Position numbers and translations under genes: made by a program. A DNA stretch of 57,267 bases, counting the filler, from Jimgerdemannia flammicorona (taxonomy: Eukaryota): assembly GCA_003990765.1 (NCBI GenBank). It is 3 parts of 3 records of this genome, joined end to end, with 100 filler letters (N's around TTAATTAATTAA, not from the genome) between each part and the next. Parts side by side here need not be neighbours in the genome. Positions count along the whole stretch, not along the records: positions 38,247 to 57,267 come from RBNJ01002049.1; 2 more parts are not named here. One strand, given 5' to 3'. The notes below the pieces were generated by a model, which saw only the letters and a program-made list of their open reading frames with translations, had not been told where the DNA came from and made no database searches. Shown piece by piece: positions 1 to 57,267 of this stretch. Each line of letters opens with the position of its first letter. The stretch's first letter is position 1.

Positions 1-3000
1 ATAATACCTTCTCCTGGCACCCCACCTGCTGCCCCTCCTCAAATACAAAAAGCCAATGGCCCGCCATCCCCACCCACATTGCCAACACCCACCCTACAGT
101 GATCCAACTATTGCCCACCCCCCCTACAAGCCGAGATCTCAAGTCCTCCCAGTAGCCTCCCACACCCGCTGGCCTCCGCTCCCCACCCAGTCTATTGCCT
201 ATTGCTACCCAAATGTCCCCCAATACCTCACACTCCCCCAGCCAATGTTCCGGTGTCTGCATAAATCCCCCAGCTTGCCCTACATTGTAACACTCCTCAC
301 AGTCAAAATGGCCACCATCCACCAGATGCCCAGTGCGAAAATTCAGCATGATATTCCTCCGCAGCATTCGCCACCACACTACCCAGTACTTGGGAGGAAG
401 CCATCTCTGCACCTCAGCACTCCAAGACCAGATACCTGCCCAGTCCCACTCCTTGCCGATCCCTGCCCCCTGCCAGCCACTTGGCCTAAGATCCTGGCCA
501 AGACCCTGCTGACTCTCCACCCCATCTCCAAGATTAAATGTTTCAATTGGAGCACCCCCCAGCAGCAGTCCCTCCCATCACCACATATCAGGCCCCCACA
601 CTCCCTCCCCCTCATTGCCTTGCCAGCGCAGACCAATCTGGTGGGTGCCATCTACCACCCCCCACCAAAAGCCCTTAAACCGCAGCCTCCTACTCCCATT
701 CAGCCCCACCAGAGCAAGCAGATCTCCAGAGGACCCTCGAGGGGAAGTCCTCATCTCCCACACCTTCTGCAGCAGTGGCACCCAACTCCCACCCTGCAGT
801 TCAGCTACTCTTCTCAACTACCAGGCACGCAAGCAGTGCAACCTCTTAGGGAAATCTATAAGGCCAAGACCTCCCCTGACCACCGGTGTTGCAAGAGTAT
901 CCCAACCAATCTGGGACCTCCTCCCTGCCCAAATCCAATCTCTTGCTATCTTTGTCAGCCTCTTCACCACCCAAGCTGGGAAGTCCAGGTGATAGGCCAC
1001 GTACCACAACTTGGGGAACCAGTACACATTCAGAATCGACACTCTCCCCGCCAGAGAGATACGGTGGCCTCCCCAGCCGTGAAGGGCCTCCCCCCAGATG
1101 GTCACCCTGCTCTCCCACCACCCTCTTGGTAAGACAGAACCATATATAGAGAGAAAGATGCCCAGATATCTCACCACCTCACCCGTGGGGACAATTGTTC
1201 CAATGACATCTCCACCCACTAGCCTATTTCCAAGCACCATTGTCTCACACTTATGCCAGTTGAGCTTTGCCCCTGAATGCGCCTCATACCAATCCACTGT
1301 CTCCTTGAGAGCCTCAACATCCGCCACAGACCCAAGTCCGACCACCATATCATCAGCAAAGGCCCCCACCTTCCACCCTATACCATATATAGAGAGCCCT
1401 GCCACCTTCCGGCGGATCCTATCCATCAGTGGCTCTAACGAAAGTGCATAGAGAATAGGGGACAGAGGGTCCCCCTGAGGAACTCCTCTATCCAAGGAGA
1501 ACGCCAGACCATGGTGACCATTACACATCAGTACCGCTCGACTACTCTCCAGCAGACTCAACATAGAGGTCCGAAACCCCAGTGGAACACCAATCTGGTC
1601 CAACACCTTGCCCAGCCAAACCCACCTTACTCGGTCATAGGCCTTCTCCTGGTCCAAAAAGACCAACCTTCCATCCAAACCACAAGCCCGGGCCCCTTCA
1701 ATGACACCATGCACCCACGCTGTCCCATCTCTAATAAGTCTGCCTCCAACAAAGCCCTGCTGCTCCTCCCCCAGTACCTGTTGGGCAACTTTCTGCAGTC
1801 TTGCGACGATCACCTTAGTCACCATCTTCCTGTCCATATCCAGCAGCATAATTGGTCTCCAATTCTTCCAACCTTCCCTCCTCCCCTTGTCTTTGTACAA
1901 TAAGGCCACCAGTCCGAGGTCCTGCTCTCCAACCCACTCACCACTTTGAAGGACATGGTCACAGAGAGCAGCCATCTCACCCAAAATGCCTGGGACCTTC
2001 ACCATCTTCTTCCAGAAGTCCCATGGCAACCCATCCTCCCCTGGTGCCATTCCAATCTTAGTGGCTGCAAGGACACTCTGGATCTCCTCTCCTTGCACTG
2101 ATAAGATCAAGTCGCCCAGTCCATCCACTGGTGGTGGTCCCCACTCTCCTAGTGTATCTGCTATTGCCTCCCCATCAGCACCCCCTTCACCCTCGCTCCA
2201 CAAACTCTGCCATCTCTCCTTCAATACCCCTAAGATTTGTTGTGTGCCATGCACCATATCGCCCTCAGCATCTAGGACCCCCTCCCACCAATGTCACACC
2301 CTCCTAGCCTGAAGGAGCCTTGATAAATACCTAGTAGGCCTCTCACTCTCCTCTAGCCCCTGCCACCGTAGCCTAGCAGCCATACCACGCATTTGAGTCT
2401 CCTCCTCATCTCTCAGTACCTGCTTCAGCTCCAATATCTCCAACTTAACCTGCTCTATCCTCCAATCCTCCACCCCATCAGAAGCAAGTAAATCTGCCTA
2501 ATCCATTTGTAGTCTTCTCAGTCTGCTAGAAGCACACCTCGTGCGCTCCTTCCTCTGCCTCCCAGCATCCTTACCAGCTCCTCCCCAAAAGACCCTCGCA
2601 GCCTCTTTCAGTCATATCCAATGGACACCCACCGATAAACCCTCATGCCTCCATAGAAGAATCTTTGCCTGAACCTCCTCTGCCCATGAGTCCCACAACC
2701 CCTTCTCAGCCAGCAGGGAGGAGTTAAGGCACCAATGTCTGGGTCCATCTCCACTCCCCCCAAACTGCCCCTGCCCCAACAGACCCCAATGATCAGACCA
2801 TGGGCACCACTCCACCCCCAGCGCCTTTCAAACATCCAAACCCCAACACTCGGCTGTCAGAATCCAGTCAATCCTCGTACCTAAGCCATTCACCCAATGT
2901 GTGTAGACCCTGGAGTTGCCCCACCTAGATCTGCCCATATCCCCTAGGGAACTCAGCTTCTCCACCTCCTCCCATGCATCCAGACCCCCACTTCTCCCCC

Positions 3001-3469
3001 CAGCACTCCTCCCTCCATCAGTTCTGTCAAGACGCTGATCCCAAACCATGTTAAAGTTCCCACTGAGAACATCAACCCCTTCCTCCAACAGAATACCCTC
3101 CTCCAGTAGTTTCTCAATCCACACAATCCTCTCTCCCCTAACTGCAGGGCAGTAGCAAGAGCCAACCCTCACCGGCTCCCACCCTGGCTGCCGCCAATCA
3201 CCCCAGACCAAACTATCACCCCAGTTCCTGATTCCCCCCAAGTCTCCTCTACCCTTCCTCACCAGAATCGCCACTTTTCCAAACCAAGCAGTAGCTCCTC
3301 CACATTCCCTAGTCCACTCTACACGATCACCCTCATTCTCACACCGAACATCCTGTAGCAAAAAGAGATCAGCCTCCAATCTCTTGAGCCAAGTAAATAT
3401 GCTTTTTCGCCTCCCTGATCCCCGCAACCTATTCACATTCAACGAGAAAATGTTAGTTGTACTGTTCAT
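1..3469 (-). pseudogene. LINE ORF2 (APE endonuclease + reverse transcriptase), disrupted
   Basis: Fragments 2828-3469 (EN), 2612-2815, 818-2257 (RT), 578-817 with stop codons and frameshifts. Confidence 0.9.
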
Positions 3470-3501
3470 AAGGAATAATGTTGAAAGAGTGATCCCATCA
3501 T

Positions 3502-5541
3502 CTACAAGTCCACATTCCGCTCCTCCTGCACCAAGTCTGAGTCATGCTCAGCAGCCAGTTCCCTTTCCCCAGCATCCTGCGCCTCCAGCCCTTTCAGAAG
3601 TTCTACTATTGCCCCATCTTCTTTCTTCTCAAAGTTCTCACGATACTCCATGCAAGCCTCCTGCCAGAACTGCAGACCACAACACTCAGCCCAACAGTAG
3701 GCTGCCCGCTCACCTGCAACCACTGCTAGCTCTGCCTTCCTCGCCTCATCAACCTCATATCCCTCCTCCTCTAAGAGGATTGCCAGAATCTCCACCCCCA
3801 ATGCCTCCATCACCCCATCGCTACGCAGAATACTCACCCAGTGTTCCTCAGGCATCACCTGCAGGTCCACATCCCCCAATGCCTCAGCTGTGAGGTTATC
3901 CATCACCTTGCTCAACCACAGCAGGTTCCCCACCTCCTTCCCTCCCGGAGTCCCCGGCCGCCCTGCATCCAACATCATGGTATCAGCACCTACACTGGCA
4001 GCCTCATCCCATGCCTCCTCAGGGATGTCCACCAGCTCATCCTCGCCAACTGCCACCACCTGGCCCCCTTTCGCCACATCTGGGACTCCAAAGGTAACAC
4101 GCTGGGCCCCCTGCATCTGTACATCTTCTGCTGCCACTCTCCACCCCACCGGGCCCCTCCTGACTAGAGGGGGGGGAGTGCCATCAGACTCCGCCTCCCA
4201 AACTTCGAAAGTACCATTGGTATAGAGATCTCTGCCCAGCACCTTTGCAGCCCATTCCTCTGTCCCCACCGCCTCCTTCCCTCCTTCGCTAGCCCATACA
4301 CTGGCTTTGACGCCGCCAGACTCCACAGCCCCACCCACCTTCCTCTTCTCCCCTCCTGTCATACTCGCCAAGAGCTCCCTCTGCCTCTTGCGGCCCTGGG
4401 CCCTCTCCCACTGCTTCCTATCAGTGTGCACCTGCTTCCCATTCACAATCTCCAGATGCGTTGACTCCTCAAATAGCTTCCAGACTTTCGTCCTCCTCTC
4501 CACAGCCCCACCCAACTCCTCCAGCGCCTCCAACAAGTCCTCCTGCTCTTCCTCACTCCCCTTCACCCTTGACACCTTACAGACGAATGCCCCCCACATC
4601 AGCACCGAGGGCCAGTCACTCAACTTCCCCATGGCCTCCTTCCCTGCCAGCCGGATTCTGACATTGACATCACCTGTCCTGATCATAGTCCCCTCCCACA
4701 CCTGAAATCCAACATCCACCACATCACCGTACTCCACCATCACCTCCTCCATCCTCTTCCTAGTCTCCTCCTTAGACACTGTGGGCACCCCCCTCACCAG
4801 AAGCTGCACCACCCTGGGGTCCCACCTCAAGCACCGCACCATGGGCACCACCACCTCTCCAACTACAACACCAGTCTTCAGGGTCTCATCCAGTGGGCCC
4901 GCTTCCTCAAAGCCCACCTCAACCCCCTCCAAGCCCTTCAGGAACTTCACCGAGGCAGTGCCCACCACTTGCTTCGAAATCAGCCTCAGAACCATCCTCG
5001 CCATCACTGCCAAGCCCCGGAAGCACAATGTGACCGCGAACTCCGAAATCGATTTCTTGAGCAACAGGGCCACTGCCAGCCCCGTTACACCATCCGCCAG
5101 GTCCCCCTCCCACATCGGGAACCCCTGACCCCCCTGGCCATCAGCCGTCACATCTCTTTTTTTTTCCCGATTCGCCGTCACACCCCCATCAGCAGTCCCA
5201 CCCCCAGCCACAGCTCCTCCAGACCCTATGCTCATACCTCCAACCTGAGGACCATCCCCCCTCCCAAGGCTCGCCTTGCTCTTCCCCACAGCAGCACCAG
5301 CCCTGTCTCCAGCCCTGTCTCCAACTGGCCATCCACTCCCATTCACCTTGTCAGCAAAGCTGGAGGGGCCAGCCCTTCCCCTGTTACCACCCAACACTGG
5401 TCCTCCTCCAGAGCCCTCTCCGCCTTTTGACCCTCCAAAGGCCCCCATCCCCAGGCCAAAACCCCTCCCTACCTCCTGCCAGCCGAAAGCCCCAGCTCCC
5501 CCCGACCCAGTATGCCCGTCGGAACTCTTGCTTGAAGACAT
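3502..5541 (-). CDS. LINE ORF1 protein, 679 aa, intact; Gly-rich N-terminus and RRM-like central region
   Basis: Open ORF directly upstream of APE-RT; homologous to the ORF1 remnants at 39008-41053 and 46563-48597; RRM call from the pattern VQLLVRGVP...YGDVVDV...TGDVNVRI. Confidence 0.85.
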   Translation of the reverse strand: MSSSKSSDGHTGSGGAGAFGWQEVGRGFGLGMGAFGGSKGGEGSGGGPVLGGNRGRAGPSSFADKVNGSGWPVGDRAGDRAGAAVGKSKASLGRGDGPQVGGMSIGSGGAVAGGGTADGGVTANREKKRDVTADGQGGQGFPMWEGDLADGVTGLAVALLLKKSISEFAVTLCFRGLAVMARMVLRLISKQVVGTASVKFLKGLEGVEVGFEEAGPLDETLKTGVVVGEVVVPMVRCLRWDPRVVQLLVRGVPTVSKEETRKRMEEVMVEYGDVVDVGFQVWEGTMIRTGDVNVRIRLAGKEAMGKLSDWPSVLMWGAFVCKVSRVKGSEEEQEDLLEALEELGGAVERRTKVWKLFEESTHLEIVNGKQVHTDRKQWERAQGRKRQRELLASMTGGEKRKVGGAVESGGVKASVWASEGGKEAVGTEEWAAKVLGRDLYTNGTFEVWEAESDGTPPPLVRRGPVGWRVAAEDVQMQGAQRVTFGVPDVAKGGQVVAVGEDELVDIPEEAWDEAASVGADTMMLDAGRPGTPGGKEVGNLLWLSKVMDNLTAEALGDVDLQVMPEEHWVSILRSDGVMEALGVEILAILLEEEGYEVDEARKAELAVVAGERAAYCWAECCGLQFWQEACMEYRENFEKKEDGAIVELLKGLEAQDAGERELAAEHDSDLVQEERNVDL

Positions 5542-5585
5542 GTTGATAGTACCTTCTCTCCTAGTAGTGTCGAAAACTGTTGCTT

Positions 5586-8500
5586 GAACATAGATTGGAC
5601 TTGGTGCAGGAGGGGCAGGATGCCAACTTATAGAGGATGGGACTCTGATTTATATCATTATTCTTTATGAACAGTACAACCAATATTTTCTCCTTGAATG
5701 TGAATGGGTTAAGGGGCTCTGGGCAGTGCAAGAACATTTTTACTTAGCTCAAGGGATTGGAGGCTGATCTCTTTCTATTGCAGGAGATTCAGTGTGAGGA
5801 TGAGGATGATTGGGTAGAGTGGACTAGGGAATGGGGGGGGGCGGCTGCTTGGTTTGAAAAGGTAGTGATTCTGGTGAGGAAGGGCAGAGGAGACTTGGGG
5901 GGAATTAGGAGCTGGGGTGATTGCTTGGTCTGGGGAGATTGGCATCAGCCAGGATGGGAATCGGTTAAGGTGGGCTCTTGCTACTGCCCTGCAGCTAGGG
6001 GTGAGAGGACTGCATAGATTAGGGGGTTACTGGAGGAGGGTGTCCTCTTGGAGAAAGGGGTCGATGTTCTCAGTGGGGACTTTAATATGGTTTGGGATCA
6101 GAGTCTGGACAGAACTGATGGAGGGAGGAGTGCCAGGGGTAGAAGTGGAGGTCTGGATACATGGGAGGAGGTGGAGACATTGGGCTCCTTGGGGGATATG
6201 GGCAGAACAAGGTGGAGTGATACCAGGGTCTACACACATTGAGTGAATGGCTTGGGCACAAGAATTGACTGGATTCTCATGGCAGAGTGTTGGGGTTCGG
6301 ATGTTTGGAAGGCATTGGAAGTAGAGTGGTGCTCATGGTCTGATCACTGGGGACTGTTGGGGCAGGGGCAGTTTGGGGGGAGTGGAGATGGACCTGGACA
6401 TTGGTGCCTTAACTCCTCCCTGCTGGCTGAGAAGGGGCTGTGGGAACTGTGGGTGGAAGACATTCAGGCAAAAGTTTTTATCTGGAAGCATGAGGGTTTG
6501 CCTGTGGCTGTCCACTGGATGAGGTTGAAGGAGGCTGTGAGGGTTTATTGGGGAGGGGCTGGTAGAGAGGCTGGGAGGTAGAGAAGGAGGTGCACGAGGT
6601 ATGCTTCTAGCAGGCTGAGGAGACTATAACTTGATTGGGTGGATTTGCTCACTGTTGTAGGGGTGGAGGATTGGAGGATAGAGAGTGCGAAATTGGAGAT
6701 AGTGGAACTACAATAGGTATTGAGGGAAGAGGAGGAGATCCATATGTGGGACATGGTGGCCAGGCTGTGGTGGCAGGGGCTTGAGGAGGGTGAGTGGCCT
6801 ACTAGGTACTTATCGAGACTTCTCAAAGCTAGGAGAGTGCATCATCAGTGGGACGGGGTCCTGGATGCTGATGGAGACATGGTTCATGGTATGCAGCAAA
6901 TCTGGGGGTCTTGAAGGAAAGATGGCAGGGCTTGTGGAGTGAGAGAGAAGGGGGTGTGGATGAGGCAGAGATTGCGAATACACTGGACAAGTGGGGGCCA
7001 CCACAGGTTACTGGACTGGGGGACTTGATCTTACCAGTGCAGGGAGAGGAGATCCAGAGTATCCTGGCAGCAACTAAGCTTGGGACAGTGCCAAGGGAGG
7101 ATGGATTGCCATGGGACTTCTGGAAGAAGATGGTATATGTCCCTGGAGTTTTGGGCGAGATGGCTGCTCTTTGTGATCATGTCCTTCAGTGTGGTGAGTG
7201 GGTTAGAGAGCAGGATCTGGGGCTGGTGGCCTTACTGTACAAAGACAAGAGAAGGAGGGAAGACTGGAAGAACTAGAGGCCAATCATGCTTCTGGATATA
7301 GACAGGAAGATGGTAACTAAGGTGATTGTCGCAAGGCTGCAGAAAGTTGCCCAACAGATGCTGGGGGAAGAGCAGAGGGGCTTTGTTGGGGGCAGGCTAA
7401 TAAGAGATGGGACTGCTTGGGTTCATGGTGTCATTGAAGGGGCCCGGTCCTGTGGACTGGATGGAAGGTTGGTCTTTCTGGACCAGAAGAAGGCCTATAA
7501 CTGTGTATGGCGGGTGTGGCTAGGAAAGGTGTTGGACTGAATTGGGGTTCCCCCAACATTTAGGGCCTCAATGTTGAGTCTGCTGGAAAGTAGTTGGGCA
7601 GCTCTGACGTGTAATGGTCATCATGGGAGAGCATTTCTCTTAGGACGAGGGGTACCTCAGGGGGACCCTCTGTCCCTGATTCTCTATGCCCTTTCACTGG
7701 AGCCATTGATGGATAGGATTCGTCAGAAGGTAGCAGGGCTCTCTATATATGGTATAGTGTGGAAGGTGGGGGCCTTTGCTGATAATATGGTGGTTGGACT
7801 TAGGTCTGTGGTGGATGTAGAGACGGTTCAGGAGACTGTGGAATGGTATGAGGCTCACTCGGGGGCGAAACTCAACTGGTATAAGTGTGAGACGATGGTG
7901 CTAGGGAATGGACTAGTGGGTGGGGACGTCATTGGAACAATTGTCTCTACTGGTGAGGTGGTGCGGTATCTGGGCATCTTCCTCTCTGTATATGGTTCTG
8001 TCTTGCCACGGGTGTGGTGGGAGAGCAGGGTGAATAGTTGGAGGGAGGCCCTTCATGGTTGGGGAGGCCACCATATCTCTCTAGCAGGGCGGGTGTTAAT
8101 ACTGAATGTTTATTGGTTCCCAAAGCTGTGGTATGTAGCATATTACCTCGACTTCCCAATATAGGTAGTGAAGAAGCTGACGAAGGTGGCTAGGGATTGG
8201 ATTTGGGTGGGGAGGAGGTCCCAGGTTAGTTGGGATACTCTTGCGAGACCGGTAGTCAGGGGAGATCTTGGCCTGGTGGATTTCCCTAAGAGGCTGCACT
8301 GCTTGAGAGTCTGGTGGTTGAAGAGAGCAGTGGAATTGCAGTGTGGTGGTTGGGTGCTTCTGTTGCAGAAGGTATGGGAGATGCAAATGTCCCCTCGAGG
8401 GTTCTCTGGAGATCTGCTCTCTTTGGTAGGGCTGAATGGAATTCGGAGACTGCAGTTCAAGGACTTTTGGTGGAGAGTGGCTGATGGAGCACACCGAATT

Positions 8501-8643
8501 GGCTTACGCTGGTAGGGTAATGAGGGGGGGGCGGTGTGGGGGTCTAATATGTGGTACTGGGATAGGCTACTACTGGGGGGTACTCCACTGGCTGCATTCA
8601 ATATTGGGGAGGGAGTGGAGTATCAGCAGGGGCTTGGCCAGGA
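5586..8643 (+). mobile_element. LINE copy B, 5'-truncated (end of ORF1 + degraded ORF2 from ATG 5667), interrupted by the PLE palindrome
   Basis: Colinear with 48550-51608; EN and RT fragments 5757-8515; breaks at ...GGCTTGGCCAGGA. Confidence 0.92.
7183..8643 (+). repeat. 1,461-bp direct duplication, left copy (right copy 16911-18371)
   Basis: Identical length; shared private variants and stops (CAGTGTGGTGAG, CVWRVWLGKVLD*, FP(I/V)*) absent from the other LINE copies. Confidence 0.85.
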
Positions 8644-9145
8644 GAGAAGGAAGAAGGCCCAGTGGGAGCCAAGGGAGCAAACCCAGAGCCAGTGTCAAAG
8701 TGAATGGAAGACATGTGGAAGAGCGTATATAAGGGGGATGAACAAAGAACATAACCAAAAATACATCAGCCATTTATTGCCATGTAAAAATGTAGTCCTT
8801 ATATATAAAATACGACGTCCCAAAAGGGAGGACGTGCCACAACTTGGGGCGAACCGAATTAGGAACCACATGACTGCTGGAGATAGGCAGAGATAAAGGG
8901 AGAGCCAATCCCAGTTGCAGGATAAAAATCACAAACAAACACAAACAAAACAAATCCAAATCGAGATTAAAAAACATTCACAGACCCCGGAGGGGTGAGC
9001 GTGAGCGAGGGGTGAGGCCCAAACAGAGCGAGCCACAGCGAGCCTAAGTGAAGCAAGGGGCCGAAGGCAGCAGAGGGGAGCGGAGTAAGGCTGAGACCCC
9101 GGAGTGAGCGCAAGACCCCAGAGGGGGCAAGGATGTTTTTTAATC
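8644..9145 (-). repeat. PLE 3' pseudo-LTR (left arm)
   Basis: Near-identical to 12301-12802. Confidence 0.88.
8965..9145. repeat. 181-bp GC-rich cassette bounded by 15-bp inverted repeats GATTAAAAAACATCC/GGATGTTTTTTAATC
   Basis: Read directly (one mismatch in the left repeat); other copies at 12622-12802 and 16280-16591. Confidence 0.85.
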
Positions 9146-11137
9146 CTCTCCAGCAGAGCTGGAGGCACCAGAAGGTGATGAAAATGCAAAATGAGAGTGA
9201 TGGATTAAAGAAGAAACAGAAGGGAGATGTGAATGAGCAATCAGAGGGTGTCGGGAAAGAGATGAAAGTCCATGGCGTGAAAGAGAAGAGCACAGGATGG
9301 TATCAGGGCGTTGAGCGACCCAGTGAGCATGATCAAATAGTACAACAAAAATCGGGGGAGGGAAAGAAGAGAGGGTACAGAGAGAGTAAGGGGGGAGAGA
9401 GGGAAGGGAGGGGGAATAAAGAGGAGAGAGAAGGGAAGAGTGAACAACAGACCATTCAACAGAAGCAAGCAGATCGTGAATGATAGAAATGGGATAGGCA
9501 TGATAATGGACCATGAAGTTGCCAAGAACCCAAACAGCAGACACCCAATCAGAACGATGGGAGTAGTATAATGCAAGACGACGAGCCTCACCTCAAACAC
9601 ATTCAAGAAGAGTGCGATGAGGATGATTGGACAAGAAGTCAGAGAACTGTTGGGAATGGGGAAAATGAGAATAAACAATAGTTCAGAAGGGAGAAAGAGA
9701 AATGAAAAGGTCCAAAAAGGGAATACTAGTCATACCACACACCCAGGTAATAGAATGGTGGGGAGGGTAGACACTCAAGAACACACTAGAGATATCAATA
9801 CCAGCAACAGCGAAGACGATGAAGTCATCAATGTATCAGCGAAAGAAGATATCCCCAGCCTGGAACACAATAGAAAGAGGTGAAGCAATATCACATAACA
9901 CACGCAATTCATGGGCCAGGCCAACAAGGTTGGTAAGGGTGGGGGCACAATTCGTACTCATGGCAATACCAGAAGTCTGGTGAAAGGAGCCAAGGGCCGA
10001 CTCAAAATAATTAGAGCCACAGACGAGAAGCATAAGCTCAACAATGGAAGCCAACGAAACTGGGGAATCCAAAGGAAAAACAATGGAACCCAAGAAGCGA
10101 AGGCAATTATCGATCTTGTCAAAACGAATAGTAGTATAGAAGGAGGAAAAATCACCAGAGGCCAAATGGGAAAAATGATGAACAGGCACAATGGTGGAGC
10201 AGAGAAGGGCGAGCTCCTGAGTATCATGAAGAATAGTATACTCAGGTCCAAGACAGTGTTGTAGGAGAGCCATCCAGGAGAGAAAGAAGCGGGATAACCA
10301 TTTCAAAATCTCGGTGGTAGGCGAATTGTAAGCAGCTGTAATGGGATGCCAAGTCAAAATAGGCTTGTGAACTTTAGGAAGAGCATAGAAAACTGGAAGA
10401 GAAACATCCAGAGAGGACAAAGAGTCCTGGAAGAAGTTAAAAATGGGGTTCGTGAATGGAGAATCCGAAAGCGATCTGGCATGAGCTAGAGAAACCCAAA
10501 GAAGAGTGAGAATATCATCCAATCCAAGAGCACTAGGCTCGTAAGCCATGGCTCGAAGGAGGGCAGAAAGGCCATCAAGATAGAGTGACTTAGGAATAAG
10601 TGCAAAACTCTGATTCTTATCAGTGACTGTGAGCAAATGCATAGGCAATTGCTTGACCGATTTAAGTGCAGTATGCACGGCATGGTCCAAAACCAAGTAA
10701 GAGCAAGCTCATCCAGGAATGGATAGCAAGCAAGCCATGTCGAGGAATATGCAGTTTGAAGAGACATTGGAAGGAGGGACCCAATCGCTAGGAACGAAAT
10801 AGCGAGAGGACATCTTACCATGATCTTGAAAATAAATGGCAAGGTCAAGAGCATGACGAAAACGTGTGAGACGAGCTGGATCGGTGAAAGAGAATTGAGA
10901 GAGAGTCACAGGGAAAACAAAGTGAGGACCCAAGAATAAGGCAAAGACTTGAAGGGGAGAAAGGGAGCAGTCAGCTGAAGAAAAAGGAGGAGACAAAAGA
11001 GCTCCAAGAGAAGAGTAAACCCGAAAGTTCGGGATAAGCAACTGGGAAAGGCGAAGGGGGGACAGCATGAGGAACCACTCAGGGCACACCAGAAGTGACA
11101 ATGGAATCTGAGAAGGGATGGGGACACTGGGGGAGAA
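9140..11137 (-). pseudogene. PLE reverse transcriptase ORF, no GIY-YIG endonuclease
   Basis: Fragments 10709-11101, 9836-10696, 9140-9544 in one frame, separated by TGA stops. Confidence 0.85.
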
Positions 11138-11154
11138 CTATGCCGGGGAGAAGT

Positions 11155-12371
11155 TTAAGAGCAGGAGACCTTCCCCTTTCCTCTGACTTTTTTTGAAGGT
11201 GGCGAGCCCGACGAGCAGGAGCACACCCCGTCAGAGTGTCAGACCTTGTGGCCACAGGCTTTTGTGTAGCCCTTACATTCAGGGGCATGGGTGGAGGAGG
11301 CAGAGGAGGAACCGGTGGAGGAGGCTGAAGGCAAGCAAGCAGCCGAGGGGGCAGCAATATGAGGAACACCACCATAGGGGCAGATGGACTTGGCCGGGTG
11401 CCAGTAGGTATGGTGGAGGTGACCAGAGCAGACTGCACAAGGCCAGGCCCTGACAGGGCGAGAACCAAGTTGGTGGCCATGCTTGGGGGTAGGGGGAATG
11501 GAGGAGGAAGCCTTGGCAGGGGAGGGAGACTGGGAAGAGGCCGATGAAGCCTGGTTGGGCTTGGCAGGGGTCTTGGCGGAGGTCTTGGAGGGGGCCTTGG
11601 CAGTGGTGGCAGCGAAGGAATGAACCTTGGCATGAGAAGCAGTATGAGCTTTGGCACGAATGGCCTCAGAGACTGAAACCTTGGGGGAGGCAGGCAGGGG
11701 AGCAGTAGTGGCAGTGCGAGCAGTAGTGGCAGCACGTGACATCTTCTGCTTGTGAAGGCAAGTAACAAGGGAGGTGCTGGCAAGGAGGAAACGATGTACA
11801 GCATCGATGTCGGTGGTGATGGAAGGAACATTATGGATGTCGAAGCCACAGAAGGGGGCGGCATCTGAAAGGCGAGAGGAGGCAAAGGCCATGAAAGCGG
11901 CACAGGCATGGTGGAAGGAGGTGGAGGCGGCGGTGGCAGAAGTGGCAGCAGCATCAGCAGCAGTGAGCTTGGCAGCGGCAGTAGTGGTGTGAACCTCTTC
12001 AGAGAGGGCTTGGTGGCAGGTCTCAGGGAGAATGGAATAATGGATGGTGGGTGGAGCAACAACATCAACGTCATGGTGGAGACGAGCCTCCTTGGCAGAG
12101 AGGGCAAGAACTGACTGGAACTGAGAGAGGAGCAGATGACCAGAAGGACGAAGGTCCATGGGGAGGGAAAGGAAGGCAGACAAGATGTAGGTCTCAAACG
12201 AGACAGTGGTGGGGTGAAGGCGGGGGGAGGGGGAGGCGGAAGAGCCTCATCCATGAGCTCATCGATGAGGACGGAGGCCCTGAGGGCAGGTGGTACAGCA
12301 GAGGAGGAAGAAGGCCCAGTGGGAGTCAAGGGAGCAAACCCAGAGCCAGTGTCAAAGTGAATGGAAGACAT
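11155..12371 (-). pseudogene. PLE ORF1 (Ala/Pro/Ser-rich, C-terminal Cys/His motifs)
   Basis: ORF 11239-12183 plus an upstream MSSIHFDTG start; 1-bp frameshift relative to the right-arm copy. Confidence 0.7.
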
Positions 12372-12802
12372 GTGGAAGAGCATATATAAGGGGGACAAAC
12401 AAAGAACATAACTGAAAATGCATCAGCCATTTATTGCCATGTAAAAACACAGTCCTTATATATAAAATATGACATCCCAAAAGGGAGGATGCACCACAAC
12501 TCGGGGCGAACCGAATTAGGAACCATATGACCGCCAGAGATAGGTGGAGATAAAGGGAGAGCCAATCCCAGTTGCAGGATAAAAATCACAAACAAACACA
12601 AACAAAACAAATCCAAATCAAGATTAAAAAACATCCGCAGACCCCAGAGAGGTGAGCATGAGCGAGGGGTGAGGCCGAAATGGAGTGAGCCGCAGTGAGC
12701 CCAAGCGAAGTGAGGGGCCGAAGGCAGCGGAGGGGAGCTGAGTAAGGCCGAGACCCTGGAGCGAGCGCGAGACCCTAGAGGGGGTAAGGATGTTTTTTAA
12801 TC
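12301..12802 (-). repeat. PLE 5' pseudo-LTR (left arm); its outer 181 bp form the palindrome centre
   Basis: Direct repeat of 8644-9145. Confidence 0.88.
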
Positions 12803-12961
12803 TCAATTTGGATTTGTTTTGTTTGTGTTTATTTGTGATTTTTATCCTGCAACTGGGATTGGCTCTCCCTTTATCTCCGCCTATCTCCGGCAGTCATGTG
12901 GTTCCTAATTCGGTTCGCCCCGAGTTGTGGTGCGTTCTCCCTTTTGAGATGTCATATTTTG

Positions 12962-12994
12962 TATATAAGGACCGCGTTTTTACGTGGCAATAAA
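12962..12994 (+). promoter_or_regulatory. Putative TATA box (TATATAAG) and AATAAA in the PLE pseudo-LTR
   Basis: Motifs present in all four pLTR copies, about 60-90 bp upstream of the ORF1 ATG. Confidence 0.4.
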
Positions 12995-13052
12995 TGGCTG
13001 ATGCATTTTTGGTTACATTCTTTGTTCATCCCCCTTATACATGCTCTTCCAC

Positions 13053-14270
13053 ATGTCTTCCATTCACTTTGACACTGGCTCTGGGTTTGCTCTCTTGGCT
13101 CCCGCTGGGCCTTCTTCCTCCTCTGCTGTATTGCCTGCCCTTGGGGCCTCCATCCTTGTCAACAAGCTCATAGATGAGGCTCTTCCACCTACCTCTCCCC
13201 CTGCCTTCACTCCCGCCACTATCTCATTTGAGACCTATGTCTCATCTGCCATCCTTTCCCTCCTCATGGACCTTCGTCCTTCTGGTTGTCCGCTCCTCTC
13301 TCAGTTCTGGTCGGTTCTTGCCCTCTCTGCAAAGAAGGCTCATCTCCGCCATGACATTGACGTCATTGCTCTGCCCACCATCTGTTATTCCGTTCTCTCT
13401 GAGGCCTGCCGCCAAGCCCTCTCTGAAGAGGTTCGCACCGCTACTGCCACCGCCAAGCTCGCTGCCGCTGATGCTGCTGCCACTTCCACCACCGCCACCT
13501 CCACCTCCTTCCACCGTGCCTGTGCCACTTTCATGGCCTTCGCCTCCTCTCACCTTTCAGATGCTGCCCCCTTCTGTGGCTTCGACATCTGCGATGTTCC
13601 TTCCATCACCACTGACATCGATGCTGTGTGTCATTTCCTCCTCGCCAGCACCTCCTTTGTTGCTTGCCTTCACAAGTAGGAGATGTCACGTGCTACTGCT
13701 GCTGCTCGTGCCACCACTACTGCTCCCCTGCCCGCCTCCCCCAAGGTTTCAGTCTCTGAGGCCATTCATGCCAAAGCTCGTGCTGCTGCTCATGCCGAGG
13801 TTCGTTCCTTCACTACCACCGCTGCCAAGGCCCCCTCCAAGACCCCTGCCAAGACCCCTGCCAAGCCCAACCAGGCTTCGTCGGCCTCTTCCTGGTCTCC
13901 CTCCCCCACCAAGGCTTCCTCCTCCATTCCCCCTGCCCCCAAGTATGGCCACCAACTTGGTTCTCACCCTGTTGGGGCCTGACCTTGTACTGTCTGCTCC
14001 GGTTACCTCCACCATGCCTACTGGCACCCAGCCAAGTCCATCTGCCTCTATGGTGGTGTTCCTTGCGTTGCTGCCCCCTCAGCTGCTCGCTCACCTTCAG
14101 CCTCCTCCGCTGGTTCCTCCTCCACCTCCTCCACCCGTGCCCCTGAATGTAAGGGCTGCACAAAAGCCTGTGGCTGCAAGGTCTGGCACTCTGATGGGGT
14201 GTGCTCCTGCTCATCGGGCTCACCACCTTCAAAAAAAGTCAGAGGGAAGAGGAAGGCCTCCCACTCTTAA
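13053..14270 (+). pseudogene. PLE ORF1, about 405 aa, two internal stops
   Basis: Single frame joining ORFs 13041-13679 and 13683-13982 and continuing to TAA 14270; the stops are CAG>TAG and TGG>TGA relative to the left arm. Confidence 0.72.
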
Positions 14271-14287
14271 ACTTCCCCCTGGCATAG

Positions 14288-16285
14288 TTCTCCCCCAGTT
14301 TCCCTGTCCCTTCTCGGATTCCATTATCACTTCTGGTGTGCTCTGAGTAGTTCCTCATGCTGTCCCCCCTTCACCTTTCCCAGTTGCTTGTCCCAAACTT
14401 TCGGGTTTACTCTTCTCTTGGAGCTCTTTTGTCTCCTCCTTTTTCTTCGGCTGACTGCTCCCTTTCTCCCCTTCAAGTCTTTGCCTTATCCTTGGGTCCT
14501 CGCTTTGTTTTCCCTGCGACTCCCTCTCAATTCTCTTTCACCGATCTGGCTCATCTCACATGTTTTCATCGTGCTCTTAACCTTACCATTTATTTTCAAG
14601 ATCGTGGTGAGATGTCCTCTCACTATTTCGTTCCTAGCGATTGGGTCCCCCCTCTCAATGTCTCTTCAAACTACGTATTCCTCGATATGGCTTGCTTGCT
14701 ATCCATTCCTGGATGAGCTCGCTCTTGCTTGGTTTCAGACCATGCCATGTGTACCACACTTAAATCGGTCAAGCAATTGCCTATGCATTTGCTCACAGTC
14801 ACTGATAAGAATCAGAGTTTTGCACTTATTCCTAAGTTGCTCTACCTTGATGGCCTTTCTGCCCTCCTTCGAGCTGTGGCTTACAAGCCTAGTGCTCTTG
14901 GATTGGATGAGATTCTCACTCTTCTTTGGGTTTCTCTAGCTCATGCCAGATCGCTTTTAGATTCTCCATTTGCAAACTCCATTTTTAACTTCTTCCAGGA
15001 CTCTTTGTCCTCTCCGGATGTTTCTCTTCCAGTTTTCTATGCTCTTCCTAAAGTTTACAAGCCTATTTTGGCTTGGCATCCCATTACGGCTGCTTACAAT
15101 TCACCTACCACCGAGATTTCGAAATGGTTATCCCACTTCTTTCTCTCCTGGATGGCTCTCCTACAACACCGTCTTGGGCCTGAGTATACTATTCTTCATG
15201 ATACTCAGGAGCTCGCCCTTCTCTGCTCCACCATTGTGCCTGTTCATCATTTTTCCCATTTGGCCTCTGGTGATTTTTCCTCCTTCTATACTGGTATTCG
15301 TTTTGACGAGATCGATGATTGCCTTTGCTTCTTGGGTTCTATTGTTTTTCCTTTATATTTCCCAGTTTCATTGGCTTCCATTGTTGAGCTTACGCTTCTC
15401 GTCTGCAGCTCTAATTATTTTGAGTTGGCCCTTGGCTCCTTTCACCAGACTTCTGATATTGCCATGGGTATGAATTGTGCCCCCACCATTGCCAACCTTG
15501 TTGGCCTGGCCCATAAATTGTATGTGTTATGTGATATTGCTTCACCTCTTTCCATTGCATTCCAGGCTGGGGATATCTTCTTTCGCTGATACATTGATGA
15601 CTTCATTGTCTTCGCTGTTGCTGATATTGATATTCCTAGTGTGTTCTTGGCCATCTACCCTCCCCACCATTCCATTACCTGGGTGTGTGGTATGACTAGT
15701 ATTCCCTTTTTGGACCTTTCCATTTCTCTTTCTCCCTTCTGAACTGTTGTTTATTCTCATTTTCCCCATTCCCAACAGTTCCCTGACTTCTTGTCCAATC
15801 ATCCTTGTCGCACTCTTCTTGAATGTGTTTGAGGTGAGGCTCATTGTCTTGCATTATGCTGCTCCCATTGTTCTGATTGGGTGTTTGCTGTTCGGGTTCT
15901 TGGCAACTTCGTGGTCCATCGTCGTGCCTACCCCATTTCTATCATTTGCAATCTGCTTACTTCTGTTGAATGGTCTGTTGTTCGCTCTTCTCTTCTCTCT
16001 CCTCTTTATCCCCCCTCCCTTCCCTCTCTCCCCCCTTACTCTCTCCATACCCCCTCTTCTTTCCCTCCCCCGATTCTTGTCGTACCATTTGATCGTGCTC
16101 GCTGGGTTGCTCAATGCCCTGATACTATCCTGCGCTCTTCTCTTTCACGCCATGGACTTTCATCTCTTTCCCGATGCCCTCTGATTACTCATTCGCATCT
16201 CTCTTCTGTTTCTTCTTTAATCTATCACTCTCATTTTGCATTTTCATCACCTTCTAGTGCCTCCGGCTCTGCTGGAGAGGATTAA
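14288..16285 (+). pseudogene. PLE reverse transcriptase ORF, no GIY-YIG endonuclease
   Basis: Fragments 14357-14716, 14729-15589, 15881-16285 in one frame; LPKVYK, GIAMG-like, YIDD and PFLD motifs. Confidence 0.87.
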
Positions 16286-16910
16286 AAAACATGCTTGCCC
16301 CCTCTGGGGTCTCGCGCTTGCTCTGGGGTCTCGGCCTTACTCCACTCCCCTCTGCTGCCTTTGGCCCCTCGCTTTGCTCAGGCTCGCTGCAGCTCACTCC
16401 ATTTTGGCCTCACCTCTCGCTCACGCTCACTCCTCTGGGGTCTCGCGCTCGCTCCGGGGTCTCGGCCTTACTCCACTCCCCTCTGCTGCCTTTGGCCCCT
16501 CGCTTCGCTCAGGCTCACTGCAGCTCACTCCATTTCGGCCTCACCCCTTGCTTATGCTCACCCCTCCGGGGTCTGCGGATGTTTTTTAATCTCGATTTGG
16601 ATTTGTTTTGTTTGTGTTTATTTGTGATTTTTATCCTACAACTGGGATTGGCTCTCCCTTTATCTCCACCTATCTCCGGCAGTCATGTGGTTCCTAATTC
16701 AGTTCACTCCGAGTTGTGGTGCATCCTCCCTTTTGGGACATTGTATTTTGTATATAAGGACTGCATTTTTATGTGGCAATAAATGGCTGATGCATTTTCA
16801 GTTACGTTCTTTATTCATCCCCCTTATATATGCTCTTCCATATGTCTTCCGTTCACTTTGACACTGGCTCTGGGTTTGCTCCCTTGGCTCCCACTGGGCC
16901 TTCTTCCTCC
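16280..16910 (+). repeat. PLE 3' pseudo-LTR (right arm) with a 131-bp internal tandem duplication (16301-16431 / 16432-16562)
   Basis: Cassette is 312 bp here versus 181 bp in the other two copies. Confidence 0.85.
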
Positions 16911-19024
16911 CCTTCAGTGTGGTGAGTGGGTTGGAGAGCAGGATCTGGGGCTGGTGGCCTTACTGTACAAAGACAAGGGAAGGAGGGAAGACTGGAAGAA
17001 CTGGAGGCCAATCATGCTTCTGGATATGGACAGGAAGATGGTAACTAAGATGATTGTCATGAGGCTGCAGAAAGTTGCCCAACAGGTGCTGGGGGAAGAG
17101 CAGAGAGGCTTTGTTGGGGGCAGGCTAATAAGAGATGGGACTGCTTGGGTTCATGGTGTCATTGAAGGGGCCCGGGCCTGTGAACTAGATGGAAGGTTGG
17201 TCTTTCTGGACCAGGAGAAGGCCTATGACTGTGTATGGCGGGTGTGGCTAGGAAAGGTGTTGGACTGAATTGGGATTCCCCCAACATTTAGGGCCTCAAT
17301 GTTGAGTCTGCTGAAAAGTAGTCGGGCAGCTCTGACATATAATGGTCATTATGGGAGGGCATTTCCCTTGGGATGAGGGGTACCTCAGGGGGACCCTCTG
17401 TCTCCGATTCTCTATGCCCTTTCACTGGAGCCGTTGATGGATAGGATTCACCAGAAGGTAGCAGGGCTCTCTATATATGGTATAGTGTGGAAGGTGGGGG
17501 CCTTTGCTGATGATATGGTGGTTGGACTTGGGTCTGTGGTGGATATAGAGGCACTTCAGGAGACTGTGGAATAGTATGAGGCTCACTCGGGGGTGAAACT
17601 CAACTGGTATAAGTGTGAGATGATGGTGCTAGGGAATGAGCTAGTGGGTGGGGACATCATTGGAACAATTGTCTCTGCTGGTGAGGTGGTGCGGTATCTG
17701 GGCATCTTCCTCTCTGTATATGGTTCTGTCTTGCCACAGGTGTGGTGGGAGAGCAGGGTGAATAGTTGGAGGGAGGCCCTTCATGATTGGGGAGGCCACC
17801 ATATCTCTCTAGCAGAGCGGGTGTCAATACTGAATGTGTATTGGTTCCCAAAGCTGTAGTATGTGGTATATCACCTCGACTTCCCAGTATAGGTGGTGAA
17901 GAAGCTGACGAAGGTGGCTAGGGATTGGATTTGGGTGGGGAGGAGGTCCCAGGTTAGTTGGGATACTCTTGTGAGACCGGCAGTCAGGGGAGGTCTTGGC
18001 CTAGTGGATTTCCCTAAGAGGCTGCACTGCTTGAGAGCCTGGTGATTGAAGAGAGCAGTGGAATTGCAGGGTGGTGGTTGGGTGCCTCTGTTGCAGAAGG
18101 TATGGGAGATGCAAATGTCCCCTTGAGGGTTCTCTGGAGATCTGCTCTCTTTGGTAGGGCTGAATGGAATTCAGAGACTGCAGTTCAAGGGCTTTTGGTG
18201 GGGAGTGGCTGATGGAGCACACTGAATTGGCTTATGCTGGCAGGGTAATGAGGGGGGGGTGGCATGGGGGTCTAATATGTGGCACTGGGATAGGCTGCTA
18301 CTGGGGGGTACTCCACTAGCTGCATTCTATATTGGGGAGGGAGTGGAGTGTCAGCAGGGGCTTGGCCAGGATCTTTGGCCAAGTGGCTGGCAGGCGGTTG
18401 GCATCAGAGAGGAGTGGGACTGGGCAGGCATCTGGTCTTGGAGTGCGGAGGTACAGAGGTGGCTTCCTCCCAAGTTCTGGGTGGTATGGTGGAGAATATT
18501 GTAGAGAAATGTCATGCTGAATTTCTGCTTGGAGCATTTAGTAGAGGGTGGACAATTTGACTGTGAGGAGTATTATGATGTTGGGCAAGCTGGGCATCAT
18601 GTATAGATGCCAGAACATTGGCTGGGAGAGTGTGAGGTTTTGGGGGAATTTTGGGCCGAAATAGGGGATAGACTGGGTGTGGGGTGCTGGCTGGTGGGGG
18701 AGGGGGGTTACTGGGAGGACTTAAGATCTTGGCTTGTGGGTGGAGTGGGTGATAGTTGGCTCACTGTAGGGTGGGTGTTAGCAGTATAGGTGGGACTGGT
18801 GGGATATTGGCTTTTTGTATTTGAGGAGGGACAGCAGTTGGAGCTGTAGGAGAAGGTATTAAGGTGGGAGAGGCTGCTGGGGAATCTGCTGACTGGATGG
18901 TGGGTGGGTTGGGGTCCTCAGGGGGGTCAACATCGCAGTCTGGTGGCAAGGATCTGTGAGCAGAGTGGTGGGAGGGTGGCGATGGTGTTAGACAAAGTAG
19001 TCTTTCATCAGAAAGAGGTAGGGG
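16911..19024 (+). mobile_element. LINE copy B continuation (RT to C-terminus); first 1,461 bp duplicate 7183-8643
   Basis: RT fragments up to 17268 and 17593-17859; C-terminal Cys/His remnant. Confidence 0.9.
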
Positions 19025-19124
19025 NNNNNNNNNNNNNNNNNNNNNNNNNNNNNNNNNNNNNNNNNNNNTTAATTAATTAANNNNNNNNNNNNNNNNNNNN
19101 NNNNNNNNNNNNNNNNNNNNNNNN
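19025..19124. other. Assembly gap with artificial TTAATTAATTAA linker
   Basis: 44 N + 12-mer with stops in all six frames + 44 N. Confidence 0.98.
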
Positions 19125-19377
19125 CCGGCCCCCAGCATTCTGCCGTCAAAATCCAGTCAATTCTCGTGCCCAGGCCATTCACCCAATGTGTGTAGACCCT
19201 GTCGTCACCCCACCTCACCCGGCCCATATCCCCTAAGGAGCTCAGCGTCTCTACCTCCTCCCAAGTATCCAGCCCTCCACTCCGACCACCAGCACCCCGC
19301 CCGCCATCAGTCCTATCCAACTGCTGATCCCTAACCATATTAAAGTCCCCACCGAGAACATCGACCCCTTCCTCCAA
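19125..19377 (-). mobile_element. LINE APE-domain fragment (5'-truncated end) abutting a gypsy LTR
   Basis: GGDFNMV...YTHW...RIDWIL. Confidence 0.85.
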
Positions 19378-20255
19378 GCCTATCCTTCGCCCACCAACAC
19401 CTTATTCAGTATATGAGACAGACGATGCTATCCTGTGGGATGGAGACGAAGTTCCAATATACTATTACCTCAGCGAACAAGGAGAAGTAATCCGCAAACC
19501 ACTCTTTCTAGACGACTACTTCATCAGAGATGATGCAATCAATGGTGATGTCATCGAAGACTACCCAGACAGCGTCTAAACCCATAAATAGCCTAGCAGT
19601 CATAGTATAGTTAGATTAGCATTATACGACATGACTGTGAACTGACTCAGCAGTCAGACGATCTCTTGACATGTCAGATCACACTTATACTACATGACTG
19701 CATTCTGACTCAGCAAGGCACTTAATGCTATATCTATATCTAGTATAGTCCAGATAGCCCCTCACTAGTATAAATACCCCCTCCCCCAGACCTCAGAATC
19801 TCAGACTCGAATATACAAGAACATTCCTGAATACTTCCCCACAATATCTCTTCACACAACTACTCCTAGTATAGTAATATCATGAATAGTGAATAAACCT
19901 ATTTGATAATCCACAACCCACTCCTAAGTAAATCCACTCCCTGTTAGGTCTCACTCCTAACCCTGTCATGAAACTTCCTAATTGGGTATTATCTGCAGCG
20001 ATACACCAATTCAACTAAGCTGGTCTTAGTTTCTTGAACTTCCTGAAATATGGAGAATCCTGAACATCCAGAACTAGTCTGAAGAAGGACTTTGGTTGAG
20101 ATGTCAACCTGATCTTGAAATCAATAAGCATAGAGGATGTACTCTATATGAAATTGATCTTGACTATAAGAAAACAGTCTTCCAGAATATCCAGAATATC
20201 CAGAAAACCTTTCCAGAACTATGTAATGGTTACCCTAAAAAGCAACTCTCTTACA
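19378..20255 (+). repeat. 5' LTR (truncated) of family 1 copy a
   Basis: Matches 28450-29330. Confidence 0.9.
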
Positions 20256-20258
20256 ACT

Positions 20259-20270
20259 TGGTAGCAGCAG
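20259..20270 (+). promoter_or_regulatory. Primer-binding site (probably tRNA-iMet)
   Basis: TGGTAGCAGCAG 3 nt after the LTR end. Confidence 0.7.
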
Positions 20271-22291
20271 TTTTCAATCCAGTTCTGCTTTAAGACGCTT
20301 CCTCACCCTGCTACAAACCCCTCTGAGAATTCCTACAAGTTGGTATAAAGCCCAACCTCTGAACTGGAATTTATCCTGAACTATCTGACAATCTGGAGAG
20401 AATTGAACCTGACATACAAGGACAATTTGACCTCCACACCTGCAACAAGTGGGATAAACTTTATTTAAAGAAAGAAGTACTTAGGTTAAACCAGCAAATA
20501 GGCGAAACCCTATTCACCAAACTCCTTGCACTACACCTAGCAAGTCAAGATGAAGAAGGTCTTATTGAAGCCTTCTTTACTCTTCTCAACAAGAGTTTTG
20601 TTAGCTCCACAAATCTGAGCGACCTAGGACAATCAGCAGCAGTCTTTCTAGCCTTAGTTCCTCACGAAGCCCAAGCCTCTATAGCCAAGTAGCTCAACTC
20701 TACTGACTTTCACTGCACCAGGACCAAGACTGCCTTATACTACCGATTCCAGAACAGCAAGGCCTGCCACATCCTTAAAGAAGAAGCAAGAAAAACCCTT
20801 CATCAACTACCTGACCCTGAACCTGAAGCAGGCCCTGCTACAGCCCTACCTGAATCTGAAACCGATACTGAATCTGAACTTGACTTTGAATTAAGTCCGT
20901 CTGAAATCAGATATACAACTGATTCTGTCTACTTTGACACTGAGCAAACCCAATTACATGGGGACCAAACTGAAGAAGAGGAGGAGTATCTCAGTGAATT
21001 CAATCCCAGATATACCACCGAAGGAGAAGTACCTCCATCAGGACAGAATACACCTACACAGCAACAAACAGTTATCTATCAAGCCCTTACTCCAGATCCA
21101 CAACTACTACTCCAGCAACTTATACAGACCCAAAGAACTCCATTACACTCTGCACCGGTACCTCAAGTAGTACCAGTAACACCACTACTAGCAGTTCAAC
21201 TACCTCCAGCAATCAACATAGTGAACTAACAGATTCTTGATCTCACAGCCCAAGTAGCTATAATGGCAGCAACCATTACTACCTTAGCTGAACAGACCCA
21301 ACCTACCAAAAATCTGAGCCTACCTACCTTCAATGGTACTGCACAAGAAGTCCAAAGCTTCATTAGTGTAGTTGATACCAACTTCGAAGCCAATCAATGG
21401 ACTAATGAGTGAGTTGCTGACTGCGTTCTGACAAACAATCAAGACCACACCCTGGAACAACTCTTCGCTACCACTACAGTCTATGTCCACCAAGTTGTTA
21501 CATTCTTCCAAGGATCTGCCAAAGAATGGTAGTGAACCCTTCCTGAAAAACCCCTTACATAGGATACCCGACCTGCAGTAGTTGCCCAGAATGCAGCAAA
21601 CAATGCCCCAGGATATAGAGCCCATCCTGCAGCCCCTGGACTCAAACAACTCATGATTGCTCAATATCACAGCGAAACCATGATCACTGAATCCCAAGTA
21701 AAACTCCACAACCTCAAATTCAATGTACATGGCAAAGAAGAATTCGAAACCTTCTGTACAAAACTCGAGTCACTCCTGAACACTGTTGGCCTAGGATACA
21801 TTACCAATGATAAAGCACGAAATGGTACAAGATCAGACCATTTATTTGATACCCTGCCTGAATGGCTTACTAGAAAAATCCGAGAGCAAGGCCGCCCAGT
21901 TGGTTGTGATCACCAACAATGGTGCCTGGCAAGAATCAAGACCATGGTCAAGCGAATCCTAACAGCTGGACCAATTCTGCCCCGAAGGTAATTCAACAAT
22001 AAGGAAAGGACTTGAACCAAGAAAGAAGAACCCAAGCATGAAGCATCCCAAGCTCCCTCCACATCCACCTCTTGGACACCCAGAAATCCTGAACTCACCC
22101 AGCCCAGTACCTTCAAGAAACTTACTGAAGGCGAAAGGAATGAACTTCGAAGAAGTGGAGCATGCTTCTATTGCCGAAAGATAGAACATATGGCCAGTGC
22201 CTGCCCCAACCGAAAACTCCAAACAGCAACATGAGCAACTGTTACCACTCTTCACAACTTCAACAACCTGACCACCAGAACACTAGACTCT

Positions 22292-22690
22292 GTCAAGTTA
22301 AGACAAACTGCTAAGGCTCCAACCAAAGAAAGTCAAAAAGCAGCTGGATATGACCTGTATGCAGCCGAAGAAGCTACAGTTTCTAACTGAGAAGTCAAAA
22401 AAGTCTATATAGGAATCAGTATCCAAATCCCTGAAGGATATGTTAGAAGAATATGCTGTTGCAGCAGCCTAGCATTGAAAGGACTCTCAGTAGAAGGAGG
22501 AGTCATTGACGAGAATTACACAAGTGAAACTATTGTTCTCATCCGAAACCACAGTTGGACACTCTTCAAGATCCCTATTGGCTTCTGCATCGCCCAGATC
22601 CTATTCAAAAAAATCAAGTCAACCCTAACAGTCAAAGAAGTCCCTGAACTACTGCCCACCATCTGAGGATCCAAAGAATTTGGCTCATCA
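22292..22690 (+). pseudogene. dut: dUTPase domain within the gypsy polyprotein
   Basis: AAGYDLYA, SSLALKG, GGVIDENY, IAQI, GSKEFGSS motifs. Confidence 0.9.
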
Positions 22691-25600
22691 AACAAGGCCC
22701 CAGCCCAACCTACCATGAGCAAAGAAGAAGAATTCTACAAGAAGATCGAAGATGGATATATACCAAGTGGCCAATGCTCTCATGGCATTGGAATGTACTC
22801 TTCCCGAATGATTGATGATTGTTTCTCTTGTATCAATGAACTGGCTCAAAGAAGAACCAACAGAAGGAAAGCTCCTACAACTGAAATCACCAGCATTGGA
22901 TCAGACAAACTGCTCAACCTTAAGGCTTTTGTCAACGGAGCACCTGTCAAGATTATGATAGACAGTGGTGCCTCAGGCAACTTCATTAATGAAGAGACAG
23001 CCAACAGACTCAAGGTCTTCACCTCCCTAGTACAGCAAACTCAAGCAGTTACTACAGCTGATAGAACCTCACATGTTATTAGCAAAGAAGTCTGCAATCT
23101 ACCCTTCTGAATTGGTGACTACTGAGTACATGTTACCCTCCAAATCATACCACTTTCTGACAATGAAATCATCCTTGGGACTCCATGGTTAAAACAAGAG
23201 AACCCCATGATTGATTAGGTAAACCATTCTCTGACCATCAAGAAAGGACACCACAACTTCAAACTATAAGGCGAAAAGGACCCACTCAACTCTAGGGACC
23301 CTGGACCAAAGATCACCCACATCAACAAGTTACAACTCAAGAAATTGGCCAAGAAATGCCCTCTCTTCACCATCTCCATCCAACCATCCAAAGGAGAACC
23401 CAAGAACTCTGAAGAAGATTTTTCCAAAGTTGACAGCTATGTCAAACTACTACTTTAGAAATTCCAAGACATATTCTCAAAGAAGCTCTCGAAAGACCTA
23501 CCTCCCAAACGAGTAGTAGACCATGCAATCAAGACTATCCCAGATGCCAAACCAGCCTTCAAGTCAATCTACCACATGTCTTCAAGAGAAATTGATGCAC
23601 TCAAGAAGAAAATCAACAAACTTCTGGAACAAGGATTCATCAGACCCAGTGTATCACCCTATGGTGCACCAGTCCTCTTCATTGTCAAGAAAGGAGGAGA
23701 TTTGCGAATGTGCATTAACTACCATAATCTCAATGAACAGACTATCAAGAACTGTTGCCCACTACTGAGGATTGATGAAATATTCAATAGGCTCACCAAC
23801 CCACAATTCATGAGCTCTTTTGACCTGTGAAATGGTTACTGGCAAATTGCCATGAAAGAAGAAGACATCTACAAGACAGCTTTCTGAACTCGCTATGGAC
23901 ACTTCGAGTTCCTAGTTATGCCCTTTGGCTTAACTAATGCTCCAGCAACCTTCCAGACCTTGATGAATACCATTCTGCATCCATACCTGGACAAATATGT
24001 TGTTGTCTACATTGATGACATCCTAGTCTTCAGCAAAACCCTAGAGGAACATCTAGAATACCTTGAACTAGTACTCCTAAAACTCCAAGAAAACTGACTC
24101 TTTGCAAAACTCAACAAATGCGAATTTCTCCTGAAAGAAATTCAATTCCTTGGATACATTGTCACTCCAAATGGAATCAAAGTGGACCCTAGCAAAATCT
24201 CTGCAATCAAGGATTGGCCCAGACCTAAGAAGCTGAAAGACCTCCAGTCATTCCTGGGATTAGCAAACTATTACAGGCGATTTGTGGCCAACTTTGCTAA
24301 AATTGCTACTGCCCTTACCCAAATGACCAAGCACAGTAAGAAACAAGAACAACCCTGGACCATGAAACAAGAGAAAGACTTCAACAATCTTGTAAATTAG
24401 GGACCCGAACAAGATACCACCTTTCAAGCACTGAAAGATGACCTGATAACCACTCCAGTACTTCAAGCAGCGAATTCTGCCCTACCATATGAAGTCACTA
24501 CTGATGCCTCTGACCTAGCCCTTGGAGCAGTGCTCATGCAAGAAGGACACCCTGTGGCCTATCACTCCCACAAGTTCAACGATGCCGAAATCAACTATAC
24601 AACTCATGAGAAGGAAATGCTAGCCATCGTAGACACTCTGATCAAATGGTGACTTTACCTAGAAGGAGCACACTTCACTGTATTGACTGACCACAAGTCA
24701 TTAGTCAACATCAAGACACAGGCTACCCTTTCTCGAAAGCAAGCCAGATGGATGAAAGTCCTCACCAACTTTGACTATGAAATCCAACACCACCCTGGCA
24801 AGGAAAATATTGTTGCCGATGCAATCTCCAGACCACAATCAAAGACGTTATCCAAACTCTGACCTTGGTTACCAACATTATCATAGAACAAATCATTGCA
24901 GCATATATTGATGATAAGGAAGCTCAAGTACTCCAAGAAATCCTGAACAATGATGATACTGACAAGCATACCTGGTACAATCAATACCAACTTAAGGATA
25001 ATACTATCTACTACAAGGACAGATTGTATGTTCCAAACAACTGAGACCTCCGAAGGACTATCCTATTTGAATGTCATGATGCCCCTACAGCTGGACATTT
25101 AGGATTTGATAAATGTTACAAAGTTATCTCCCGAAACTTCTATTGACCCCACATGGCAGATCAGCTCAAAAGCTACATCACTTTCTGTAATGCCTGCTAA
25201 CGAAACAAGTCCTCAACACTAGCAAAACCCGGCTTACTCCACCCTATTCTAGTACTATCCACAAATTGGGAACAAATCTCTATAGACTTCATTGTATAAC
25301 TACCCCAAACCAAGAACGGGAAAGATGTAATTGTTGTCTTTGTGGACTACCTCAGCAAACAAGCCCACTTTGTGCCTACTACCACTACTGCAACAGAACC
25401 AGACATAGCCACACTCTTGTTTGATAACATCTTCTGCTATCATGGTCTTCCTAAGATCATTATTAGTGACTGAGATCCGAAATTCACCAGCTACTTTTGG
25501 AAAGCCCTCCATGCACACCTTGGAACAAAACTTACACTATCCACAGCCTGTCACTCAGAAACTAATGGCCAAACTGAAAGAATGAACCAAACTCTGGAAC

Positions 25601-26762
25601 AAATGCTAAGGAACTATGTTTCCTACAGACAAGATGACTGGCATGAACACCTTACTGCAGTTGAGTTTGTCTACAACAATAGCAAGCAAGCCTCTCTTGG
25701 AATGACCCCATTCTTCATCAACACTGGACAAAATCCAAACACTCCTTTGACACTTATTTGAACCACTGAAGAACCCTCCACAGTCGAAGCTGTTGAAGAA
25801 TTCTTACTTCGAATGTACAATTTAAGCCAGATTGCCATCGAGAATTTATCGTGAGCTTAAGAACAACAATCACAGTATGTTAACCAACACCATTGAGAAG
25901 AAACTTTTGATATTGGAGAAAAAGTCCTACTAGACATCAGAGGATACTGAGTTGACAGCCTCAAGCATAGACCATCTACAAAGCTGAACAGCAAGTTCAT
26001 TGGACCATTTGAAGTCATTACACAAGTCTCTCCAACCTCCTACAAACTGGCGCTACCAGACACCATTAAGATTCACCCAGTCTTTAATATTCAATGTCTC
26101 AAGTGATACAATGAGAATAATGACGAGCTATTTCCAAACCGGACCACCAAACCACCTGCACCTGTCATTATTAATGACCAAGAAGAGTATGAAGTTGAAC
26201 AAATCCTCAATAAACATGGCAACAAGAACCATCCCGAGTACCTTGTCAAATGGAAAGGTTACCCAATCCATGATGCAACCTGGGAACCCAAGACCAATCT
26301 TCAGAATGCTACTGACCTAGTTCAGGAATATGATTCCTTGAACAACTAGAACCAAGTACTCTGTACCTATCCATACATACTATATATTACCCTCCTGAAC
26401 ATTATAACTATCACAAATCAAATCAAGAACTTAGTAAAACAAGACAAGAATACTGATCCTCTGGAAAAAAAGCAAAACTGAAAGTAAGCCTATTTTCCCC
26501 ATATCACTGGTGGGAAATGAGGCATAGATATTTAAGAAGATTCCTTAGAGGAAATTCTCCAGCAGTGAATGACATCAGAATCACTTCTGGCGCACGGTAT
26601 TGAATACATGAGGCTTTAACATGTGAATCCAACACATTAGGCAACTGTATTATGAGCATGCTACTTTTTGAAAAAAATGGACTTCACTGAACTTTTAATC
26701 TCCCGAATGGTATAACAATACTAGAACAAAATTAGAAGGCCCCAATGAGGATGTCGAAAGCT

Positions 26763-26776
26763 AAGAAGGGGAGAGT
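26763..26776 (+). promoter_or_regulatory. Polypurine tract
   Basis: AAGAAGGGGAGAGT immediately before the LTR start TGTAAG. Confidence 0.85.
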
Positions 26777-27297
26777 TGTAAGCGTACAACCTCCAAGCCA
26801 CTGAAATTACACGTCACCCTCTAACAAAGCCACTGAAATTACATGCAACCTCTAAACAAATCTGGAAATCACCTGCTTGATCATGAAGCTGAGTCAAACT
26901 GAAGTCATAGCACACAAAGCTGAGTCAATACAAAGTCACAGAATACAAGATCTATATAAATGGAATCTTACCAATTAGGACCAAATGCATATATACCGAG
27001 CACCGAGACATGTCAAAACAGAGAACCAAAACAAACAACAACCATAACTTCCAAACACACAAACATGACCACTGAGATCTACAACTGTATCTGCGCTGAC
27101 ATTTGGAATGCCATTGTCAACCGAGCTACACCCCCTCTACCCCTCATGAATATCCATAGCCTGGCACCCCTCTACTTTGTGGAAGCCTGATAGAACACCC
27201 TGAACATGCTTAGCGAGGCCTACTGAATCGGACAAATCTCAAGCTACTACCAGATCGGCCACCTCCTGAAAGACATGGTTGAACACCACCACAATAC
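26777..27297 (+). repeat. Partial 3' LTR of copy a, cut by copy b
   Basis: Matches the first ~490 bp of the LTR at 27298. Confidence 0.88.
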
Positions 27298-29330
27298 TGT
27301 AAGCACACAACCTCCAAGCCACTGAAATTACACATGACCTCTGAACAAATCTGGAAATTACCTACTTGATCATGAAGCTGAGTCAAACCGAAGTTACAGT
27401 GTACAAAGCTGAGTCAATATGAAGTCATGGAACACAAGATCTACACAAACGGAACCTTACCAATTAGGACCAAATGCATATATACCGAGCACCAAGATGC
27501 GTCGAATCAGAGAACCAAAACAAATAATAACCACAACTTCCAAACACACAAACATGACCACTGAGATCTACAACCATATCCGCGCTGACATTTGGAATGC
27601 CATTATCAACCGAGCCACACCCCCTCTGCCCCTCATGAATATCCATAGCCTAGCACCCCTCTACTTCGTGGAAGCCCGATAGAACACCCTGAATATGCTT
27701 AATGAGGCCCACTGGATCAGACAAATATCAAGCTACTACCAGATCGGCCGCCTCTTGGAAGACATGGTTGAATACCACCACGATACAGATATTACCCAGA
27801 TGTCTCAACACCAGAAGCTCATTGCCTGCAAATATTGAGAACTCTTCTATGAGTATAATACCTTTATTCCCCACCTCTGAGTCACTACCAGCAAAATGGT
27901 TGCTACCCTGTCCTATGGCCAAATCGATGACATGATACAAGAACTCAACCACAAGTATCTTGAATATATCCAGACCACAGACAGAACCTTCCCACATCCT
28001 GATGACCATATCCTACAAATGCCTCAAGTCGGATATGCCATGAAGGATGTCTATGATATAATCCACTTCGATGAAGATGAAGCAGAAGACAATGATCCCT
28101 CTGATGCCAACATGACCTCAAGCCAAGGATCTCTGCCAACTCTGATCACTCTGCCAACCTTGCTGATGAACTTACAACAGTTCATAACTACATATGAGAC
28201 TTATTGGGACAATGACCACTGGCATGAATACCAACCCGCGTTCACCCCTGATTACTTCAATTACAATGAAGAGACCGGAGAACACAACCTGTACCTTCAG
28301 ACAACCCTCGAGATCGAACCAACCACTCCACCACCCGAGTACGAGTGACATAAACCACAGCCGCCAGCATACTATAACCCCGTAACTCATAGTACTATAA
28401 CCTATAGAAGGTATGTAGACAGTGAATCCAATGAAAGCGAAGACAATATACTTATCCTTTATCCACCAACACCTTATCCAGCCTATGAGACAGACGATGC
28501 TATCCTGTGGGATGGAGATGAAGTCCCAATATATTACTACCTCAGCCAACAAGGAGAAGTAATCCACGAACCACTCTTCCTAGATGACTACTTCATCAGA
28601 GATGATGCAATCGATGGTGATGTCATCGAAGACTACCCAGATAGTGCCTAAGATCTATAAATAGTCTAGCAGTCATAGTATAGATAGATTAGCCTTGTAT
28701 GACGTGACTGTGAACTGACTTAGCAGTCAGACGATCTCTTGATATGTCAGATCACACTTATACTACATGACTGCATTCTGACTCAGCAAGGCACTTAGTG
28801 CTACATCCATATTCAGCATAGTCCAGATAGCCCCTCACTAGTATAAATACCGTCTCCCCCAGACCTCAGAATCACAGACTTGAATAATCTGAATACAACT
28901 CCTGAGCACTTCCCTACAATATTCCTTCACACAACTACTCCTAGTATAGCAATATCATGAATAGCAAATAAACCTATTCTATAATCCACAAACCACTCTT
29001 AAGTAAATCCGCTCTCTGTTAGGTCCCACTCCTAACCCTGTCACAAAATTTCCAAATTGGATATTGTCTGCAATGATATGCCAATTCAACTAAGCTGGTC
29101 TTAGTTTCTTGAACTTCCTGAAATATAGAAAATCCTGAACATCCAGAACTAGTCTAGGAAAGGACTTTGGTTGAGATATCAACCCAATCTTGAAATCAAT
29201 AAGCATAGAGGACATACTCCATATGAAATTGATCTTGACCATAAGAAAACGGTCTTCCGGAATATCCAGAATCTCCAGAAAACCCTTCCAGAACTATGTA
29301 ATAATTACCCTAAAAAGTAACCCTCTTACA
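27298..29330 (+). repeat. 5' LTR, 2,033 bp
   Basis: 6-bp terminal inverted repeat; TATAAA near 28842 and AATAAA near 28967. Confidence 0.93.
27554..28651 (+). pseudogene. LTR-encoded accessory ORF, 365 codons, unknown function
   Basis: One frame MTTEIYNH...DYPDSA*; internal stops are TGG/CGA-type transitions; same 1,098-bp length in the 3' LTR. Confidence 0.75.
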
Positions 29331-29333
29331 ACT

Positions 29334-29345
29334 TGGTAGCAGCGG
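29334..29345 (+). promoter_or_regulatory. Primer-binding site (probably tRNA-iMet)
   Basis: TGGTAGCAGCGG directly after the LTR. Confidence 0.72.
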
Positions 29346-31366
29346 TTTACAATCCAATTCCGCTTCAAGATACTTCCTCACCCCGCTACAAACCTCTCTG
29401 AGAATTTCTACAAGTTGGTATAAAGCCCAACCTCTGAACTGAAATTTATCCTAAACTATCTGACAATCTGAAGAGAATTGAACCTGATGTACAAGGACAA
29501 TTTGACCTCCACACCTGCAACAAGTGGGATAAACTTCATTCAAAGAAAGAAGTACTCAAGTTAAACCAGCAAATAGGTGAAACCCTATTTATCGAACTTC
29601 TTGCACTACACCCAGCAAGTCAAGATGAAGAAGGTCTTATTGAAGCCTTCTTTACTCTTCTCAATAAGAGTTTTATCAGCTCCACAAATCTGAGTGACCT
29701 AGGACAACCAGCAGCAGTCTTTCTAGCCTTAGTTCCTCATGAAGCCCAAGCCTCTGTAGCCAAGTGGCTCAACTCTACCGACTTTCACTGCACCAGGACC
29801 AAGACCACCTTATACTACCGATTCCAGAACAGCAAGGCCCACCATATCCTCAAAGAAGAAGCAAGAGAAACCCTTCATCAACTACCTGACCCCGAACCTG
29901 AAGTAGGCCCTGCTACAACCCTACCTGAATCTGAAACCAATACTGAACCTGAACTTGACTTTGAATTAAGTCTGTCTGAAATCAGATATACAACTGATTC
30001 TGTCTACTTTGATGCCGAGCAAATCCAATTACACAGGGACCAAACCGAAGAAGAGGAGGAGTATCTCACTGAATTCGACCCCAGATATACCACTGAAGGA
30101 GACGCACATCCATCAGAACAGAATACACCTACTCAGCAACAAACAGTTATCTATCAAGCCCTCACTCCAGATCCACAACTTCTACTCCAGCAACTTACAC
30201 AAACTCAAAGAACCCCATCACACTCTGCACTAGTACCTCAAGTAGTACCAGTAACACCACTACCAGTAGTCCAACTACCTCTAGCAATCAACATGGCGAA
30301 CCAACAGATTCTTGATCTCACAGCCCAAGTAGCTATAATGGCAGCAACTATCACTGCCTTAGCTGAACAGATCTGACCTACCAAAAATCTGAGCCTATCT
30401 ACCTTCAATGGTACTATACAAGAAGTCCAAAGCTTCATTAGTGTAGTTGACACCAACTTTGAAGCCAATCAATGGACCAATGAGCGAGTTGCTGACCATG
30501 TTCTGACAAACAATCAAGACCACACCCTAGAACAACTCTTTGCTACCACTACAGCCTATGTCCGCTGAGTTGTTACATTCTTCCGAGGACCTGCCGAAGA
30601 ATGGTGGTGAACCCTTCCTGAAAAACCCCTCACATGGGATACCCGACCTGCAGTAGTTGCCCAGAATGCAGCAAACAATGCCCCAGGATACGGAGCCCAT
30701 CCTGCAGCCCCTGGACTCAAACAACTCATGATTGCCTAATACCGCAGCAAAACCATGATCGCTGAATCTTGAGTAAAACTCCGCAACCTCAAATTTGACG
30801 TACATGGCAAAGAAGAATTCGAAACCTTCTGTATAAAACTCGAGTCACTCCTGAACACTGTTGGCCTAGGATACATTGCCAATGATGAAGCACGAAATGG
30901 TATAAGAGCAGACCATTTATTCGATGCCCTGCCTGAATGGCTTACTAGAAAAATCCGAGAACAAGGCCACCCAATTGGTTGTGATCACCAACAATAGTGC
31001 CTGGCAAGAATCAAGACTATGGTCAAGCAAATCCTAACAGCTGGACCAATTCTGCCCCAAAGGCAATTCAACAACATGGAAAAGACTTGGACCAAGAAAG
31101 AAGAACCCAAGTATGAAGCATCCCAAGCTCCCTCCACATCCACCTCTTGGACACCTAGAAATCCTGAACCCACCCAGCCCAGTACCTTCAAGAAACTTAC
31201 GGAAGGCGAAAGGAATGAACTCCGAAGAAGTGGAGCATGTTTCTATTGCCGAAAGACAGGACATATGGCCAGTGCCTGCCCTAACTGAAAACCCCGAACA
31301 GTAACATGAGCAACTGTTACCACTCTTCACCACCTCAACAACCTGACCACCAGAACACTGGACTTT

Positions 31367-31765
31367 GTCAAGTTAAGACAAACTGCTAAGGCCCAAACCA
31401 AAAGAAGTCAAAAAGCAGCCGGATATGACCTGTATGCAGCCGAAGAAGCTACAGTTTCCAACCGAGAAGTCAAACAAGTCTATACAGGAATCAGTATCCA
31501 AATCCCTGAAGGACATGTTGGAAGAATATGCTGTCGCAGCAGCCTAGCACTGAAAGGACTCTCAGTAGAAGGAGGAGTCATTGACGAAGATTACACAGGC
31601 GAAATCATTGTCCTCATTCAAAACCACAGTTGGATACCCTTCAAGATCCCTATTGGTTTCTGCATTGCCCAGATCTTGTTCGAAAAAATTGAGTCAACCC
31701 TGACAGTCAAGGAAGTCCCTGAACTACTACCCACCATCCGAGGATCCAAAGGATTTGGCTCATCA
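31367..31765 (+). CDS. dut: dUTPase domain (open in this copy) within the gypsy polyprotein
   Basis: AAGYDLYA, GRICCRSSLA, GGVIDEDYTGEI, IAQI, RGSKGFGSS: all five trimeric dUTPase motifs. Confidence 0.92.
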
Positions 31766-34700
31766 AACAAGGCCCCAGCCCAACCTACTATGAGCAAAGA
31801 AGAACAATTCTACAAGAAGATAGAAGATGGATATGTACCAAGTGGCTAATGCTCTCATGGTATTGGAATGTACTCTTCCCAAATAATTGATGATTGCTTC
31901 TCTTGTGTCAACGAACTGGCTCAAAGAAGAACCAACAGAAGAAAGGCTCCTACAACTGAAATCACCATAATTGGATCAGACAAACTGCTCACCCTTAAAG
32001 CTTTTGTCAATGGAGCACCTGTCAAGATTATGATAGACAGTGGTGCCTCAGGCAACTTCATCAATAAAGAGACAGCCAATAGACTCAAGGTCTTCACCTC
32101 CCCTGTACAGCAAACTCAAGCAGTTGCTACAGCTAATGGAACCTCACATGTTATTAGCAAAGAAGTCCGCAATCTACCCTTCCGAATTGGCGACTACTAA
32201 GTACATGTTACCCTCCAGATCGTACCACTTCCCGACAATGAAATCATCCTTGGGACTCCATGGTTAAAGCAAGAGAACTTCATGATTGATTGGATAAACC
32301 ATTCTCTGACCATCAAGAAAGGATGCCACAACTTCAAACTATAAGGCGAAAAGGACTCACTCAACTCTAGTGACCCTGGACCAAAGATCACCTACATCAA
32401 CAAGCTACAACTCAAGAAATTGGCCAAGAAATGCCCTCTCTTTGCCATCTCCATCCGACTATCCAAGGGAGAACCTGAGAACTCTGAAGAAGATTTTTCT
32501 AAAGTTGACAGCCATGTCAGACCACTACTCCAGAAATTCTGAGATATATTCCCAAAGAAGCTCCCGAAAGGCCTACTGCCCAAATGAGCAGTAGATCATA
32601 TCATCAAGACTATCCCAGATGCCAAACCAGCCTTCAAGTCAATCTACCACATGTCTCCGAGAGAAATTGATGCACTCAAGAAGGAAATCAACAAACTCCT
32701 AGAATAAGAATTCATCAGACCTAGCGTATCACCCTATGGTGCACCAGTCCTCTTCGTTGTCAAGAAAGAAGGAGACCTACGAATGTGCATTGACTACTGC
32801 GATCTCAATGAACAGACCATCAAGAACTGTTGCCCACTACCAAGGATCGATGAAATATTCGATAGACTTACCAACCCACAATTCATGAGCTCTTTTGATC
32901 TGCGAAATGGTTACTGGCAAATTGCCATGAAAGAAGAAGATATCTACAAGACAGCTTTCCAAACTCGCTATGGATACTTTGAGTTCCTGGTTATGCCCTT
33001 TGGCTTAACTAATGCTCCAGCAACCTTCCAGACACTGATGAATACCATTCTGCATCCATACCTGGGCAAATTCATTGTTGTCTACATTGACGACATCCTA
33101 GTCTTCAGCAAAACTCTGGAGGAACATCTTGAACATCTTGAACTAGTACTACTGAAACTCCGAGAAAACAGACTCTTTGCAAAACTCAGCAAGTGCGAAT
33201 TTCTTCTGAAAGAAATTCAATTCCTTAGACACATTGTCACACCAAATGGAATCAAAGTGAACCCCAGCAAAATCTCTGCAATCAAAGATTGGCCCACACC
33301 CAAGAAGCTGAAAGACCTCCAGTTATTCCTGGGATTAGCAAACTATTACAGGCGATTCGTTGCCAACTTTGCTAAAATCACTACTGCCCTTACCCAAATG
33401 ACCAAGCACAACAAGAAACAAGAACAACCCTGGACCATGAAACAAGAGAAAGACTTCAACAATCTTGTAAATTGGAGACCCGAATAAGATACTGCCTTTC
33501 AAGTACTGAAAGATGCCCTGATAACCACACCAGTACTTCAAGTGGCAAATCCTGCCCTACCATATAAAGTCACTACCGATGCCTCTGACCTAGCTCTTGG
33601 AGCAGTGCTCATGCAAGAAGGACACCCTGTGGCCTATCACTCCCGCAAATTCAACAATGCCGAAATCAACTACGCAACTCACGAGAAGGAAATGCTAGCC
33701 ATTGTAGACACTCTGATCAAATGGCGACCATATCTAGAAGGAGCATACTTCACTGTATTGACTGACCACAAGTCATTAGTCAACATCAAGACACAGGCTA
33801 CTCTTTCTTGAAAGCAAGCCAGATGGATGAAAGTTCTCACCAATTTTGACTATGAAATCCAGTACCACCCTGGCAAAGAAAACATTGTTGCTGATACAAT
33901 CTCCAGACCACCCATTGAAGAAGTCATCCAAACTCTCACTTTGGTTACAAACTCCATCATGGAACAAATCATCGCAGCATGTGTTGATGATAAAGAAGCT
34001 CAAGCACTCCGAGAAATCCTGAACAATGATGATACTGACAAGCATACCTGGTACAATCAATACCAACTCAAGGACAAAGCTATCTACTACAAGAACAGAC
34101 TGTATGTCCCAAATAACTGAGACCTCCGAAGGACTATCCTATTCGAATGTCATGATACCCCTACAGCTGAACATTTAGGATTTGATAAATACTACAAAGT
34201 TATCTCCCGAAACTTCTATTGGCCCTGCATGGCAGATCAGCTCAAAACCTACATCACTTCCTGTGATGCCTGCCAATGAAACAAGTCCTCAACATTAGCA
34301 AAACCTGGCTTACTCCACCCTATCCCAGTACCATCTGCAAATTGGGAATAAATCTCTATGGACTTCATTGTACAACTACCCCAAACCAAGAATGGAAAAG
34401 ATACAATTGTTATCTTTGTGGACTATCTCAGCAAACAAGCCCACTTTGTGCCTACTACCACTACTGCAACAGCACCAGACATAGCCACACTCTTGTTTGA
34501 CAACATCTTCCGCCATCATGGTCTTCCTAAGATCATTATTAGTGACCGAGATCCGAAGTTCACCAGCCATTTTTGGAAAGCCCTCTATGCATACCTTGGA
34601 ACAAAACTTGCACTATCCACAGCCTTTCACCCTGAAACTGATGGCCAAACCAAAAGAATGAACCAAACTCTAGAACAAATGCTAAGGAACTATGTCTCCT

Positions 34701-35850
34701 ACAGACAAGATGATTGGTATGAACATCTCACTGCAGTCGAGTTTGCCTATAACAACAGTAAGCAAGTCTCTCTGGGAATGACCCCATTCTTCGCCAACAC
34801 TAGACAAAATCCAAACACCCCTTTGACACTTGTCCAAACCACTGAAGAACCCTCTACAGTCGAAGCTGTTGAAGAATTCCTACTCCGAATGCGCAATCTA
34901 AGCCAGATCACAATTGAGAATTTATCACAAGCTCAAGAACAACAGTCACAGTATGTTAACCAACACTGCTGAGAAGAAACTTTTGATATTGGAGAAAAAG
35001 TCCTACTGGACATCAGAGGATACTGAGTTGACAACCTCAAGCACAGACCATCTACAAAGCTAAACAGCAAGTTCATTGGACCATTTGAAGTTATTACACG
35101 AGTCTCTCCAACCTCCTACAAACTGGCGCTACCAGACACCATTAAGATTCACCCAGTCTTTAATGTTTAATGTCTCAAGCAATACAATAACAATAATGAT
35201 GAGCTATTTCCAAACCGAACCACCAAACCACCTGCACCTATCATCATTAATGACCAAGAAGAATATGAAGTTGAATAAATCCTCAACAAACGTGGTAACA
35301 AGAACCTTCACAAGTACCTTGTCAAATGGAAAGGTTACTCGATCTACGATGCAACCTGGGAACCCAAGACCAATCTCCAGAATGCTACTGACCTAGTTCA
35401 GGAATATGATTTCTTGAACAACTAGAACCAAATACTCTGCACCTATCTATATATACTATATATTACCCTCCTGAATATTATAACTATCATGAACCAAGTC
35501 AAGAACTCAGCAAAACAAGACAAGAATACTGAATCCCTGGAAAAATAGCAAAACTGAAAGCAAGCCTATTCTCCCTGTACCACTGATGGGAAACAAGGCG
35601 TAGACATTTAAGAAGATTTCTTAGAGGAAATTCTCCAGCAGTGAATGATATCAGAATCACTTCTGGCACACGGCATTAAACACATGACCCTTTAATGTGT
35701 GAATCCAATGCGTTAGGCAACTGTACTATGAGCATGCCACTTTCTGAGAAAATGGACCTTACCAGACTTTTGACCTTCCAAATGGTGTAACAACACTAGA
35801 ACAAATTAAAAGGCCCCAATGAGGACATTGAAAGCTAAGAAGGGGAGAGT

Positions 35851-37893
35851 TGTAAGCGCACAACCTCCAAGCCACCAAAATTACACACGACCTCTGAACA
35901 AATCTGGAAATCACCTGCTTGATCATGAAGCTAAGTCAAACTGAAGTCACAGCGCACAAAGCTGAGTCAATATGAAGTCACAGAATACAAGATCTACACA
36001 AATGGAACCTTACCAATCAGGACCAAATGCATATATATTGAGCACTGAGACACGTCGAATCAAAAAACCAAAACAAACAACAACTACAACTTCCAAACAC
36101 ACAAACATGACCACTGAGATCTACAACCATATCCGTGCTAACATTTGGAATGCCATTGTCAACTGAGCCACACCCCCTCTGCCCCTCATGAATATCCATA
36201 GCCTAGCACCCCTCTACTTTGTGGAAGCCTGATGGAATGCCCTGATTATGCTTAACAAGGCCCACCGGATCAGACAAATATCAAGCTACTACCAGATCGG
36301 CCACCTCTTGGAAGACATAGTCGAACACCACCACAATACAGACATTACCCAGATATCTCAACACCAGAAGCTCATCACCCACAAACATCGAGAACTCTTC
36401 TATGAGTACAACACCTTTATTTCCCGCCTCTGAGTCACTACCAGCGAAATAGTTACTACCCTGTCCTATGGCCAAATCGATGACATGATACAAGAACTCA
36501 ACCACAAGTACCTCGAATACATCCAGACCACAGACAGAACCTTCCCACATCCTGATGACCATATCCTACAAATGCCTCAAGTCGGATATACCATGAAGGA
36601 TATCTACAATATAATCCACTTCGATGAAGATGAAGCAGAAGACAATGATCCCTCTGATGCTGACATGACCTCAAGCCAAGGATCTCTGCCAACCCTGATC
36701 ACTCCACCAATCTTGCCGATGAACTTACAATAGTTCATAACTGTATATGAGACTTATTGGGACAATGACCACTGGCACGAATACCAACCCGCGTTCACCC
36801 CCGATTACTTCAATTACAATGAAGAGACCAGAAAACACAACCTGTACCTTCCGACAACTCTCGAGATTGAACCAACCACTCTACCACCCAAGTACGAGCA
36901 ACATGAACCACAGCTGCCAGCATACTATAACCCCACAACTCATAGTGCCATAACCTATAGAAGGTATGCAGACAGTGAATCCGATGAAAGCAAAGACAAT
37001 ATACCCATCCTTTGTCCACCAACACCTTATCCAGCCTACGAGACAGATGATGCTATCCTGTGGGATGGAGATGAAATCCCAATGTATTACTACCTCAGCC
37101 AACAAGGAGAAGTAATCTGCGAACTACTCTTCCTAGATGACTACTTCATCAGAGATGATGTAATCGATGGTGATGTCATTGAAGACTACCCAGATAGTGC
37201 CTAAGACCTATAAATAGTCTAGCAGTCATAGTATAGATAGATTAGCCTTGTATGACATGACTGTGAACTGACTCAGCAGTCAGACGATCTCTTGACATAT
37301 CAGATCACACTTGTACTACATGACTGCATTCTGACTCAGCAAGGCACTAAGTGCTATATCTATATCTAGTATAGTCCAGATAGCCTCTCACTAGTATAAA
37401 TACTCCCTTCCCCAGACCTTAGAATTACAGACTTGAATACTTGAACAATCCAAACACAACTCCTGAGCACTTCCTCACAATATCTCTTCACATAACTACT
37501 CTTAGTATAGCAATATCATGAATAGTAAATAAACCTATTTAATAATCCACAAACTACTCTTAAGTAAATCTGCTCTCTGTTAGGTCCCACTCTTAACTCC
37601 ATTATGAAATTTCCTAATTGGGTATTGTCTGTAGTGATATGCCAATTCAACTAAGCTGGTCTTAGTTTTCTTGAACTTCCTAAAATACAGAAAATCCTGA
37701 ACATTCAGAACTAGTCCAAAAAAAGGACTTTGGTTGAGACATTAATCTGAACTTAAAATCAATAAGTATAGAGGATATACTCCATATAAAATTGATCTTG
37801 ATCTTAAGAAAACAGTCTTCCAGAATATCCAAAACCTCCAGAAAACTCTTTCAGAACTATGTAATGGTTATCCTAACAAGTAACCCTCTTACA
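35851..37893 (+). repeat. 3' LTR, 2,043 bp
   Basis: TGTAAG...CTTACA, follows the PPT. Confidence 0.93.
36107..37204 (+). pseudogene. LTR-encoded accessory ORF (3' LTR copy)
   Basis: Same frame and length as 27554-28651. Confidence 0.73.
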
Positions 37894-38146
37894 GCCTCTT
37901 TCAATTTTATCTACTAGATATCTACTTACAAGTCCTCATATATCCAGCTTATAATCTTCATCTAAATGTCCTCCACTCAAAGGTCCCATATCACCTTCTT
38001 AGTCAGCAGAGAGGAGTTAAGATACCAATGTCCAGATCTATCTCCACTCCCTCCAAACTACCTCTGTCCTAACAGTCTTCAGTGGTCTGACTATAGGTAC
38101 CACTCTACCTCTAGAGTCCTTCAAACATCCAAACCCCAGTATTCAG
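37894..38146 (-). mobile_element. Degraded LINE fragment (end of APE domain), target of the gypsy element
   Basis: Similar to 2600-2850. Confidence 0.8.
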
Positions 38147-38246
38147 NNNNNNNNNNNNNNNNNNNNNNNNNNNNNNNNNNNNNNNNNNNNTTAATTAATT
38201 AANNNNNNNNNNNNNNNNNNNNNNNNNNNNNNNNNNNNNNNNNNNN
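38147..38246. other. Assembly gap with artificial TTAATTAATTAA linker
   Basis: 44 N + linker + 44 N. Confidence 0.98.
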
Positions 38247-38560
38247 CACCACGAGTGCCCAATGGCCAGCCCCCACCCCTCAGCATGTCCGCAAAGCTCC
38301 TCCCCTGCTTCTCTCCAGCCCCCCCTCCAGTGCCACTTCCACTGCCGGAGCCACCCTGCCCACTCGAGCCACCGAAGGACCCCATCCCCAATCCATACCC
38401 TCTCCCGACAGTCTGCCAGTCGAAGGCCCCAGGTCCACCCGACCTAGTATGCACGTCGGCTTGCTTGCTGGTTGACATTGCCTTAGTATCTTTTCTCCAA
38501 TAAATGCTTCGAAAGTGTGTTGAAAAGTGCGTGTAACGTGAATTGTAGTGGAGAGAGATG
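38247..38560 (-). mobile_element. LINE 5' end (5' UTR + ORF1 start MSTSKQAD), nested in another LINE
   Basis: Begins CATCTCTCTCC; matches 46482-46790. Confidence 0.85.
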
Positions 38561-41135
38561 CCTGACCATATTGAAGTCCCTGCCGAGCACATCTACCCCA
38601 ATCTCCATAAAAATCCCACTCTCTTATAGGCCTATCACCCAATTCACCTGCTCGCCCCATACTGCAGGGCAGTAACAGGAGCCCACCATGACTGGCTCCC
38701 AACCTGCATATATCTACTCTCCTCAGACCAATCTATCCCCCCAGCTCTGCACATTCCATATCTCCCCTCTGCCCTTCCACACCAGAATTCCAACCTTGCC
38801 CTTCCAAACTACCCCACCTCCCCACTCCTTCATCCATTCCAGTCTATCCAAGTTGTCCTCACACCTGATATCCTGCAAGAGGAAGAGATCAGCCTCCAAT
38901 CCCTTCAGCCAAGTAAAAATGTTCTTATATCGATAAGCACCCCATAACCTATTCATGTTCAAAGAAAAAATGTTGGTTGTACTATTCATAAGAGAAATTT
39001 TATAGTTTCAGATGCATCCTCTACTGCTCCATGTCCACTTCCTCCTGTACCCTATCCAGGTTGTACTCAGCAATAGCTTCTGCCTCCTTGGTCCTCTTAG
39101 CCTCCAATTCAGCCAGGATTTCTGCCATCTCCCCATCCTCCTTTTCCTCAAACTCCTCGCAGTACTCCAAACAAGCCTCCTGCCAGAGCTACAGTCCATG
39201 CATTTTAGTCCAACAGTGTGCAGCCCACTCACCTACCACAACCACCAGAGCAGCTTCCCTCTCCTTATCTACCTCATACCCCTCCTCTTCCAAGTATACC
39301 ACCAGAATTTTGGCCTTCAATGCTGCCACCACTCCATCTCCTTGCAGGATCCTCACCCAATGTTCATCGCTCATCACTCAGAGGTCAACTTCCCCCAGCT
39401 CTTCAGCTGCCAAGTTGTTCATCATTCGGCATACCCAGAGCAAGTTACCCACCTCCTTCCCTCCTGGAGTTGCTGGCCTCCCACCATCCAACATTGTAGT
39501 ATCAGCCCCTACACTTACTGACTCATTCCATCTCTCCTCTGGGACATCCACCAATTCCTCTTCCCCAGTCACCTCTACCAAACCCCCCTTCTCGACATTT
39601 GGAACTCCAAAGTGTATCTGCTGAGCACTGCGCATCAGCACATCCTCCATCACCCTATCCTTCACCACTGGACCCCTTCTGATAAGGGGAGAGGAAGAAG
39701 GTAAACCCTCCCAGGTTTCCTCCCAAACCTCCAGTATGCCATCTTCATAAGGATTCTTGCTCAGCACCTTCATGGCCTCCACCTGCCCCCCCTCCTCATT
39801 CTGTCCACTACTAGCAGCCCAGACACTTGCCTCGGTACCTCCAGCAGTTGCACCATTGCTTGCCTTCCTCGTCGCCTCCACCTCCATTCTCGCCAACAAT
39901 TCCCTCTGCCTTCTGTGTCCTTGGAACCTCTCCCACACCTCCTTATTGATGCAGACCCACTTTCCTCCAACTACCTCAAGATGCGTTACTGCCTTGAATG
40001 CCTTCCATGCTTTCGCCCTCCTCTCAACTACCCCACTTAACTCTTCCAGCACTTCCAGCAAATCCTCCTCCTCCTCCTCACTCCCCTTTACTCTCATCAC
40101 CTTACACAAGATAGCCCCCTACACCATTACTGAGGGCCAGTCCCGAGCCTTCCCAGTAGCCTCCTGCCCAGCCAACTGGATCCTGACATCAACATCCCCC
40201 ATCCAGAGAGAGGTCCCTTCCCACACCCTGAACCTGATATCAACTACCTCTCCATACTCTGCTATAATCTCCTCAACCCTCTTCCTCATCTCTACTGCAG
40301 TAACAGTGGAAACTCCTTTCACCAGAAGCTGCACTACTCTTGAGTCCCACCACAGGCATCTCACCATTGGTATGCACACCTTGTCCACTTTCATCCCAGC
40401 CTTCAAAGCCTCCTCCAGTGGCCCAGCCTCCTCAAATCTCACCTCCACCCCTTTGAGGCCCTTCAGGAACTTAACCAATGTTGCCCCACTCATCTGCTTC
40501 ACAATCAGCCCCAGAACCATTTTTGCCATCACTGCCAAGCCCCGGAAACACATCATGACTGCAAATTCTGAGATCAACTTCTTGAGTAATGGAGCCACCA
40601 CCAGTCCCATCACACCATCCGCCAGGTCTCCAGGCCTCATGCCCTTCCCACTGTTCAGCTCACCATCAGCAGTCCCATCTAGATTTTTTTCCAGATCGCC
40701 CATCACACCCCATCAGCAGTCCCCACCTCAGCCACTACCCCCCCAGCCCCACTCCTATGGCCCTCCAGAGAGGTACCCCTATGAGGTTGCTGCCCGGTAG
40801 CCCTCACCAGTGCCTTCCCCCCCCTCAGCCAACTCTCCAGCCCAGCTCCCTATTGACCCCCCTTCACTTTCTCCACAAAGCTCACTCTGCTAGACCCTTG
40901 CCCTCCAGCTCCACCCCCTCCTCCACTGCATCCTCCTGCCAGCAGGCCCCTCATACTTTCCCCCAAGCCAGGACCTCTCCCCACTTACTGCCATTTGAAT
41001 GCTCCAGGGCCACCCTGCCCAGTACATACCCCAGGATGCTCGTTGGTTGCCATGATACTAGTAGCTTGTCTCCAGAAACTGTGTTGAAAGTATTGCCAAA
41101 AGGTTGTATAACCTGAATATTACCGGAGAGAGATG
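38561..41135 (-). mobile_element. LINE (divergent subfamily): 5' UTR, degraded ORF1 (39008-41053), start of APE
   Basis: ORFs 40119-40706, 39378-40109 and 38723-38989 are homologous to copy A. Confidence 0.9.
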
Positions 41136-43300
41136 TTGCCAGTAAATCCTTGGTCAACTACTCCTCCTCCTAGTCCAATGTTGAATTCTTTGGCTAGGCT
41201 GCTTTGCTTAGTAAGGCAGATGTATGTTCCTTTGGGAGCTTGCATTGCAATTCCTGTTTACACTCTAGCATTGGTACTTGGTGGAATAGTGAGGTCTTGG
41301 CTGCTGTAGAGGTCATATCCACCATTAGTTGGGTGGGCCTTAGTGGGGATGGTAGCCTTATACCATATCTTCTATACTTTGATGACATTCTCAGGGTTCT
41401 TCTTTCCTGGGCCTTCTCCAATGACAGTAATGTTCTGGTTACTGGGTTCACCTGTTCTGTTCTTCTTCTCAGAGCATCTGAATGAGATGTGTCTTGCCTT
41501 CTTACAGATGAAGTACAATCCTTTTTCATGGAGCTGCTTCTTTTCATCCTCAGTGGGAGGTCTGGGTCCTCTGGGATTTTGCTGGTTCCTTTGATCATTC
41601 CTTTGATCATTTCTCCTGATAGGATTCCTCCTATCTTGGTTATCCTTCTTGTGTTCTTGACTTCGTGGAGCTTGTGCAGCAAGGATTTTGCAAGCTCTTC
41701 TTTGTACTTGGGCAAAGTACCATGAGTAGTGGGGGCATCCTTGGGGAAGACCTTGTTCCTTGATCTTCTGGGTGAGCCAGTCTGGTAGGGCTGCAAAAAG
41801 GTGGTTGGCTCTGGTACCATTGATGGCCAAATTGTTTTCCTGGTAGATAAGTCCAACAGTTTTGAGATAGGTATCCATTCTAGTGGCAAAGGTTTCTAGA
41901 TCTTCTTTATCATTCTTGTGGAACTTCATCTGGGACAGTTTGTTCCAAGTTTCTTGTATGTAGGCCACATTTCAGAATTTGGTCAGTAACAAGGTCTTGA
42001 GTCCTGGGCCTGCTTCATAGTCATCCCAATCTGGTCTATTGTTGGTAGAAGTTTGTCTAATGACTTGGGGGCAGGCTTCCCAGGTTACTGGGTGTTGTTC
42101 CAAGGTTTGCCAGAATTCGGCTACTATTCCAGTGAAGAATGTGGCTACTATTTCCACTTGTACTGCTGATGTGGCAAACAGCTGTTGAAGGGTATTGCTC
42201 TGGTTATTGGTGAGTATTCCTATAGGCACTCAGTTATCATTCCATTGGTTTGCTCAGTAGTCTGTGTCAACTGCATTGATGAAGTTTTCAATGTTGCTGT
42301 TTTTTCCACTAAATGTTAGGATTCACAAGATCTTGGTTGGTTTGTTCTGTTTGGCAATCTGTCCTACTATCCCTGCTAGTACTGCTAGCTAGGTGATCAG
42401 TGCTGCAATGTTGGCATCTACCATTATGTTGACTATTGGTGGTGGGCCTGTTGGGATAGATTCTCCTGAAGATTGTTCTGCTCGGTAGGGTTGTGGGGCT
42501 ATATGACTTGGGGTTACTTGGTTCCTGGATATCAGATCAAAGAGTTCTGTGAGAGAGGGTAAACCAAACCTCTGTATAGGTGGCTGGGTTGGCTCTGAGG
42601 TCTGATCTTCTTGACCTGTGGTCCATTGGTAAATTCCTAGGCCTACTATTCCTTGTTGGCTATCATCAGACTGGTAACCTGTAGAGTCTTCATCTGACTC
42701 CCTTTCCTGATGAGATAGTGCATCCTCATACTGGCTAGGTCCTTCAAAGAGGATATCAGTCTCTGGCTGAGTAGATGGGCCTGCTCCTTGTTCAGCAGTA
42801 GGGGATGGTTGGTCTGCTTGCTCGTTCTCGTATCTAGTTATAGCAGAGGCATAGTATACAACTAGCCTATAGTAGAGGGAGGTCTTGGTTGGGGTATGAT
42901 GATATCTATCAGAGGCAATCCACTTGGCAGCTGCTTCTCTTGCAGCAGGGGGTGTGATATAATCCAGAAAATCCTGGGTGGCTGCAGCAGTAGATTCTGG
43001 GATCCTAGTAATTCCAATATGTCCTCAGAGGAGTTCATAGAACCTATGGCAGCTAACAATATTCCTAAGTCCTAGGTGGTATATCCTAAAGGCCTGGTAT
43101 AGATCCTTGTAAGCCTGGTCAATTACAAGCTAGCAGGTCTCTGTATCTGTGGTTTCCTGGTACTACCTGGTTCTAATGGCAAGGACTTCTCTGGCTCTAG
43201 TTTGAGGATCCACAGTTGTTTCTGGGGGTTACTCCTGTCCAAGGTTGGTCTTGTTCCAACTTTAGGAGTGTGTTCTTTAGTGCCTTCTTGGCTGGTAAAC
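41136..43300 (-). pseudogene. gag: Gag + partial dUTPase of family 2
   Basis: ORFs 41372-41968 and 41972-42229 (LPDWLTQKIKEQG, degenerate zinc knuckle). Confidence 0.82.
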
Positions 43301-43314
43301 TGCTATTACCAAGT

Positions 43315-44111
43315 TGTAATAACTCTCACTTCTACCTCTCTCTTATCCTTTGGATAATTAGAGAAGTGGACTATTACTTAGGGACTTAGTACACAATGTG
43401 TACCAAGAAGTCTTCAGTTTGAGGAAGTGCTTGCTTAAAGTAGTTTGTAGCAGCAGTGTCTTCTATTTCAAAGGTCTTTCTCTTGTGCCCTATTTCAAGG
43501 GTCTTGTTCTTTGCTGTGCACAGACTGAATTTGCCTTAGAATTTAGATTCAATGGATTTACTTAAGTCTTTGGAGATTTATATATCAGTCTCAGTTCTGG
43601 CAGAAGTTAGCTAGGCTTCTGGAGTTTAGTCAGAAACACTAGAGTCACTTAGGTATTATTACTAAGACTCAGGGGAATGTGTGTATGGAGGGAGGACTTG
43701 ATTCTTGTATTAAGGACTGAACTAAAACTGCTTTATTTTGAATGGAAACTGGGGGGTATTTATACAAGTTGGTCCATGATTTCTAACTAAGTATAAGTGA
43801 CTAATTTGGTAACTATAATGAGGTTTGTGATTGCAACCTTTGTCAGATGGTTTTTGGTAAAGAATAACTTTGTGATCAGGACCTCAATTACTAGGCAATG
43901 ATCAGCAGCTGTAGCAACTGTTGCTGTGGCACCGATTGTTGGGGATAAGCTGGATATCGTTTTCTGCATTGTTTTGTATTGTTTATCATTTGTCGTTCAT
44001 AATATTGTATGCCATGCTTCATTTGTATGATGATGTCATCACTCACCAGGTCATGTGATCATTTATGATCACTCATCACATCCCATCTGTTTGCTCATTC
44101 ATTCTATTACA
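43315..44111 (-). repeat. Family 2 5' LTR, about 797 bp
   Basis: 7-bp terminal inverted repeat; homologous to 45181-45964. Confidence 0.9.
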
Positions 44112-45180
44112 GGTCTGGGGAGAATGGCATCAACCTGGGTGAGAATTAGTGAGAGTTGGCTCCTGCTACTGCTCTGTAGTTAGGGGTGAGTAGATTGAGT
44201 GAATTAGGGATCTGTTAGAGAAGGGTGTCTTCTTGGAGGAAAATGTTGATGTTCTGGGGGTTGACTTTAATATGATATAGGATCTATGGCTAGATTGAAC
44301 TGATGGAGAGAGAGGTGCAGGTGAAAGGAGTAGTGGACTAGATAAGTGGGAGGAGGTGGAGACCCTTAGCTCCTTAGGGGATATGGGCAGAACATGATGG
44401 GGTGACCAGAGGGTCTATACACACTGGGTAAATGGACTGAGTATGAGGATTGACTGGATTCTGACAGCCAAATGTTGGGGTGTTGATGTTTGGAGGACTT
44501 TGGCAGTAGAGTGGTGCTCTTGGTGTGATTACTGGGGGCTATTGGGGCAGGGACAGTTTGGGGGGAGTGGAGATGAACCCAGACATTGGTGCCTTAACTC
44601 CTCTCTGCTGGCTGAGCAGAGTTTGTAGGACCCATGGGTGGCAGATGTCCAAGTGAAGATCACTACCTGGATAAGTGAGGGTACATCTATGGATGTCTGG
44701 TAGATGAGGCTGAAGGAGGCTACTAGGGTTTATTGAGGAGGAGTTGGTAGGGAGGCTGGGAGGCAGAGAAGGAAGAGAGTGAGGTGTGCTTCCAATAGGC
44801 TGATTAGATTGCAGATAGAGTGGGCTGAGATGCTTTGTTCTGAAGAGGTGGAGGATTAGAGATTAGAGAGGGTGAAATTGGAGATAATGGAGCTGCAACA
44901 TATATTGTAAGCTGAGGAGGAGATTCATATGAAAGGAATAGCTGCCAGACTACAGTTGCAGGGGCTTGAGAAGGGAGAGTAGCCCACTAGATACCTGTCA
45001 AGGCTCCTCCAAGCTAGGAGGGTGTGCCACTGGTGGGATGGGATCTTGGATGCCAAGGGAGATATAGTGTATAGTACACAACAGATCTTGGGAGTACTGA
45101 AGGAAAGATGGAGGAGTCTGTGGAGTGAGGAGGAAGGGGGTGCTGATGAATAGGCAATTGAAGACTCACTGGAGGAGTGG
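44112..45180 (+). mobile_element. Degraded LINE ORF2 fragment between two family 2 LTRs
   Basis: RIDWIL...HWCLNSSLL; colinear with 48891-49959. Confidence 0.87.
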
Positions 45181-45964
45181 TATAATAACTCTCACTTCTA
45201 CCCCTCTCTTATCCTTTGGATAATTAGGGAAGTAGACTATTACTTAGGGACTTAGTACACAATATGTACCAAGAAGCCTTCAGTTTGAGGAAGTGCTTGC
45301 TTATAAGTAGTTGTAGTGGCAGTGCTTTCTGTTTCAAAGATCTCTCTCTAGTTTGTCTTCTATTTCAAAGGTCTTGTTCTTTGCTGTGTACAGACTGAAT
45401 TCGCCTTGGAATTTAGGTTCAAATGAGTTTTCTTAAGTCTTTGGGGATTTATATATTGGTCTCAGTTCTGGCAGAAGTTAGCTAGACTTGTGGAGTTTAG
45501 TCAGAAACACTAGAGTCACTTAGGTGTCATTACTAAGACTCAGGGGAATGTATGTGTGTGGGGGGGACTTGATTCTTGTATTAAGGACTGAACTAAAACT
45601 GCTTTATTTCAGATGGAAACTAGGGAATATTTATACAAGTTGGTCTACAATTTCTGACTAAGTATGAGTGACTAATTTGGTAACTATAATGAGATTTGTG
45701 ATCATGACCTTTGTCAGGTGGTTTTTGGCAAAAACAACTTTGTAATCAGGATCTCAATTACTAGGTAATAATCAATTGCTGTAGCAACTGTTACTACAGC
45801 ACTAATTGTTGGGGATAAGCTGAATATTGTTTTTCACATCATTTTCATTTGTTCATCATTCATTATTCATATGCCATGCTCGATTGTATGATGACGTCAT
45901 CATTTGCCAGGTTATGTGATCACTTGTCATATCTCATCTGTTTGTGCTCTTTCATTCTATTATA
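45181..45964 (-). repeat. Family 2 3' LTR (terminal TG/CA mutated to TA)
   Basis: Homologous to 43315-44111. Confidence 0.88.
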
Positions 45965-45975
45965 TCCTTCCCACC

Positions 45976-46481
45976 TTAGAAATCAATGTCCTTGTTGATT
46001 GAGAAATTGAGAACCAGGGGAGAGAAAGGTGGAGAATCCTCCTCGGAGTTGTTGCCATCTTCTTCAGTTGCAGAGGGGATGGTTGCTGATGGTTTGCTGT
46101 CCAGAGTGGAGTAGTCAATGAGGTCTGCAAATGGTTCTTATATGGAGATGGGTGCTGGTGTTGGAGTTCTCCATCTGATGTGGTTGGGTCCATCCAAGTA
46201 GGGTTCTTGATCCTCATGTCTGGGGATATTCATTTGGATTGGAGGTCCTTCAAAGAAGTCAGAGAGGCCTTGGAGCCATTGGTCTGAGTTATTATTCAGG
46301 AGGGAGCTCCAGTAGGGTTTGCAGTCAGTAGACTTGAGAGAGATCCAGAAGTTGGCTTCTTGGGCTACCTTGATCTCTAGTTCGTCAATCTCAGAAAAAG
46401 AGAGATTCTGGAAGTCCTTCAGTTGGACATAGTTGAGGTTGGGGATTGCAAAGGGTGCATGGTACATAATTTGGTGGACCT
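45976..46481 (-). pseudogene. Family 2 accessory ORF, C-terminal part
   Basis: ORF 46138-46467, in frame with 52355-52706 once the LINE is removed. Confidence 0.7.
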
Positions 46482-46562
46482 CATCTCTCTCTGCTACAAT
46501 TCACGTTACACACACTTTACAACACACTTTCAAATCATTTATTGGAGAAAGATATTAAGGAG

Positions 46563-48597
46563 ATATTAACCAGCAAGCAAGCCGATGCATGTCCTAGGTC
46601 GGGTAGACCTGGGGCCTTCAACTGGCAGCATGTTGGAAGAGGGTATGGACTAGGGATGGGGTCTTTTGGTGGATCGAGTGGACTGGGCAGCTTGGGTGAT
46701 AGAGGTGGGGCACTGGTGGGGGGGCTGGAGAGTAGTAGGGAGGGAGCTTTGTGGATGCACTTAAGGCTGGGGGTTGGCCAAGGGGTGCCCACAGTGGACA
46801 GGCAGGAGGAAAGGGGAAGCAGAAGGTTGGAGATGCTGGGGGAGCTGGGCCTTCACTGGTGGGAAGTGGAGGGAGTAGAGTAGTGGCTGGGGGTAGTGGC
46901 AGGACTGCTGATGGTAGTGTGACAGTGAATCAGGAAAAAAAAAGAAATGTGACAGCTGATGGTCAGGGGGGGCAGGGGTTCCCAATGTGGAAGGGGGACC
47001 TGGCTGATAGTGTAATGGGACTGGCAGTGGCCCCATTGCTCAAGAAGTCGATCTCAGAGTTCGCAGCTACCTTGTGCTTCAGGGACTTGGCGGTGACAGT
47101 GAGGATGGTCCTGGGGCTTATTTCAAGGCAGGTGGCTGGTGCGGCCTCAGTGAAGTTCTTGAAGGGCCTGGAGGGGGTTGAGGTGGGCTTTGAGGAGGCA
47201 GGCCTACTGGACAAGGCCATGAAGACAAGAGTGGTGGTTGGGGAGGTGGTGGTCCCCATGGTGAGGTGCTTAAGGTGGGACCCCAGGGTGATACAGCTTC
47301 TGGTAAGGGGGGTGCCCATGGTGACTAAGGAGGAGACTAGGAGGAGGGTGGAGGAGGGGATGGTAGAGTATGGTGATGTGGTGGACATTGGCTTTCAGTT
47401 GTAGGAGGGGATGACTATCAGGACAGGTGACATTGATGTCAGGATTCAGTTGGCAGGGAAGGAGGCCACAGAGAAGACAAGTGACTGGCCCTCGGTGCTG
47501 ATGTGGGGGGCCATCATCTGCAAGGTGTCAAGGGTGAAGGGCAGTGAAGAGGAGGAGGAGGACTTGTTAGAGGTACTGGAGGAGTTGGGTGGTACTGTGG
47601 AGAGGAGGGCGAAGGCCTGGAAACTGTATGAGGAGTCGACACATCTGGAGGTTGTGGGCGGGAAGCATATCCATATGGATAAGAAGCAGTGGGAGTGGAC
47701 CCAGAGATGCAAGAGGCAGAGGGAGCTGTTGGCGAGTATGACAGGTGGGGGGAAGAAGAATTTGGGTGAAGCTGAGGAGTCTGGAGGCATTGAGGCCAGT
47801 GTCTGGGCTGGAAAGGAGGAGAGGAGGTGGAGGCAAAGGAGGCAGGGGCTGGGAAGGGGCTGGACAGGAACCCATTTGCTGATGGGACCTTTGAAGTGTG
47901 GGAGCTGGAGTTGGATGCCACCCCCCCCCCACTTATCAGGAGGGGCCCAGTGGGGAAGCGAGGGATGATGGAGGATACATGGATACAGAGGGCCCAGCAG
48001 GTGTGCTTTGGGGTCCCTGATGTGGTACAAGGGGGTCAGATGGTGGCAGTTGGTGAGGATGAGCTGGTGGATGTCCCTGAGGAGGAGTGGGATGAGGCTG
48101 CTAGTGTAGGGGCTGACACCACAATGTTGGATGTAGGGCGACCAGGGACTCCAGGAGGGAAGGAGGTGGGGAACTTGTTGTAGATATGCAAGGTGATGGA
48201 TAACCTCACAGCAGAGGCTTTGGGGGAGGTAGATCTGTGGGTGATGCCTGAGGAACATTGGGCAAGGATTCTGCATGGTGATGGAATAGTGGAGGGACTG
48301 AAGGTGGAGATTCTGGCGATTTTGCTGGAGGAGGAGGGATATAAGGTTGATAAGGTGAGGAAGGCAGAGCTGGGGGTGGTTGCTGGTGAGCAGGCAGACT
48401 ACTGTTGGGCAGAGCATCACAGTCTGCGGCTCTGGCAGGAGGTCTGTCTGGAGTATCGTGAGGATTTTGAGGAGCATGAAGATGGGGCAATGGTCAAACT
48501 TCTGGGAGAGCTGGAGGCACAGGAAGCTGGGGAGAGGGAACTGATTGCTGAACATGGATTGGACTTGGTGCAGGAGGGATGGGATACCAACTTATAG
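46563..48597 (+). pseudogene. LINE ORF1, disrupted
   Basis: Fragments 46751-47404, 47411-47968, 47827-48183, 48193-48597 homologous to 3502-5541. Confidence 0.87.
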
Positions 48598-48630
48598 AGG
48601 ATGGGACCCCAATATATATCATTATTCTTT

Positions 48631-51600
48631 ATGAACAGTACAACCAACATTTTCTCCTTGAATGTGAATGGGTTAAGGGGCTCTGGGCAGCGTAGGAACA
48701 TTTTTACTTGGCTCAAGAGATTGGAGGCTGATCTCTTTTTATTGCAGGATGTTCGGTGTGAGGATGAGGATGATTGGGTAGAGTGGACTAGGGAATGGGG
48801 GGGGGCTGCTGCTTGGTTTGGAAAGGTAGCGATTCTGGTGAGGAAGGGCAGAGGAGACTTGGGGGGAATCAGGAGCTGGAGTGATCGCTTGGTCTGGGGA
48901 GATTGGCATCAGCTAGGGTGGGAATCGGTGAAGGTGGGCTCTTGCTACTGTCCTGCGGCTAGGGGTAAGAGGATTGCATGGATTAGGGGGTTGCTGGAGG
49001 AGGGTATCCTCTTGGAGGAAGGGGTCAATGTTCTTGGTGGGGACTTTAATATGGTTTGGGATCAGTGTCTGGACAGGACTGATAGAGGGAGGAGTGCCGG
49101 GGGGAGAAGTGGAGGTCTGGATATATGGGAGGAGGTGGAGATGTTGAGCTCCTTGGGGGATATGGGCAGAACAAGGTGGGGTGATACCAGAGTCTACATG
49201 CATTGGGTGAATGGCTTGGGCACAAGGATTGACTGGATTCTGATGGTGGAGTATTGGGGTTCAGATGTTTGGAAGGCATTGGAAGTGGAGTGGTGCCCAT
49301 GGTCTGATCACTGGAGACTGTTGGGGCAGGGGCAGTTTGGGGGGAGTGGAGATGGATCTGGACATTGGTACCTTAACTCCTCCCTGCTGGCTGAGAAGGG
49401 ACTGTGGGAACCATGGGTGGAGGACATTCAGGCAAAAGTTTTTATCTGGAAGTATGAGGGTTTGCCTGTGGCTGTCCGCTAGATGAGATTGAAAGAGGCT
49501 GCAAGGGTTTATTGGGGAGGGGCTGGTAGAGAGGCTGGGAGGCAGAGAAGGAGGTGCATGAGGTGTGCTTCCAGCAGGCTGAGGAGACTACAACTAGATT
49601 GGGCGGATTTGCTCACTGTTGTAGGGGTGGAGGATTGGAGGATAGAGAGGGCGAAATTGGAGATAGTGGAACTACAACAGGTGCTGAGAGAAGAGGAGGA
49701 GACCCATATGCAGGGCATGGCTGCTAGGCTGCAGTGGCAGGGGCTTGAGGAAGATGAGCGGCCTACTAGGTACTTATCGAGACTTCTCAAAGCTAGGAGA
49801 GTGCATCATTGGTGGGACAGAGTCCTGGATGCTGATGGGGACATGGTTCATGGTATGCAACAAATCTTGGGGGTCTTGAAGGAGAGATGGCAGGGCTTGT
49901 GGAGTGAGGGAGAAGAGGGTGCAGATGAGGCAGAGATTGCGAATACACTAGATGAGTGGGGGCCACCACAGATTGCTGGACTGGGGGACTTGATCTTACC
50001 AGTACAGGGAGAGGAGATCCAGAGTGTCCTGGCAGCAACTAAGCTTGGGACGGCACCAGGGGAGGATGGATTGCTATGGGACTTCTGGAAGAAGATGGTA
50101 AACATCCCTGGAGTTTTGGGCGAGATGGCTGCTCTTTGTGACCATGTCCTTCAGAGTGGTGAGTGGGTTGGAGAGCAGGATCTGGGGCTGGTGGTCTTAC
50201 TGTACAAAGACAAGGGAAGGAGGGAAGACTGGAAGAACTGGAGGCTGATCATGCTTCTGGATATGGACAGAAAGATGGTGACTAAGGTGATTGTCGTGAG
50301 GCTGCAGAAAGTTGCCCAACAGGTGCTGGAGGAAGAGCAGAGGGGCTTTATTGGGAGCAGGCTAATAAGAGATGGGACTGCATGGGTTAATGATGTCATT
50401 GAAGGGGTCTGGGCCTGTGGACTGGATGGAAGATTGGTCTTTCTGGACCAGGAGAAGGCCTACGACCATGTACAGTGGGTGTGGCTGGGAAAGATGTTGG
50501 ACCGAATTGGGGTTCCCCCAACATTTAGAGCCTCAATGTTGAGTTTGCTGGAAAGTAGTTGGGCAGCTCTGACATGTAATAGTCACCATGAGAGGGCATT
50601 TCCCTTGGGAAGAGAAGTACCTCAGGGGGACCCTCTATCTCCGATTTTCTATGCTCTTTCACTGGAGCCATTGATGGATAGGATTCGCCAGAAGGTAGCA
50701 GAGCTCTCTATATATGGTATAGTGTGGAAGGTGGGGGCCTTTACTGATGATATGGTGGTTGGACTTGAGTCTGTGGCAGATGTAGAGGCACTTCAGAAGA
50801 CTGTGGAATGATATGAGGCTCACTCGGGGGCGAAACTCAACTAGCATAAGTGTGAGACAATGATGCTAGGGAATGGGCTAGTGGGTAGGGACATCATTGG
50901 AACAATTGTCCCTACTGGTGAGGTGGTGTGGTATCTGGGCATCTTCCTCTCTGTATATGGTTCTGTCTTGCCATGAGTGTGGTGGGAGAGCAGGGTGAAT
51001 AGTTGGGGGGAGGCCCTTCATGGTTGGGGAGGCCACCATATCTCTCTAGCAGGGTGGGTGTCAATCCTGAATGTATATTGGTTCCCAAAGCTGTGATATG
51101 TGGCATATCACCTCGACTTCTCAGTGTGGGTGGTAAAGAAGCTGACGAAGGTGGCTAGGGATTGGATTTGGGCAGGGAGGAGGTCCCAGGTCAGTTGGGA
51201 TACTTTTGTGAGACCAGTAGTCAGGGGAGATCTTGGCCTGGTGGATTTCCCTAAGAGGCTGCACTGCTTGAGAGCCTGGTGGTTGAAGAGAACTGTGGAA
51301 TTACAGGGTGGTGGTTGGGTGCCTCTGCTGCAGAAGGTATGGGAGATATGAATGTCACCTCGAGGGTCCTCTGGAGATCTGCTCTCTTTGGTGGGACTGA
51401 ATGGAATTCGGAGACTGCGGTTCAAGAGCTTTTGGTGGGGAGTGGCTGATGGAGCACACCAAATTGGCTTACACTGGCAGGGTAATGAGGGGGAGGCAGC
51501 ATGGGGGCCTAATATGTGGCTTTGGGATAGGCTGCTCCTGGGGGGTACTCCACTGGCTGCATTCAATATTAGGGAGGGAGTGGAGTATCAGCAGGGGCTT

Positions 51601-52290
51601 GGCCAGGATCTTTGGCTGAGTGGCTGGCAGGCAGTTGGAATTGGAGAGGAGTGGGACTGGGCAGGCATCTGGTCTTGGAGTGCAGAGGTATGGAGGTGGC
51701 TTCCTTCCAAGTTCTGGGTGGTATGGTGGAGAATGTTGTGGAGGAATGTCATGCTGAATTTCTGCTCAGGGCATTTAGTAGAGGGTGGACAATTTGACTG
51801 TGAGGAGTGTTATGATGTTGGGCAAGCTGGGGGTCATGTACAGATGCCAGAACATTGGCTGGGAGGGTGTGAGGTTTTGGGGGAATTTTGGGCTGAGATA
51901 GGGGATAGACTGGGTGTGGGGTGCCGGCTGGTGGGAGAGGGGGATTGCTGAGAGGACTTAAGATCTCAGCTTGTGGGTGGGGTGGGTGATAGTAGTATGG
52001 GTGGGACTGGTGGGACATTGGCTTTTTGTATTTGAGGAGGGGCAGCAGTTAGGGCTGTGAGAGAAGGTGTTAAGGTGGGAGGAGTTGGTGGGGGATCTGC
52101 TGACTGGATGGTGGGTGGGTTGGGGTCTACAGGGGGGATGATATTGCGGTTTGGTGGTAAAGATCTGTGAGCAGAGTGGTGGGAGGGTGGGGATAGTGTT
52201 CGACAAAGTGGTCTTTCATAGAGAAGGGGTAGGAGGGGGGAGCCCCCCTAGGGGGATTGGATAGGGGGTGGAATCACTGTAATTATATAG
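48631..52290 (+). pseudogene. LINE ORF2 (APE + RT + C-terminal CxxC..H..C), disrupted by stops
   Basis: 48601-49482 EN, 49483-50811 RT, 51352-51951 with CEEC...EHWLGGC; 3' end approximate. Confidence 0.9.
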
Positions 52291-52354
52291 GATAGATGGG
52301 AATTAATAAAGGAAAAGAGTCCAAGCAACTATAAAAAAAAAAAAAAAAAAAAAA

Positions 52355-52706
52355 TGATTTGGTGGACCTTCTTGGCAAGTCTTTGCTTGTGTCTATCCAG
52401 GTGGGTCCAATCAGAGACTTGGTCCATAGGCAGGTCCTTTGCCTGTTGGAGGAGTTGATGGCCAATCTCATATTAATGCCAGATATCTAGGCGGCTGGTG
52501 GCAAGGTAGGCTCTTTCAATGACTTTATGGTGGTTGAGAACATAATGTCCTAGGTCCTGGCTAGAGAGGTTAAGGGCCTCTGAGCGGCAGTTCCTTCCTT
52601 AGATAGCAATCTGGATGTGTCCAAAGAGGTAGTCAACCTGCCTTGGGAGGGGCTGGCTATGGTGGGCAGTTTGGTAGCAGGTAGCTTGGCTATGGATAGT
52701 AGGCAT
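52355..52706 (-). pseudogene. Family 2 accessory ORF, N-terminal part
   Basis: Manual translation MPTIHSQ...YEIGHQLL...LAKKVHQI, two TAA stops. Confidence 0.68.
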
Positions 52707-53350
52707 TCTTGTCTTATCTTTTCTTTGTAAGGAGAGGGGGATGAGATTTGCAGGGTATTCTTGCCTTGGGTATTTATACTTATTCACCCATCTGGTGTGA
52801 CCTTCTTTTAGTCACACTTTCTTGCCAAATGTGTGACCTGTTGCTATAAGCAGGGCATGTGCTGGTCATATGAGAAAATCCTGATTTCAAAGATATTATT
52901 ACTTATAGTTGTAGTTACACAGGGTTAACAGGTCTTGGTCCACTTTTTTTTTGTCTGGTTGGCACATTTGTGAGGACTGGCCATCTTTGTCTAGGGTGAG
53001 GGCTCCTATTATCATGGCTGGGGGTTTGAACCTCTTGGAAATAGACTTTCTTGTAATCTGAGAAAATTTCTAGTAATAATATCTGTCACATAGATGGACT
53101 TAGACTGGTTTCGATACTGTCAGCTTTCCTAAGTTCCATATGAAGTATCTGTCATCATCCAGTAGAGATGATACAGATGGCATGAAATAGAGTTGTTCAA
53201 ATATATTTTGCTGTAATATGCTAGACTGTCCTTTACTCAGGCCTCTTCTTGTTGGTTATCTATAGTGTTTCTTTTTTTCCACAATGTTTGGTATTATATA
53301 TTTCTAGATAAAATATGTAGTCTTCTTTTGTTCACTATGTGTTCTAAATC

Positions 53351-56300
53351 TCAGAGCTGCAAGTTCTTCCTTTGCTGTGAAGTAAGTATTTCTATGTAGT
53401 TCTGGAGGGCTTCATGTGTATTCTTCCGAGCTTCTTCTTTTTCCCAGGTGGCATCATGGGTAGGGTAATCCTTCTACTTAATCAGGAAAAACTGCTTGAC
53501 TGTTTTGGGATATTTGCAGACCTTATGGTCAAGAACTTCCTCAATTTCAAATTCCTCATGATCATTGATCCTAATTGGGGGTGGTAGTGGAACTGTATGC
53601 TTAGGGAATGAGTTCTCATGGTAATCCACCAATTGGCTGATATAGAATACTGGGTGTACTCGGATATTGTGAGGGAGTTGCAACTTATAGTTGACTTTAC
53701 TGATTTTTTCCACAATCTTGTATGGTCCAATTCTTCTAGCATGAAGTTTTTTAGCTGGTTGTTATGCCAGAATATCAGGGTGGAGGTGGTCTGTTCTAAG
53801 CATGACTCTGTCACCAATGTTATAGGAGACTTCTCTTTACTTCAAGTTTGCATACTTGGTTTGGTAGTCTTATACTTCTATGAGGGCATCTCTTGTTATT
53901 TGCATAAGATCAGAAATGGTCTCAGCCAGATCTTGGGCTAGTGGGACTGCTGATTTTATAGTAGTGCTTAGGGTCCTTGGGTATTGACCATGGTTCAAGA
54001 AGAATGGAGTCTTCTTCATGGAGGTTTGCTGACTGTTGTTGTAGACAAACTTGGCATGGGCTAGGTACTTGTCTCAATTATTTTGCTTGTAACAGCAGAA
54101 GATGCTAAGCATCTATTTGAGAGTCCTGTTGGTTTGCTCAGTTTAGCCATCAGTCTGAGGATGGTAGGTAGTAGAGAACTTCAGCTTAGTTCCATGGAGA
54201 GAGAAAAATGCCTTTCAGAAGTTACTTGTGAACTTGGCATCTCAGTCAGATACAATAGTACTAGGCATGCCATGTAGTCTGAATACTTGATTGAGGAAAA
54301 TCTCGGCAATCTCTGGTACTGTAGTGGTGGTCTTAGTGGGTGCAAAGTGGGCTTATTTGCTTAGGCAGTCTACAAATACCACTATGGCATCCCATCCTGC
54401 CTTGGTCTTGGGGAGTTGGACAATGAAGTCCATTGCAATCTGATCCCAGTTGTGACTTGGGATAGGTAGTGGTTATAGAAGTCCTGCTGGTAGCTTGTTA
54501 CCACTTTTGAACCTTTGGTATATCTCACAAGAAGTTACAAAGTCTTTGATGTCCTTGGTCATCTTTGGCCAGTAGAACTCTCTTGAGAGGAGGTTGTAGG
54601 TCTTTTCAAAACCAAAGTGTCCTGCTGTAGGAGTATCATGAAGTTTCTGCATAATCTTGAGTCGCAGAGTATCATTGTTGGGTACAATGGTCCCTATAGA
54701 TAAGTCCATCATGGTAAGTGAATCTCTTGGCCATTTGCCTCAAGGGTTCTGAGATCTCAGCCTCTGGGTCTTGGCAGAATTGAAGGAATTTCGTCAGGGG
54801 GCTGTCTTGCTGATAGCTATCCTTGATTATTTGAGTAAGGTCTCTAATTACCTTGACTATGAAGACAAGTTCATCTTCCATGTATCTGGAGAAACCATCA
54901 GCCACATAGTTTGTTTTGCCTGGGATATACTTGATTTCTATATCAAAGTTGGCAATGATTTCCATCCAGCAGACTTGTCTGTGGGTCAGCATGGGCTGTG
55001 TGTGAATATACTGTAGGGCATGGTGATCAGTGTAGGCCACAAATAGTTGTTCTAGGAGGAAATGGTGCTATTCCTGGAGTGCAGTAATAATGGCCAGAAG
55101 TTCCTTCTCATGAGTAGTATACTGGGTCTCAGCTGGCTTGAGCTTTTGGGAAAGATAGGCCACTGGGCGGTCTTCTTGGCTGAACACTGCTCCAATAGCA
55201 ATATCAGAGGTATCTGTGGTCAGAGTGAATGGCCTGGTAGGGCCAGGTGCAATTAGTACCAGGGCCTTAGTAAGGAGTCTCTTGAGATGGTCCATAGCCT
55301 GAGTGTATTCCAGGGTCTATTCAGTTTTGATGTTCACTTCCTTGTGGACCAGGCTAGTCAATGGAGCTGCAATAGCAGAGTATCCTTGGATAAACCTTCA
55401 GTAATAATCAGCAATACCCAGAAAGCACTGGAGTAGCTTGAGGGTAGTAGGGATAGGAATATTCTTAAGGGCTGATACCTTTCGGGGGTCTACATTGATA
55501 CCTTCAGCAGAGATAATATGTTCTAGATATTCAATCTGGTCTTAATAGAACTTGCATTTGCTCATCTTGATATAGAGCTGGTGTTCTCACAGAAGGATCA
55601 GTACTTGTCTGAGATGGGTATAGTATAGCTCTACTATTTCACTGTAGATTAGGATATCATCAATATATACAAGGACACAGATGTTGAGAAGTTGTCCAAA
55701 GATGTCATTCATCAGATACTGGAATGTTGCTGGTATATTGGTCAAACTAAAAGGCATGACTTGGAACTGATAGTGTCCAAACCATGTTCAGAAAGCTGTC
55801 TTCTCAATGTCCTTTTCATTAATGAGAATCTGGTGGTAGCCATTTCACAAGTCTAGTAGAGAAAAGGTCTTGACCTTGAAGATTTGGTGTAGCAACTCAT
55901 CAAACCTAGGTAAGACATACCAGTTCTTGATGGTGATCTTGTTGAGGGCTCTGTAGTCAATACACATTCACAGAGAGCCATCCTTCTTCTTGACAAATAG
56001 AATAGGGGCTCCAAATGGAGAGTGACTGGGTTCAATATATCCTTGGGTCAGTAATTTGGTCAACTCATCCTTGAGGGTCTTGAGTTCAGGTTGGACCAGT
56101 TGGTAGATACTTTTGTATAGGGGTTCAGATCCTGAAATAAGATCAATTCCATGTTGGATTTGGTGCTTAGGTGGAAGTCCTTGAGAGTCTTGGAATACAT
56201 CTTGGAATTTTTCAAATAGTTCTTGAGCTTCTGTTGGAATTGGGCTACTTGTAGCTTCAGTAACTTCTTGTACTATACAGATGAAGTAGGTGTTTCCCTT

Positions 56301-57233
56301 TTTTCGAGAGAGTCTCTTCATTTAAATGGCAGAGATGATTTCGATTCCCTGATAGTTGGTATCTTCCTGGAGTGTCAGAGTGATCTTTCTGCCTTCATGG
56401 GTCAGGTTAACCTCATTGGTTCTCCAGTTGATGTCTGGGTTGTACTGGGTCAACCAAGCTTTTCCTAGGATAATGTTTTATCCTGAGAGATCTATAATGC
56501 TGAAGTTCAACTTCTCTTGATATTTGTCAATCTTGAGCAAGAGATCCTCACAGATCTTGGTCAATGGTACAGTCTTGCAATCACCAAAGATACAATTCTT
56601 TTCTCAGTGGTGAGTCTGCTTCAGGCTTCAATTTTCTTGGCAGTCTTGGTACTGATATAGTTTCCAGTAGTATCACTATCAAGCAAGATATTGTCATTCT
56701 TTCTGTAGACTTGGCCTGTGAACTTGATGCAACTGTCCTCCTTCTTGATGGTATTGAGCTCTTCATCTTCATTGTTGTCCCAATTGCTGTCAGTCTCCTC
56801 GAAGTCAGTTTCTCTCCATTCTTCATAAGGAGGGTTGTCTTGTTTGGATTCCTCAGTCTGTTGAGCTTGGCATTTCTCAGAAAACTTTGGAGAGGCATGC
56901 ATGGTATTCACTAACATGTTCTATACAGTATATTTGAATCGAATGAGGGCATCATCCATATGGTGCATAATCATCTACAATTCTCTTATACCAGTTTTCA
57001 TCATCTTTCTTCATAGTAGTAACCTTTTGACTAGGAGGTTTGTTGGTAGATTCAAACCCTTTCTTGCCATGGTCTGTCTGGGAGAGTTCAGGGACTTCTT
57101 CAATAGTGAGATCTTGATGGATTTCTTCAATGATTGCTTGGGCAATTCTTTGGCCTGTTTTGACTTCAAATGATATATCTCCAAAATTTCACAAGATAAC
57201 ACAGATTTCACCAGTAAATCCTTGATCAACTAC

Positions 57234-57238
<5 letters not shown>
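53351..57238 (-). pseudogene. pol: Family 2 pol: dUTPase C-half, protease, RT, RNase H, integrase, chromodomain
   Basis: GVVDQGFTGEI, LLDS, SPFGAPILFVKKKDG, TDTSD..EKELLA, HDTPTAGH..C, EEFEIEEVLDH..HDATWE. Confidence 0.9.

Positions 57239-57267
<29 letters not shown>
57239..57267 (-). repeat. Poly(A) tail of a minus-strand LINE (contig end)
   Basis: T-run next to a 31-bp sequence also found at 41136-41166. Confidence 0.7.

Follow-up and report, generated by a model that had tools for sequence, protein, structure and literature searches.

The question raised by this locus is whether two open reading frames (ORFs) that follow pol in two families of LTR retrotransposons of Jimgerdemannia flammicorona, one outside the LTR and the other inside U3, descend from a single accessory gene. 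The stretch of DNA analysed (the window) is 57,267 nucleotides long, is made up of three parts from three records of assembly GCA_003990765.1 joined with filler, and is numbered along its whole length. A sequence-only reading had aligned a family 2 ORF, split by a LINE, with an ORF in the family 1 LTR over about 120 residues, and had proposed an old, selected third gene. Most of the extra genes known in LTR retrotransposons come from plants and insects, and a role is known for almost none of them.

Results

Two sister families of dUTPase-bearing chromoviruses

Based on their domains, families 1 and 2 are both assigned to the chromoviruses (chromodomain Ty3/gypsy LTR retrotransposons) bearing a dUTPase, which agrees with the earlier reading. 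The structural features of LTR elements were found, namely TG..CA ends, a PBS-like site following the 5′ LTR and a polypurine tract preceding the 3′ LTR. Pfam searches gave the domain order RVT_1, RT_RNaseH, Integrase_H2C2, rve and Chromo in family 2, with which family 1 is colinear through the chromodomain region at 42–51% identity. The dUTPase (PF00692; 2.2e-34 in family 1, 6e-12 and 3.1e-12 in two family 2 elements) lies upstream of the protease in both families. The decayed pol of family 2 element A contains numerous stops and frame changes, and its Pfam matches are dUTPase (6e-12), RVT_1 (1.4e-26), RT_RNaseH (3.2e-29), Integrase_H2C2 (1.5e-22), rve (3.1e-6) and Chromo (3.2e-6).

Amino acid identity between the families is 48.6% for RT, 51% for integrase, 42.5% for RNase H, 41% for gag and 48.6% for dUTPase (41–51% overall). 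No DNA similarity between them was found outside gag-pol, the blastn matches being in gag or pol in six cases out of six, and the two LTR types are thus as dissimilar at the DNA level as had been claimed. By these comparisons the two are sister families with identical domain order. All element copies in the window are dead.

An ORF after pol in both families

The features of both families are listed in Table 1. Four copies of the family 1 ORF are present in the window, two full and two partial. In this family the order is polypurine tract and LTR start (26777), ORF, and LTR TATA box (28841), with AATAAA downstream of the TATA box at ~28967 and ~37528. LTR2 holds a repeated unit with a 489-bp period, such that the first bases of the LTR begin anew near 27299. 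The truncated LTR1 keeps its TATA box and its end together with the final 66 ORF codons (to 19579), and has a PBS-like site at 20259-20268; in family 1 the PBS-like sequence TGGTAGCAGC lies 3 nt past the LTR end.

Table 1 Features of the two element families in the window.
Feature	Position	Strand	Details
Family 1 LTR1	19381..20255	+	5′ side cut by LINE fragment
Family 1 polypurine tract AAGAAGGGGAGAG	26763..26775; second copy 35837-35849	+	Upstream of accessory ORF
Family 1 LTR2 (TGTAAG...CTCTTACA)	26777..29330	+	2554 bp
TATA-like GCATATATA	27476..27484; also 36029-36037	+	~75 nt upstream of family 1 ORF start
Family 1 accessory ORF, copy A	27554..28651	+	366 codons, wholly U3; stops at codons 43, 95, 109, 265
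Aligned block, family 1	27737..27934	+	Codons 62-127; copy B counterpart 36290-36487
Family 1 LTR TATA box GTATAAATA	28841..28849; also 19768, 37394	+	190 nt past ORF stop
Family 1 second element, internal region	29334..35849	+	PBS-like site, gag, dUTPase (31310-31849), protease, RT, RNase H, integrase, chromodomain, polypurine tract
Family 1 LTR3	35851..37893	+	2043 bp, holds ORF copy B
Family 1 ORF, copy B	36107-37204	+	366 codons, in LTR3; stops at codons 20, 42, 109, 209
Family 2 element B gag and dUTPase N-terminal part	43100-41100	-	After PBS-like site
Element B PBS-like TGGTAATAGCAG	43311-43300	-	Follows 5′ LTR
Family 2 element B 5′ LTR (TGTAATAG...TTATTACA)	43315..44111	-	From alignment of LTR copies
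Family 2 element A 3′ LTR	45181..45964	-	784 bp; aligned with second LTR copy
Family 2 polypurine tract GGTGGGAAGGA	45965..45975	-	Directly abuts ORF stop codon
Family 2 accessory ORF, whole	ATG 52706-52704 to TAA 45978-45976	-	Split by LINE
Family 2 ORF, downstream piece	45976..46465	-	One internal TAA, then terminal TAA
Target-site duplication of LINE, 16 nt	46466..46481 (5′ copy) and 52354-52369	.	15/16 bases identical
LINE insertion	46482..52353	+	Endonuclease and RT ORFs, poly(A) at 3′ end; splits family 2 ORF
Family 2 ORF, upstream piece	52354..52706	-	TAA stops at codons 36 and 78
Aligned block, family 2	52472-52354 plus 46465-46378	-	Residues 79-148
GTATAAATA box, candidate internal promoter	52771..52779	-	73 nt upstream of family 2 ATG
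Family 2 element A pol	53353..57267	-	dUTPase C-terminal part, protease, RT, RNase H, integrase, chromodomain

The single family 2 ORF in the window is dead and is split by a LINE of which further copies are present within the window. When the LINE and one of the duplicates were removed and NNN was placed at the break, the family 2 frame was uninterrupted (...LAKKVHQI XX YHAPFAIPNL...) and ended at the polypurine tract; the previous reconstruction stood, its limits of 45976 and 52706 being exact. The last 16 nt of the upstream piece are the 3′ copy of the target-site duplication. The rebuilt frame holds three internal TAA stops. In the downstream piece the ORF frame is far more open than either of the two others, and in the upstream piece one other frame is equally low in stops. 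The ends of the element A 3′ LTR are mutated from TG..CA to TA..TA, with TATA at 45636 and AATAAA at 45608. By the mapped coordinates, each family has a sense ORF downstream of pol, which in family 1 falls within U3 and in family 2 lies outside the LTR, as first read.

Contigs from four public sequencing runs match 45900-53400 in short pieces with 85-95% likeness and cover the ORF partially at ~91% identity; none of these contigs spans the family 2 ORF or joins across the LINE. The runs that share sequence with the window include soil or root metagenomes, with shares of at most 0.22, and none of those listed is an RNA run.

Protein similarity between the two ORFs

The aligned block is ~70 residues long (family 1 residues 62-127, family 2 residues 79-148). 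The joined family 2 ORF, with X at the LINE break, scored 63 against P0002, a relative of the family 1 ORF described below. This score was reached by 0/3000 shuffles in each direction (Gumbel p 1.3e-4), by 0, 0, 1, 2, 0 and 1 per 3000 under six block-shuffle nulls and by 3/3000 under block permutation; P0002, the source of the lowest p-value, was picked after the window copies had been inspected. Against the window copies, the joined sequence scored 63 with copy A (3/2000 shuffles) and 52 with copy B (73/2000), and with BLOSUM45 and gap penalties of -9/-1 the scores of the joined comparison were reached by 79/2000 and 159/2000 shuffles. The best score among 123 other ORF pieces of the window (20,921 aa) was 41. 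Among the reading frames of the family 2 region, the ORF frame scored 65 versus 25-32 in the five others, and for the family 1 LTRs the ORF frame scored 63 and 52 versus 27-39 in the others.

Shuffling, the check proposed for the alignment, thus gave a divided answer: the joined ORF exceeded its controls, but copy B did so less clearly, and the separate family 2 pieces were at chance, their scores being reached by 168, 206, 109 and 651 of 1000 shuffles. In tblastn the downstream piece matched at E 3.7 and the upstream piece was absent among the 60 HSPs listed. The extent of the alignment also shrank, since ~70 of the ~120 residues originally aligned are above chance, whereas the first 60 (AI*GRN.. 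versus AIINRAT..) are at chance (6354/20000 shuffles reach the score) and the C-terminal halves do not align, with a score of 34 against P0001 that was reached by 2189/3000. The hydropathy-profile correlation on the original diagonal is weak (r 0.19-0.37 for the first 60 residues); the best hydropathy offset for the later part is 21, which matches the alignment and was kept out of the evidence. These results support the view that a block of ~70 residues is more alike than expected by chance, with p roughly 3e-4 to 3e-3, and in the ORF frames only.

The likeness could instead be fortuitous, each lineage having separately gained or evolved an unrelated ORF of its own after pol. Chance-level scores of the single family 2 pieces, a score that varies with copy and matrix (p 3e-2 to 8e-2 in some settings), the N-terminal 60 residues and tails that do not align, and the lack of a bridging sequence among 1.84 billion representatives are all as expected under separate origins. 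Chance accounts less readily for a score of 63 that is reached by only 0-3/3000 in seven null models, and for a match that is confined to two ORF frames out of six tested on each side and is collinear with both starts; moreover, the elements are sisters whose ORFs are alike in position, sense and two-part composition. Separate origins are regarded as unlikely.

Relatives of the ORFs and signs of selection

P0001 (247 aa) is 65% identical to family 1 codons 118-366 and intact; it ends at the aligned C-terminus and shows no gaps other than two in-frame ones of 2 residues. P0002 (128 aa) is 87% identical to family 1 codons 1-128 and is open across three of the copy A stop sites. In simulations of neutral drift to 65% identity, 8/3000 copies stayed open, and because intact relatives exist at 65% and 87% identity the family 1 ORF looks to have been under selection. 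The two window copies, A and B, have diverged neutrally from each other (synonymous share 0.33 versus 0.32 expected).

An exhaustive profile search of 1.84 billion representatives returned three proteins, none of them family 2-like, of which two are true relatives and both of these are element-like fragments. The third, P0003 (E 4.8e-4, six repeats), was rejected as a repeat protein with scattered Pfam noise, the match being due to chance or inflated by the repeats. Word-based protein searches with both family 2 pieces found no relatives, and in a metagenome contig collection none of the pattern matches (74 for the family 1 alignment, 125 for the family 2 piece) was confirmed. Pfam searches gave no family for either ORF; a match to Apo-CIII was sub-threshold (16.9 bits versus a cut-off of 34.1) and was dismissed. 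The PDB sequence search gave no matches at E up to 10, and the ESM Atlas no usable match for P0002 or P0001. AlphaFold2 models from single sequences (P0002, pLDDT 51, all-helical; P0001, pLDDT 36) were too poor for fold searches. Literature searches found no published description of either ORF.

The proposal of a selected gene accordingly has support in one family: in family 1 it agrees with the intact relatives and the simulations, but no family 2 relative was found and the sole window copy is dead, so nothing shows past selection on the family 2 ORF. The description of the gene as old is not upheld, as only two sister families have been seen.

These searches bear also on whether the family 2 frame is a gene at all, since a real gene might exist in family 1 only, with the family 2 frame a decayed and fairly open spacer between pol and the polypurine tract. 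Neither a relative nor an intact copy of this frame was found, it has three internal stops, and its upstream piece has a second frame with as few. The stops, however, are uninformative about the ancestor because decay has gone just as far in the pol of this element. The frame survives excision of the LINE, runs from a TATA-preceded ATG to a stop at the polypurine tract, is the sole frame of its region to resemble P0002, and in the downstream piece is much more open than the other two, which makes a spacer distinctly unlikely.

Protein composition and candidate promoters

A two-part composition is common to both proteins. The N-terminal domain, of ~130-150 residues, is near-neutral (net charge -2 in both) and probably helical, and by alignment only its last ~70 residues are still recognisably alike. 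The tail is strongly acidic, with many aromatic residues and prolines (net charge -36 and -13; F+W+Y 15% and 11%; P 10% and 12%) and is probably disordered. The maximum 19-residue Kyte-Doolittle means are 0.57, 0.97 and 0.45, so that no hydrophobic segment of the env-like kind is present. A captured fragment of a host gene (transduction) or an env-like gene, as sense ORFs after pol often are in other Ty3/gypsy elements according to the accessible text of PMC7264820, is very improbable, given zero Pfam families, zero PDB sequence matches, only two true relatives, both element-like fragments, in the exhaustive search, and maximum hydropathy means (0.45-0.97) that argue against a membrane or fusion protein.

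The box GTATAAATA occurs six times in the window versus 0.17 expected, a count reached in 0/100 shuffles. Five of the six are LTR promoters of both families, and the sixth, before the family 2 ATG, is the only one outside an LTR promoter. In family 1 the corresponding candidate is GCATATATA, a weak candidate for a putative internal promoter.

Discussion

More likely than not, a single accessory gene ("ORF3") of a dUTPase-bearing chromovirus lineage has given rise to both ORFs, which have since diverged. On the best reading, the gene is fast-evolving, has its own putative TATA promoter, and is placed in U3 or internally by the polypurine tract. Its location on the genomic RNA would be the same in both families, between pol and R, and the families would differ in the location of the plus-strand primer, the polypurine tract. 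Where the tract follows the gene, as in family 2, the element has one internal copy of the gene and an LTR of 0.8 kb; where it precedes the gene, as in family 1, the gene lies in U3 and is copied into both LTRs, which are then 2.0 kb. The gene would be read from a 3′-coterminal subgenomic mRNA, with its own TATA box, ~70 nt upstream of the ATG, as the putative starting point and the LTR poly(A) site as the end.

With low confidence, the protein could act as a regulator or adaptor in the expression of its own element, the acidic, aromatic tail working in the manner of an activation domain. Among anti-silencing, transactivation and targeting, the roles suggested at the outset, the only leaning is towards transactivation and comes from the composition of the tail. 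An extension of this idea, itself unlikely, is that each 2-kb LTR of family 1 is a complete gene, with a TATA-like box, the 366-codon ORF, the LTR TATA, R and a poly(A) signal in that order, encoding a protein that works in trans on all members of the family, either as an activator or against silencing. If so, each insertion would bring two copies, solo LTRs left by recombination would still make the protein, and by a simple change in the position of the polypurine tract an internal accessory gene would have become one that persists after its element is gone.

Accessory genes located in U3 or overlapping it are familiar from retroviruses, namely sag of MMTV, bel/tas-bet of foamy viruses, which have an internal promoter, and nef of lentiviruses. 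The family 1 ORF, though not that of family 2, is like these in having its coding sequence in U3, and therefore, as they do, belongs to the 3′-terminal part of the genomic RNA. The TATA just upstream of it suggests, by analogy, a putative internal promoter of the foamy virus type. The Pfam and PDB sequence searches gave no sequence or family link to sag, bel/bet or nef. The family 1 element differs from the retroviruses as a retrotransposon without env, and its ORF lies inside U3 in full and not merely by its end.

Among fungal Ty3/gypsy elements, the extra gene brtn has an antisense orientation and a host element of an ascomycete without dUTPase, unlike the sense ORFs of families 1 and 2. The gene belongs to Boty/BcGypsy1 of Botrytis cinerea and, as far as the available text of 10.1101/2021.04.13.439636 goes, is comparable as an extra ORF in a fungal Ty3/gypsy family. 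For fungal chromoviruses, the accessible literature offers only an unexplained "add. ORF", assigned to some of them in the Figure 3 legend of Novikova et al. 2010 (PMC2864245); the available portions of that paper describe fungal chromodomain Ty3/gypsy elements, some with a dUTPase at the Pol N-terminus (PosPlaTy3-3) and some with an extra ORF of unknown function, for which these portions give neither sequence nor position.

The nearest category is that of the aORF-3S, additional ORFs in sense orientation that plant and insect Ty3/gypsy elements carry between pol and the 3′ LTR (PMC7264820, accessible text). The ORFs studied here are likewise sense third ORFs after pol. The aORF-3S are a property of a family and not of single copies, and their function is mostly unknown; for the family 1 ORF four window copies and the relatives P0001 and P0002 were found, for the family 2 ORF one window copy. 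The family 2 ORF has the same location, after pol and before the 3′ LTR. According to that text, aORF-3S are mostly env-like with membrane segments, whereas the protein here has none, and are internal rather than LTR-embedded, whereas the family 1 ORF, though after pol, is inside the LTR. Its accessible portions make no mention of fungi or chromoviruses.

Should the homology fail, the finding narrows to a single orphan yet selected ORF carried in the family 1 LTR, still an unusual one. If the homology is true, an element-specific gene has been kept through ~50% divergence of pol, and a change in the site of the plus-strand primer was enough to alter its position with respect to the LTR boundary. 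The two families would then be a natural experiment on residence in U3, where each insertion has two copies and the gene survives in solo LTRs, and a retrotransposon parallel to the retroviral U3 genes. The gene would also provide a concrete protein, with a probably helical domain and an acidic tail, for the study of transactivation or anti-silencing.

Two sister families of dUTPase-bearing chromoviruses

The window consists of nested decayed retroelements. Family 1, on the plus strand, forms a tandem array with common LTRs (19381-37893; units of ~9.07 and 8.55 kb), as delimited by repeat families and alignment. Its LTR termini are TGTAAG...CTCTTACA and a PBS-like TGGTAGCAGC is found 3 nt past the LTR end. 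The array is not a pair of separate insertions; its layout suggests that elements recombined unequally or that a concatemer was integrated.

Pfam domain order is common to both families: dUTPase, protease, RT, RNase H, integrase and chromodomain. The proteins share 48.6% (RT, over 278 residues), 51% (integrase), 42.5% (RNase H), 41% (gag) and 48.6% (dUTPase) identity by tblastx. Judged from this gag-pol similarity and the same dUTPase-chromodomain order, the two are sister families of dUTPase-bearing chromoviruses. Such elements are reported from basidiomycetes in an excerpt of PMC2864245. A long frame upstream of the recognisable gag (29438-30376; 42389-43024) is common to both families at ~36% identity and is probably an N-terminal gag extension; the family 1 frame (312 aa) had no Pfam match.

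Features of the two families and of the interrupting LINE (positions in the window)
Feature	Position	Strand	Remarks
Family 1 LTR1	19381-20255	+	5' side truncated by LINE fragment
Family 1 LTR2	26777-29330	+	After first internal region
Family 1 LTR3	35851-37893	+	After second internal region
Family 1 polypurine tract AAGAAGGGGAGAG	26763-26775 and 35837-35849	+	1 base before each full LTR
Family 1 ORF, copy A	ATG 27554 to TAA 28651	+	366 codons
Family 1 ORF, copy B	36107-37204	+	366-codon frame
Family 2 pol	Window end down to 53353	-	Post-pol region next
Sixth GTATAAATA	52779-52771	-	73 nt before family 2 ATG
LINE interrupting family 2 ORF	46482-52353	+	Target-site duplication on both sides
Family 2 polypurine tract GGTGGGAAGGA	45975-45965	-	
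Family 2 3' LTR	45964-45181	-	784 bp
Second family 2 element, 5' LTR	44111-43315	-	Remnant also keeps PBS-like site, gag, dUTPase start
LINE-family copies and fragments	5575-7482, 16911-17210, 18766-19377, 38200-41100, 44112-44411, 46482-52353		

One LINE family is present in at least six copies or fragments, which are 74-96% alike, have very strong GC skew and sit nested within and between the LTR elements. Both family 2 elements are truncated within dUTPase at almost one point (57267 and 41100): element A starts at profile position 64, preceded by an A-run that closes the window, and element B stops at position 78, at the start of a LINE.

The family 1 ORF

The accessory, post-pol ORF of family 1 lies wholly downstream of the LTR start and upstream of the LTR TATA box GTATAAATA (28841 and 37394) and is therefore located in U3. 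Each copy contains four internal stops. The two copies differ at 82 positions, with a synonymous share of 0.33 against 0.32 expected; they diverged neutrally, as fits dead copies. Transitions account for 80 of these differences and transversions for 2; among LTR1, LTR2 and LTR3, transitions make up 116 of 133 polarised changes and show no clear CpG or CpA context, and they likewise predominate where public contigs differ from the window. This extreme excess indicates decay of the cytosine-deamination type. LTR2 also contains an internal repeat unit (26777-27790, 489-bp period), the second unit of which restarts with the first bases of the LTR (TGTAAGC near 27299); the repeat duplicates the first 86 codons of the ORF (27065-27322; 79% identical to P0002).

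The sole relative recovered by word-based search, P0001 (247 aa, E 3.4e-101), aligns with codons 118-366 at 65% identity and terminates at the aligned C-terminus, the only length differences being two in-frame 2-residue gaps. Profile searching, run exhaustively over 1.84 billion representatives, returned three proteins: P0001; P0002 (128 aa), which is 87% identical over codons 1-128, lacks stops and is open at three of the four stop sites of copy A (codons 43, 95 and 109); and P0003, a repeat protein that was rejected as a relative. When copy A was drifted neutrally to 65% identity, by substitutions only, 8 of 3000 sequences were stop-free. The frame kept open in P0001, set against this simulation, argues for purifying selection in the active lineage, with the caveat that protein databases contain only frames open enough to be called.

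The split ORF of family 2

The family 2 frame is opened by ATG 52706 and is interrupted by a LINE on the plus strand, which it enters at the poly(A) end. A 16-nt target-site duplication borders the LINE on both sides (46466-46481 and 52354-52369), its two copies agreeing at 15 of 16 bases. Once the LINE and a single copy of the duplication are removed and NNN is placed at the break, the frame runs unbroken, apart from three internal TAA stops, to TAA 45978-45976, which directly adjoins the polypurine tract. These ends match exactly those proposed in the sequence-only reading, and its placement of the ORF outside the LTR in family 2 and within U3 in family 1 is borne out by the LTR, tract and TATA positions.

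Relationship of the two ORFs

Nucleotide likeness between the families is confined to gag-pol (six of six blastn hits), and the LTRs are, as had been claimed, without likeness at the DNA level. At the protein level, the family 2 pieces taken singly scored at chance (scores reached by 168, 206, 109 and 651 per 1000 shuffles). In a tblastn search of the window with P0002, the intact relative of the N-domain, the downstream piece appeared at E 3.7 and the upstream piece was not among the 60 HSPs listed.

The joined ORF, with X at the LINE break, gave a Smith-Waterman score of 63 with copy A, which 3 of 2000 shuffles reached, and of 52 with copy B, which 73 of 2000 reached. With BLOSUM45, support was weaker both for gaps of -9/-1 (79 and 159 of 2000) and for gaps of -13/-2 (9 and 167 of 2000). 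Against P0002 the score was 63, a value that none of 3000 shuffles attained in either direction (Gumbel p 1.3e-4). It was attained by 0, 0, 1, 2, 0 and 1 per 3000 under stricter nulls keeping local composition, and by 3 of 3000 when intact 10-residue blocks were permuted. Reversed sequences scored 40, and no other ORF piece from the window (123 pieces, 20,921 residues) scored above 41. On both sides the likeness depends on the reading frame: in family 2 the ORF frame scores 65 versus 25-32 in the five other frames, and in family 1 it scores 63 or 52 versus 27-39.

The aligned block pairs family 1 residues 62-127 with family 2 residues 79-148 at ~24% identity and contains YQIG/YEIG, FIPxL/AIPNL and LSYGQIDDM/LSFSEIDEL. 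The likeness once proposed over ~120 aa thus narrows to this short, weak but statistically supported block, since the first 60 residues scored no better than chance, with 6354 of 20000 shuffles reaching their score. Nor is there any alignment of the C-terminal halves, whose score of 34 against P0001 was attained by 2189 of 3000 shuffles. Because P0002 was picked after the first tests, the true p is estimated at 3e-4 to 3e-3. Given the likeness, the sister elements and the same position, sense and composition, the block is probably homologous, with some room for doubt.

The earlier observation is thus partly confirmed and its interpretation partly supported: the two post-pol ORFs, one of them in U3, and their short, weak likeness are real, and, of the selected third gene that it proposed, only the family 1 ORF bears marks of selection.

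The predicted protein and comparison with known systems

Neither ORF had a Pfam family match or a PDB sequence match (E up to 10), and ESM Atlas gave no usable hit. AlphaFold2 models, a check also suggested earlier, were made from single sequences, but that of P0002 was all-helical and unreliable (pLDDT 51) and that of P0001 had no fold (pLDDT 36). In each family the N-domain is close to neutral (net charge -2) and the tail is strongly acidic and aromatic- and proline-rich (P0001: net charge -36, F+W+Y 14.6%, P 9.7%; family 2: -13, 10.8% and 11.5%). No hydrophobic segment was found (maximum 19-residue hydropathy mean 0.45-0.97), which argues against an env-like identity.

The retroviral genes sag, bel/bet and nef lie in or overlap U3 and offer the nearest functional parallel; brtn is antisense in orientation. 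The latter is carried by Boty of Botrytis, according to an excerpt of 10.1101/2021.04.13.439636, and certain fungal chromoviruses are marked in a figure legend of PMC2864245 as having an 'add. ORF' of unknown function. Plant and insect elements are known to carry additional sense ORFs after pol and before the 3' LTR; according to a passage of PMC7264820 these are mostly env-like, unlike the present ORFs. Literature searches brought up no account of the present accessory ORF.

Gene position, candidate promoters and proposed mechanism

In the RNA genome of either family the accessory gene lies at the same location, between pol and R, and only the position of the polypurine tract, which sets the start of U3 through plus-strand priming, differs. 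With the tract before the gene, as in family 1, the gene is copied into both LTRs (2.0 kb); with the tract after it, as in family 2, the gene stays single-copy (LTR 0.8 kb). Placement in U3 or internally therefore follows from the anatomy and the established mechanism of plus-strand priming.

The window contains six occurrences of the box GTATAAATA, where 0.17 would be expected, and none of 100 shuffles attained that number. Five occurrences are LTR promoters of both families, and the sixth suggests a candidate promoter of the family 2 ORF's own. Family 1 has a weaker candidate, TATA-like GCATATATA, ~75 nt before the ATG in both copies. A second TATAAATA (28656 and 37209) lies 5 nt past the family 1 stop, with the LTR promoter box ~185 nt farther downstream.

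Acidic activation domains are acidic and aromatic-rich, and because the tails resemble them the preferred, if still doubtful, prediction is that the protein serves element expression as a regulator or adaptor. Since TATA boxes lie upstream of the ORF starts, the gene may be expressed from a predicted 3'-coterminal subgenomic mRNA, comparable to that produced by the internal promoter of foamy viruses. In family 1, such an mRNA would turn each LTR into a self-contained unit.
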